Part shown: in pieces, positions 1 through 42,104 of the stretch | Position numbering within the stretch: the first letter of the stretch is position 1 | Layout: every line of letters begins with the position of its first letter | Source of the DNA: a virus | Lineage: Duplodnaviria; Caudoviricetes | IMG/VR virus record: IMGVR_UViG_3300027828_000051 | Span: 1-42,104 of that record | Strand: one strand, 5' to 3' | DNA: 42,104 bases | The notes under the pieces: generated by a model | Seen by the model: only the letters and a program-made list of their open reading frames with translations | The model's database searches: none | Told to the model about the DNA's origin: nothing | Translations under genes and position numbers: made by a program

Positions 1-127
1 TGGTGTTGGGTAGAACAAAGTGCTACTTGCTGATAAATCCGCATCACCTGCATCGACGTGCTGTTGATTAAACATATGACCGTACTTAGCAAAATAGGCC
101 GCATAATTTGACTGAGAAATAGCATTG
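1..127. repeat. 127-bp terminal direct repeat, left copy (assembly overlap of a circular contig)
   Basis: Bases 1-127 are identical to 41978-42104, and the tail-fibre reading frame continues across the junction. Confidence 0.95.
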
Positions 128-612
128 TCAAAAGCTTCCTGTTTATATCCAGCGGCTAATAGTTGAGGATCACCGGAAGTAGGTCGTGTTTCTTTATGCC
201 CAAGATCTGCAACGGCTATTCCGGTTGCAAGATCATCTATTTGAGCCTGTAACCTGTTTGGATCTGTCTCGTCTGAAACGTCGCCATATAAATCAAGAGT
301 GCTTACAGGTATGTAAAGATCTACACCTTGGTAAGTGACATTGGTTATTGAGATCCCGTTCACAATACTTACATTTGTTTTTGAAGAAGCTCCAGTATTT
401 TCTCTGGTGAAGTCAAAGTCAGTTGATTCCACAAGTTGAGTTCCTGTGGCTCCGGAACCAGTCCATATCTGAACAGTGTCCTTATCCATATTTCTTTCTT
501 CAAAATCCATTACTGGATTGTCATTTTCGTCTACAACATTGAAGACGATCTCTTCAGAGTTCTGTACTGCTACAGTTCTAAGGTTTACAATTTGTTTTAC
601 TCTACTGCCCAT
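1..612 (-). CDS. Tail fibre / receptor-binding protein, N-terminal part (continues at 41977..40409; about 726 aa total)
   Basis: ATG at 612 after a GGAGGGG SD. The frame MGSRVKQIVNL... is open to position 1 and reads into MFNQQHVDAG, the start of ORF 40409..42052. Confidence 0.85.
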   Translation of the reverse strand, partial: MGSRVKQIVNLRTVAVQNSEEIVFNVVDENDNPVMDFEERNMDKDTVQIWTGSGATGTQLVESTDFDFTRENTGASSKTNVSIVNGISITNVTYQGVDLYIPVSTLDLYGDVSDETDPNRLQAQIDDLATGIAVADLGHKETRPTSGDPQLLAAGYKQEAFDNAISQSNYAAYFAKYGHMFNQQHVDAGDADLSASSTLFYPTP

Positions 613-1102
613 AATTATCCCCTCCATAAGCTTGATTACTAGTTACGTATATTATTATCTTATCTGCCTTCAATTCAACATATTCTCCCCATGTTCCGTT
701 GGGGTTTTTAAACCTCAAACGAGTTCCATCCCATTCATGTTCTGGAGGTGCTCCTGGCGCTCCTTGAAGTGTTTCTACTTCTGATAATCCTGCTGAGAAC
801 ATATGATTTAGTTGCACTATTTGAGACTTCACATAGCAAACAACATCGCCTGAGATCTCAAAATAAACATCATCATCCCCCACAGTTCTTTGCATCCTTG
901 TTGATGGTCTATACCCCTCAGGAAGTGTAAATATAGTGCCATTATTAGAATTATCTTCTTTGGGAATCCCCTCCACTTTAACAATACCGTCAGCACCTTT
1001 CATAAATCTTAATTTTTCTGTCGTATTATAGTTACACCAATTACCCTTAAATACTGGCTCCCCAGGCTCTCCGACATAATGCCATTCTATGTCATAACTC
1101 AT
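602..1102 (-). CDS. Minor tail protein (fibre-associated)
   Basis: IFTLPEGYRP motif typical of fibre-tip domains, plus the collagen-like QGAPGAPPEHEWDGTRLRFKNPNGTWG segment; lies after the hub gene. Confidence 0.65.
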   Translation of the reverse strand: MSYDIEWHYVGEPGEPVFKGNWCNYNTTEKLRFMKGADGIVKVEGIPKEDNSNNGTIFTLPEGYRPSTRMQRTVGDDDVYFEISGDVVCYVKSQIVQLNHMFSAGLSEVETLQGAPGAPPEHEWDGTRLRFKNPNGTWGEYVELKADKIIIYVTSNQAYGGDNYGQ

Positions 1103-1104
1103 AA

Positions 1105-2454
1105 TTATCCACCATAGTTATCGTCTCCTATATTTGCCGCTCCATAATCTGATGAGCCAGCTGTGGGGTTAAGTTCAAGATGCTTAACTATTGACACTGT
1201 TTCATTCACATCTAAGTTGAAATCTGTAGTTCCAAGTGAGAAAGTAAATGTTTCTCCATTTTCTCCAATCAGTTCAATTTCAATGTTCATCTGTTCTTCT
1301 AAGAACAAATAAAACCTAAACAAGTTAGGACCAAATATTGGAGTTGGAAGATTTAGTTGTATGTACTCATTCAATGATCCAACATCAGTAGTACACTTTA
1401 TTGATCGTCTTCCAGTTAATACTTGTTCGGTTGAAAGTTCTACTGATGTATCATCAACATTGCTTAAGTCCCAGTTGTCAAAGTCATCACATTCTGACAT
1501 TAGCTGCCAGTACTCATCAAATCTGTCTGTCAGTTTGTAGAAGGAAAATGGAAAATCTATTCCTTCTAAATCATCAATCCCCACTCTAGTTTTAGGGTCT
1601 TTGAAACGTTGAAGAACTGCGTTACCAAACTTGTTAATGGTAGTTGTATCCATAAAGTCTGGGAATGTGATTTTCTTATCTCTTATACCATACTTACCTT
1701 GACTGTCAGTATCATTTAAAGTAGTGATGTACTCAGTCTCTTTACTGTCTGCGGATGAAGTTCTCCATAATAAAACTCTGTTTATTATTTTGCTATCATC
1801 ATCTTCTACAGTTGGATTCTGATAGTTAAAGCCTTCAAATATTCCACGGTCTGCTTCTTGAGGAATCTCAGCAAAATTGATTGTTCTTTCGTTATCAATA
1901 AACCATCTGTACTGAGCAGTCTCCCAGTCCTCATTTGCTATCTGGTTGATAGTCTGAATAACTTCAAAAAGACTCTTATCTTCAAACCTTAAATCAGTAA
2001 CTGTAGTTGCTGGAAGATCAATTTTTCCAGCATCATAAAATATGTCTACCTGGTTAAACTCAGGCTCAAGGTCTTCAATAATCTCACTTAATGTGACACT
2101 GTTGTATGTCTTAGTAACAGTTAATAACTTTAACTTGTGCATGAAGCCAAGACACTTCACTTCAAGTTCTGGGTTATCACTTTGAGGCTGAGGAACTGTG
2201 TCTGAGTAACCGGTTGCAAATAGCTCAGCATCTTTGTATACTTCAATGATCAAGCCTGGAAACACGGGAATATTTGTTCTCCTGTCTACAGAGAAAACAA
2301 TTGTGTTTACGCCACCATTTTTGAGTTGTTCAACTGTACATTTTAGTATTTCTCCAGTGTCATCAGTATTTCTTAGGTACTGAATCAGTTGACCTGTTAA
2401 AGAAACAAGCTTAACTGACGTACTAGCAACAGGAGAATAATCTTCTGGGTTCAT
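1105..2454 (-). CDS. Baseplate hub / Tal-like tail protein
   Basis: Follows TMP and Dit. Has a DSQGKYGIR motif typical of hub proteins and a partial CBM-like beta-sandwich at the C-terminus. Confidence 0.7.
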   Translation of the reverse strand: MNPEDYSPVASTSVKLVSLTGQLIQYLRNTDDTGEILKCTVEQLKNGGVNTIVFSVDRRTNIPVFPGLIIEVYKDAELFATGYSDTVPQPQSDNPELEVKCLGFMHKLKLLTVTKTYNSVTLSEIIEDLEPEFNQVDIFYDAGKIDLPATTVTDLRFEDKSLFEVIQTINQIANEDWETAQYRWFIDNERTINFAEIPQEADRGIFEGFNYQNPTVEDDDSKIINRVLLWRTSSADSKETEYITTLNDTDSQGKYGIRDKKITFPDFMDTTTINKFGNAVLQRFKDPKTRVGIDDLEGIDFPFSFYKLTDRFDEYWQLMSECDDFDNWDLSNVDDTSVELSTEQVLTGRRSIKCTTDVGSLNEYIQLNLPTPIFGPNLFRFYLFLEEQMNIEIELIGENGETFTFSLGTTDFNLDVNETVSIVKHLELNPTAGSSDYGAANIGDDNYGG

Positions 2455-3242
2455 ACATAATACCTTTCATAAAACTCAATATCCACATCAGCATCCACAG
2501 GAATATCAATCACTAAAGTGTTATCTCCAATCTGAAAAGGAAAATAACCTGTTCTGTCAGTTATATTCTGTGTCCTATCAAATCCACCGATTGTTAAAGT
2601 TCCAAGTGCACAGTCAATAAGTAACTCGGTTAAAGTCGGTGTTCCTAGCGTATCGTCAACAAGTTGTAAACCTTCCTTTGTCTCATCAATATAGATATCT
2701 AACTGATCAGCAGGATTTGGAACATCAAAAACAAAACTAGGATAAGTAACCAGGTTACCACTATTAGTTATGGGTATATTGTTTATGCCTGTAGTTAAAG
2801 CGTGAGAAGATGTTACAGGATTAACAGCGGTCCAGTAAGCATTAAGCATTTTAATCTTAACTCTGAATGAGCCTGATCTTTTAAAAGCACCATTATCATA
2901 AGGAATCTCAAGATTCATCAAAGCAATGTCGGTTTCTTTCTGGTTTGTTTTATCTCTTAATTTAACAGCTCCTCTCCATTTCTGAATGATATTGTTAAAA
3001 TAAGAATCGAATGTATCATCTTCAGTGAAAACAAAATCCTGAACAAATATCATTTCTCTTGACATAAGTCTTGAGTTTCCAACTAATGTGGCTCCAGACA
3101 AGAATGTTTTTTCAACAATCTTTTGTTCAAAGCCAATCATCTCAGACCCAGCTTTTAAACTGCCCCTTGAGATTGCTGGAACTAAAACACCGTTTAAGCT
3201 CTCAGCGACATCGTTTTCGTCGTATATTTCATATTCTATCAT
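2451..3242 (-). CDS. Distal tail protein (Dit)
   Basis: Directly after the tape measure gene; NSGNLVTYP...GDNTLVI...FYERY pattern of siphophage Dit proteins. Confidence 0.8.
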   Translation of the reverse strand: MIEYEIYDENDVAESLNGVLVPAISRGSLKAGSEMIGFEQKIVEKTFLSGATLVGNSRLMSREMIFVQDFVFTEDDTFDSYFNNIIQKWRGAVKLRDKTNQKETDIALMNLEIPYDNGAFKRSGSFRVKIKMLNAYWTAVNPVTSSHALTTGINNIPITNSGNLVTYPSFVFDVPNPADQLDIYIDETKEGLQLVDDTLGTPTLTELLIDCALGTLTIGGFDRTQNITDRTGYFPFQIGDNTLVIDIPVDADVDIEFYERYYV

Positions 3243-5719
3243 GATGCTATCCTTGTTTTCTGAGCGATCATTCTGGAAACTTCTTCAGCTACCAGTTCTA
3301 TATCCATATCGTCATTTATCTGAGTATCATAAAAGTTAATAGTCATACCAGCACCTGCTCCAGAGGCTGAAGCAATCTGTCTAGAAATATCATTAGGAAT
3401 AACTTGTGAGCCATCAGGTAAAGATACAATCTCACCACCTGCTTCATTCACCTGTACAAGACCACCAGCCATACCTCCAGCTCTTTTCTGGGGTACGAAC
3501 TTCTGTTGACCAATTAAAGCAGTCTGAGCTGTTGCCATACCAGTAGTTAGTCCAGTCATAGTACCAGCAAAGATGGGTCCAGCAATAGGACCAAGTGCAG
3601 CACCAGCTTTCCACCAACCCGCAATTGAACTGGCAGCAGACATCCACACATTAGCAATGTCCAATGCTTTCTGATTCTTAAACTGTTTCTTAGCAAGGGC
3701 GTTACTCTCAGCTAATGCTTTCTCATCAAGCGCTTTTTTCTCTTCATCAAACTGTTCTTGAGTTATTAGACCATCATCAAATCTCTGTTGCAATATGTCC
3801 ATTTCAGCCTGCTGAGCTAGTTCTAATTCAGCCTGCTCATTCTGAAAATGTAAAGAACTTAAACTTGCCCATGAGTCTAGCCCAAAACCTATTACATCCA
3901 TTCCTGTTTGAAACAATGTTCCAAGTGATATTGTAACTTCTTGGAAGGCATCATTCCACAATTCTTTTATAGTCTGTACAGTTGTCTTTGTACTCTCAAC
4001 CGTTTCATCATTACCCTGGTCAATTCCATCCACTAACAGCTGGTTATTACTCAGCATATCACCAATGAAAGCTTCCTGTCCTGTAACCATTTCTCCCCAG
4101 TTGTTTCTAACTCCATCAGATACTGATTGGAAAGATGTCTTAAAAGAAGACTCAATAACCTTTGAACCTTCAACAGCAGACTGAGAAAAGCCTTTAACTT
4201 CATCTACAATTGTCTGACCAATTGCTGCGAAGTTGTCTACGACACCAGTACCAAGATCTTTAAAAGCATCACCTGCGGCTGAAGCCTGTTCTTTAACTTC
4301 ATCCCACGTCTTATCACCTTTCAAGAAATCAAAGAAAGAACCAATAGTCCCACCAGTCTCTTTTATTGCAATAATAAGATTACCAATATTATCTATTAGA
4401 CCAGATATCGACACTCCCATGATTCTCCATATTGAAGTGACACCAGCAGACACGGTTCCTAGTATGTCAAATAAAGCAGTGCTTTCTCCAACAGGTCCCA
4501 TTATCTCTATCATCAAGTCTTTGACCTGTGTAAAAGTAGTGAGGAATATATCTTTCATAACATCAACAACTGGATCTATAAATGCTTTCAATAATTCAAA
4601 AGCACCTGATAAACTCCCAAGAATATTTGCAACTATTTCCATTCCAGAAGCGGAGGTTAAAAATGTTAACATTCCCTGAGCAGCTGTCACAGCACCCTGA
4701 GCTAAATCCTGTTTAAAGAAGTTAGCAATATTGCCTACTACAATTTGGACCTTTTCCATGGCACTTTCAAGAGTGTCATAAACAGAAATCTGTTCAGCAA
4801 AAGCCTCATCTGTTGCTCCAGCTGAGTTTTCCATTTCTTCGAGTATGTTAGCAAACTCTTTACCACCTTCACCAGTTAAAGCAAGTGTACCACGTACAGC
4901 CTCAATTGAAGGTAATAGTTTTGAGAGTTCATCTTTTGATCCACCTGAAGCATTCTCCAAAAATGCTAAAGCACCAGATAAGCCTTCAGTCTCTAACAGA
5001 GCTGAACCTGAGGCAATACCTTGTTCTTCCATCGCAGCTTTCATGTCAGCAGATGGTTTCAAGAATGAGTTTACAATTGCATTTAACTGGGTAGTCGACT
5101 CAGAAGCGTTTACACCCTGCTTAGTCATTGCTGCCATTCCTGATCCGAGTTCTTCGAGTGGGATGTTTAATGATGAGAATAAGGGAATTGATTTACCAAT
5201 GGTAGATGCCAATTGTTCACCGTTGATTTTTCCCTGTTTGATAGTTGTAAAGAATATGTCTGAAGCTTCAGCAGTGCTCATATTTTCTTTACCGTAAGCG
5301 TTCTGAGCGGTCGTCAGTACATCAACTGCAGTAGCTGTGTCTGTAACTGCCGCTTTAGCGAACTTAGCGGAATCTACCGTCACTGCCATTGCTTCATCCA
5401 TATCAGCAGCACCGGCTGAGAATGACTGATACATAGCATCTGTTAACTCAATAGTACTGCCAAGAGCCGGATCTAGCATCAATAAACTCTTTGCCATCTC
5501 CTGACTATTGACTATTGCTTCATCAGTTAAAGTGTTTACATTCCTTAAAGAGACCTGCCAATCTTCAGCTTTTTCTGCTGCTTTGTCAAGAGCAACTGCG
5601 GCTACACCAACTGCAGCTGTGAGGACGCCTAAGCTCTTCCCCATGACTCCAATTCCTTTAGTCCATTTCTTTGTCTGGACACCAGCTGTTGCTACTATTG
5701 CTCCTGCATTAAAAGACAT
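3239..5719 (-). CDS. Tape measure protein (TP901-family)
   Basis: 826 aa, Ala/Gly-rich and helical, with a TP901-like N-terminal core; follows the tail chaperones. Confidence 0.92.
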   Translation of the reverse strand: MSFNAGAIVATAGVQTKKWTKGIGVMGKSLGVLTAAVGVAAVALDKAAEKAEDWQVSLRNVNTLTDEAIVNSQEMAKSLLMLDPALGSTIELTDAMYQSFSAGAADMDEAMAVTVDSAKFAKAAVTDTATAVDVLTTAQNAYGKENMSTAEASDIFFTTIKQGKINGEQLASTIGKSIPLFSSLNIPLEELGSGMAAMTKQGVNASESTTQLNAIVNSFLKPSADMKAAMEEQGIASGSALLETEGLSGALAFLENASGGSKDELSKLLPSIEAVRGTLALTGEGGKEFANILEEMENSAGATDEAFAEQISVYDTLESAMEKVQIVVGNIANFFKQDLAQGAVTAAQGMLTFLTSASGMEIVANILGSLSGAFELLKAFIDPVVDVMKDIFLTTFTQVKDLMIEIMGPVGESTALFDILGTVSAGVTSIWRIMGVSISGLIDNIGNLIIAIKETGGTIGSFFDFLKGDKTWDEVKEQASAAGDAFKDLGTGVVDNFAAIGQTIVDEVKGFSQSAVEGSKVIESSFKTSFQSVSDGVRNNWGEMVTGQEAFIGDMLSNNQLLVDGIDQGNDETVESTKTTVQTIKELWNDAFQEVTISLGTLFQTGMDVIGFGLDSWASLSSLHFQNEQAELELAQQAEMDILQQRFDDGLITQEQFDEEKKALDEKALAESNALAKKQFKNQKALDIANVWMSAASSIAGWWKAGAALGPIAGPIFAGTMTGLTTGMATAQTALIGQQKFVPQKRAGGMAGGLVQVNEAGGEIVSLPDGSQVIPNDISRQIASASGAGAGMTINFYDTQINDDMDIELVAEEVSRMIAQKTRIAS

Positions 5720-6078
5720 TAGTCACTCCCTTTAAGTCTACTAAAAATCGTAGGTTCTTTTCCCCGGTTTTTAATACGGTCAAAGATATTATCTTTTTTC
5801 TTTTTGACATCTTTGACACTTTCCCTGATATGGTCTTTCTGATCATTTACCCATTTCTTGTAAAACTGAAGACCCTTCTTACCACCCTTAGTAGATATAA
5901 TAGCCATTCTTACTGTATCAACTAATTGAAGCTTCTTTACAGTGTCAAGCCTAAACTTTATTTTTGAATACTTATCAATAAAGTAATCTATCTCATTATA
6001 CTCTAGTAGCTCAAGAGCATCTCCTGGCGGTATACCGTATGAACACAGAGACAGTACCGCATCTAACTCTGCTCTTCT
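5719..6078 (-). CDS. Tail assembly chaperone extension (gpT-like), reached by -1 frameshift
   Basis: The -1 frame from the slippery site (RRAELDAVLSLCSYGIPPGDALELL...) is open and continuous with ORF 5719..5907. Confidence 0.75.
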   Translation of the reverse strand, partial: RRAELDAVLSLCSYGIPPGDALELLEYNEIDYFIDKYSKIKFRLDTVKKLQLVDTVRMAIISTKGGKKGLQFYKKWVNDQKDHIRESVKDVKKKKDNIFDRIKNRGKEPTIFSRLKGSD

Positions 6079-6407
6079 TTTTTTATTCCCATAAGTCCAT
6101 TGGCAACGTCTTCACGGATATTTGCCACTTGACCGGGGGTAAAGTTTTTTCTAACCCAGTTGTAGTCAAAATCTTTATATACCCATCCCAGGAACTTCAT
6201 ATTAGCAAGGAATATTTTATCCTGTTCTTTTACTTCTAATTTTTTCTGTTCTTCAACATACTCATTTCCCTTTTTAATTACTGACTCTGCAAAGTCCACT
6301 GAAGGTCTTTCTCTGGGGATGAATATCTTCGTCTCTTTCTTGCCTTCTTCGTCGGGCAGACCCGTTAGTTCAAGGTTAATCTCAATAATATCAGCTGTAA
6401 ACTTCAT
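6063..6407 (-). CDS. Tail assembly chaperone (gpG-like)
   Basis: Between major tail and TMP genes; GAGGAG SD; ends at a slippery run. Confidence 0.8.
   Translation of the reverse strand: MKFTADIIEINLELTGLPDEEGKKETKIFIPRERPSVDFAESVIKKGNEYVEEQKKLEVKEQDKIFLANMKFLGWVYKDFDYNWVRKNFTPGQVANIREDVANGLMGIKKEEQS
6077..6084 (-). other. -1 programmed ribosomal frameshift site A_AAA_AAA_G
   Basis: ATA AAA AAA GAA lies just before the chaperone stop codon, and the -1 frame is open to 5719. Confidence 0.75.
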
Positions 6408-6424
6408 ACATACTCCTCAATATG

Positions 6425-6450
6425 AAGAGGGAAACATAAGCTTCCCTCTT
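6425..6450 (-). terminator. Hairpin after the major tail gene (partial terminator or stabiliser)
   Basis: AAGAGGGAA-N8-TTCCCTCTT; the U-tract on the minus strand is weak. Confidence 0.45.
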
Positions 6451-6461
6451 TTAAAAAATGT

Positions 6462-7385
6462 TTAAACCAACGGGTTAGTAACTGGGTAGTTACTTAGGTC
6501 TTCGTTAGCATTGGTGTCACCGTCCTCAAACGTTCCAGCACTGTAGGACACTTCAACTGAGTTACCTGCAGCAAAAGTTGTGGCTGGCATAGTTAAAGTA
6601 ATCACATTCGTGGCATAGCCAACAGACGTCGGCGCAACAAAGTTACCTTCAACTTTAACACTGAATCTATCGATCTGAGTTGGTCCAGCAATGGCTGTTG
6701 CATTCTCACTTAACGTGATAGTCATCTCTGTTGCCAGAGTAACTTCTGCAGCAGTTGCATAAGGTGCTTCTAAGTCAGGCCATGTGGCAGCAGGAAGATC
6801 TTCTACAGAAGGATCTCCGTAGTAACCAAATACAGACTTATTAGCATATTTTGTTGACTCGGCATCAGTGATCTGACGAGGTTTAAGCATAAGCTCAAAC
6901 GGTAAGTTTCTCTGTGAGTCAGCTCCCCAGTTAATAAGGGCAGCGTTGATTAAGAAAATACCTTTGTAAAAATACATAGTATCTTCGACAGCTTCAGACG
7001 GATTCTGATTTTCAACAGAAGCAATCTTCACTGTATCGGCAACTGTGTCAAGAAGACTTGTGTACAAGTCAGCTTTAAACGTACCGGAGTCAGCACCTTC
7101 TGATCCATTTGAATCAAAAAGATAAGGACAAATGATCTTGAGAAGTTCAGTTTTAATCTCACCGAACGAGCCCGAAATCATCCAATTAGCACCAGTGACT
7201 GTGTGGTCTAAAGCCTTCGTTCCAGTCTGCTGGTAGATGATGTCTTTAATGTCAAGATCAGGACTGAGCTCGGCATCATCGACAGTTTTTCCAAGGTCGT
7301 AACCTTTGTAACCGATCTGAACTACACCTATTGGCCCTTTTACAAGACCTGATCCCCAGTCGGTTAATGCTTTTCCAAAACCCAT
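6462..7385 (-). CDS. Major tail tube protein with C-terminal Ig-like extension
   Basis: Position in the tail module; acidic and beta-rich; Thr/Ala-rich Ig-like C-terminal region. Confidence 0.8.
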   Translation of the reverse strand: MGFGKALTDWGSGLVKGPIGVVQIGYKGYDLGKTVDDAELSPDLDIKDIIYQQTGTKALDHTVTGANWMISGSFGEIKTELLKIICPYLFDSNGSEGADSGTFKADLYTSLLDTVADTVKIASVENQNPSEAVEDTMYFYKGIFLINAALINWGADSQRNLPFELMLKPRQITDAESTKYANKSVFGYYGDPSVEDLPAATWPDLEAPYATAAEVTLATEMTITLSENATAIAGPTQIDRFSVKVEGNFVAPTSVGYATNVITLTMPATTFAAGNSVEVSYSAGTFEDGDTNANEDLSNYPVTNPLV

Positions 7386-7778
7386 TTACTCCTCCTTGGT
7401 AGTAATCTGGTAATTAACGGACCACATGTGCAATCCATTGTTGTCAGTCCCGAGATACCCGGGAATCTGTAATGGCAAGATACTGCTAGCAATAACAGCG
7501 GGATAAGTAGTTCCCTTGACTGTTATTTCTGGTAATACAATATCGAACCTATTCTTAAGAAGAGAATGAACCTCTTCAATAAGTTCTTTTGACGTGACAG
7601 AGTCATTGGCCTTAGAAACAAATTGTACAGTATTGTCTACCTTCAACCCTCTTGACCTGTCATCTCCACCCGAGCCGTTTAACACAACTCTGTCTCCAGT
7701 ACTTTCTGGATTCTCACCATTAGTTACTGGAACAATTGATGAGTTATTACTAACATATTTAGAAAGGTTATATGTCAT
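7386..7778 (-). CDS. Tail terminator / completion protein
   Basis: Synteny; PGYLGTDNNGLHMWSVNY motif typical of this family. Confidence 0.7.
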   Translation of the reverse strand: MTYNLSKYVSNNSSIVPVTNGENPESTGDRVVLNGSGGDDRSRGLKVDNTVQFVSKANDSVTSKELIEEVHSLLKNRFDIVLPEITVKGTTYPAVIASSILPLQIPGYLGTDNNGLHMWSVNYQITTKEE

Positions 7779-8239
7779 TATGTCCCAAGCTCCTTTTTAA
7801 CTGTTTTAGCAGTCATTTCCATAAGTGCATCGCGATCAGCCCTTATATGTTTTTCAAGCCATTTATTACCAGCATCGCCATCCCTCTCAGAATGTTCTCC
7901 AGGCTGATAATCAGTTTCATGCATATTAGTTGCATATTCAGCATTCCATCCCCAGGTCAAAGTAAATGGCTTTTCACTATGTGACCTGTTTGCTTCTCTG
8001 TTGTCTTCCTGTTCATATGCTCCTAGCAATTTATTACCTAGGAACACTGAACTTGAACCTCTTAAAAATCCCCATTTTATTGGTGGTTTTCTCGATTCTC
8101 TTGAGCTTCCATTGTTTGCCCAGTCTAGGAATGTGAGACCCGCAATTGCCATAGCCTTTTCAAAAGCAGCAGGAGACTTACGAGCTAACTTCTTGATGTT
8201 TCTTTCAACTTCTTTAAAGTTCGTTCCTAGCTTAAACAC
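7778..8239 (-). CDS. Tail completion protein (HK97 gp10-like)
   Basis: P..WGFLRGS, EYATNMHE and KWLE motifs; likely GTG start at 8239 after GAGGTG. Confidence 0.7.
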   Translation of the reverse strand: MFKLGTNFKEVERNIKKLARKSPAAFEKAMAIAGLTFLDWANNGSSRESRKPPIKWGFLRGSSSVFLGNKLLGAYEQEDNREANRSHSEKPFTLTWGWNAEYATNMHETDYQPGEHSERDGDAGNKWLEKHIRADRDALMEMTAKTVKKELGT

Positions 8240-8549
8240 TGTAAATATACACCTCAATATGATGTGGTTTATATCTCCCTAAAATGAAGACTTCATCCAC
8301 ATTAGCATAATCTTCTGTAACAGTCTTTCCTCTACGTTTAGTAGTTCTGATCCTGTCACCTTTGTTGATAGAAGTACTTGGGGGAAGAATGTATAGTCTT
8401 TTGTAAGCAACATTACTTCCAGTATTACTTTTCTTAACTGTGTCTTCAGTCTCTTCTCTACACTTCGTATTGACTGCAGTCCCGAGTGTCTCATTTCCAA
8501 ATTGACTGTCCCGAGTAATCGGTAATATATCACATCTGTCAGTATACAT
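8232..8549 (-). CDS. Head closure / stopper protein
   Basis: ATG at 8549 after GAGGGAG; DSQFGNE and INKGDRI...HHIEV pattern; synteny. Confidence 0.65.
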   Translation of the reverse strand: MYTDRCDILPITRDSQFGNETLGTAVNTKCREETEDTVKKSNTGSNVAYKRLYILPPSTSINKGDRIRTTKRRGKTVTEDYANVDEVFILGRYKPHHIEVYIYSV

Positions 8550-8550
8550 C

Positions 8551-9549
8551 TTACTCCCTCTCATCAACTGGAATAAATGATTTAGGTCCAGGAGGTGTTT
8601 TTGATTTTCCCTTACTAAATGCTTCCCATTTATCAAGTCCTCCATCAGCCTCAAGTCCCTCTACAAATACGGGGAACATCAAGTGTAAACAATTAACATG
8701 GAAAGGACTCATTGTTTCAAGTGGTGGAAACCTATTATCTTTACCACCGACACTATAAACTTTACCTTCATACTTCTGACAGATCTCAGAAACCGTATTA
8801 TGGTTTGAGACCTTTAAAAGTGAAGTTCCATAGTTCCCCGCTGTTGCTACTGCAGCGAACGATTGAGCCTCATGGAACTTAACTCTTGTAACCATTTCAG
8901 CATAATAGTTAGGACTATACTTTCGAGATCCAGCAACTACGTATTTCTGTCCATCAACTATATCAGCCAGCTCATTCAATGTTCCAGCTAATGTGTTTGA
9001 CAAATTGAGTGATTTGTAGAACTTGTTATTCATCAAGTTACCTGACTCAATTGCCTTTACAACAGAAGCATCTATAAACGATTCCTGTAGAATCAGTTGC
9101 TGTGTCTTCCTTGTAAGTCTGTTAATTCCCGATTGACCTTTAGTCAGAGCTTCAATCCAGTCCTGTATAGCATCTTTCACAAGTACAGACTGAATCTTAT
9201 TAGATCTAGGACTTGTTACCAAGTCACTATACGATCTCTTTGCTCTTCGTGCTATTTCCTTATTCCTGTTCAGGTTGTCGAAAATAAAACGCATAGAAGA
9301 GCGGTAGGCGGCCGGTATACCCTTTTTTGCCCACTTGCTATATATAACCTTCATTTCATTGTACTGTTTGTTTATGCCTTTCCTAACGTTCCTCCAGTAC
9401 TTTGCTGAGAAATTAGGTTTAGAATAAGCATCAATCAAGATTGCTGATATCTTGTCAGATCTTATTTGTAACTTTGCGTCTAACACAGCAATACTTTTCT
9501 TCATGTCCTTTTCAAAATTGCTGTGAGGACCTCCGATTTTAATTGCCAT
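8551..9549 (-). CDS. Minor capsid / head morphogenesis protein (SPP1 gp7 / Mu F-like)
   Basis: YAEMVTR, C...EGKVYS and PFHVNCLH motifs. Confidence 0.8.
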   Translation of the reverse strand: MAIKIGGPHSNFEKDMKKSIAVLDAKLQIRSDKISAILIDAYSKPNFSAKYWRNVRKGINKQYNEMKVIYSKWAKKGIPAAYRSSMRFIFDNLNRNKEIARRAKRSYSDLVTSPRSNKIQSVLVKDAIQDWIEALTKGQSGINRLTRKTQQLILQESFIDASVVKAIESGNLMNNKFYKSLNLSNTLAGTLNELADIVDGQKYVVAGSRKYSPNYYAEMVTRVKFHEAQSFAAVATAGNYGTSLLKVSNHNTVSEICQKYEGKVYSVGGKDNRFPPLETMSPFHVNCLHLMFPVFVEGLEADGGLDKWEAFSKGKSKTPPGPKSFIPVDERE

Positions 9550-9999
9550 TTAGTCATCCGCATCTAAGTTTACAGTTACATTTGTACACTGATACTCGGT
9601 TAAAAATACACTTACGAAAGCAGGAAGGGGATAGTCCCCGTTCCAGTTAGCTTCACTGTTAAGCTGTTCTCTCCATTTAGAGAGATTAAAGCTTCCTGCT
9701 CCTTTTGTAAGTGAGTTACTATCATCTTCAAACTCGGTGAAGTTATCAACGAAATAGAAAGCAAACTCTATTTGCGCTTTTTTGACATTTTCATCGGTGA
9801 GAGTACTGTCCAAACAATAACCATTCTTTGTTAGAAGGTAGTTGTAGGCCATGATTAAGTATGTCTCTTTTGATGGTTCACCAGCAGCGCTGGGAGTCTC
9901 ATCCAAATTAAACCATTCCTGTGTACCTACCCTATCTGTCAAATAATCGTCCGCCTCGGCGACTGTTGCCCAGGAGTTCTCACCAACTACTAATGCCAT
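9550..9999 (-). CDS. Head-tail adaptor (DnaT-like family)
   Basis: NSWATVAEADDYL and VKKAQIE motifs; directly after the capsid gene. Confidence 0.75.
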   Translation of the reverse strand: MALVVGENSWATVAEADDYLTDRVGTQEWFNLDETPSAAGEPSKETYLIMAYNYLLTKNGYCLDSTLTDENVKKAQIEFAFYFVDNFTEFEDDSNSLTKGAGSFNLSKWREQLNSEANWNGDYPLPAFVSVFLTEYQCTNVTVNLDADD

Positions 10000-10012
10000 A
10001 GATAATCACCCC

Positions 10013-11059
10013 CTATGCGAATGAAAGCTCAGCAGTCTGATCGGAATCAGCTACAATAGCACCAAACGCAGTGAAAGAAGACTTCAACCAAGAAAGGTTA
10101 TCCGGGTTCTGTCTCTCGAATGATTTCTCATCCATGTAAACAGAGTTCTGGATTTTATTTCCAGGAAGAACGAGTATTGCTTTATTTGCAGGAATAGCAG
10201 AGTTGTAAGTATATCTCACATCAATCTGAGAATCGATAAGAGTTGTACCCTGATTGCTACCTCTAACAACATCAGCTGAAGTTGCTCTGAAAGCTGCGTT
10301 AATACGCTGTCTCAGATTGGGGGATGCATAAAGAATCTGTCTTGCGTTAGCGGTATCACCGTAACCAGAATCTTTAGTTGCTTCACCAATTGTGTTATAT
10401 CCAACGTTTAAGGTCTGGATATCACGGTCAATAGTTTTATCTTCCGCTACTCCCTGCCATGCAACAGTATTAAGAGCACCAGCAGCAGCCAAAAGACCGT
10501 AGTGAAGATCTGCATATTCCTTCATTCTTTTCGCTCTGAAATCCATCATAGCGTTGTAGAAGTTAGCAAGATCTCTACCTTCCATAGTCTTCCATGAAAT
10601 CTCAAGGCCAGAACCATAAAGATCAACAGAAGCTTTGACAGTAGTACCTTCGATTCTAGCATATCTTACTTTTTCACCTTCTTCAAGGATCTGAAGTATA
10701 ACACCAGAAGTTACTGTACCAATTGTCCATTCCAACTGACCTTTTCTCAGAGGAACACTTCGGAAAGCTTCCTGCCAGAACATATCAAAGTTGGGAGTTT
10801 CCTGAAAAGCGTTCCACACATTAGTGGTTATCTTATCAAGATCAGTGGACCCAGTGAAAGCCTGTATAGCTTTCTTATCATTCAGAGGAGAATAAGAAGC
10901 AAGAAGCATCTCGTGGATACTCTTACCTACAAAAGCCTGAACCTGCTTAGTAGTGTATTTTCTTTTCCCTTTCTTTGTTTCTAGAACAAAGGAATCGTCT
11001 CCGCTGTCATTCAGATAGCAGACCATTTCAAATAGTCTATCGAGCTGTTTGTTTTTCAT
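10013..11059 (-). CDS. Major capsid protein (HK97 fold)
   Basis: 348 aa; strong GGAGGT SD; EEGEKV...YGSGLEISW pattern; position after the scaffold and decoration genes. Confidence 0.8.
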   Translation of the reverse strand: MKNKQLDRLFEMVCYLNDSGDDSFVLETKKGKRKYTTKQVQAFVGKSIHEMLLASYSPLNDKKAIQAFTGSTDLDKITTNVWNAFQETPNFDMFWQEAFRSVPLRKGQLEWTIGTVTSGVILQILEEGEKVRYARIEGTTVKASVDLYGSGLEISWKTMEGRDLANFYNAMMDFRAKRMKEYADLHYGLLAAAGALNTVAWQGVAEDKTIDRDIQTLNVGYNTIGEATKDSGYGDTANARQILYASPNLRQRINAAFRATSADVVRGSNQGTTLIDSQIDVRYTYNSAIPANKAILVLPGNKIQNSVYMDEKSFERQNPDNLSWLKSSFTAFGAIVADSDQTAELSFA

Positions 11060-11069
11060 CGTCTACCTC

Positions 11070-11420
11070 CTATAGTTTGGCATACGCAAGTGTTCCGTCA
11101 AATCTCATATTGACATGAGTATCTGCAGAAGCTACGTCTTCATTAGCGAATCCAATAAGGATGTCTCCAGTGGTTGCTACATTTTTATTTGCAGTAACCC
11201 AGAATAGAGCTGCACCAGAAGTGATTGCTCCAACGGCCTTAGCCGCTTTCACCTTTGCTGATTTTACTATACCAGCATAGTCGTATGTGTCTAACACATC
11301 GACAAGGGGAAATATATTGACTTCATTGAGAGTCAACAGATCGCCAGCTACCAGATCGGCACCAGCTGTAGATCGCAGTTCCTCGTAATGAGGAGACTGA
11401 TTGTCAAGATTTTTAGCCAT
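11070..11420 (-). CDS. Capsid decoration/cement protein (DUF2190-like)
   Basis: AVGAITSGAALFW...IGFA pattern; ATG at 11420 after GGAGG. Confidence 0.7.
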   Translation of the reverse strand: MAKNLDNQSPHYEELRSTAGADLVAGDLLTLNEVNIFPLVDVLDTYDYAGIVKSAKVKAAKAVGAITSGAALFWVTANKNVATTGDILIGFANEDVASADTHVNMRFDGTLAYAKL

Positions 11421-11435
11421 CTTGTCCTCCAAAAA

Positions 11436-12506
11436 TTATTCTTCCAGAAAGGCGTCATCAATACTAACTTCGCCGTCATCTCCTGGTATATCATCCTCAT
11501 CCTCATTAGGAGTAGTATCATCTTTGGCAGTACCAAACATTTTAGCCATCTCCTGGAACTCAGATTTACCTGTTTTAATGAACTCATCAATAGCAGTTTC
11601 ACTTAAATCATCCATTTTATCTGGATCGAACCTGTTAGTAATGAACTCTTTCTGCTTATCAGTAGTGCCTCTCGGCATTCTCTTTGTAAGCATGTCTTTA
11701 GCTGTAGATTTCTGTGTGACCTTCTCAGCCTTATCCGCTCTTTCTTTTTCAGTACCAAGTTCTTTCTCAAGAGTCTTGATCTTGTCAGCAAACTCAGTAC
11801 GTTCTTTAAAAACGTTTTCAAAGTTTCTGTCTTTCTGAATGTCATCCTCACTAAACAATTGGCTTGGATGCATCTGTCTAGCCTGTGCGGCTTGCTGGAT
11901 AAGTGATATTGGTGCACTCATCAAATCTTCTAAAGTTATCATGGTTTTCTCCTTCTCCAGGTGAGCTGGTTCTACCGGCTCTGTAAAACATTGTACTATC
12001 TGCATTCTCTTAGCATTCTTAAATGCAGGCTGATCGATTTTGCTAGATGAAACGGCAATTCCAGTGACTCGATCTACATCACCAACAATACCATTTTCTT
12101 CCCAGACATTTGCTTCTATTGAGCAGATGTCATATACTAAGGAGTCAGCTTTCTCCATGGCTGCAATTGCTACAGCTCGAAGTTTGCCTTTAATCTCCGT
12201 TGTAAACGTTGTAATAACTTCACCAACTGATTTTCTACCAGATGTTGAATTATCCTCGTTATGTCTGTTAAAAAGTTTAACACCCGTCTTAACAGATTCT
12301 TTAACTCTCCGAACTACCGCTCTCGGCCACGTCAGGTTTTGGTTTCCTTCCCCGATCACTACTGGATGACTCTCGCCCTCCTCCGCTATCGTGTAGGCCA
12401 CTAAGTTTTTTCCCTTTGCGGCTTTTACCTGATCCTTTGTCAGCTGAGCCGTCAGCTCCTGCTGAGTTATTTCTGACGTGTTTGCTTGGATTATTATCTT
12501 CATCAT
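11436..12506 (-). CDS. Prohead protease/scaffold protein
   Basis: N-terminal His...CSIE...QPAF protease-like region and a charged coiled-coil C-terminus. Likely start MMKIII at 12506 after AAGGAG. Confidence 0.7.
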   Translation of the reverse strand: MMKIIIQANTSEITQQELTAQLTKDQVKAAKGKNLVAYTIAEEGESHPVVIGEGNQNLTWPRAVVRRVKESVKTGVKLFNRHNEDNSTSGRKSVGEVITTFTTEIKGKLRAVAIAAMEKADSLVYDICSIEANVWEENGIVGDVDRVTGIAVSSSKIDQPAFKNAKRMQIVQCFTEPVEPAHLEKEKTMITLEDLMSAPISLIQQAAQARQMHPSQLFSEDDIQKDRNFENVFKERTEFADKIKTLEKELGTEKERADKAEKVTQKSTAKDMLTKRMPRGTTDKQKEFITNRFDPDKMDDLSETAIDEFIKTGKSEFQEMAKMFGTAKDDTTPNEDEDDIPGDDGEVSIDDAFLEE

Positions 12507-12750
12507 CAAGCTCCTTAAAGAAAATACTTTCGAGGTACTTAGTAAGTTTAGAAATGAAATCTTTATGATCAACTCTATCATAAAACTTCTTAAACTTACC
12601 GTCAGGAAAGTTGATTTCTCTGTCTTTCTCAATGGCACTTAGATAAGGTAGAGTGACCCTGTTTCTGTGCTTATCGATCTGTTCTACTTTAGCAATAACA
12701 ACTTTTCCTTTAGTATCACAGACCTTAAGTGGCAGATTGTAAGATTTCAT
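12301..12750 (-). CDS. Hypothetical protein overlapping the protease gene by about 200 nt
   Basis: AAGGAAGG SD before ATG 12750; fills the gap after the small basic ORF. Confidence 0.55.
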   Translation of the reverse strand: MKSYNLPLKVCDTKGKVVIAKVEQIDKHRNRVTLPYLSAIEKDREINFPDGKFKKFYDRVDHKDFISKLTKYLESIFFKELDDEDNNPSKHVRNNSAGADGSADKGSGKSRKGKKLSGLHDSGGGRESSSSDRGRKPKPDVAESGSSES

Positions 12751-12765
12751 TTCTGAACCTTCCTT

Positions 12766-12912
12766 TTACTTCTTGTCTTTGTCTTCTTTGTCTTTTGCCA
12801 AAGAAATGTTCTTTTTCTCAGTCTTTGCTCTAGCATCAGCTGACTTTTTGTTTTCTCGTTCTTTCTTTTTCTTTAAGAACTCACGAGAATCTTTAATTCT
12901 TATTACTGGCAT
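12766..12912 (-). CDS. Small Lys-rich protein (48 aa)
   Basis: GAGGAGG SD inside the portal 3' end; ATG at 12912 (MPVIRIK...). Confidence 0.55.
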   Translation of the reverse strand: MPVIRIKDSREFLKKKKERENKKSADARAKTEKKNISLAKDKEDKDKK

Positions 12913-14293
12913 CGTCTTCCTCCTCAGGAACTTCATCGTCTTCTTCGTCAATTTTTAATTTTGACTTATTAACTGTTGGTTCTGCAGCTTCTTCCTTTTC
13001 AATTAACTCTTTCTCTCTGATAGGATCAATTCCCGGAACTTGGTTTCTATATGTTCCTTCAGAAATAATGCCATCACCAAACAACATGGAGTAAGCCTTA
13101 ATCATGGATTCAAACTTACCTAAATCCATCATAGGTAGTTTAATTTCAAAGTCTTCAGTGACCTCTGTTATTAAGCTTCCACCACTATCAATGTGTATCT
13201 GTTGCATCTCAATATATGCTTGTCTCAGACCGTCCTCAATAGCACCTCTTTCAGATTTCGTACCATTGTCTACCATCTGGAAAAGCTCAGCTGCTGTGGC
13301 TCTGTTGGACATTTGATCTACCCATCCGAACCAATGAACTGGAAGAGAAGTATCTCCTGCAATTGTTTTCAGGTTGGATGTCATTTCTTTAAGTAGACCG
13401 TCATGTGCTCCTGTTGATGGAACTTCATATCTGAACTTAGCAGTACCAATAAATGCATCACCAATTTTCCATTTGTTTGATTCTAAAAACGTCTTAACAG
13501 CCTTTACTTCAGAAGCGTTCTTACATTCAAATGTAGGAGTGATTCTAGCACAGTGATGGTTCAATCTACGCATATCTTTAAGAGCTCTGTCGTAGTCTTC
13601 ACACTCAGTTAAGGATATACCAACTTTAGTTGTTGGATAATCGTCAAAACATCCGTATCCCCCAGTTCTAATATATACTGGATGACTGACTTTTGTTTCG
13701 ACTCTTTTCTTATCTTTAATAAGTGATATTCCTTTGATTTCAAAAGGGAACAAAGGATGCTTAAGGTCTGGAACATAATAGTTCTTTCCTCTGCCACTTC
13801 CATTAACGATTCCAATAAGTGGGATCTTTAATTCATCACTATTGTCTGGTATCATTGTAAGAACAGCATAACCAGACATTTCTGTAGTATTTGATATATC
13901 TGTAGCTCGAGTTGAGCCTAGTCTGTTCTTCAGTGTTATCTTATCAAATAATTCTTTATGACTTTCACGTACATCTTCTCCAAGGTTAATAGAAACACCT
14001 TCACCAGAAATAAAGGCAGATCTCATGTCAACAACCGCTCTTACTTGATCGTTTCCATACTCATCTTCACCACAATATTTCTTATATGTCCTTAATACCT
14101 GAGAACTGTACGTTGTATACTCGTTAGACGTCCCTGAGACTCCACCAGAGACACGGCGACCTGTAAGGAGAGAGTCAAGTTCAACATCGTACTTCTCTCC
14201 CTCACCGAGTGACATGGCCTGTATAGCAAGTTTCCTGTCTCCAGTGGACATTGCTTGAACCTGTTTTAAGGCTTTCTTTTCTTTCCTTGTCAT
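12893..14293 (-). CDS. Portal protein
   Basis: 466 aa, between terminase and protease genes; LPVHWFG...SNRATA motif; acidic tail. Confidence 0.8.
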   Translation of the reverse strand: MTRKEKKALKQVQAMSTGDRKLAIQAMSLGEGEKYDVELDSLLTGRRVSGGVSGTSNEYTTYSSQVLRTYKKYCGEDEYGNDQVRAVVDMRSAFISGEGVSINLGEDVRESHKELFDKITLKNRLGSTRATDISNTTEMSGYAVLTMIPDNSDELKIPLIGIVNGSGRGKNYYVPDLKHPLFPFEIKGISLIKDKKRVETKVSHPVYIRTGGYGCFDDYPTTKVGISLTECEDYDRALKDMRRLNHHCARITPTFECKNASEVKAVKTFLESNKWKIGDAFIGTAKFRYEVPSTGAHDGLLKEMTSNLKTIAGDTSLPVHWFGWVDQMSNRATAAELFQMVDNGTKSERGAIEDGLRQAYIEMQQIHIDSGGSLITEVTEDFEIKLPMMDLGKFESMIKAYSMLFGDGIISEGTYRNQVPGIDPIREKELIEKEEAAEPTVNKSKLKIDEEDDEVPEEEDDASNKN

Positions 14294-15090
14294 TATTCAC
14301 TTTCCTCAGCAAGAAGTTCTTCATAATTCTCAATATCAAACATTTTTACCCATAATAAACTTGAGAAGTTACCTGACTGAGTAGAATTAACAACTAAACA
14401 AAGATCTGTTCCGGGTGATATATATTCTCTATTACCCTCTGGCCATTCAGGTTCAGTTAAGAAACCATCTTCATCAAGTTCTCCTACATTCAGCCACGAT
14501 TCATCAATGCTATTTCTAGCCATTAGCTTTGCTACTGAACCCTGATTTCCTGATTGAGGATATACTCCGAGTTTCACAAACTCAGCATATTTATTAGCAG
14601 GACATCTCCAGATAGCCATCTGAGTTTGTCCTTTATTAGCTTGAATATAAGCCATGATCTTTGTGGGCTCTGCCTTTGAACGGATCGTGATGGCTCCATC
14701 ATTTGCTCCGTCAATTGGCAGATTGTTTCCATCATTCCATGCATTGGGGTTTATTGTTCTTGCTCTGTATATGATAACAAACTTCTCAGTGAACTCAACG
14801 GGAGTTGCTCCGTCAATCTGGACAGTATCTGTCTTCTCAAGTCCGTCTTCACCTTGTCCAGTGACCTCTACAATATAAGTACCTGAGCCACCAATTGTAT
14901 CATTAGCAGATGCTGAGAAACATTCAACAGTTTGTTCTGTTTTGAACCATGCATCATATGATGGTCGTCCTACAGCACCGTTACCACCATCCCACATTAC
15001 TGCTTCACCAGTGACACCCGTTATTCTTGCGAACTTACGGACATTATTTCTATATCCTCTTGATCCAAAGTTTACTAAGTCATCAGACAT
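14293..15090 (-). CDS. Uncharacterised beta-rich protein between terminase and portal
   Basis: Intact 265-aa ORF with AGGAG SD; Gly/Thr-rich composition like a virion protein. Confidence 0.7.
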   Translation of the reverse strand: MSDDLVNFGSRGYRNNVRKFARITGVTGEAVMWDGGNGAVGRPSYDAWFKTEQTVECFSASANDTIGGSGTYIVEVTGQGEDGLEKTDTVQIDGATPVEFTEKFVIIYRARTINPNAWNDGNNLPIDGANDGAITIRSKAEPTKIMAYIQANKGQTQMAIWRCPANKYAEFVKLGVYPQSGNQGSVAKLMARNSIDESWLNVGELDEDGFLTEPEWPEGNREYISPGTDLCLVVNSTQSGNFSSLLWVKMFDIENYEELLAEESE

Positions 15091-15098
15091 ATATTCTC

Positions 15099-16469
15099 CT
15101 ATACAACATTAGCACTGTCCATACCATAATCAGTCTCAGACAAGTAGTTGTATGCACCAGCAGCACCGTCTCCCTGATCATCATGACCAGGTTGACTTCC
15201 ATCAGTTAATGATTCCATCTCATTAAGAAATGCTCTGTTCCAGTCACCTCTTAATAGTTTTATTTTACCCTTGGTAGATGCTCTAGAAAGAGGCTTCCAA
15301 CAAGTTAATTTACTCTTTGTTTTATTGGCAATATGAACGTCTACGGTATCTGAGAACTTAACCTCATAATCATATACTTCTTTCTTACCAGATGCCCCAG
15401 GTTCCTGTTCAAGTCCTAAGACACAATCTTCACCATCAAGATCTACACAATATGTGATAAGATCTTCCACTTCTCCAGGTCCAACACGGTCTCGGGCAAC
15501 ATCAAGAATGATGTAATAACCTTGAACCATTTCTGCCATCATAACTCCAGCAGTCCAGTCGGGATCGGTGTTCTCTTCACTTGGTTCTGTAGCAGCTCTG
15601 TCCCAATATCTAATGACTCGAAGTATATCGTCCGAGTCAATGTCATCCAGTATCTCAAAGTCCTTTCGTTTGAATAACTCTCCTGCTGTAGGTCGAGCAA
15701 ACCAATTTCCTTTAAGTCGTTTCTTTTCATAATCAAGCAGGGCTTCAATATTGCTCTCATAATCTGGGTCCAGCTCCATTAGAATCTTGTTATCTGTTAA
15801 ATCAGACATAATAAAGGTAAATGATTTAGGTCTGGATTTATGTCCAAAATCCTCAACCAATTCTTCCTTAGTATCAGCCCAATGAACAATACCTTCTTTA
15901 CGTACAAACCACCTGATAATGCCAGAACGTTCCTTAATAGGATCCCCTGTTTCCTGATCAATCCACCAAGACAACAGGTCAAGTAAAAAGCTATCGGGGT
16001 TCGGGTTACAAGTACCTCTGATATAAGGTCTTACACCACATGTTGATCTGTTCCTTGACAGCATGTACCAGAATTGTTTTTCGGTAAAATGCTGTAATTC
16101 ATCAAACATAATAAGAGGGATCTGTGAACCATCCCATTGTCTCATATGCTTCTCAAGTTGCATATGACTAAACGTTATTTTAGCACCAGAGGGAAACCTT
16201 GCGGTATGACGTGGGTTCTCAACAAATGTTGCTCCCATGCCTCCATATATCTCTTGTGCTGTGTCCCAAGGACCACCTTCATTTGTGATTTGGGATGATT
16301 CTCTCCTGAATATGACAGCTCCGAACTGCTTATTGTCAATATGTCGGATTGCCTCTAACAGTTCCCCAAATGTTTTTCCTCCACCTGCAGCACCACCGTA
16401 AATGCATATGTCAGCAGATGTTGAAAGGAATAATTCCTGAGGACCAGGCTGGGGTTTAAGCTCTATCAT
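15099..16469 (-). CDS. terL: Terminase large subunit
   Basis: Walker A GGAAGGGKT, Walker B IMFDEL, TCNP coupling motif, and RYWD / HDDQGD nuclease motifs. Confidence 0.95.
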   Translation of the reverse strand: MIELKPQPGPQELFLSTSADICIYGGAAGGGKTFGELLEAIRHIDNKQFGAVIFRRESSQITNEGGPWDTAQEIYGGMGATFVENPRHTARFPSGAKITFSHMQLEKHMRQWDGSQIPLIMFDELQHFTEKQFWYMLSRNRSTCGVRPYIRGTCNPNPDSFLLDLLSWWIDQETGDPIKERSGIIRWFVRKEGIVHWADTKEELVEDFGHKSRPKSFTFIMSDLTDNKILMELDPDYESNIEALLDYEKKRLKGNWFARPTAGELFKRKDFEILDDIDSDDILRVIRYWDRAATEPSEENTDPDWTAGVMMAEMVQGYYIILDVARDRVGPGEVEDLITYCVDLDGEDCVLGLEQEPGASGKKEVYDYEVKFSDTVDVHIANKTKSKLTCWKPLSRASTKGKIKLLRGDWNRAFLNEMESLTDGSQPGHDDQGDGAAGAYNYLSETDYGMDSANVV

Positions 16470-16569
16470 TTCTCTTCGTAAAGTACCACATAATCATGTC
16501 TATATTGTACCGGATCTTATATGATTTATTAGCTTCCTGTAGTAACGACGGTAATGGCTTATATCTCAT
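16456..16569 (-). CDS. 37-aa ORF between terS and terL (absent from the ORF track)
   Basis: GGGAGGG SD, then ATG directly after the terS stop: MRYKPLPSLLQEANKSYKIRYNIDMIMWYFTKRNDRA. Its stop overlaps the terL start region. Confidence 0.5.
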   Translation of the reverse strand: MRYKPLPSLLQEANKSYKIRYNIDMIMWYFTKRNDRA

Positions 16570-16920
16570 TTAGTCCCTCCCGTTTGCAGGCAGATAGACA
16601 AGAACTTTACCGTTGTCTTTTCCGTCGTCATCATCTGTCTTAAACGTTTTATTCCATTTCTTATTGAGCCTTTCAAGCTTCCACTGTACTGCTTGAGAAT
16701 TACCCTTTGCTACGGCAACATCCATGGCAGTATTTAGTTTCTTTAATAAGTCAATCTCCTCCATTCTGATCTCGAAGTCAATATTATTTTGAAACTCAGT
16801 ATCTTCTTTAGCCAGTGTCATTTCTTCTTCTGTAAAGTCGACCTGCATCATGGCTCTTAAAGGATCTATCCCAAGACGTACAAACTGGAGAGCAAATGTC
16901 TTTTTATCCTCAAAGTCCAT
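16570..16920 (-). CDS. terS: Terminase small subunit
   Basis: AVQWKLER helix and VLVYLPANGRD C-terminus typical of TerS; ATG at 16920 after GAGG. Confidence 0.8.
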   Translation of the reverse strand: MDFEDKKTFALQFVRLGIDPLRAMMQVDFTEEEMTLAKEDTEFQNNIDFEIRMEEIDLLKKLNTAMDVAVAKGNSQAVQWKLERLNKKWNKTFKTDDDDGKDNGKVLVYLPANGRD

Positions 16921-16957
16921 ACTGTCCTCTTGTTCATCTATACAACTATATACATAT

Positions 16958-16986
16958 ATTATACTACGACTATTGATACTAATCAA
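16958..16986 (-). promoter_or_regulatory. sigma70-type promoter for the packaging/structural operon
   Basis: TTGATT-17 nt-TATAAT upstream of terS. Confidence 0.6.
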
Positions 16987-17037
16987 CAGAGCTAAAAAAG
17001 GAATTGAAAAATCTTTTTAGTATAAGTATTACTGCTC

Positions 17038-17065
17038 AAAAAAAGGCCTACCTTTCGGTAGACCC
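17038..17065 (-). terminator. Rho-independent terminator
   Basis: GGGTCTACC-GAAA-GGTAGGCC followed by T7, right after the upstream gene. Confidence 0.85.
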
Positions 17066-17073
17066 TTGAAGAT

Positions 17074-17532
17074 TTAAAGTTCTTCAGTTGCAGGAATATA
17101 TCCATCCCAATTTTCAGGTGGATATTCACCTTCACCCACGAGGATATACATTTCAGATTCTTTGTCGAATCTTACCCACGCACGGTCCTCAACGTTAGCA
17201 GGCTTCTTAATCCAGTTACGAATATATCCAGCCATTTCACGTTGTGCGACTTTGAACTCCATGAACAGATCAACATCAGATACCTGACCGTCCTCTTTAA
17301 TTTTTGTGAGGATCATTGATGCAGCAGAAGGACCTTTAGCAGCACGAGGTTTTTTCGTGGAAGCTTTGGTCAGCAATTCGATAGCAGCGAGCACATCTTC
17401 AGGAATCTGTTCCTTATCGATGTCAGCGAAAAACTCACGGACAGTTTTCTTAGCCTCATTTCTCAGTTCTTTCGCTTCAGCTTTCTTTGCTTTTCTTTCT
17501 TCTTTCATTTCTTCAGTTAATTCTTTTGCCAT
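17074..17532 (-). CDS. Highly charged hypothetical protein in its own transcription unit
   Basis: ATG at 17532 after AAGGAG; has its own promoter and terminator. Confidence 0.75.
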   Translation of the reverse strand: MAKELTEEMKEERKAKKAEAKELRNEAKKTVREFFADIDKEQIPEDVLAAIELLTKASTKKPRAAKGPSAASMILTKIKEDGQVSDVDLFMEFKVAQREMAGYIRNWIKKPANVEDRAWVRFDKESEMYILVGEGEYPPENWDGYIPATEEL

Positions 17533-17649
17533 TGTAGGCTCCTTGTTCATAAAACAATATTATCAGCACTATACAGTGTGATTTAAATCCCGTCCCTAAC
17601 ATGTTGTAAAAGATCGTATCAGTTTATTTATTTAATTGATCATAATACT

Positions 17650-17678
17650 ATATTAAGACTTATACTGATCAATGTCAA
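17650..17678 (-). promoter_or_regulatory. sigma70-type promoter
   Basis: TTGACA-17 nt-TAATAT followed by AGTATTAT, as in the plus-strand early promoters. Confidence 0.6.
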
Positions 17679-17731
17679 AGAAAACTTTAGCTATTTCTGA
17701 GGATTTATTATTTTATTCTAGATGCCGAAGC

Positions 17732-17747
17732 TGGCATGGTTATTGCT
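17732..17747 (+). promoter_or_regulatory. sigma54-like -24/-12 site
   Basis: TGGCATGGTTATTGCT (GG-N10-GC). Confidence 0.55.
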
Positions 17748-17770
17748 TATATGTCCTATGATCTGGGTCT

Positions 17771-17786
17771 AGCAATAAGTGAGCCA
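17771..17786 (-). promoter_or_regulatory. sigma54-like -24/-12 site, convergent with the previous one
   Basis: TGGCTCACTTATTGCT on the minus strand (GG-N10-GC). Confidence 0.45.
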
Positions 17787-17946
17787 GATTAGTTGGCATG
17801 GTTTTCCAGAGAGAAACAGACCTAGTAGTTAGGCTAGCTACGTGATCGCCGGCCAGCAGGCGGCTCGAGTGAGACACAATATCCAGCAGTGGCACCTTTT
17901 ATTTCTCTTGCCATTCCAGGCAGTACTTTCTCTGTGCAATATTGTA

Positions 17947-18279
17947 CAATATATGAAAAATCATATATAGCATATAGAATGCAATAATTGCCATTGTTGC
18001 CACGATGAATATTCATTATTGCCATTGTTAAATCGTTATATAGCAACGATTTATATGTAATCGTGGCATAAATGGCAATAATGCCAACAATCAAAGGTCG
18101 ATAAAAAGAGGGTCAAAATATAACACGTTCAAATAAAGTTGCCATTTGTGCCATTGTTGCCACGATGATCACGTAAATCGTTATATAGCAACGATTTAAC
18201 ATAATGGCAACTTTTCAATAATTCATGGCGAAAATGGCGATATTTAAATCATCATATGCAATATATGAAAAATCATATA
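17947..18279. repeat. AT-rich repeat/palindrome array, candidate replication origin
   Basis: CAATATATGAAAAATCATATA x2 (17947, 18259); TGCCATTGTTGCCACGATGA x2 (17989, 18149); palindrome TAAATCGTT-ATATAGC-AACGATTTA x2 (18029, 18174); many TGCCA/TGGCA copies. Confidence 0.75.
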
Positions 18280-18364
18280 CATCGATTTCAAAACCTGACC
18301 CATGGCATTTAACAGAGAACAATGGACAAGCCAGATAAATCCCAGATAATTCTAGACTTTCCTA

Positions 18365-18393
18365 TTGACAGAGCCACACATAAGCCTTATATT
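18365..18393 (+). promoter_or_regulatory. Early sigma70 promoter P1
   Basis: TTGACA-17 nt-TATATT, followed by AGTATTATAGGAGATACGAAATG. Confidence 0.8.
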
Positions 18394-18413
18394 AGTATTA
18401 TAGGAGATACGAA

Positions 18414-18686
18414 ATGAAGAAAAGAATAATTTACATGGCTACATTCTATGGTAAGAAACATGATCTTGAGATGTTTAAAAACTCAGGTGTTATGTTTCCC
18501 ACATACACTAACCTACAGCGAAACGTCAGAACGGAAGTGAAAGATGTTCCTGACAATAGAGTGTTTAACTCAGACCAATTGTTAGTCACTTGGTACTGTG
18601 AAACTGAGTGTAAGCAATCTGACTTATTCAATTTTAGTGAGATGCTCCTCTGGAGATGTAATATGATCGATTTCTACAGAGTCTAA
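18414..18686 (+). CDS. Hypothetical early protein (90 aa)
   Basis: AGGAG SD; first ORF after P1. Confidence 0.75.
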   Translation: MKKRIIYMATFYGKKHDLEMFKNSGVMFPTYTNLQRNVRTEVKDVPDNRVFNSDQLLVTWYCETECKQSDLFNFSEMLLWRCNMIDFYRV

Positions 18687-18689
18687 ATA

Positions 18690-18751
18690 ATCGAAACCTC
18701 CTTCGGGAGGTCTGCAATGATTGACCACATTGTACTGATGAGATAGGTCAA
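18690..18751 (+). ncRNA. Hammerhead ribozyme, type II with pseudoknot; predicted cleavage after C18712
   Basis: ATC-GAAA, stem III CCTCC/TTCG/GGAGG, TC^, stem I TGCAATG/CATTGTA, core CTGATGA, then GAT closing stem II. Loop I TTGACC pairs with the 3' tail GGTCAA. Confidence 0.93.
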
Positions 18752-18763
18752 GGGAGATATGAG

Positions 18764-19003
18764 ATGAGTAAACGTCTAAATAAAGACAGACAAGAAAAAC
18801 TTGAACCATTACGGATGCAGAAAGCTCTAGATGAACTTGGTAAAAGAGTATTTATTCTTGCAGTTGGTACTAAGTCCATAAGATTCAGATTTAGAGAAAG
18901 TGTATGTTTTTACTGGCCCTATTCTGGTTGGGCATCAGGAAAAACAATTCGAGACGGTAGAGGACTTAAGAATCTTCTAAAACAAATTGACAAGGAGATA
19001 TGA
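18764..19003 (+). CDS. Hypothetical phage protein
   Basis: GGGAG SD; YWPYSGWASGKTIRDGRGLKNLL motif. Confidence 0.75.
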   Translation: MSKRLNKDRQEKLEPLRMQKALDELGKRVFILAVGTKSIRFRFRESVCFYWPYSGWASGKTIRDGRGLKNLLKQIDKEI

Positions 19004-19004
19004 G

Positions 19005-19232
19005 ATGGAAAGATTTATTATTACGTTCGGTCAGCAACATTGTCACAGAGCAAATGGAGTGACATTTGATAAGGATTCAGTGGCAGTTATCAAAGCTAAT
19101 AGTCACAGTCATGCCAGAGAGATTGCTTTTGAGCTTTTTGATAACAAGTTTGGAACTTCTTATACAGAAGAAGATTTCGATGAAGGTGGAGCCATTGAGT
19201 TCTTCCCAAGAGGTAAGTTCGATGCAAATTGA
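19005..19232 (+). CDS. Hypothetical phage protein
   Basis: AAGGAG SD; FIITFGQQH...HAREIAFELF pattern. Confidence 0.7.
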   Translation: MERFIITFGQQHCHRANGVTFDKDSVAVIKANSHSHAREIAFELFDNKFGTSYTEEDFDEGGAIEFFPRGKFDAN

Positions 19233-19287
19233 CACATTCAAAGTTGGAGATGAAGTTCAAATTGTTGAGGAGTCCAGCTTTCTGTAG
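19222..19287 (+). pseudogene. Truncated gene remnant (MQIDTFKVGDEVQIVEESSFL)
   Basis: GAGGT SD and a KOW-like FKVGDEV start; stops just before promoter P2. Confidence 0.4.
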
Positions 19288-19328
19288 AGTCTGTTACAAG
19301 AAACTTTAGACTTTTTCTGGGTTTCCTA

Positions 19329-19357
19329 TTGACGGAAGCCCAGTCTTCCCGTATATT
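19329..19357 (+). promoter_or_regulatory. Early sigma70 promoter P2
   Basis: TTGACG-17 nt-TATATT; flanks nearly identical to P1. Confidence 0.8.
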
Positions 19358-19378
19358 AGTATTATAGGGAGATACGAA

Positions 19379-20008
19379 ATGACAAAAACTGATTTATTAA
19401 AACTTGCAGAAATGGTAAATGATTCTTTTTTCTTTAACGAATTAGACTTAACAAATATTGAGTTTGAAATATCCAACAGGATGACAAGAACTTTAGGTAA
19501 CATCTACCATTACAGATCAACAGGCAGAATAGTTATTAAACTGTCTTCATGTATAATTGGTGATTCCAAAGTTGTATGGAACACAATGACTCATGAACTT
19601 ATCCACCTTGCACAGCTACAGAAAAACCATCCTCTTGGACACGGTTTATTTTTTCAATCTGAATGTGACAGAATAAACAAAATTGATTCTGAACTTTATC
19701 TTGCCAGAACTAATGATGTTCCTGCTGAAGTTGCACAGGTCATCCGTTCAAAAAGAATTGATAGACTCAGAGACAAAACTGTGAAGATTGAGAACAAAAG
19801 AATCATGATTAGATTCTACGATCTGACAACAGGTTGGACTGGACAATTCTTCATGCTGGAATCATTGGACATGACAATGAAGAAACTGAGAAGGGAGCTT
19901 CGCAAATTAAATAAAACAAACTACAAAGGAACCTGTCAGATTGCTATTGGTGATCACTCCTTTATGGAATATGATTTTGCTGCTCAGAAACTGAGAAGTA
20001 TGTTCTAA
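19379..20008 (+). CDS. SprT-like zinc metalloprotease
   Basis: SNRMTRTLG, HELIH (HExxH) and downstream HG..F motifs. Confidence 0.85.
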   Translation: MTKTDLLKLAEMVNDSFFFNELDLTNIEFEISNRMTRTLGNIYHYRSTGRIVIKLSSCIIGDSKVVWNTMTHELIHLAQLQKNHPLGHGLFFQSECDRINKIDSELYLARTNDVPAEVAQVIRSKRIDRLRDKTVKIENKRIMIRFYDLTTGWTGQFFMLESLDMTMKKLRRELRKLNKTNYKGTCQIAIGDHSFMEYDFAAQKLRSMF

Positions 20009-20025
20009 TTCATACCTCATTCGAT

Positions 20026-20200
20026 CATGAAATTACACAGTATTGACGCTGTATAATTTCATGCAATCCAGATCATGAGGCTGTATGTTTCATGTATTCA
20101 AATATTATATGATGTTCATATATCATTGACGTTGAAATTATCAAATATTGACTGACGCTGTGTATTTGTGCACGATTGCACATTGACGCTGTATGTCAAA
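20026..20200. repeat. Four-motif non-coding element, copy A
   Basis: TGASSCTGTRT at 20044, 20076, 20153 and 20184; 15-bp inverted repeat 20026-20040 / 20049-20063. Confidence 0.8.
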
Positions 20201-20217
20201 ATAAAAAGATTATTTCA

Positions 20218-20246
20218 TTGACGTATTGACGTATATATCTTAAAAT
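20218..20246 (+). promoter_or_regulatory. sigma70-type promoter
   Basis: TTGACG-17 nt-TAAAAT upstream of the HTH gene. Confidence 0.6.
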
Positions 20247-20290
20247 AGTTATATAAGGTTTGATAAAAAATAACGATCAGGAGGACATAA

Positions 20291-20518
20291 ATGGAACTGA
20301 ACCCTACCAATATTGATGGTAAAGAGTATTACACAGTTCAAGAGTTCGCTGTTCTAGTAGGTAAGGGAGTTTCGCAGATATACGGCTTAATTCATAAAGG
20401 CCTGCTGAAGAGTGAAACGAAGTTCAATAAGAAATTTATCCCAGCTTCAGAAATGGAGAAGAAAGATAAATTGTTCGCAAACAAACACTACCAGTATTCA
20501 GGAGCACACTATGAATAA
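20291..20518 (+). CDS. Helix-turn-helix DNA-binding protein (excisionase/HTH_17-like)
   Basis: YYTVQEFAVLVGKGVSQIYGLIHKGLL...KFIP; AGGAGG SD. Confidence 0.85.
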   Translation: MELNPTNIDGKEYYTVQEFAVLVGKGVSQIYGLIHKGLLKSETKFNKKFIPASEMEKKDKLFANKHYQYSGAHYE

Positions 20519-20714
20519 GAGCGAAAGAATCATTAGAGATTTAAATGGGGATAAGCCCTTAAGAGCTTTCAGTGCAATTGTTAAGTGGTTAGTAATCATG
20601 GGGCTTAATATAGCCCTACTGATTATGTGTCTAAGATTCTACGACATTAAGCTCTGGCTTATCCTAACCATTTACTCATTGTTGTTTAAAGTCTACAAAA
20701 GTATATCGGAGTAG
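20511..20714 (+). CDS. Small membrane protein (two TM segments)
   Basis: ATG at 20511 after AGGAG; two hydrophobic stretches. Confidence 0.65.
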   Translation: MNKSERIIRDLNGDKPLRAFSAIVKWLVIMGLNIALLIMCLRFYDIKLWLILTIYSLLFKVYKSISE

Positions 20715-20719
20715 ATGTT

Positions 20720-21265
20720 ATGGTTAAAATGATTCCAGGAAAAACGTGTATAGGTTGCTGTTTCAATAAGCAAGTTGAATGTACATTCCCAACACCTTCA
20801 GAGAAGGAATGTGAACGTGGCTTTATATACAAAAAGACATATGATGAGCACATAGAAGTTAAAGACAATGGACAAGGAATGAACATCCCAGTTCCTGTGT
20901 CTTGGGAATATGAAACATACTGGAGATGTGGAGATATAGTTCATAACTTAAATGTACCATTTAAAGATTTAATTATTGAGTCTCCAGCTACGACGTCAGT
21001 CACTAAGCTGGGAGATGATCTGAACAAATGTAGAATAGCAACACCGATGGACGGCAGAGAGGTTTATGGTAGAGTTAAAATAACACGAAAAGGAACAAAG
21101 GTAGAAGATACTAAGATAAATCTGTGTGACACTTGTAAGTTTACAGTCCCTGAATGTAGACCTCTGTTTGAAGACTTAAAGTTTGGAGACGGAACTGGAA
21201 ATGATAATGTCATAAAATGTGATGAGTACCAGAATGAAGAAACCATTAGACATTCGGAAAGTTAG
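20720..21265 (+). CDS. Cys-rich hypothetical protein
   Basis: CxxC clusters at both ends. Confidence 0.65.
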   Translation: MVKMIPGKTCIGCCFNKQVECTFPTPSEKECERGFIYKKTYDEHIEVKDNGQGMNIPVPVSWEYETYWRCGDIVHNLNVPFKDLIIESPATTSVTKLGDDLNKCRIATPMDGREVYGRVKITRKGTKVEDTKINLCDTCKFTVPECRPLFEDLKFGDGTGNDNVIKCDEYQNEETIRHSES

Positions 21266-21431
21266 AAACCTAAAGGGTTTTACCTGTAATGGTTGCTATT
21301 ACAATGGTGAGCATCTTTGTAGAAACTTGAGAGAAGATAACAATTGTTATGACGGCTACATTTATCAAGTGTTCAGGGAAGATGACAAGAGAATATTAAA
21401 AAGAGATAGAGGTGAAAATGGAAAAGTCTAA
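21234..21431 (+). CDS. Small Cys-rich protein
   Basis: CNGC..C..C..GYIY, similar to the N-terminus of the preceding ORF. Confidence 0.55.
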   Translation: MKKPLDIRKVRNLKGFTCNGCYYNGEHLCRNLREDNNCYDGYIYQVFREDDKRILKRDRGENGKV

Positions 21432-21777
21432 AACTACTGAGTGTCCACATTGTCACTCAAAAGACGATTACTACTTAACACAGTCTGGACAAGAAAATTG
21501 TACAAATTGTGAGAAAATAATCTGGGTTGGAAGAATTGACGGAGGACCAGCATTTTCAGTTTCAAATGACGCTGAAGACGAAGGAATGTCTCTAAGAGAT
21601 TATTTTGCTATCCATACTGATGTGTCAGATTTTAAGTTTCAAGACCAAGAGACTTTCGAAAAGTTCACTGGAATTAAAATTGTTGACATTGAGTCTGGGG
21701 TAAAAAGCGCTGCAACCGGACAAGCTAAGCTACGCTATGCTTTTGCTGATGCTATGCTGAAGGAGAGTAGGAAGTGA
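21418..21777 (+). CDS. Zn-ribbon plus phage gp38-like hypothetical protein
   Basis: CPHC/CTNC, then DGGPAF...GMSLRDYFA...YAFADAML. Confidence 0.75.
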   Translation: MEKSKTTECPHCHSKDDYYLTQSGQENCTNCEKIIWVGRIDGGPAFSVSNDAEDEGMSLRDYFAIHTDVSDFKFQDQETFEKFTGIKIVDIESGVKSAATGQAKLRYAFADAMLKESRK

Positions 21778-23477
21778 GCTTTAAAACAGTACCTTATAGA
21801 CATCAGTTAGTTGCATATGAGAAACTGAAGAACGAGAAGTTTTTTGCTTTATTTATGGACATGGGACTGGGTAAATCGAAGACAGCAATTGATATAGCTG
21901 TACATAAATATGAGAAGGGGCAGATTGATGCTGTTCTTGTTATCGCTCCTAACATGGTGCATGCTCAGTGGGCTGATGAGCAGATTCCTACTCACTGTTC
22001 AGTGCCGTTTAGTACATTTGTCTGGACAGCTTCAAAAGCAAATAGAAGACAGTATCAATTTCAAATGGAAAACTTCATGATGGAAGAACGCAAATTAAAG
22101 TTCTTCATGGTTAATGTTGAAACGTTCCAGAGTGAATCTGTTATCCCACATATTATTGAGTACGTGAAGAATAATGAAGTGTTCACTATTGTGGATGAAT
22201 CAACACGTATTAAAACGCCCACAGCGAAGCGTACCAAAACAATTACCAAACTTAACAAGTATGGACAAAGATGCATCCTGAGCGGAACACCAGTTGCTAA
22301 GTCACCATTTGATCTGTATGCTCCATTCAACTTCCTAAGTAAAGATTTCTTTCAAGTCAATTACTTCATTTTTAAACACAGATTTGGTGTGATGATGAAA
22401 GGAACAAATGAGTACACTGGAAGACCTTTCACGAAATTGATTGACGAGAAGAAGTTCTCAATTGTTAAGGGACGTATCGAGAATCTCAAGGCTGATAGAA
22501 GAATGACTACCATGAATATGGAATATGAATTGACATCAGCTGATCTGGAGATCTTATCAGCGGTTACAAGCATCAGTGAGAAGAATATCAAGTTCATAGA
22601 CAAACATGATGAGTATACTCGCTTCAAGAGGCTTGACGAGCTTCGTGATGCAATTGATCCTTACACCTTCTCAGTAAAGAAAGGTGACTTACACCAATTC
22701 GATCATGAGAGCTTTGATCACTTAGGAGTTCCAGCTCTCCCCAAGTTCCCTGACAAAGTGTATGTCTGTGAGTATGTACAAATGTCTAAGGAACAGAAGA
22801 AGATTTATGGGGACCTCAAGAAACATTTGTTAGCTGAATACTCAGGACATGAACTGTCAGTTCAACAGAAGGTTTCGCTGAGCATTAGACTTCGTCAAGT
22901 TACAGGTGGCTATTTTCCCTATGAGGAAGAATCTGAAAAGATGCTCAACTATAAGAAAGTTCCATTCATGAAAAAGCAATCTGAAATGATCGGGAAGAAA
23001 AATGTGAAGATGGAAAGGATCCATGAACTGCTTGAAGAAATGGGTGATGAGTCAATTATTATCTGGGCGTCTTTCGTAGCTGAGATTGAAGCGATTTATG
23101 AGGAGCTGAAGAAATCTTATTCCTGTGAGCTGTATTACGGAGCTACATCGAAAAAGGAAAGGGCAAGGATCAAGGATGACTTCATGGCTAAGAAGTTCCA
23201 GATATTCATTGGCAACCCGTCTGTAGCAGGTTTCGGGCTCAACTTACAGGTCTCGACTATTCAGCTATGGTATAGCAACTCATACAGGACAGAGGACAGA
23301 TTACAGGCTGAGGATAGATCACATAGAATAGGTACAACACAGAACATCGTGTACAAAGATATCATTGCTAAGGGAACACTGGACGAGAAGATATATAAAG
23401 CGATCAGGGAAGGTAGAAACCTGAACGATTACTTTTCTCAGACGTCACTTGAGGAAATGCTCGATGGCGAAAATTAG
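21774..23477 (+). CDS. SNF2-family (SF2) helicase
   Basis: PYRHQ, DMGLGKS, VDES, LSGTP, GLNL and QAEDRSHRIG motifs. Confidence 0.95.
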   Translation: MSFKTVPYRHQLVAYEKLKNEKFFALFMDMGLGKSKTAIDIAVHKYEKGQIDAVLVIAPNMVHAQWADEQIPTHCSVPFSTFVWTASKANRRQYQFQMENFMMEERKLKFFMVNVETFQSESVIPHIIEYVKNNEVFTIVDESTRIKTPTAKRTKTITKLNKYGQRCILSGTPVAKSPFDLYAPFNFLSKDFFQVNYFIFKHRFGVMMKGTNEYTGRPFTKLIDEKKFSIVKGRIENLKADRRMTTMNMEYELTSADLEILSAVTSISEKNIKFIDKHDEYTRFKRLDELRDAIDPYTFSVKKGDLHQFDHESFDHLGVPALPKFPDKVYVCEYVQMSKEQKKIYGDLKKHLLAEYSGHELSVQQKVSLSIRLRQVTGGYFPYEEESEKMLNYKKVPFMKKQSEMIGKKNVKMERIHELLEEMGDESIIIWASFVAEIEAIYEELKKSYSCELYYGATSKKERARIKDDFMAKKFQIFIGNPSVAGFGLNLQVSTIQLWYSNSYRTEDRLQAEDRSHRIGTTQNIVYKDIIAKGTLDEKIYKAIREGRNLNDYFSQTSLEEMLDGEN

Positions 23478-23655
23478 AAGACCTATCAGCATTACTGATA
23501 TTGACATTGAAGTAGCACCAAAATACGATGGTAAAAAAGGTGTATGGAAATCCATGAGAAAATGCTTTCCTTGCACAAAGAAACTTGATAGGAATGTTTA
23601 CTACAATACGGATGGTAAGAAACATTGGTGTCCATATTGCAACAAAGAGAAATAA
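23464..23655 (+). CDS. Small Zn-finger protein
   Basis: CFPC...CPYC; GAGG SD. Confidence 0.55.
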   Translation: MAKIRRPISITDIDIEVAPKYDGKKGVWKSMRKCFPCTKKLDRNVYYNTDGKKHWCPYCNKEK

Positions 23656-23686
23656 TCATCGGGAGAGAGTCTAGTGGAGGCACATC

Positions 23687-23998
23687 ATGAAGTGTGGCAG
23701 TTTGTTTTTGACCTGTGTACTGTTAATAGTTTTAGCGATTCCACTATTTGCAGACCAGTCCTTGGTTAACCCCGTAGGAGAATTATCAGCAATCAGTACT
23801 ATGAATACAGAGGAGGTACCATTTCACGAACAAGAATTGATAGACTTAAATGTTCCAGTTCTTGCCGTGGGTATTAACAAGAGGTACCTACCAGATAGCG
23901 GAAAGTCGAAGCAGTCCGTACTTATTGAAAAGACTGTTGTTAAGATAGCCAATAATGGATATGGAGGTGTTCGTCGGATTAAATCCGGCAGACATTAA
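23687..23998 (+). CDS. Secreted hypothetical protein
   Basis: GGAGG SD; signal peptide ending LAIPLFA. Confidence 0.65.
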   Translation: MKCGSLFLTCVLLIVLAIPLFADQSLVNPVGELSAISTMNTEEVPFHEQELIDLNVPVLAVGINKRYLPDSGKSKQSVLIEKTVVKIANNGYGGVRRIKSGRH

Positions 23999-24074
23999 CA
24001 TAACAAGTGCACCTAAGAGAATGAGATGTCCCGTTGAGGACTATATAGATTCACTAAATAATTTTTGAAAAGAT

Positions 24075-24119
24075 AAGGAGACAGTACTTCGTTTATCGGC
24101 TGATTTACTGTCTCTTTTT
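24075..24119 (+). terminator. Hairpin terminator / possible RBS switch
   Basis: AAGGAGACAGTA-19 nt-TACTGTCTCTTT, ending in a T5 run. Confidence 0.55.
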
Positions 24120-24133
24120 AAAAGGAGACTGAG

Positions 24134-24361
24134 ATGAATATTGATGATGGGAGAATCAGGGAACTTGCAGAGGATCAAATTACGTCAGAAAGAGAAGTTA
24201 TGATTCATACAAAAGACCTGACTGAGAAACAGAAAAAGAACAAACAGGTTTCTTTAAAAGACCATCGAAGCAAAGCTGGTAAGATTCTTACCGAAGCTCG
24301 TTGGAACGACATGAATAAAAACCAGCAAAGAAACTTAAGAAAGAAACTTAAGAAAAAATAG
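24134..24361 (+). CDS. Basic hypothetical protein
   Basis: AAGGAG SD; 75 aa. Confidence 0.65.
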   Translation: MNIDDGRIRELAEDQITSEREVMIHTKDLTEKQKKNKQVSLKDHRSKAGKILTEARWNDMNKNQQRNLRKKLKKK

Positions 24362-24370
24362 AGATTACTG

Positions 24371-24399
24371 TTGACAGCTTTATATATCAGACTTACATT
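24371..24399 (+). promoter_or_regulatory. sigma70 promoter P3
   Basis: TTGACA-17 nt-TACATT. Confidence 0.75.
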
Positions 24400-24430
24400 A
24401 GATATATAAACAACCAATAGGAGATTTGAA

Positions 24431-24640
24431 ATGACAAACACAAAACAGGAAAGAATTGAAAACGTAATTGCTAAACACGGAACTAAAGGTTACACAATGA
24501 GACAGCTTGCTAACTTCGCAAAGGTTTCTACAAAAACATTTAGAACACGATGTTCAAAACTTGGTAAAAAAGATCTGATATACGGTATTCACTCCGGTCG
24601 TGTATCAGCCTATAAAATGTCAGCAACTTTATGTGTCTGA
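24431..24640 (+). CDS. Small basic HTH-like protein
   Basis: YTMRQLANFAKVSTKTFRTR resembles an HTH; its TGA stop lies inside the ribozyme core. Confidence 0.7.
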   Translation: MTNTKQERIENVIAKHGTKGYTMRQLANFAKVSTKTFRTRCSKLGKKDLIYGIHSGRVSAYKMSATLCV

Positions 24641-24715
24641 TGAGTCCGGAAGGACGAAACAGGATTGAGAGTCTAAACTCGGGTGTTGTAACTCGCTCTC
24701 AATCCTGTCACACAT
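24631..24715 (+). ncRNA. Hammerhead ribozyme, type I; predicted cleavage after C24709
   Basis: Stem I ATGTGT/ACACAT, core CTGATGA, stem II GTCC/GGAA/GGAC, GAAA, 12-bp stem III CAGGATTGAGAG/CTCTCAATCCTG, and a GTC^ triplet. Confidence 0.93.
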
Positions 24716-24735
24716 TATATTTATTGAGGTGAAAA

Positions 24736-25344
24736 ATGAAAGACTTAAAAAGAGGTGATTTGGTTTACCATAAAGAACTTGGGGTTGGTATTGTACACAT
24801 GTCTAATGATCAAGTTGCTATTGAAGTACAATTTGAAGGCAGAGATTGTATGACAGTTGTTAACAGAAAAATGTTATTTGTTAAAGGTGACAAAGTTGAG
24901 TACAAAACAAACGGAAAATGGATCTCAAAAGGTAATTCTACCTTCAATGCTCCCATGATACATAACAGAAAATGTGACTCAAGATTCACTGTCTACAATG
25001 ATTATTCTGCTTCAGGTTTAAAGTATGTTTTTGACGTTCGACACGTACCTGAGAAGAAACAGACAGCTCTATTCCCCGAAGATGAGCTTGAGATCCTAAA
25101 AACAGCGGAAAGAACAGTTACTAACTATCCTATTCAAGCTCAACAACTTTGTAAAACCATGGAAAGAGCAGGACAGGCCGCCTCTATGGGTTTCGATGCT
25201 GACAAAGAACTTAAGAAAAGAATCTATCTTGGTGCTTATACTCCAGATGAACCAGACACATCCACAGAAAAGAAAGATCTCCTGAAACGTCTTGAGATTC
25301 TCAAACTAAAGTCACAGATCAAGGAATTGGAAAGTGAACTATAA
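24736..25344 (+). CDS. Hypothetical protein with SH3/KOW-like N-terminus
   Basis: LKRGDLVYHKELGVGIV; GAGGT SD. Confidence 0.7.
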   Translation: MKDLKRGDLVYHKELGVGIVHMSNDQVAIEVQFEGRDCMTVVNRKMLFVKGDKVEYKTNGKWISKGNSTFNAPMIHNRKCDSRFTVYNDYSASGLKYVFDVRHVPEKKQTALFPEDELEILKTAERTVTNYPIQAQQLCKTMERAGQAASMGFDADKELKKRIYLGAYTPDEPDTSTEKKDLLKRLEILKLKSQIKELESEL

Positions 25345-25543
25345 GGAAGCGACATATTACACTGAAAAAAGAACAAAGGTGTATTTGGAGCTAAGAGGTG
25401 ACCAGGTAATACATCTGGTCACCGAGAAAAATGCTGATCTTTACCTAGAGCTGAGACATGAAAAGCCAGACATGGTAAAGTATTTTGACAAAGAATACGA
25501 GTTAACTAACTTCGTTTTAGAAGAAGGTTTCTTTATTATATAG
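25334..25543 (+). CDS. Hypothetical protein
   Basis: Overlapping GTG start; fills the gap in the operon. Confidence 0.55.
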   Translation: MNYKEATYYTEKRTKVYLELRGDQVIHLVTEKNADLYLELRHEKPDMVKYFDKEYELTNFVLEEGFFII

Positions 25544-25553
25544 GAGGTGTGAG

Positions 25554-26285
25554 ATGAATGAGTTGAGAATTAAGACACTCATGGATTTAGGTTTAAAGTT
25601 CGACGGCCAGCAGTTCGCCTATAAAGATATAAACTTCCATCATACAGACATTTTATGTATGTCAGATGATGAGTTTAATTCTGCGGTTGAGGGAGCTACC
25701 GAACGAAAGAAACAATTAGGAGGTACTATGGAGAATAGTGCTACACCGGATTTTTTAACCGGTAAAGACGAAATGTCTGGAAATGTTCTTGAAGAACTAC
25801 AGGCAAAGGTGGATAAGTTTTTAAGTGTATCAGCTGAAGTTGAAGATGCTGAAGCAGCACTCAAAGAACTTAAGAAAGTAAAGAACAGGTTTTCAGAGGA
25901 GGAGATCCCAAACCTGTTGAAACAGTATGGTCTATCAGAGATCAGGCTCGAGAGCAAACAGAAAGTTATTGTTACTGAGGATTTATCAGTTTCAATCTCA
26001 AACAACTTTGCTTTTCATAAGTTCTTACGTGAAAGAAAGCATGATGATATAATAAAGTCTACGTTCTCTTTCGGTAAATTGTCACATGATGACTACACAA
26101 AGGTTGCAGATGCAATTGACACTACTGGCCTCGATTTTGAGGCTACTGATAAGGTTGAAGCGCCAACCAGAAAGAAGTACTTCAAAGAACTTATTGGAAT
26201 GGGTGAAAGTGCACCAGAAATGACACTTGCAGAATTACCAGAATGGGCTAAGGCCTTCGTTATTAAAAAGACTAAAATCAAATAG
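25554..26285 (+). CDS. Conserved phage protein upstream of SSB (second in-frame start at 25728)
   Basis: Coiled coil plus IPNLLKQYGLSEIRL...HDDIIK motif; AGGAGGT SD at both starts. Confidence 0.7.
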   Translation: MNELRIKTLMDLGLKFDGQQFAYKDINFHHTDILCMSDDEFNSAVEGATERKKQLGGTMENSATPDFLTGKDEMSGNVLEELQAKVDKFLSVSAEVEDAEAALKELKKVKNRFSEEEIPNLLKQYGLSEIRLESKQKVIVTEDLSVSISNNFAFHKFLRERKHDDIIKSTFSFGKLSHDDYTKVADAIDTTGLDFEATDKVEAPTRKKYFKELIGMGESAPEMTLAELPEWAKAFVIKKTKIK

Positions 26286-26295
26286 GAGATTTTAA

Positions 26296-27072
26296 ATGGC
26301 AAAGATATTTACAAAAGGTGACCAGCCTAAAGAAGAAGTAAAAGATCAATTTGAGTCTTTCTTCGATGCAAACGACACAGCTGAAGGTTTTCAGGATATT
26401 AACTCGGAAACTATGGCCATTCCTTTCGTCAAAATTGCTCAGCAATTATCACCAGCAATGAAGGAAAGTAAGCCTGAGTATATTCCTGGACTGAAACAGG
26501 GACAGTTCTACAACTCAGTTACCAAAGAAATCTATGGTGATAAGATACAGGTAGTTGTTGGTAAGTTCGATAGAATCTATACTGAGTGGCTCCCTAAAAG
26601 AAAGGGTTTCGTAGGTTACCATACACCTGAAGAAGCTGAAGACCTGGCTGATGATAAAACGTTCGGTAAATGGAAGCGTTCAAATGGGAATCTGTTGCAG
26701 GAAAACTATGTTTACTATGTAGTTCTCATCGGACATGAGCATGAGAAAGTTATGATTATGTCACTGACTTCTACTCAGATTAAAAAAGCGAAAGCTTGGA
26801 ACAGGAACCTGACTACAACAGTTATGCCAAATGGTGTGGCTGCTCTCCCTTATTATCTGAGATGGGACCTTGGTACCGTTGAAGAACACAAAGACGGCAA
26901 TGACTGGTTTGGAGTTACTATCAATTTCGCTGGTCTTGTTGATGAGGGACAGTATACACTTGTCAAGGAAGAAAGAACAATGATCGAGCATAAGAAAGTT
27001 GACTATGCACAGATCGAAGATTCCTCTTCAAGTAATGTTGAAGACGCTGAAGACGGTGATGTAGATTATTAG
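26296..27072 (+). CDS. Single-stranded DNA-binding protein (probable)
   Basis: IPFVKIAQQLSP motif; very acidic C-terminal tail; replication module context. Confidence 0.7.
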   Translation: MAKIFTKGDQPKEEVKDQFESFFDANDTAEGFQDINSETMAIPFVKIAQQLSPAMKESKPEYIPGLKQGQFYNSVTKEIYGDKIQVVVGKFDRIYTEWLPKRKGFVGYHTPEEAEDLADDKTFGKWKRSNGNLLQENYVYYVVLIGHEHEKVMIMSLTSTQIKKAKAWNRNLTTTVMPNGVAALPYYLRWDLGTVEEHKDGNDWFGVTINFAGLVDEGQYTLVKEERTMIEHKKVDYAQIEDSSSSNVEDAEDGDVDY

Positions 27073-27081
27073 AATTAAAAC

Positions 27082-27103
27082 GTGGGCCTCGTATGGGGCC
27101 TAC
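27082..27103 (+). other. GC-rich intergenic hairpin after SSB
   Basis: GTGGGCCTC-GTAT-GGGGCCTAC, with no U-tract. Confidence 0.5.
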
Positions 27104-27124
27104 AATCAATCATAAGGAGTAAAC

Positions 27125-27772
27125 ATGTCTTTACTTATCACTCCTACCTTATTGGACGCCTATGACTGGCTTAATAAGGCTCCTCGGTCTTGGAAGAAAA
27201 AGGCCTTCGATGATTTTTCTAATAAACTACATCGAACAAAGTGGGATCCAACTCCTGCAATAAAACGAGGTATAGACTTTGAAAAGAAAGTTTATGCTAA
27301 TTGTAATCGTGACTTAGACACATTTAAGTCCTCAGAGATATTCAAAGAAGTATGTAATGACTGTAAAGGCGGGGACTTTCAAAAGGTCCTCAAGAAAGTC
27401 ATTATGGTTGACGGCAGAGAGTTCCTGTTGTACGGTAAAACGGATGCATGGTTTCCAACTGTAATCAAAGATATTAAAACGACTAAGAACTATAAAGGTC
27501 AGTCAAAATATCTCGGTGGTTGGCAGCATAAAGTGTACTGTTACATAGACAACAATGTACACTTCGAGTATCTTGTTGTAGAATGGTCAGATGAGATTGA
27601 AGAGGATGATAAATTAGTCCCAGCTGAAGTCTTTAAGATTCATTACACAATGGAAGATCGAGCAGCTGTTAAAGAAGAAATTGTAGAACAGATACGTGAG
27701 ATGATGCAATTCATTGATACAGACGATATTCTGGCTAAAGCTTACTATAAGACATTTAATAAATACGGCTGA
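27125..27772 (+). CDS. PD-(D/E)XK (Cas4/RecB-like) exonuclease
   Basis: RGIDFE, GKTD, IKDIKT and QHKVY motifs. Confidence 0.8.
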   Translation: MSLLITPTLLDAYDWLNKAPRSWKKKAFDDFSNKLHRTKWDPTPAIKRGIDFEKKVYANCNRDLDTFKSSEIFKEVCNDCKGGDFQKVLKKVIMVDGREFLLYGKTDAWFPTVIKDIKTTKNYKGQSKYLGGWQHKVYCYIDNNVHFEYLVVEWSDEIEEDDKLVPAEVFKIHYTMEDRAAVKEEIVEQIREMMQFIDTDDILAKAYYKTFNKYG

Positions 27773-27774
27773 CT

Positions 27775-29349
27775 ATGGGAACAGGAAAACTAGATATAAT
27801 TGAGTTCTCGAGAATATTCAGTGGAAACAAGCAGGCCTTTGGTGTACATGAGTATGATGCACCTAATGAACAGGGAGAGAAAAGAAGCGGTAAAAGTAGA
27901 ACAGCAACTCAGCCATTGACTGAGAAACAGTACATTGAACACCTCTCCGGTAAACAAGGTCTTGGTATAATTCCCATAAACGAGAGAAATAAATGTCAGT
28001 TTTCTGTTATAGATATTGATGAATATAAAGTAAGTTTTAAAAAGTATTTTAAGATAGTTGAAGACTATGGTCTTCCTCTATCTTTTTTCAGATCTAAGAG
28101 TGGTGGACTACACATGTATGTCTTCTTCGATCAAGAGTACCCAGCAAAGGACGTTGTAGAAGTAATGCAAAAACTTCTCATCGTTCTGGGACTGAAAAAA
28201 GATACTGAGATATTCCCGAAACAGACAAGAATACAAAAGAACGGATTTGGTAACTGGATCAATTTACCTTACTTCGATGCATCGAATAATCCTACACAAT
28301 ATTTGTATGACTCAGAACAGAATGAGATGAGTCTGAGCCAAGCAATACAGCATATAAAAGAACAGGCAGTCACAGTTGAAGAATTAAAAGATATTGTATC
28401 GTCTGTTCCATTTGCTGATGCACCTCCTTGTCTACAAACATTGTATATACTAAACGACTTTAATAAAGATACACATAACAGAAATGATTTCCTAATGCAG
28501 GTAGCAACTTATCTGAAGAACAAATATGAGGAGGACTTTCCTAAACATTTATTAGATGTAAATGATCGATTCCCAGAACCAACACCTTACAAAGAAATTG
28601 AGACCACTGTCATCAATTCACACAATCGAAAAACATATGCTTATGGGTGTAAGACACCACTACTTTCTGCAGTATGCAATAAGGAAGTATGTAAGCTGAG
28701 ACAGTTTGGAATAACAAGTCTCGAGGCTCCTAGTGTTGACTATGGTACGCTGAGTCAATTCGTTGGACTTTCAACAAGGTACGAATGGGAAGTTAATAAT
28801 AAAGTATTGAAGTTTAATTCCGAAGATGATATTATGAGTCAGGGAAACTTTCTCAAATTATGCATCAGGGAGTTAAAAGAATACCCGTTCAGACTATCTC
28901 AGAAAAGATGGGACAGGGTAATAAGAGAAGCAGTTGATGGAATGGAAGTGAAAGACGACAAGGATGAGTTTTCAAATGAGACTTTATTCATGGACTACTT
29001 GAATAAGTTCCTGACTGAGGGAGCTCCTGCTAGGACTAAAGATCAGATAGGACTCCATAGAGTATTTCTAGATATGGAAATTAAATGTTACGTATTTAGA
29101 AGAGTTGATTTGATGGATTTTTTAGAAACTAAAAGATTTAACAAATTGAAACCGAAAGAGGTCAAGGAGATTCTTGTTAAGATTAAAAGTTTTGAGAAGA
29201 AATATCCCATAGAACCTAGCAAGACAACAAGATGCTGGCTAACACCAGTTGAGTCTGTTGATAATCACCTGAGGATTGAAGAAAAGCCTGATGATGAATT
29301 ACTAGAAGACTTCGGAGAATACCAAGAAGAAGGTGAGAATGAATATTGA
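27775..29349 (+). CDS. Archaeo-eukaryotic primase (prim-pol) family DNA primase
   Basis: HLSG..GLGI, DID, RSKSGGLH, EIFPKQ and GNWINLPY motifs; PPCL plus C-terminal Cys cluster. Confidence 0.85.
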   Translation: MGTGKLDIIEFSRIFSGNKQAFGVHEYDAPNEQGEKRSGKSRTATQPLTEKQYIEHLSGKQGLGIIPINERNKCQFSVIDIDEYKVSFKKYFKIVEDYGLPLSFFRSKSGGLHMYVFFDQEYPAKDVVEVMQKLLIVLGLKKDTEIFPKQTRIQKNGFGNWINLPYFDASNNPTQYLYDSEQNEMSLSQAIQHIKEQAVTVEELKDIVSSVPFADAPPCLQTLYILNDFNKDTHNRNDFLMQVATYLKNKYEEDFPKHLLDVNDRFPEPTPYKEIETTVINSHNRKTYAYGCKTPLLSAVCNKEVCKLRQFGITSLEAPSVDYGTLSQFVGLSTRYEWEVNNKVLKFNSEDDIMSQGNFLKLCIRELKEYPFRLSQKRWDRVIREAVDGMEVKDDKDEFSNETLFMDYLNKFLTEGAPARTKDQIGLHRVFLDMEIKCYVFRRVDLMDFLETKRFNKLKPKEVKEILVKIKSFEKKYPIEPSKTTRCWLTPVESVDNHLRIEEKPDDELLEDFGEYQEEGENEY

Positions 29350-30730
29350 TATTATTTTTGGACCTCCCGGAACAGGGAAGACCACAGAATTATTAAATAT
29401 ACTGGAGACTGAGTTAAAGACAGTTCCTCCAGAAGAAATAGCATATGTAAGTTATTCTAGAAAAGGTGCTTACGAAGGACGAGACAGGGCGCTGGAGAAG
29501 TTCCCTGATTACTCCGAAACTAATTTCAAATACTTCAGAACTCTACACTCTATAGCATTTAGAGAACTGAACATTTCAAAAGGAATGATGATCGAGAAAA
29601 AGCATTACAAACAACTCAGCAAGAAGCTGGGTTTCAAGTTTACTGGATTCTTCACTGAAGACTTCCATAACAGCAAAGATGATGCTTTCTTAATGTATGA
29701 TATATTAAAAAGAAATAACAATAAAGCTGCCATGAAAATGCTTGCTAGTTTAGAAGTTCATCAGTTGAGATATGTACAATTAAACTATAAACACTTCAGA
29801 GATGCTTTAGGTATAATGGATTTTACTGATCTAATTGAAAGATTCATCAAGAACAATAAAGCTCTACCTGTCAAGGTTGCAATAATTGACGAAGCACAGG
29901 ACTTGACATCTCTGCAGTGGCAAATGGTTCTCACAGCATTTAAAGAGTGTGATAGGATATATATTGCTGGAGATGATGATCAGGCACTATATCAATGGGC
30001 AGGTGCTGACGTTGAGTTCTTCCTGAAGATCCAAGGAAATCAAAGAATATTGAGTAGATCATATAGATTGCCGAAACCCATTTGGGACTACAGTCGACAG
30101 ATCACAGACATGATAGGATATAGAGCACCTAAAGAATACACGTACAACAGCACTGAGGGCTCTGTGAACGTAGTTGGCGACTTAAGTGACATTGACATGT
30201 CAAAAGATAAATGGATGATCATAGGACGCAATATAACGCACCTGAACAAAGTTATGGATTATCTACGAAGTATTCCTGTGATGTTCACATGGAAAAATAA
30301 ATTATCTGTTATGCCAACACATATAAGTGCTATCAATCATTATGAGAAAATCAGGAAGTCAGACGACAAATCACGTTTCCACATCTTAGATGGACTAATT
30401 GATATTGATAAGTTCAACGACTGGGATAAGCCTTGGTATGAAGTCTTTAATTTGCCAGAGAATATAATAACTTATTACAGAGATATTTTACGTGACAAGA
30501 TCAACACAAAAGAATATAATATTGAAGTGAACACAATTCATGGAGTAAAAGGAGGTGAGTGTGAGAACGTTGTACTAATCCTTGATTACAGTAGAAACGT
30601 TCATAAGAACTGGAATGAGAATCCCGATTCAGAACTTAGGTGTTACTATGTTGGAGTGACTCGAGCAAAGAAGAACTTATACATTGTTCCATCAAAAAGT
30701 AGATACGGTTTTCCGTTGATGAAATTATAG
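29339..30730 (+). CDS. UvrD-like SF1 helicase
   Basis: GPPGTGKT, DEAQD, GDDDQ, SYR, TIHGVKGGE and YVGVTRAK motifs. Confidence 0.93.
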   Translation: MNIDIIFGPPGTGKTTELLNILETELKTVPPEEIAYVSYSRKGAYEGRDRALEKFPDYSETNFKYFRTLHSIAFRELNISKGMMIEKKHYKQLSKKLGFKFTGFFTEDFHNSKDDAFLMYDILKRNNNKAAMKMLASLEVHQLRYVQLNYKHFRDALGIMDFTDLIERFIKNNKALPVKVAIIDEAQDLTSLQWQMVLTAFKECDRIYIAGDDDQALYQWAGADVEFFLKIQGNQRILSRSYRLPKPIWDYSRQITDMIGYRAPKEYTYNSTEGSVNVVGDLSDIDMSKDKWMIIGRNITHLNKVMDYLRSIPVMFTWKNKLSVMPTHISAINHYEKIRKSDDKSRFHILDGLIDIDKFNDWDKPWYEVFNLPENIITYYRDILRDKINTKEYNIEVNTIHGVKGGECENVVLILDYSRNVHKNWNENPDSELRCYYVGVTRAKKNLYIVPSKSRYGFPLMKL

Positions 30731-30739
30731 GAGATAGAA

Positions 30740-30979
30740 ATGAAATGTGAGATTAAGATTGTTAGAGACAAATCAAGTAGCTATGACTCTGAAAAAACAG
30801 TAATAGTGATTACTGAAGCAACAGAAACTGAGAAGTTCCTTATCAGTAATCAGATGACAGGAAGTTACAGAAGTCCTGAAGAAGTGAAAGGCATGATGGT
30901 TAGTGACTTACACATGTGCCTCGAAGAACATTTGTCTAAGATTGAAGAAGTTTTAGGAGATAGAAATGATAATAGTTGA
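30740..30979 (+). CDS. Hypothetical protein
   Basis: AGGAG SD; in operon. Confidence 0.65.
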   Translation: MKCEIKIVRDKSSSYDSEKTVIVITEATETEKFLISNQMTGSYRSPEEVKGMMVSDLHMCLEEHLSKIEEVLGDRNDNS

Positions 30980-31505
30980 AGGTGCTGATGGTAGTGGAAA
31001 AACTACCCTAGTTAATTTGATTAAAGCTGCATACCCAGAGTTTAAGTCCATACATTCTCCAGGACCCCTGAGTCTTGAAGTATTGAAAGAAAGAATGTTT
31101 TGGAACGATGAGTTAATAAAATTGGACTTTGTCATAACTGACAGGTTTACAATGTTCTCTGAGTTCGTGTATGGTGAAATCTTAAGAGGTCATTCGTTAG
31201 TTAACAACGGGGACATAGCTAAGTGGACTACAAAGTTCAAACAGAATGAGAAGAATCTTATTATTTTTTGTGACAGGGAGTTTGTACCTATTCACAAGAA
31301 ACACGGTGCTATCCATATGACCGAAGATGAAAAGATGAAATTGGAAGTTGAAGTCGATTCTAAACTTGAAGAAATCAGGGAAGAGTACAGACTTATATTC
31401 AACTGGTTAAAACAAGCTTACCAGAATACAAAGATTGTAACTGTTAAGGAGCCTGAAGACGTGACGTTGGCTATTGAAACAATTAGAACATTGTATATAG
31501 ATTAG
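30966..31505 (+). CDS. dNMP (thymidylate-kinase-like) P-loop kinase
   Basis: IIVEGADGSGKTT and DRF...SEFVYG motifs. Confidence 0.85.
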   Translation: MIIVEGADGSGKTTLVNLIKAAYPEFKSIHSPGPLSLEVLKERMFWNDELIKLDFVITDRFTMFSEFVYGEILRGHSLVNNGDIAKWTTKFKQNEKNLIIFCDREFVPIHKKHGAIHMTEDEKMKLEVEVDSKLEEIREEYRLIFNWLKQAYQNTKIVTVKEPEDVTLAIETIRTLYID

Positions 31506-31514
31506 GAGAAGTAA

Positions 31515-32126
31515 ATGAATATTAACGATGTAGAAAAAACAGACAAACCAGAAAACAAGTTAAAAGCGATATTTGACAAGCAAAAAGAATTGGCTATCAA
31601 GTATCATCCCATTGAAGAGAAATCAGGACTGCTTCAGACAACTGACTTTCCTGTAGACTTGAACGATCCCGCAGGACAAGCGAGACTTAAGGATTTAGCT
31701 TGGAGAACTATCGAGGAACTCGGTGAAGCTTTTGAGTGTATAAATGACGGAGATGAACACTTCGAGGAAGAACTCATTGATGGTCTACATTTCTTTGTTG
31801 AACTGTTGCTATCAGCTGGTATTGACCACAAGCCCTTTACAACACTCGAAAGCTTACATGAAGCTGTGATGGCTCCGTTCTCATTCAGTGACGCAGCTTG
31901 GATGTTTACAAGTGAACTGGGACTGTGTATGAATTGTCTGAAGAACAAACCCTGGAAACAAACTCATATGGAAACTGATGTGGTCTATCTCAGAACTAAA
32001 CTGATCGGTGCTTTTATACATTTTGTTGCTATGCTGAAGACAGCCGGTTTATCTGCTGACGATATTTATAGTTATTACTTTAAAAAGAATAAAGTAAATC
32101 AATTCCGACAGAGGAGCAATTACTAA
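31515..32126 (+). CDS. All-alpha dimeric dUTPase/dCTPase (T4 gp56-like)
   Basis: EELGE, EELIDGLHF, KPWK and YFKKNKVNQFRQ motifs. Confidence 0.85.
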   Translation: MNINDVEKTDKPENKLKAIFDKQKELAIKYHPIEEKSGLLQTTDFPVDLNDPAGQARLKDLAWRTIEELGEAFECINDGDEHFEEELIDGLHFFVELLLSAGIDHKPFTTLESLHEAVMAPFSFSDAAWMFTSELGLCMNCLKNKPWKQTHMETDVVYLRTKLIGAFIHFVAMLKTAGLSADDIYSYYFKKNKVNQFRQRSNY

Positions 32127-33286
32127 TGAAAGTTCTGGGAGTATATGGTGGGATAGGTTCTATGCTTGTCGCCGCTAGAAATGCTGGCTGTCAAGTTGTA
32201 GGTAATATTGAGCCACGAGACTTTGAAGATGGACAGACGTTCATACACAATTTTCCAGGTACTCAGTTCTCAAAAGGTAAGTTTTTACCAGTAGAACCAG
32301 ATCTTATTGTTGGTCATCCTTCCTGTGGAAGTTATTCTGCGATTAACTGGCGAAGTGACAAAGTAAAACGTGATGAAGTCGAGAACTTTGTAACTGCAGT
32401 TAGAATATATATGCCGAGTTCATTTATCATGGACAATTTACCAAAGATGTTTATTGACTATGATGCTGACTATTGGTACAATGAGTTATCAGAGTTCTAT
32501 GATATTTCTCCGGTGTTTGTAAACAACAGGAACTATGGAAATGCTCAGGTGAGGAAAAGAGTTTATTTAATTGGTACGCTGAGAAAGTATAACTATGTTC
32601 CATTGCCAGGTGAGAATAGAAACTTGAAGACAACCACGAAAGATGTCATAGGACACTTGCTAGGATCGGAGGGTAAGATAGAAAATCATAATGATGTTGA
32701 CTATGAAGACAATTGGTCTTCTATGACAAATGTTATGGCTCATAATACAAAAACTAAGTATAAAGATGCTTTACAACATGTTGCTAATTGGCCTGAAGGA
32801 AAGTCCTTTAAATACTTTAAAAGTGACGGTTCTGAAGGTACAAGAATTGGTTTGACTAAGGCAAGGTGGGATGGACATTGTCCAACGTTAGCTAGTACAG
32901 CTAGACAGATTCATCCAGCAAGATGTACTCCGTTTACTATCAAAGAACAATTATTGCTTATGGGTTATCCTGAGGACTTTGTGATCAAAGGAATGCCAGT
33001 TAGTACTGATGGTACTTGGAAGATACGTGGTAAAGAATACCATCAAACCAATAAGGGTGTTTGTGTTCAGTCGATACAGTTCTTTATTGATCAGGTGAAG
33101 AACTTCATTGAATCAGACGGTCATTATGACATGGACAAGGTGACTGGTATTGAAGAATCATTAGCACCTGAAGTAAACACATTTAAATATATGTATTGCC
33201 AAAAAGAGGGTACTACTATAAGATCTATGAAATGTTCAATCTGTAAGATGAGAACAATTTGTAAGAAAAAGGAGATGAGAAAATGA
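32126..33286 (+). CDS. Divergent C5-cytosine DNA methyltransferase-like protein
   Basis: Motif I YGGIG, IV GHPSCGSYS, VI MDNL, VIII QVRKRVYLIG, IX/X IHP...LMGYPEDF...KGV; C-terminal Cys cluster. Confidence 0.8.
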   Translation: MKVLGVYGGIGSMLVAARNAGCQVVGNIEPRDFEDGQTFIHNFPGTQFSKGKFLPVEPDLIVGHPSCGSYSAINWRSDKVKRDEVENFVTAVRIYMPSSFIMDNLPKMFIDYDADYWYNELSEFYDISPVFVNNRNYGNAQVRKRVYLIGTLRKYNYVPLPGENRNLKTTTKDVIGHLLGSEGKIENHNDVDYEDNWSSMTNVMAHNTKTKYKDALQHVANWPEGKSFKYFKSDGSEGTRIGLTKARWDGHCPTLASTARQIHPARCTPFTIKEQLLLMGYPEDFVIKGMPVSTDGTWKIRGKEYHQTNKGVCVQSIQFFIDQVKNFIESDGHYDMDKVTGIEESLAPEVNTFKYMYCQKEGTTIRSMKCSICKMRTICKKKEMRK

Positions 33287-33987
33287 GAATCTATAAAGAC
33301 AGTTTTGAAGCAATCCGAGAAGTCGAAAGAGACTTGGCTGAGATGGGAATCACCTATCAATCTTCAACATGTCAGGATCAGGACGTATCTAAGGACGAAG
33401 GGTTTATGACTAAAGAGTTATCACCTTATGCTTACTCAGTAACCAATCCCACTGACAAGATGACTGAGATGCTTAAATACAAAAAAGAAGAAAAGTATGC
33501 CAACTGGGTTCTAGCTGAGTGTCATGAAAGATACACTGGTGTTTGTACTGAAACTAATCCTGGAGATGCTTGGAAATTACTACCTGAGCTGTGGGAACAA
33601 TTTAGACACAATGGATTCTTCAGTTACACCTATGTCGAAAGATTACAGGAACAATTGAAGTATGTTAAGGCTGAGTTGAAAAGGAACCCTGCTTCTAGAC
33701 AAGTTACGATGACTATGTACGACAGACACCAGGACATGATGAACTGGGGAGGAAAGGCTCGAGTACCATGCTCATTGAGTTACAACTTCCTAATAAGAAA
33801 TGGGAAACTTACATTGACATATACTCAGCGAAGCTGTGACTTTTACAACTTCTTCCAAGCGGATGTTTTCTTCTCAATGTTCATGCAGAATGAGATAGCA
33901 AAAGAACTGGGAGTTGAGTGTGGAAAGTTTACTCATTTCATAATCTCCCTGCATGCTTTCAAAAAAGATATGAAGGACGTATTTTAA
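33283..33987 (+). CDS. Thymidylate-synthase-fold enzyme, predicted dCMP C5-(hydroxy)methylase
   Basis: PASRQ, catalytic VPC, QRSCDFYNFFQAD (Asp at the E. coli ThyA N177 position), SLH. Confidence 0.8.
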   Translation: MRIYKDSFEAIREVERDLAEMGITYQSSTCQDQDVSKDEGFMTKELSPYAYSVTNPTDKMTEMLKYKKEEKYANWVLAECHERYTGVCTETNPGDAWKLLPELWEQFRHNGFFSYTYVERLQEQLKYVKAELKRNPASRQVTMTMYDRHQDMMNWGGKARVPCSLSYNFLIRNGKLTLTYTQRSCDFYNFFQADVFFSMFMQNEIAKELGVECGKFTHFIISLHAFKKDMKDVF

Positions 33988-34404
33988 ATGGATATGAGCA
34001 AAGCAAGAAATGAATGTAGATACTACGATTCTTGTTCTGCTCCTTTCTGTCCGCTTGACACAGTAACAAATGGTAATGCTGTATGGTTTCCTGATGAAGA
34101 AATCTGTATAGTAAATGAGCCTCCTTACTGGGTCGAGCGACAAGTAAAGTTGAGCAAGAGAACAAAGGACAGAGACACATGTTACACTTTTGGAATGGTG
34201 AAGTGGAGATGTATGATTAAGAAAAATATAAATGGAATTGAATCACCGGACACGTTACCAAAACAGAAGAAAGCAGAACGTGTGTGGATGGTAGCCCACA
34301 AACTTAAAAAGCCGTTATCCATGAAAGAAAGGGAGGAACGCTGTAAGCGTCTAGAAAATGCCCGGAGAATCAGGCTTGATATTTTGAATCGATCATCAAA
34401 ATAG
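33988..34404 (+). CDS. Cys-rich basic hypothetical protein
   Basis: CRYYDSCSAPFCPLD...WFPDEEIC. Confidence 0.7.
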   Translation: MDMSKARNECRYYDSCSAPFCPLDTVTNGNAVWFPDEEICIVNEPPYWVERQVKLSKRTKDRDTCYTFGMVKWRCMIKKNINGIESPDTLPKQKKAERVWMVAHKLKKPLSMKEREERCKRLENARRIRLDILNRSSK

Positions 34405-34565
34405 ATCATATATGAGCCTGTGTGATTTGATCAAATCATATATATGAGCCTGTATGTTTCATGTATATGAATAATTAGTGATGTTCATATATCATAACAC
34501 ATGATATAATGAAATATGTCATGAGCCTGTGTAATATTGATTTAAAATATGTGAGGCTGTATGAC
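34404..34565. repeat. Four-motif non-coding element, copy B
   Basis: TGASSCTGTRT at 34413, 34445, 34522 and 34552; central block shared with copy A. Confidence 0.8.
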
Positions 34566-34594
34566 AACGAAAAAGAGATAGAATTGGAGATTTT

Positions 34595-36502
34595 ATGGAA
34601 CAAAAATACCCTGACTTGTCAGATGCAAAGATCATATCTTTTGATATTGAAACATTTGATCCACAGTTAAAAGAAAAAGGAACGGGAGTCTACAGGAATG
34701 ATGGCTATATTCTAGGTGTCTCAATTTGTACAGATACAGGATTTTCTGAGTACTACAACCTAGGTCACTTCTACAAGAAAGACACTAGGATGAATGAGCA
34801 ACAAGTCATCGAGAAGTTTGCTATGAATGTAAAGACTTACAACTATAGTCACTATGGAATTGATCTTCAGGAAAGAAGAAAGAACATAAACTACCTGAAG
34901 AAAGTTATGGCCAGTGATGCTGACAAGCTTGGTGCTAATATCAAGTATGATATGGACTGGTTAGAAAATTGGTTAGGAATAAAGATAAAGGGAAAGCTTC
35001 ACGATGTTCAGATAGCTGAGCCACTAATTGATGAAAACAGAATGAGATATAATCTTGATTCTCTTGGACATAAATACCTTGATAGAGGAAAGATGAAGAC
35101 TGAGATTGATGCATTCTGTGAAAGGAATAAGCTTCGTGGTGATTCTCGAAAATGGTTGTATCTAATGCCTTACAAAATGGTTAGAAAATACGCCTTAGAA
35201 GACGTTCATGTTCCTCTTGAAGTATTCATGAAACAAAGAGTAATCTTGAATGAAGAAGGGCTCAATGAAATCTATGATTATGAGATGAGACTCTCAAGGT
35301 TATTGTTAAAGATGAGAAAGACTGGAGTTAGGATCAACGAACCCCAGCTTGCTGATATCAAAAAGAAAACAGTAAAGAAGATTGATGAGTCACAGGAAGA
35401 GTTAAACAATATCACTGGAAGAAGAATACCAGTTAACTTTAATTCAGGTCCTGAGCTTGGATTCATTCTTGATAAGCTTGGACTTGAGTACCCCATTACT
35501 GAAAAGACCAGAAAGCCGTCAATAACTAAACCTTGGCTGAGAAACCACATGGACGATCATCATGTCTTTAAAGTAATAAATGATTGTAGAAAGTATTACA
35601 AATTAAATAGTACTTTCCTTGAGTCTCAGATAGGTGGAACTGTTGTTAATGGTAGAATACATTGTTCTTTTAACCAATTGAAAAGTGATGATTATGGAAC
35701 AGTATCAGGAAGGTTCTCAAGCTCGAATCCAAACTTACAGTTTATCCCAGCAAATGATCCAGATATCGGAAAGAGCATAAGGTCATTGTTTATACCTGAA
35801 GAAGGTTATGACTGGATTAAGGCTGACTACTCACAAATTGAAGTAAGAATCATATCTCACTATGCGATGGGTCAAGGTTCAAATGATATACGTCAAGCGT
35901 TCATTGATAGCTTAGATACTGACTTCCACCAGTGGTGTGCTGATGCTTCAGGTCTTTCAACTTCAATGGGAGAAGGTGGTAGAAAATATGCTAAGAGAAT
36001 TAACTTTGGTATATTCTATGGCATGGGAATTGATTTACTATGTCAACAGCTGGGCATGTCAAAAGATGAGGGTAAAGCCTTCATGAAAATGTACCATGCT
36101 AAACTACCTTTCATTAAGAATACTATTCATAAAGTTTCAGCAAAAGCATTATCCCGTGGTTATGTAAAAACATTACTGGGAAGACATAGACGCTTTCCTG
36201 ACGGTGAGAAAACGTACAAGGCCTTTAATTCAATCGTACAGGGCACTGCAGCGGACATTATGAAAAAAGCGATGGTTGATACCTATGAGGCAGGAATCTA
36301 CGATGTGCTCGCCCCACACATCACTGTACATGATGAGATGGACGTTTCAATGCCTCGAACTAAAGAAGGTATCGAAGCTACTCGAGAAATGAAACAAATC
36401 ATGGAAACATGTTTACCGTTGAAAGTTCCTACAGTCGCTGATTTTGAAATTGGAAAAGACTGGGGAGCTCTGAAAGACTTTGAAGGAAATTATTATGGAT
36501 AA
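34595..36502 (+). CDS. polA: Family A DNA polymerase with 3'-5' exonuclease
   Basis: Exonuclease DIET, NIKYD and YALED; TVSGRFSS..PNLQ; motif A DYSQIE, B RKYAKRINFGIFYG, C VHDE. Confidence 0.96.
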   Translation: MEQKYPDLSDAKIISFDIETFDPQLKEKGTGVYRNDGYILGVSICTDTGFSEYYNLGHFYKKDTRMNEQQVIEKFAMNVKTYNYSHYGIDLQERRKNINYLKKVMASDADKLGANIKYDMDWLENWLGIKIKGKLHDVQIAEPLIDENRMRYNLDSLGHKYLDRGKMKTEIDAFCERNKLRGDSRKWLYLMPYKMVRKYALEDVHVPLEVFMKQRVILNEEGLNEIYDYEMRLSRLLLKMRKTGVRINEPQLADIKKKTVKKIDESQEELNNITGRRIPVNFNSGPELGFILDKLGLEYPITEKTRKPSITKPWLRNHMDDHHVFKVINDCRKYYKLNSTFLESQIGGTVVNGRIHCSFNQLKSDDYGTVSGRFSSSNPNLQFIPANDPDIGKSIRSLFIPEEGYDWIKADYSQIEVRIISHYAMGQGSNDIRQAFIDSLDTDFHQWCADASGLSTSMGEGGRKYAKRINFGIFYGMGIDLLCQQLGMSKDEGKAFMKMYHAKLPFIKNTIHKVSAKALSRGYVKTLLGRHRRFPDGEKTYKAFNSIVQGTAADIMKKAMVDTYEAGIYDVLAPHITVHDEMDVSMPRTKEGIEATREMKQIMETCLPLKVPTVADFEIGKDWGALKDFEGNYYG

Positions 36503-36788
36503 ACTTGTTGTAACTAGACATCAGGGATTAGTAAAACATCTTAGAGAAATTGGTCTAATTGAAGAGTGTACTAAAGTAGTGACATACGCTAAGCCTGAAG
36601 ATGTTATTGGAAAACATGTGCTTGGTGTAATCCCTTATTGGTTAGCTTGTAAGGCAGAAAAATATACTGAGATTCAGCTGAGATTACCATCTGATCTTAG
36701 AAACAAAGAGCTTAGTTATGATACAATTAAGTTCTATGCAAATGACCCGAAAACATACATTGTTAAGGAGGTAGATTTCAATGGATAG
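36495..36788 (+). CDS. Csx16 (Cas_VVA1548)-like protein, candidate ring nuclease
   Basis: VVTRH, HVLGVIPYWLA, L.LP.DLRNKELS and terminal YIV match the Csx16 pattern as recalled; no search run. Confidence 0.65.
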   Translation: MDKLVVTRHQGLVKHLREIGLIEECTKVVTYAKPEDVIGKHVLGVIPYWLACKAEKYTEIQLRLPSDLRNKELSYDTIKFYANDPKTYIVKEVDFNG

Positions 36789-37056
36789 GTTCTTTTGGTA
36801 TGAGGTACTAAGACAATTAGTTCCTTCGTTCACTGCTATTATTTTATTAGGTTTAGTACTTGCAATAGCAATTGCTATAGGTTACTGGCTGGGACAGCAT
36901 CATCTGAGAAAACATCATCTAAATGAGATTTCAAAGAATGAGGTTAAAAGATTAGAACTTGAGAATCAAGAATTGAGAAACGGTTATACTCGAGTTGATA
37001 ATGAGAACAACAAACTCAAGGTCACATTATCCCAGTTGAAAGTTATATTGAGGTAA
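36781..37056 (+). CDS. Membrane-anchored coiled-coil protein
   Basis: One TM helix followed by heptad repeats. Confidence 0.7.
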   Translation: MDRFFWYEVLRQLVPSFTAIILLGLVLAIAIAIGYWLGQHHLRKHHLNEISKNEVKRLELENQELRNGYTRVDNENNKLKVTLSQLKVILR

Positions 37057-37058
37057 AT

Positions 37059-37469
37059 ATGTTAGAGACTGAGATGAAAAACGGACTAAAGAAATTACTG
37101 CAGTTCCAACCAATTCAAATTGTTGACATTGAAACTGGAGGAACTGAAGTTGGTGTTGCTGACTTAGCAATTAGAACTGATAAGTTAGATATCTGGATGG
37201 AGTCTAAAGAGATTAAACGATGGCCTGTCAGAGAAGATACAAAGATAATACCAGCATACAGACCTGGACAGTATAGATTCCTCAGGGATTATCAAAGACT
37301 AAACGGTGTATCTGTTCTATCAATGACTTACAAAGACATGTGGTTTATGGTTACGAATATCAAAAAGGAATATACTAAAGATGAATTAGCTTATTACTCA
37401 TTTGTTCCCATGGACTTGCTTGAACAAGATCCCCGGTTTGTTATGAAGCTTTTTAATAATTTGAAGTAG
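37059..37469 (+). CDS. PD-(D/E)XK nuclease, Holliday junction resolvase / VRR-NUC-like
   Basis: MLETEM, GVADL, WMESK and RPGQ..F motifs. Confidence 0.8.
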   Translation: MLETEMKNGLKKLLQFQPIQIVDIETGGTEVGVADLAIRTDKLDIWMESKEIKRWPVREDTKIIPAYRPGQYRFLRDYQRLNGVSVLSMTYKDMWFMVTNIKKEYTKDELAYYSFVPMDLLEQDPRFVMKLFNNLK

Positions 37470-37479
37470 GAGAAATAGC

Positions 37480-37875
37480 ATGAAGAAAATAGCAATACTA
37501 TTAGTCTTTATATTTGTAGCTACAATTTATGCAGAAGATTTTAAGTTTTATTCTTTCGGTGAGTTTGCATATTATCCCATGAAAGAAGATCATTTTGTTC
37601 CCGAAGGAGTATACTTTTCTACTAATATCGGGGTTGGTATAGAGTACAAATGGTTCTTTGTAGATGTTAATCAGAATGTTGATATCACGAAAAGTGATAG
37701 AGGTCTAATATTTAAACCGTATAAAGAACAGTATTATGTAACTGCTGGAATTAATTTCTGGGTTATTCAGGTAGGATATGAACATCTGTGTACTCATAAT
37801 GTAGACAGGTCCCATGGTTACTTTAATCAATATGACAAAGTCTATATAAACTTCGACACAAGAAGACTCAAATAA
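37480..37875 (+). CDS. Secreted beta-strand protein, possible small outer-membrane protein
   Basis: MKKIAILLVFIFVATIYA signal peptide; alternating aromatic beta strands. Confidence 0.65.
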   Translation: MKKIAILLVFIFVATIYAEDFKFYSFGEFAYYPMKEDHFVPEGVYFSTNIGVGIEYKWFFVDVNQNVDITKSDRGLIFKPYKEQYYVTAGINFWVIQVGYEHLCTHNVDRSHGYFNQYDKVYINFDTRRLK

Positions 37876-37900
37876 AAACTCTCCCTCGAGTGAGGGAGAG
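37874..37900 (-). terminator. Terminator between the convergent genome arms
   Basis: CTCTCCCTC-GAGT-GAGGGAGAG, with a T5 tract on the minus strand. Confidence 0.8.
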
Positions 37901-37936
37901 CCAAGGAGTATTACAACAGCTTAAAGCTGGGGTAAA

Positions 37937-38320
37937 CTATTTAAATTGGTGTTTTATTTCATCAACTCCATAGCCAGCACCAAAACCAACTATAAAACCA
38001 CCTATTCTATCCAGCCAAAGGAGGTCTATTCTTTTCCTTTGCAGCTCGTAGGATTTCCAAAGCAGACTGTAATTTATTCTCTGTATGCTCAATTCCTTCG
38101 ATGACATCTTCAACCTTCTCACTTCCCTGTCCAATATTGCTTGCACTTCCATCAATTGAATCCTGTACTCTTCCAAGTCCATCAGAGATGTCTCTATTAA
38201 GTTTGTCAGCTCCTGAAACTCCTGATCCGTCAGAACGACTTCGGAAAACAAATGCAAGGACTGTGAGAACAATAATACCAATAGTAATAAAGATAACTTT
38301 AATCTTTTTCCACACATCAT
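37937..38320 (-). CDS. Signal peptide + coiled coil + C-terminal hydrophobic segment; outer ORF of the nested lysis pair
   Basis: KRLKLSLLLLVLLFSQSLHLFS, heptads, then IGGFIVGFGAGYGV. Confidence 0.6.
   Translation of the reverse strand: MMCGKRLKLSLLLLVLLFSQSLHLFSEVVLTDQEFQELTNLIETSLMDLEEYRIQLMEVQAILDREVRRLKMSSKELSIQRINYSLLWKSYELQRKRIDLLWLDRIGGFIVGFGAGYGVDEIKHQFK
38007..38315 (-). CDS. i-spanin-like protein (N-terminal TM + coiled coil), fully nested
   Basis: GTG start after AGGTGA; KKIK + TM helix + heptads. Confidence 0.6.
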   Translation of the reverse strand: MWKKIKVIFITIGIIVLTVLAFVFRSRSDGSGVSGADKLNRDISDGLGRVQDSIDGSASNIGQGSEKVEDVIEGIEHTENKLQSALEILRAAKEKNRPPLAG

Positions 38321-38323
38321 CAC

Positions 38324-38509
38324 CTACTTTTTAAATGCTCCGATTCCAAAGCATAACATTGTCATTCCAGAAAGAATGTAATATTTTCCTTCATCCACAA
38401 CGGGTAAAAACGTACTAACTAATACTGCAATTAACAGTATAAAGCCAACTACAGTATTTTCATTTATGTCGTTCTTTGTTGAAAATAAATCTGTTAAAAA
38501 CTTTTTCAT
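38324..38509 (-). CDS. Holin (two TM segments)
   Basis: 61 aa with two hydrophobic helices and a basic tail; next to the putative endolysin. Confidence 0.7.
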   Translation of the reverse strand: MKKFLTDLFSTKNDINENTVVGFILLIAVLVSTFLPVVDEGKYYILSGMTMLCFGIGAFKK

Positions 38510-38973
38510 CTTTTAATTCTCCTAAATACTCTTCTAGATTCTATAAAGGCTACGCCTCTTTTGTATGCTTGAACAGTCACTGAGTTTCCCAGTGAGTCGT
38601 AAGTAACATTATCATTCTCATCCGCTACTACAAAGTGATGTTTCCCCGTTTCTGGGTTATACAGATATAATAACTGTAACTCATCTTCCTGAAGCTTTCT
38701 CAGAGCATGAAGTTTATGAGTTCTGTTCTCAATTACTAATCTATAAGGAAGGCCTGAGTCCTGACAAAGCCGATCCCAGTTCATGATCTTTGTATTAGGT
38801 AATATTGTTCCAGCCTTAATCCAGTTATCGCACTCCATAATAAAGTGTTCTCTTTTAAAGGTATTCGTTCCATACATTACTGCAAGATACTGGATATCAA
38901 ACAGAGCACATCCATACTCTTCGAACGGAATCTCAGACATATTATTTAGTAGAATATCATCTTGTCTTATCAT
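38506..38973 (-). CDS. Papain-like (C39/DUF261-like) cysteine peptidase, putative endolysin
   Basis: YGC, HFVV and YDSLG give a Cys-His-Asp layout; lysis cassette position. Confidence 0.6.
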   Translation of the reverse strand: MIRQDDILLNNMSEIPFEEYGCALFDIQYLAVMYGTNTFKREHFIMECDNWIKAGTILPNTKIMNWDRLCQDSGLPYRLVIENRTHKLHALRKLQEDELQLLYLYNPETGKHHFVVADENDNVTYDSLGNSVTVQAYKRGVAFIESRRVFRRIKR

Positions 38974-38983
38974 TGGTTACTCC

Positions 38984-39625
38984 TTATATAGACAGTGTTC
39001 CTTTTATTACAGTTGCATCACCGTCAACGAAAGTCAAACTAGCTGTGTAGTTAACTCCTTTTACAACCCCCTTAACTTCAATGGAACTAGAGGATAGCTT
39101 TTCCATGTATGCTATATCATAGTCTAGGCCGCCTCTTTCAAGCACACCTGAGCAATTAACTTCTACACCAATAGTTAAAAACGGACTAAACTCATCAAAC
39201 CAATTATTCGAAGTACCAGAACCAGTTCCATAACGATGAGTTACTGTTTTCCCTTTTGTAGGGGCTGAAGAACCCTGAATAATCAGAGTTTGTCCGACAC
39301 CACTATCCTTAATCAGTAGTCCATCAACTGTAACCCCAGCAGCTGCTGTTTTCTCCGAAACAGTATCGAGTTTCATGTCTCCATCTTTTACAAGAGATCC
39401 ATCAATAGTAACTCCGGCAGCTGCTGTGTTCTCATCGATGACGTCTGTCTTTACTCTGACTGTCGCAGTAATAGTACTTCTTACGGATTCCAGCACACTC
39501 TTTAGAAAATTAGTAACAGATATTTTACTATCAATATTCCCTGAGGATTTTATATGTAAAATATCTGTATCAACTGCTGAAGACCTCTCTCCTAAGTCTT
39601 CTAATGGAATAAATTGATCACCCAT
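38984..39625 (-). CDS. Short tail fibre / spike protein with tandem 25-aa repeat
   Basis: Fibre-type N-terminus; (E)xTAAAGVTxDGxLxKD repeated twice. Confidence 0.65.
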   Translation of the reverse strand: MGDQFIPLEDLGERSSAVDTDILHIKSSGNIDSKISVTNFLKSVLESVRSTITATVRVKTDVIDENTAAAGVTIDGSLVKDGDMKLDTVSEKTAAAGVTVDGLLIKDSGVGQTLIIQGSSAPTKGKTVTHRYGTGSGTSNNWFDEFSPFLTIGVEVNCSGVLERGGLDYDIAYMEKLSSSSIEVKGVVKGVNYTASLTFVDGDATVIKGTLSI

Positions 39626-39634
39626 AATCTCTCC

Positions 39635-39964
39635 TTATTGTTTAGCGACAATGGAAAGTGCAATATCACCTTCTTTGACGTTTTCTTTTATCGTGTCATG
39701 GAGTGTTTCAAACACTTCACCGAACTCAGCAGATGTTAAAGCAAAATCCCTATCCAGCTTTGTTTTTGTCTTTTCCAAAGTTAACTTGTTAGTATTGTAA
39801 GACTTTGCTCGCATCTCAAGTCTGTCCAAAAACATAGATGTCGGTGCTTCTGTTTTGAAAGTTACACGTACTGCACTGATAGCAAAAGCATCCACTGGAA
39901 CTTCAACTTTTAGCCAATCATCTATATATGATACCTGTAAAGTTACCTTATTACCAATGGCCAT
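39635..39964 (-). CDS. Tail protein resembling the missing C-terminal part of the hub (Tal)
   Basis: DWLKVEVPV...ISAVRVTF...FLDRLE, then AEFGE..TL; has its own GGGAG SD. Confidence 0.5.
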   Translation of the reverse strand: MAIGNKVTLQVSYIDDWLKVEVPVDAFAISAVRVTFKTEAPTSMFLDRLEMRAKSYNTNKLTLEKTKTKLDRDFALTSAEFGEVFETLHDTIKENVKEGDIALSIVAKQ

Positions 39965-39966
39965 TA

Positions 39967-40368
39967 TTAGCTCCCAAGTCGAGATAAAATCTCAAAGAAT
40001 ATCAAAACACCTATCCCAATAACTGCAATAATAGAAGTGAGATTGAACTGTCTTTTGTTTTCATTAGTCTCGAGTTGCTCTTCAACGGTTTTAACTCTCA
40101 AGTTTAACTCAGTGATATCTTTTTCAATCTCACCAACTCTAACCCCTGATTTTTCTGCTGAATTATTCATGCTGTTCTGACATTGCATCATCTGCCCCTG
40201 TAGTTTATCTTCCATTGATTTAAAATTAGCATAATGCTCAGTACTTTGTTTTGTTAGTCGTTCTATCTCTTTTTCGTTAGATGTGTACAGAGCTTTTATA
40301 TCAATGATAAAAGGTGCTATTACATCAGATACTATTGTTTTTATATCGTCCCTTGTCAGTTGCTCCAT
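39967..40368 (-). CDS. Coiled-coil protein with C-terminal TM helix (possible holin-like/lysis accessory)
   Basis: Heptad repeats plus IIAVIGIGVLIFF. Confidence 0.7.
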   Translation of the reverse strand: MEQLTRDDIKTIVSDVIAPFIIDIKALYTSNEKEIERLTKQSTEHYANFKSMEDKLQGQMMQCQNSMNNSAEKSGVRVGEIEKDITELNLRVKTVEEQLETNENKRQFNLTSIIAVIGIGVLIFFEILSRLGS

Positions 40369-40408
40369 CTCCGCTCCTCATTTATTTAAAAGTAACCATA
40401 GTCACTAT

Positions 40409-42104
40409 CTATTGCCATCTTGCGCCAACAAGAGAGATTGATAATGCTGTATTATTTGTATCATTCCAATCTCCTGTATTTGTTGAATTAACGTTGACAT
40501 TATCCCTTGTCCCTGTGTCAGATTTTAAAGTTCTAAAAGAATATGTAACGGTATCAGATTTTTTCACTGCTGCAAAAATCCTTGCACTTGAAGAAGCATT
40601 ATACCCTCCGCTAACTGAAAAAACACTACCCGCTTCAATATGAACACTATCGAGATTATCATACATAGCAGATTCCGTTTTATTATCAGCATTTATATCA
40701 ATTAACCCAGAAGAGTAAGTTCCGTCTTTTGCTTTCCCTACAGACAGCCAGTCAGCAGAACTTCCTACGTCTCCTAAATAGTCATCATAACTATCAACCT
40801 CATAATTACCGCCTACAGGATCAACAGACATTCCACCTTTACCTTGCCCATTCCACTTATTAGCAGCAAGACCACCAATTTCTTGACCGGAAGCAGTAGC
40901 AAATAATAATTCCCCACCGTTTATACATTCCCAATAAACCTTTTGATTTTGTAATGTGGTATCCGCATCAAGGAAAGTATGCGTTTCGGTCACACCATCA
41001 AGAACATATTTTCGTGTTGTTGGTTCTGCGTAGGTTGTTATTTTGTTCTTCTTAGTCACATTAACAACCATTCTTCCATTGGTAGTTCCTGATAAGGAAA
41101 CTCTACTACCGGCATTATTAAAAAGCGATATTCCATTTACTCCTGTTTGAATATCAAAACTAGTTAAACTCCCTGTATCTACAACAGAGTGACCATAAGT
41201 GTTGTTTGCGCCTGTACTTGCATCATAAGAAATGTTTTTAACAAACTGCAAATCAGCCACTCCCACCCTTTCAAACATTGTGGAGACATCTAAATCTTTT
41301 GTTGCTGCATTTAAATCATGGGTAATAGTTATTGTTTCCGCACTCCAATTTTGACTAGAACCAGTTTCGCCAGTGTCTTCCTGATAAACAACCGCATCAA
41401 TCGGCGTGCCGTTAGAAGTGGACGAAACTACTTTCCAATAGTTAAACTCATATGTTGCGGCTCCACGTGTTTCGTTGGAGGTTCTTGCATCAGGAGAATT
41501 GGCTGAATCAAATAAAGTGCTACTACATCCACTAACCCCACCACCTCTGGTGCTTCCAATAGGATTACCTACTGTAAACACACCTTCAAGGTTTGGTTGG
41601 TCTGGCGTGGCTGCAATTAAAGCTAATTCGCCTGTTAACCTCTGACCAGCATCATCAATAGCAATTCCCTCTTGAGTCAAGCGGAATGTACCGGAGCCAG
41701 AGTCTGTATATGAAACTTTATTTGTGTTTGCTATTGCATCGGCTTCTGTAGGATAAACAAAATATTGAGTTGTCCCTAACCATCTGAAATAATAAGTGTT
41801 GTCTTCTGTAACTCCTGTTGGTAGTGTTCCAGATTCAAGCCTGAATATAAAACCTGTTCCATCTCTTAGTGCTTGAGTGTTTAAACCTAAATCAATAGTT
41901 AAAAATGTTGGGCCAGTAACTTCAGCATCAGTAAAACTTATATCAGGCATCCCACTTCTCGGATATTTGCCCGGTACTGGTGTTGGGTAGAACAAAGTGC
42001 TACTTGCTGATAAATCCGCATCACCTGCATCGACGTGCTGTTGATTAAACATATGACCGTACTTAGCAAAATAGGCCGCATAATTTGACTGAGAAATAGC
42101 ATTG
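40409..42104 (-). CDS. Tail fibre / receptor-binding protein, C-terminal part
   Basis: Interrupted tail-collar motifs (DDAGQRLTG, FDSANSPDARTSNETR); Gly/Thr/Ser-rich beta domains; frame open to the window end. Confidence 0.85.
   Translation of the reverse strand, partial: NAISQSNYAAYFAKYGHMFNQQHVDAGDADLSASSTLFYPTPVPGKYPRSGMPDISFTDAEVTGPTFLTIDLGLNTQALRDGTGFIFRLESGTLPTGVTEDNTYYFRWLGTTQYFVYPTEADAIANTNKVSYTDSGSGTFRLTQEGIAIDDAGQRLTGELALIAATPDQPNLEGVFTVGNPIGSTRGGGVSGCSSTLFDSANSPDARTSNETRGAATYEFNYWKVVSSTSNGTPIDAVVYQEDTGETGSSQNWSAETITITHDLNAATKDLDVSTMFERVGVADLQFVKNISYDASTGANNTYGHSVVDTGSLTSFDIQTGVNGISLFNNAGSRVSLSGTTNGRMVVNVTKKNKITTYAEPTTRKYVLDGVTETHTFLDADTTLQNQKVYWECINGGELLFATASGQEIGGLAANKWNGQGKGGMSVDPVGGNYEVDSYDDYLGDVGSSADWLSVGKAKDGTYSSGLIDINADNKTESAMYDNLDSVHIEAGSVFSVSGGYNASSSARIFAAVKKSDTVTYSFRTLKSDTGTRDNVNVNSTNTGDWNDTNNTALSISLVGARWQ
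41978..42104. repeat. 127-bp terminal direct repeat, right copy
   Basis: Identical to bases 1-127. Confidence 0.95.

What the first reader, a model, noticed from the sequence alone, without database searches (positions are those of the whole stretch)
18365..24736. Recurrent promoter / single small ORF / hammerhead architecture
Two topologically different hammerheads each sit right after the first small ORF of a strong sigma70 promoter (P1, 18414..18686, ribozyme; P3, 24431..24640, ribozyme). The different topologies suggest independent acquisition for the same job. Hammerhead cleavage leaves a 2',3'-cyclic phosphate and a 5'-OH (established). Inference: the first gene is released as a monocistronic mRNA, and downstream genes get a 5'-OH end that resists 5'-monophosphate-dependent decay, giving protein-free operon processing. 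A read-through RNA cut at both sites (5,997 nt) would have RtcB-ligatable ends, although a hairpin at 24075-24119 may terminate it first.
Basis: partly seen in the sequence, partly recalled or inferred. Interest (0 to 1): 0.8.

Follow-up and report, generated by a model that had tools for sequence, protein, structure and literature searches.

The report
Hammerheads ending phage first-gene mRNAs
An uncultured phage carries two well-formed hammerhead ribozyme motifs, each directly behind the first small gene of a predicted promoter, a layout also found in two related phages; they likely cut that gene's message off like a terminator that does not stop transcription, a known kind of phage element whose purpose remains untested.

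Summary
Both hammerheads are real: type II at 18690-18751 (Rfam, above cut-off, 6-bp pseudoknot) and type I at 24631-24715 (intact core; its UGA is the gene's stop). Each follows the first ORF of a sigma70-like promoter in a 42-kb siphovirus-like genome. The layout recurs among helicase-related phages: all 4 hammerheads in 17 records follow a first ORF (54 of 908 ORFs are first). The closest relative keeps the P3 / winged-helix gene / type I unit but has a terminator where HHR1 sits. In a third phage the gene after the ribozyme has its own promoter. This favours making the first gene's 3' end over stabilising downstream RNA; 5'-OH protection depends on the unknown host (RNase J degrades 5'-OH RNA). 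Across IMG/VR the rule is weak: 88 of 108 type II motifs abut a stop codon, but only 10 of 108 show promoter / one ORF / ribozyme. Circles are unsupported. Processing of phage polycistrons by hammerheads was proposed and tested in 2011, and this scan noted similar layouts on other DNA. Verdict: new member of a known kind, with a useful ribozyme-for-terminator swap. No RNA data.

The parts
18365..18393 (+). P1, predicted sigma70-type promoter (TTGACA-17-TATATT, 11/12)
   Evidence: repeat family with P2 and P3
18414..18686 (+). First ORF of P1, 90 aa, orphan
   Evidence: no Pfam or PHROG family; only its own sequence found as homolog; no usable Atlas feature hit
18690..18751 (+). HHR1, type II hammerhead with loop I / tail pseudoknot; predicted cut after 18712; starts 3 nt after the stop codon, ends next to the following Shine-Dalgarno
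18764..19232 (+). Two small ORFs (79 and 75 aa, PHROGs of unknown function) on the predicted 3' product of HHR1
19329..19357 (+). P2, predicted promoter, 77% like P1 over 47 nt; its first ORF has no hammerhead
19379..20008 (+). SprT-like ORF (209 aa), first ORF of P2, followed by a long hairpin at 20026-20063 without a U run
   Evidence: PF10263 above cut-off; hairpin
20218..20246 (+). Predicted promoter of an operon that begins with an HTH_17-like ORF (20291-20518) and includes the SNF2 helicase; no ribozyme or gap after the first ORF
24075..24119 (+). Hairpin with a short U run, possible weak terminator upstream of P3
   Evidence: (z -1.96); not listed by the terminator scan
24371..24399 (+). 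P3, predicted promoter (TTGACA-17-TACATT); both hexamers identical in relative G003
24431..24640 (+). First ORF of P3, 69 aa, predicted winged helix-turn-helix protein; last three codons form stem I and the stop codon is the first UGA of the ribozyme core
   Evidence: model H-E-H-H-E-E, pLDDT 70.9; best fold matches are winged-helix domains, none at E<=0.001; Atlas HTH clusters
24631..24715 (+). HHR2, type I hammerhead, GGAA loop II and U at position 1.7, long stem III; predicted cut after 24709
   Evidence: counterpart in G003 with exchanged stems I and III
24736..37875 (+). Tightly packed DNA-replication and nucleotide-metabolism genes (primase, helicase, thymidylate kinase and synthase, methylase, polymerase A) on the predicted 3' product of HHR2
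   Evidence: PHROGs; gene gaps

Best explanation
Two intact hammerhead motifs sit directly behind the first gene of two predicted host-polymerase promoters and likely cut the transcript there, acting as a terminator that does not stop transcription. The first gene would come off as a message of about 300 nt ending in a hairpin and a cyclic phosphate, while the polymerase goes on into the downstream genes, which would then be carried on a separate RNA with its own half-life and translation rate. Shown: the motifs, their positions, their recurrence in relatives, and a terminator in the matching slot of the closest relative. From established knowledge: such motifs cleave in vitro and in cells and leave 2',3'-cyclic phosphate and 5'-OH. 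Inferred: promoter activity, cleavage during infection, and that the benefit is a defined 3' end and uncoupled decay for the first gene. Whether the downstream RNA gains or loses stability depends on the host's RNases and cannot be called.
For: Motifs canonical and far above chance. In 17 related records (window plus 16, several partial) 4 of 4 hammerheads follow a first ORF after an intergenic >=10/12 promoter, while 54 of 908 ORFs are of that class; out of sample are G003 (7 of 57 ORFs first) and G020 (4 of 55). G003 keeps P3, a 70% homolog of the winged-helix ORF and a type I hammerhead with different stems I and III. At the P1 place G003 has promoter, unrelated 86-aa ORF, then a 10-bp hairpin with U run. 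In G020 the 71-aa first ORF ends 4 nt before a type I motif and the next gene has its own promoter; promoter matches there are 13 against 1.2 expected. Terminator-like ends follow 9 of 54 first ORFs against 50 of 854 others. Clustered prophage hammerheads cleaved ~2-kb native transcripts in vitro and, for one cluster, in E. coli (PMC3088659 section 6); three type II motifs near phage-like genes of Desulfovibrio vulgaris showed cleavage ends in cells, one with few reads (PMC8782182 section 7 part 1).
Against: No RNA data for this phage. 14 of 16 related records show no hammerhead, so the element is dispensable in the family. Only 3 independent events support the layout, two of them the discovery set. 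In the wide survey most type II motifs have no detectable promoter upstream (68 of 108) and enrichment for first ORFs is modest (10 of 82 against 17 of 338; within-locus permutation P 0.085). In 141-nt context HHR2's active fold is 2.6 kcal/mol above a fold that hides the core, though 9 of 39 natural type I motifs look as bad. Twister cleavage in a 5'-UTR changed neither mRNA nor protein level in E. coli (PMC5052635, passages), so cleavage need not matter.
Confidence: 0.55

Rival explanations
1. One reading: the cut exists mainly to give the downstream genes a 5'-OH end that resists 5'-monophosphate-dependent decay, boosting their expression like a natural RiboJ insulator.
For: HHR1's 3' product begins with a 7-bp hairpin and keeps the whole pseudoknot. 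RiboJ raised mRNA about twofold and protein two- to tenfold in E. coli (PMC6206723, passages), attributed there to the hairpin. HHR2's 3' product would carry 13 kb of replication genes.
Against: RNase J1 rapidly degrades the 5'-OH glmS product (PMC3997798, passages). HHR2 and the G003 motif leave a weakly folded leader. In G020 the next gene has its own promoter. G003 replaces HHR1 by a terminator, which shares only the 3'-end function. Host unknown.
Confidence: 0.2
2. Generic cassette punctuation: type II hammerheads travel as compact stop-ribozyme-RBS spacers in mobile blocks of small early genes; falling after a first gene is a by-product of these blocks being short and promoter-rich, with no special selection on that rank.
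For: 88 of 108 type II motifs start within 15 nt of a stop against 110 of 1048 shifted positions; 42 of 108 loci hold more than one motif; where a promoter was seen (30 of 108) it was 0, 1, 2, 3, 4 or 5 ORFs away in 6, 10, 7, 4, 2 and 1 cases. Chance that both window motifs follow a first ORF is 0.066 within the 14 early boundaries. HHR1 and its ORF are missing from G003.
Against: 4 of 4 in this family follow first ORFs; the P3 unit is kept across a 69%-helicase divergence with stem changes.
Confidence: 0.15
3. Translation-gated switch at P3: ribosomes ending on the core UGA of the winged-helix gene unfold HHR2, so translation of this predicted regulator sets the cleavage rate, and cleavage frees the ribosome-binding site or changes the decay of the replication operon.
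For: Stop codon lies in the core; three homologs end at the same position in LCA, LYV, LCV, which fits the same overlap (DNA not seen). Folding puts the next Shine-Dalgarno in a short helix before cleavage in both the window and G003 with a 40-nt flank (opening cost 6.0 against 2.5-2.7 kcal/mol after).
Against: In G003 the stop is 57 nt upstream of the ribozyme. The Shine-Dalgarno effect falls to 0.4-1.5 kcal/mol with a 60-nt flank. Stop-in-core occurs in 4 of 39 unrelated type I motifs and is what gene compaction would give. For type II, RBS release matches controls (median 0.19 against 0.20 kcal/mol).
Confidence: 0.08
4. The two cuts make a 5,997-nt RNA that host RtcB closes into a functional circle.
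For: The end chemistry suits RtcB (PMC8782182, passages); the joint would not rebuild stem I of HHR2 (0 of the first 4 pairs), so it would not recut.
Against: Nothing holds the two ends together; hairpins at 20026-20063 and 24075-24119 and three more promoters lie between; G003 has only one ribozyme; no RNA ligase among 53 proteins scanned; no circles found in tested clusters (PMC3088659 section 6).
Confidence: 0.02

Closest known systems
Clustered hammerheads flanking single genes or short gene blocks in prophages (Perreault et al. 2011, PMC3088659; passages and section 6 read)
   Same: Types I and II mixed in one phage, intergenic, intact cores, pseudoknot in type II; the paper proposes processing into operon- or single-gene mRNAs and looked for circles without finding any.
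   Different: Here the motifs lie 6 kb apart in a phage with no integrase hit, each after the first gene of its own predicted promoter, and a relative has a terminator in one slot. The parts read do not discuss rank after a promoter; supplements were not read.
Type II hammerhead, Rfam RF02276, including the Desulfovibrio vulgaris motifs active in cells (PMC8782182; passages and section 7 part 1 read)
   Same: HHR1 passes the family cut-off and sits among hypothetical phage genes.
   Different: HHR1 activity not measured; host unknown.
Type I hammerhead, Rfam RF00163, with the loop II A / U1.7 contact (PMC11875169, passages)
   Same: HHR2 has the type I order, full core, a GNRA loop II and an unpaired U1.7; G003's motif has loop II ending in A and U1.7.
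   Different: Below Rfam thresholds because of its 13-bp-plus stem III; overlaps a coding sequence.
HHphage of haloviruses HF1/HF2 (PMC3088659, passage)
   Same: Hammerhead in the early region of a lytic phage; mapped 5' end matches the cut.
   Different: There the ribozyme precedes the first ORF of the transcript; here it follows the first ORF.
RNase III processing of the T7 early transcript (recalled, no call) and RiboJ insulators (PMC6206723, passages)
   Same: Cutting a polycistron between genes and leaving structured ends.
   Different: T7 uses a host protein and leaves 5'-phosphate; RiboJ is synthetic and sits in a 5' leader.

Membership tests
Type II hammerhead (RF02276) | Core GAAA...UH...CUGAnGA in type II order, stems I and III looped, stem II open | tested here: met
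   40.9 bits over cut-off 37; stems 7/3/5
Type II hammerhead (RF02276) | Pseudoknot between loop I and the tail after stem II | tested here: met
   6 Watson-Crick pairs; 9 of 108 surveyed motifs reach 6 or more
Type I hammerhead (RF00163) | Core CUGAnGA, stem II, GAAA, stem III, UH, with open stem I | tested here: met
   stems 6/4/13; structure kept with changed stems in G003
Type I hammerhead (RF00163) | Score above the Rfam gathering threshold | tested here: not met
   no RF00163 hit; G003's motif 24.3 bits against 34. This lowers filing under the Rfam model, not the structural class.
Type I hammerhead (RF00163) | Tertiary contact between stems I and II | tested here: inconclusive
   GGAA loop and U1.7 present by sequence in window, A-ending loop and U1.7 in G003; U1.7 occurs in 13 of 39 surveyed motifs, near chance; contact not modelled
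Hammerhead ribozymes (both) | Site-specific self-cleavage leaving 2',3'-cyclic phosphate and 5'-OH | not testable with these tools
   no RNA run listed
Phage gene-flanking hammerhead clusters (Perreault 2011) | Several hammerheads between genes of one phage, flanking genes or short blocks of changing identity | tested here: met
   two in one genome; flanking genes differ in G003 and G020; spacing of 6 kb is wider than the ~2-kb clusters tested there
Phage gene-flanking hammerhead clusters (Perreault 2011) | Cleavage of the native polycistronic transcript | not testable with these tools
   needs transcription assay
Ribozyme-generated circular RNA (retrozyme or viroid-like) | Two copies of the same ribozyme flanking a unit, so that ligation rebuilds it | tested here: not met
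   different types, unrelated stems; joint does not rebuild stem I

The most novel reading that the evidence does not exclude
In this siphovirus family hammerheads and intrinsic terminators are interchangeable 3' ends for the first gene of a host-polymerase promoter, and at P3 the ribozyme is written over the stop codon of a winged-helix regulator so that translation of the regulator gates the cut that releases the 13-kb DNA-replication message: a protein-free, translation-coupled control of phage replication genes.
Probability: 0.1. Interest if true: 0.72.

Novelty: new member of a known kind. Interest (0 to 1): 0.38.

Why it matters
The purpose of bacterial and phage hammerheads is still open (PMC6765202, passage). 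This family gives natural swaps that make it testable: ribozyme against terminator in the same slot (window against G003), stop codon inside against 57 nt outside the ribozyme behind the same gene, and a ribozyme followed by a fresh promoter (G020). Short reporter units from these phages could separate 'makes a 3' end' from 'protects a 5' end'. The phenomenon itself is known and common (about 300 and 630 stored IMG/VR stretches match two type II patterns), which limits surprise.

Tried and rejected
No RNA holder listed for the region; this says nothing on expression. Host not identified: no close cultured phage (best polymerase match 37.7%); one genome-bin contig with a 52% helicase is too weak to name a host. 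Other ribozyme classes: none in the window at E<=1, none above cut-off in 8 pieces of G003, G004 and G020 or 5 pieces of G001, G002; Rfam also missed the G003 and G020 type I motifs, so Rfam blanks are weak. RF02276 search of 19 related records: 0, with a silent control. Descriptor scan of 159 helicase-centred loci, 2.0 Mb: G020's motif and one poor type III-like match that I dropped as chance; 78 genome loci: none. More homologs of the winged-helix gene with DNA: only G003 in two scans, none in cultured phages; 8 further homologs are protein-only. Inhibitory hairpin over the HHR2 core as a designed switch: rejected, 9 of 39 natural type I motifs show as large a penalty. RBS release as the general function: rejected for type II (14 of 66 against 55 of 403 with >=2 kcal/mol). 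'Small' upstream ORF as a rule: median 82 aa against 75.5 aa for other ORFs, P 0.2. 'First in run' by gap size: 38 of 72 against 166 of 344, P 0.52. Function of ORF 18414-18686: ferredoxin-like fold matches on a low-confidence Atlas model (pLDDT 0.46), all under the naming bar. A 2017 paper on ribozymes in bacterial 3'-UTRs, recalled, is not held and may already cover part of this.
Full report
Setting. The window is a whole 42,104-nt contig with a 127-nt terminal overlap. It encodes terminase, head, tape-measure and Dit proteins on the minus strand and SNF2 helicase, primase, thymidylate enzymes, a methylase and polymerase A on the plus strand (PHROGs, 53 proteins scanned): a siphovirus-like phage with no integrase hit. 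Two marine-sediment DNA runs hold it, possibly its source; no RNA run is listed. The host is unknown.

The two motifs. Rfam finds a type II hammerhead at 18689-18752 above the family cut-off. A descriptor of my own (core plus three stems) finds exactly two motifs with stem sum >=13 in the window: this one (7/3/5 bp, cut after 18712) and a type I motif at 24631-24715 (6/4/13 bp, cut after 24709); 60 shuffles gave 0.05 hits each at >=13 and none at >=15. HHR1 has a 6-bp pseudoknot between loop I and the tail, the contact described for fast type II ribozymes (PMC3088659 section 6). HHR2 has a GGAA loop II and an unpaired U1.7, the contact described in PMC11875169 (passages); U1.7 alone is common (13 of 39). 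HHR1 starts 3 nt after the stop of ORF 18414-18686; the stop of ORF 24431-24640 is the first UGA of the HHR2 core.

Promoters. P1 scores 11/12 and P3 10/12, but the scan overall is at chance (46 against 48.1). Better support: P1, P2 and P3 form one repeat family, and P3's hexamers and spacing are identical in the closest relative. Six intergenic promoters of >=10/12 have a first ORF in the window: two end in a hammerhead, one in a terminator, one in a long hairpin, two run on into operons. The chance that both motifs fall after first ORFs is 0.014 over all 30 plus-strand boundaries and 0.066 over the 14 early ones, and the question was posed after seeing the data.

The first genes. ORF 18414-18686 is an orphan. 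ORF 24431-24640 is predicted to be a winged helix-turn-helix protein (model; fold matches, none at E<=0.001; Atlas). A regulatory role is inferred from the fold only. Behind HHR2 lie 13 kb of tightly packed replication genes.

Relatives. I gathered helicase relatives and read 16 IMG/VR records in full as stored; several are fragments. The descriptor found motifs in 2 of 16. G003 (helicase 69%) has the same promoter hexamers, a 70% homolog of the winged-helix ORF, a hairpin, and a type I motif whose stems I and III differ in sequence but pair; its stop lies 57 nt upstream. At the place of P1 it has an 11/12 promoter, an unrelated 86-aa ORF and a hairpin with a U run. G020 (helicase 48%, 62% GC) has an 11/12 promoter, an unrelated 71-aa ORF, a type I motif 4 nt after the stop, and then a new 10/12 promoter for the next gene. 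Counting with my simple gene caller, 4 of 4 motifs in the 17 records follow a first ORF, a class holding 54 of 908 ORFs (overlaps of fetched pieces may double-count a few); Fisher P 1e-5 overstates this, as two motifs are the discovery set and one is homologous. Terminator-like ends follow 9 of 54 first ORFs and 50 of 854 others. Three protein-only homologs end where the window's does (LCA, LYV, LCV), which fits a shared overlap with the core but was not seen in DNA.

Wide survey. For type II, 144 of 160 loci passed the structure check; 108 motifs remained after removing look-alikes and those with under 900 nt upstream. 88 of 108 start within 15 nt of a stop, against 110 of 1048 shifted positions. 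A >=10/12 promoter precedes the upstream ORF in 10 of 82 cases against 17 of 338 other ORFs (Fisher 0.024, within-locus permutation 0.085; at >=11/12, 6 of 82 against 7 of 338, permutation 0.03; at >=9/12, 0.068). One ORF between promoter and ribozyme is the commonest case where a promoter is seen (10 of 30), but 68 of 108 show none and 10 are interrupted. In the first set, 0 of 16 type I and 1 of 13 type III upstream ORFs had such a promoter. Limits: patterns favour certain stems, the gene caller is crude, and a sigma70 consensus misses many promoters. So abutting a stop is the rule; following a first gene is a tendency, strong in this family and weak outside.

Mechanism. The products differ by topology. 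HHR1 would leave the first mRNA ending in a UUCG hairpin and the downstream RNA starting with a hairpin and pseudoknot. HHR2 would leave the first mRNA ending in a long hairpin and the downstream RNA starting with 26 weakly folded bases. What both share with the G003 terminator and with G020 is a structured 3' end for the first gene, so I take that as the likely function, with read-through preserved. The fate of the 5'-OH RNA is open: the main decay enzymes prefer 5'-monophosphate (PMC10939160, abstract start in listing), RiboJ raises expression in E. coli (PMC6206723, passages), yet RNase J1 degrades the 5'-OH glmS product (PMC3997798, passages) and 5'-UTR twister cleavage alone had no effect in E. 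coli (PMC5052635, passages). Translation gating and RBS release at P3 are not excluded but are weak: the predicted effects depend on window size and match natural controls, and G003 lacks the overlap. The circle has no support.

Comparison. Perreault et al. 2011 described hammerheads flanking single genes or short blocks in prophages, proposed processing into operon- or single-gene mRNAs, showed cleavage of native transcripts, and found no circles. A 2019 review calls the purpose unresolved (PMC6765202, passages). Cleavage of type II motifs near phage-like genes was seen in cells (PMC8782182). In searches (listings) I saw no paper on rank after a promoter or on a terminator swap; subscription papers, one recalled 2017 paper and all supplements were not seen. 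Earlier unchecked notes of this scan report stop-abutting type II motifs and promoter / small ORF / ribozyme layouts on other DNA; they are leads, not evidence.

Verdict. Observation confirmed; interpretation partly supported. New member of a known kind; interest 0.38, mainly for the natural swaps that make the open question testable.

Noticed in passing
window 17930-18290; L424:10650-10960: Gene-free stretch between the divergent early and late arms with exact direct repeats (25 nt twice, 21 nt twice) and inverted repeats; similar motifs are visible in G003. Candidate origin or packaging site.
   Followed up: no
window 20026-20246: 5 of the 14 plus-strand TTGACG hexamers of the genome lie in 190 nt, one in the loop of the hairpin after SprT; candidate operator array before the HTH_17-like gene. 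A co-occurring contig shares a piece of it.
   Followed up: partly
window 24075-24135: The 5' arm of the hairpin (AAGGAGAC) is repeated right after it as the Shine-Dalgarno of ORF 24134-24361, so the 3' arm could pair with either copy; possible terminator / RBS switch.
   Followed up: no
P0124, P0125: Homologs of the winged-helix ORF with N-terminal additions (121 and 175 aa) but the same C-terminal end.
   Followed up: partly
L282:5260-7660 (G020): Array of AT-rich sigma70-like promoters each with one or two small ORFs in a 62% GC phage, 13 matches against 1.2 expected, with a type I hammerhead bearing a CUGACGA core.
   Followed up: yes
L008-L087, L537-L616: Phage type II hammerheads form a compact stop / ribozyme / Shine-Dalgarno / ATG cassette: 88 of 108 within 15 nt of a stop. 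One locus of the first set gave 11 candidate motifs in 3 kb. Earlier notes of this scan report the same habit.
   Followed up: partly
L001:6638-6786: tRNA match with a long insertion in relative G001; possible intron-bearing or class II tRNA.
   Followed up: no
window 1-127 and 41978-42104: 127-nt terminal overlap, so the contig is likely a complete circularly assembled genome; no tRNA; no integrase among 53 proteins scanned.
   Followed up: yes

What the first reader, a model, noticed from the sequence alone, without database searches (positions are those of the whole stretch)
32126..33286. Atypical C5-methyltransferase embedded in the dCMP-modification operon
The catalytic motifs deviate: motif I is YGGIG instead of FxGxG, motif IV has PSC instead of PC directly, and motif VI is DNL instead of the near-invariant ENV. 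The gene overlaps both neighbours. If C5 is already substituted in the dNTP pool, a standard C5-methyltransferase has no substrate. Inference: it may be the hypermodifying enzyme, for example acting on 5hmC (C5-MTases can activate hmC via the catalytic Cys), or it may act on another base or on host DNA. This is the best candidate here for undescribed DNA chemistry.
Basis: inference. Interest (0 to 1): 0.8.

Follow-up and report, generated by a model that had tools for sequence, protein, structure and literature searches.

The report
Rewired methyltransferase for phage cytosine hypermodification
This phage gene has the fold and catalytic cysteine of a DNA cytosine methyltransferase but a rebuilt cofactor pocket, almost always sits with a cytosine-type thymidylate-synthase relative, and likely adds an unknown, probably acidic, side chain to already modified cytosines in the phage DNA instead of a methyl group.

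Summary
Observation confirmed. The 386-aa ORF belongs to an uncharacterised phage family (about 110 clusters at 50% identity) with the C5-methyltransferase fold. It keeps the base-activating residues (Cys67, Asp103, Arg143, Arg145), but the cofactor pocket is rebuilt. That TS has Arg143, so it is not T4-, Xp12- or RB69-like and 5hmC is not shown. No cmoA was found (0 of 36). This circular 42-kb genome carries the minimal cassette (kinase, dCTPase-like enzyme, this gene, TS, PolA) without the AsnB ligase. New here: the gene never shares a locus with a second TS-fold protein that keeps Cys/Arg/Asp and fills the same slot (49 versus 67, 0 both, of 160 loci). Best reading: a post-replicative, Cys-dependent substitution on C5-modified cytosine with an anionic donor. 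The scan noted AsnB-bearing and two-TS versions before on other DNA. No biochemistry found in print.

The parts
30966..31505 (+). dNMP (thymidylate-type) kinase
   Evidence: PHROG 761 E 5.5e-17; same place in L001, L002, L255
31515..32126 (+). dimeric dUTPase_2 family pyrophosphatase, inferred dCTPase/dUTPase
   Evidence: Pfam PF08761 E 3.6e-12; dCTP activity is inference from the T4 gp56 analogy
32126..33286 (+). C5-methyltransferase-fold enzyme with rebuilt cofactor pocket (the finding)
32144..32161 (+). motif I YGGIGS (HhaI Phe18 to Tyr, Gly23 to Ser)
32204..32218 (+). motif II NIEPR with Glu29 and invariant Arg31
   Evidence: Arg 63/63
32312..32338 (+). motif IV GHPSCGSYS: His64, catalytic Cys67; intein insertion site in relatives
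32432..32440 (+). motif VI DNL (Asp103 for HhaI Glu119)
32546..32560 (+). motif VIII QVRKR, both cytosine-binding Arg intact
   Evidence: Q 63/63, R 62/63, R 63/63
33053..33055 (+). motif X Lys310 at HhaI Asn304 / CmoX Arg350 position
   Evidence: alignment to HaeIII and HhaI, PMC12783734
33197..33262 (+). C-terminal four-Cys cluster (C358, C370, C373, C379), predicted Zn site
   Evidence: conserved in about 70 of 111; outside the range matched by solved structures; metal binding is inference
33283..33987 (+). thymidylate-synthase relative, dCMP type: Gln21, Arg143, Cys146, Ser147, Asp169, Phe173, Asp177 (E. coli numbering)
33988..34404 (+). Cys-rich 138-aa ORF of no known family, kept in two close relatives only
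   Evidence: no Pfam or PHROG hit; present in L001 and L255, absent in L002
34595..36502 (+). family A DNA polymerase
   Evidence: Pfam PF00476 E 5.8e-71

Best explanation
The protein has the C5-methyltransferase fold with a rebuilt cofactor pocket and likely works after replication as a transferase that replaces the leaving group of an already C5-modified cytosine with an anionic small molecule, rather than as a methyltransferase. Step 1 (inferred from gene content and Asp177): the TS relative converts dCMP to a C5-substituted dCMP, most simply 5-hydroxymethyl; the pyrophosphatase removes dCTP, the kinase and PolA put the new base into DNA. Step 2 (residues shown, reaction inferred): the enzyme flips the base, Cys67 adds to C6, Asp103/Arg143/Arg145 hold and protonate the ring, and the C5 substituent leaves to give an exocyclic methylene. 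Step 3 (inferred): a carboxylate- or phosphate-bearing nucleophile, for example an amino acid or an adenosyl-linked carrier, held by Lys310, His64, Arg31 and Ser12, adds to it and the Cys is released. The product would be a cytosine with an acidic C5 side chain; relatives with an AsnB-type ligase would amidate it, this phage would leave it as the acid. Purpose (inferred): protection from host nucleases. Odds: about 0.75 that it is a non-methylating step of this TS pathway, about 0.45 for this particular substitution chemistry.
For: Fold: AlphaFold2 pLDDT 94, pTM 0.93; Z 27.9, rmsd 2.8, 276 aligned to M.HaeIII; Z 25.6, rmsd 3.2, 280 aligned to CmoX. Base-activating residues kept, cofactor-pocket residues changed; the motif I Phe and motif III Asp lost here are adenine contacts in CmoX (PMC12783734). 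Lys310 aligns with HhaI Asn304, the carboxylate-binding site of CmoX R350 and M.MpeI N374K. Inteins in 10 of 28 long homologues scanned; five read GHPE then intein, so the insertion is at the catalytic Cys. Linkage to the TS clade 49 of 54 vs 0 of 24. Exchange with TS2, an unrelated protein whose invariant residues are Tyr/Cys/Arg/Asp and which aligns to the TS active site (hhalign probability 75): 49 loci this enzyme only, 67 TS2 only, 0 both, of 160; both usually lie between dUTPase and TS (23 of 25; 42 of 54); 11 swaps on the TS tree. The two folds share only Cys attack on C6 of cytosine. AsnB in 29 of 49 loci with this enzyme and 0 of 67 with TS2 points to a carboxylate in this branch. M.MpeI forms covalent complexes with 5hmC DNA and the authors infer Cys-dependent loss of the hydroxymethyl group (PMC11347137 passages). 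Two family-type genes side by side in 4 loci (L023 and L107 are one contig) and the kept TL dipeptide (T254, L255) fit a sequence-selective DNA enzyme. This genome avoids TTATAA (0 vs 11.3 expected), ATTAAT (1 vs 13.1), AAATTT (1 vs 8.6) and GAATTC (0 vs 6.3), while C/G-containing palindromes are at 0.95 of expectation.
Against: No activity data. The TS product is unknown: Arg143 matches neither the hydroxymethylase nor the methylase rule, and His/Phe173 may alter folate binding. AsnB occurs with the TS but without this enzyme in 4 loci, one a complete 82-kb record, so a carboxylate can apparently arise without it. The exclusivity has only 7 independent pairs on well-supported branches (4.6 same way, 0 opposite, p 0.06). 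TS2's fold rests on a moderate profile match; it had no Pfam or PDB sequence hit. A sister subfamily (ENL, Lys at motif X) does occur in 3 of 44 TS2 records, far from the TS. The palindrome pattern does not generalise: pooled over 19 AsnB-free loci, C/G-containing palindromes are at 0.81 and AT-only ones at 0.89. Glu29 and the Gly-x-Gly turn are kept, so SAM or a SAM derivative may still bind. In MetaGPA, DNA_methylase was not enriched in modified contigs (6 vs 846), though that family is mostly ordinary enzymes.
Confidence: 0.45

Rival explanations
1. It is a CmoX-like carboxymethyltransferase that uses host-made carboxy-SAM, either on unmodified C at some sites or on the hydroxyl of the TS product; AsnB then makes the amide.
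For: Lys/Arg at the Cx-SAM site; AsnB-type ligase nearby, like CmoY; ribose-binding Glu29 kept; CmoX worked in E. coli on host CmoA alone.
Against: No cmoA in 0 of 36 records, 12 of them at least 90% complete, whereas the CmoX survey found 4257 CmoA with 5615 CmoX. SPPC motif absent; Phe and Asp adenine contacts of CmoX lost. Does not explain the 49 of 54 linkage to the TS or the exchange with TS2. CmoX is no closer in structure than ordinary enzymes (rank 13).
Confidence: 0.2
2. The TS itself makes the carboxylate-bearing base: Arg143 binds an amino acid that traps the exocyclic methylene at the nucleotide level. This enzyme is a tailoring step whose Lys310 grips the substrate's own carboxylate (exchange, SAM-dependent capping or decarboxylation).
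For: Arg143 in 161 of 162 TS sequences, at the position that selects the incoming nucleophile; AsnB next to the TS without this enzyme in 4 loci; no DHFR hit among 63 window ORFs scanned, unlike Xp12, so the TS step is probably not reductive.
Against: Large phages carry the same TS with neither partner, some beside glycosyltransferases or a carbamoyltransferase, enzymes that need a hydroxyl handle (PMC8670742 section 12); AsnB never occurs with TS2 (0 of 67), which is odd if the TS always makes the acid; simple O- or N-methylation would not need an invariant Cys.
Confidence: 0.2
3. It is an ordinary SAM-dependent m5C methyltransferase with drifted motifs, acting on residual C or on host DNA.
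For: Whole fold, Cys, both motif VIII Arg and Glu29 are kept; 16 of 111 homologues keep Glu in motif VI.
Against: Asn304 is 40/40 in canonical enzymes and absent from the three commonest family residues; His64 and Arg31 are fixed gains; CmoX with Arg there did not accept SAM; ordinary enzymes show no link to this TS.
Confidence: 0.08
4. It attacks unmodified host DNA: without a usable methyl donor the Cys adduct would trap or deaminate cytosines in the host genome while the modified phage DNA is immune.
For: Kept Cys with a changed cofactor pocket; cofactor-free C5-methyltransferases can deaminate C (recalled, no call); T4-type C replacement goes with enzymes that destroy C-DNA (recalled).
Against: Does not explain fixed cationic residues at the C5 side, the co-variation with AsnB (Trp30 31/34, Glu66 29/34 in AsnB loci; Pro/Ser30 16/25 without), or fusions to an amino-methyltransferase domain (9 of 28 long homologues).
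Confidence: 0.07

Closest known systems
CmoX of Synechococcus phage S-B43 (PDB 8YF3; PMC12783734)
   Same: C5-methyltransferase fold (Z 25.6); basic residue at HhaI Asn304; phage DNA modifier; asparagine-synthetase-like ligase often nearby.
   Different: CmoX has SPPC, Glu in the cytosine pocket, an otherwise normal adenosyl pocket, cmoA beside it, and acts on plain C in GC. This family has GHPxC, Asp, His64, Arg31, no cmoA, a C-terminal Cys cluster, and is tied to a dCMP-type TS.
M.HaeIII / M.HhaI family (Pfam PF00145)
   Same: Fold (Z 27.9 and 26.0), catalytic Cys, motif VIII Q-x-R-x-R, motif IX RE-x-x-R-x-Q-G pattern, TL dipeptide.
   Different: Motif I Phe, motif III Asp, motif IV Gly and Pro, motif VI Glu and motif X Asn are replaced.
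T4 pathway: gp42 dCMP hydroxymethylase, gp56 dCTPase, gp1 kinase, glucosyltransferases
   Same: Asp177 TS relative with kinase and pyrophosphatase before replication, a second enzyme after.
   Different: TS has Arg143 in place of Asp/Glu (rule from PMC13326640); no glycosyltransferase hit in the window.
Xp12 dCMP methylase pathway (5mC replacement; bioRxiv 10.1101/2024.12.05.627091)
   Same: Asp177 TS; a dCMP-deaminase-family gene follows the TS in many relatives.
   Different: Xp12 TS is full length with Asn143 and Gly173 and has DHFR two genes away; the window has neither DHFR nor deaminase hits.
RB69 / DLP3 dCMP hydroxylase (5-hydroxycytosine; PMC13326640)
   Same: Short Asp177 TS relative. 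The best PDB sequence hits (9IQC, 9IQU, E 4e-12) carry the Asn169 mark of this class; that they are the hydroxylase is my reading, the entries say only thymidylate synthase.
   Different: Diagnostic D169N is absent (Asp169 in 161 of 162).
Thymidine hypermodification (5-hydroxymethyl-U kinase plus amino acid:DNA transferase; PMC8989533, PMC11472151, seen as search listings only)
   Same: Proposed logic: replace the hydroxymethyl leaving group in DNA by an amino acid and tailor it.
   Different: Different base and folds; here activation would come from Cys attack on C6, not from phosphorylation.

Membership tests
C5-cytosine DNA methyltransferase (PF00145) | Class I Rossmann-like fold with motifs I-X in order | tested here: met
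C5-cytosine DNA methyltransferase (PF00145) | Catalytic Cys in motif IV and Q-x-R-x-R in motif VIII | tested here: met
   Cys67, Gln141, Arg143, Arg145
C5-cytosine DNA methyltransferase (PF00145) | FxGxG, PC, ENV and GN(A/S)V consensus residues | tested here: not met
   YGGIG, SC, DNL, NKGV; canonical set F 40/40, P 39/40, E 40/40, N 40/40
C5-cytosine DNA methyltransferase (PF00145) | SAM-dependent methyl transfer to C5 | not testable with these tools
   needs an assay
CmoX carboxymethyltransferase | Basic residue at HhaI Asn304 (R350) | tested here: met
   Lys310; K 49, R 8 of 63
CmoX carboxymethyltransferase | SPPC motif used to define the family | tested here: not met
   HPSC here; His at the first position in 56 of 63
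CmoX carboxymethyltransferase | cmoA usually in the same genome | tested here: not met
   0 of 36 records with TIGR00740; control rang in E. coli over the cut-off
CmoX carboxymethyltransferase | Cx-SAM use on C in DNA | not testable with these tools
   needs an assay
dCMP-specific TS relative (neighbour gene) | Asp at E. coli position 177, Cys146, Arg166 | tested here: met
   rule from PMC8670742 section 11
T4-type dCMP hydroxymethylase (neighbour gene) | Asp/Glu at position 143 | tested here: not met
   Arg in 161 of 162; rule from PMC13326640
RB69-type dCMP hydroxylase (neighbour gene) | Asn at position 169 | tested here: not met
   Asp in 161 of 162
Xp12-type dCMP methylase (neighbour gene) | Full-length TS with Gly173 and DHFR beside it, as in Xp12 | tested here: not met
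   His/Phe173 in 161 of 162; Xp12 read; no DHFR hit
Genome-wide cytosine replacement | Modified C in virion DNA | tested here: inconclusive
   Restriction-site pattern suggestive in the window, not in pooled relatives

The most novel reading that the evidence does not exclude
A C5-methyltransferase scaffold has given up SAM and become a DNA transferase that joins an anionic metabolite to C5-modified cytosine through its own Cys adduct, and an unrelated TS-fold protein has converged on the same step; together they define a widespread class of hypermodified cytosines, present also in cultured Gordonia, Microbacterium, Streptomyces, Brevundimonas and Serratia phages (TS2 form), that nobody has characterised.
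Probability: 0.3. Interest if true: 0.9.

Novelty: new variant of a known kind. Interest (0 to 1): 0.72.

Why it matters
Known cytosine hypermodifications in phages use glycosyl-, carbamoyl- or carboxymethyl-transferases. This family would add a new post-replicative reaction run by the best-studied DNA-modifying fold, and likely a new base. The window gives the smallest version (four genes plus polymerase), which can be rebuilt in laboratory E. coli. The swap with TS2 makes the question testable now, because phages with the same TS and TS2 are in culture. An enzyme that couples small molecules to 5hmC-type bases would also be a labelling and sequencing tool. The TS clade itself is common (about 570 confirmed hits in one scan) and its product is unknown.

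Tried and rejected
Cultured phage with this enzyme: tblastn of P0001, P0041, P0107 and an L051 member against 50,697 phage records gave only weak hits to canonical enzymes or to the sister ENL subfamily. Prokaryote genomes: 69 pattern hits, none confirmed, using only the narrow alignment A1. CpG or other motif depletion as a clue to the target sequence: CG 0.54 in the window, but CG/GC patterns differ in L001 and L002; no conclusion. AT-only palindrome avoidance as a general mark of the cassette: not seen in pooled loci; ATTAAT alone is low in all four close relatives. MetaGPA supplements: the first part of file 3 held enrichment scores without sequences and the file is cut, so no contig could be matched; file 2 gave Pfam counts only. 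The first structure model from 11 sequences was poor (pLDDT 68) and was replaced. TS2 had no Pfam hit (6 of 6) and no PDB sequence hit; the Atlas gave only a lead (nearest cluster 10% Thymidylat_synt). Sequencing runs: no RNA holder listed; two DNA runs that may be the source of this DNA. A complex prediction of this enzyme with the TS was not run, so binding is open. Literature: ten searches found no paper on this family, the Arg143 TS or TS2; the library lacks most subscription journals, and Iyer et al. 2013 (10.1093/nar/gkt573), which may mention such clusters, is not held. bioRxiv supplements are closed, so I could not check whether any TS tested in 10.1101/2024.12.05.627091 belongs to this clade. 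Rejected: pseudogene or artefact (intact, conserved, purifying selection); simple filing as CmoX or as an ordinary methyltransferase (defining features not met).
Full report
Setting. The window is a whole phage record of 42,104 bases with a 127-base terminal repeat (CheckV estimate 77%). Tail, capsid and terminase genes lie on the minus strand, replication genes on the plus strand. The finding sits in the run kinase (30966-31505), dUTPase_2 (31515-32126), this ORF, thymidylate-synthase relative (TS, 33283-33987), a 138-aa ORF and PolA. The order kinase, dUTPase, enzyme, TS, PolA is the same in relatives at 73%, 70% and 41% identity. Among 63 window ORFs scanned with Pfam there was no glycosyltransferase, carbamoyltransferase, DHFR, deaminase or second methyltransferase; whole-record searches found no AsnB, no CmoA and no TS2.

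Observation. The ORF, the three motif deviations and both overlaps are as described. The gene is intact and under purifying selection (pN 0.21, pS saturated against L001).

Family. A profile search of 1.84 billion representatives gave 110 proteins at E up to 1e-30, at least one of them a canonical enzyme. In 111 aligned homologues Cys67 is in 109, motif VI has Asp in 94 and Glu in 16, and position 310 has Lys in 83 and Arg in 15. I compared 63 intein-free members with 40 canonical enzymes (34 from control loci, some near copies, plus 6 proteins). Kept in both: Cys67, Ser71, Gln141, Arg143, Arg145 and an acid at 29. Changed: motif I Phe to Thr/Tyr/Ile; Gly to Ser12 (57/63); Arg31 (63/63, Asp in 27/40 canonical); motif III Asp lost; Gly to His64 (56/63); Pro before Cys variable; Glu to Asp103 (57/63); Asn to Lys/Arg310 (57/63). 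The register of Lys310 on HhaI Asn304 is seen in the alignments to HaeIII and HhaI. The CmoX paper (PMC12783734, parts 1-3 of 8 read) shows Arg350 at that site binding the carboxylate of carboxy-SAM, names the Phe and Asp adenine contacts that this family lacks, and cites M.MpeI N374K. The model from 63 sequences has pLDDT 94 and matches HaeIII (Z 27.9, rmsd 2.8, 276 residues), HhaI (Z 26.0) and CmoX (Z 25.6) over residues 1-333; the C-terminal Cys cluster lies outside the matches. Of 28 long homologues, 10 carry inteins and 9 are fused to an N6_N4_Mtase domain; five show the intein starting right after GHPE, at the catalytic Cys.

Linkage to the TS. A scan of viral contigs gave 53 loci. With L001, L002 and the window, 54 whole records could be searched; L044 and L057 were not held and show no TS in their 17-kb loci. 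The TS clade was found at E below 1e-40 in 49 of 54; the 5 misses are fragments of 5-24 kb. The profile was built from 24 of these TS genes, which inflates their scores but not their presence. Of 27 control loci with canonical C5-methyltransferases, 24 were searchable: 0 had the clade, 4 had weaker TS hits. Across 162 distinct TS sequences the marks are Gln21 (161), Arg143 (161), Cys146 (161), Ser/Thr147 (161), Asp169 (161), His/Phe173 (161) and Asp177 (161). Asp177 means dCMP (PMC8670742 section 11). Position 143 is hydrophobic in methylases and acidic in hydroxymethylases, and Asn169 marks hydroxylases (PMC13326640, abstract and passages); Xp12's methylase has Asn143, Gly173 and a DHFR gene. 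This TS fits none of them, so its product is open.

The enzyme is exchangeable. Searching from the TS side (best 80 of 114 and best 80 of 568 hits) shows the cassette is far wider than this enzyme. Where the enzyme is missing in small phages, a second protein (TS2) usually takes its place. TS2 has invariant Tyr, Cys, Arg and Asp at about 19% mean column identity, and these align with TS Cys146, Arg166 and Asp177 (hhalign probability 75, E 2.5e-5). Among 160 distinct TS loci: enzyme only 49, TS2 only 67, both 0, neither 44; three of the 44 proved to hold TS2 missed by my ORF caller, and most of the rest are one clade of large phages or cut loci. In the 133 loci found from the TS side the split is 24, 65, 0, 44 (Fisher p 1e-8, not corrected for kinship). 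In whole records TS2 was absent from 36 of 36 enzyme records. The reverse search hit 3 of 44 TS2 records; all three are a sister subfamily with ENL and motif X Lys, tens of kb from the TS. On a tree of 147 TS proteins (13 left out: long or short-flanked rows) the two labels need 11 swaps; 7 independent pairs on strong branches go the expected way 4.6 times and never the other way, p 0.06. Both genes usually lie between dUTPase and TS (23 of 25 and 42 of 54 loci with a dUTPase). Cultured phages carry the TS+TS2 form: 85 records matched one TS2, mostly Gordonia, also Mycobacterium, Streptomyces and Microbacterium phages; Clostridium phage CPD4 has TS2 before its TS, and Polewnik and Serbin have an unnamed gene of the same size in that slot. 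No cultured phage with the window's enzyme was found.

Further partners. An AsnB-type amidotransferase is in 25 of 36 enzyme records and in 33 of 160 loci: 29 with the enzyme, 0 with TS2, 4 with neither, one of the four a complete 82-kb record. An NPPY amino-methyltransferase is in 15 loci, 14 of them with AsnB. Enzymes from AsnB loci have Trp30 (31/34) and Glu66 (29/34); those without mostly Pro/Ser30 and Ser/Lys66, like the window; lineage may explain part of this. CmoA is absent from 36 of 36. Large phages with the TS alone sometimes have glycosyltransferases or a carbamoyltransferase nearby, which hints at a hydroxyl handle but may serve other purposes.

Genome composition. The window's strongest avoided 6-base palindromes are TTATAA, ATTAAT, AAATTT, GAATTC and TAATTA; C/G-containing palindromes are at 0.95 of expectation against 0.74 for AT-only ones. 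That is what protected cytosines would give, but pooled relatives do not show it (0.81 vs 0.89), so it is weak support.

Mechanism. Shown: fold, residues, gene order, linkage, exclusivity. Inferred: everything chemical. The only chemistry that a C5-methyltransferase fold and a TS fold share is thiol addition to C6 of cytosine (established knowledge). On a base already substituted at C5 this can expel the substituent; M.MpeI forms covalent complexes with 5hmC DNA and is inferred to lose formaldehyde (PMC11347137 passages), and enzyme-directed coupling of thiols to 5hmC has been reported (recalled; one search found no held paper). With new cationic residues facing C5 and a ligase for acids as the usual partner, I favour capture of an anionic nucleophile to give an acidic side chain (0.45). 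Rivals: host Cx-SAM carboxymethyl transfer (0.2), a TS that makes the acid itself with this enzyme as tailoring step (0.2), ordinary methylation (0.08), attack on host DNA (0.07).

Comparison and novelty. It works like the second step of T4-type hypermodification and resembles CmoX at one site, but fails the CmoX marks (SPPC, cmoA) and the consensus of true methyltransferases. Ten literature searches found no account of the family (listed under Tried and rejected). Other papers seen: bioRxiv 10.1101/2024.12.05.627091 (abstract, passages, section 20; supplements closed), PMC7824862 (passages, nothing on this family), PMC8670742 (passages, sections 11 and 12, parts of supplements 2 and 3). Earlier notes of this scan describe the AsnB-bearing cassette with the Lys-type enzyme and, separately, the two-TS cassette; I had found Lys310, AsnB and TS2 before reading them. 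In the lines shown to me none reports the AsnB-free minimal form or that the two cassettes exchange the same slot. Verdict: real, uncharacterised, a new variant of phage cytosine hypermodification; interest 0.72.

Noticed in passing
L003:9208-9957, L137:9011-9748 and about 70 other loci: TS2: an orphan protein with invariant Cys/Arg/Asp next to the Arg143 TS, with homologues in 85 cultured phage records (Gordonia, Mycobacterium, Streptomyces, Microbacterium); no Pfam or PDB hit. These phages probably carry an undescribed modified cytosine.
   Followed up: partly
L242:4682-5677, L248:1492-2583, L249:1501-2520; P0012-P0014: Sister subfamily with ENL, invariant motif II Arg and mostly Lys at motif X, no Cys cluster, found far from the TS in phages that have TS plus TS2.
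   Followed up: partly
P0105, P0107, P0113, P0114, P0118, P0124: Third subfamily with GHPPC, DNL and Arg/Lys at motif X; genomic context not examined.
   Followed up: no
L051-L055: AT-rich phages with an ESK version of motif VI, QPSC and motif X Lys, directly downstream of the TS, no AsnB.
   Followed up: no
window 36480-36788: Small Cas_VVA1548 family ORF (E 4.6e-13) right after PolA, kept in L001 and L255; role unknown.
   Followed up: no
window 38506-38973: DUF261 family ORF; I recall this family from Borrelia, which would hint at a spirochaete-like host.
   Followed up: no
window 34405-34594: Non-coding gap before PolA with several copies of an ATGAGCCTGT-like word; possible regulatory site or origin.
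   Followed up: no
whole window: Strong avoidance of TTATAA, ATTAAT, AAATTT and GAATTC, and of CGCG (1 vs 7.4) and CCAGG (32 vs 62); suggests the host's restriction specificities.
   Followed up: partly
L121:4911-10347: Locus with two TS-like genes, a possible glycosyltransferase and two divergent methyltransferase-like genes in one run.
   Followed up: no
L163, L164, L126, L103, L092: TS with AsnB (and mostly an NPPY methyltransferase) but neither the Lys-type enzyme nor TS2: a third form of the cassette.
   Followed up: partly
L170-L241, clade of large phages (records up to 434 kb): The same Arg143 TS standing alone; 14 to 16 whole records searched had neither partner; some have glycosyltransferases or a carbamoyltransferase (L194:7051-8724) nearby.
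   Followed up: partly
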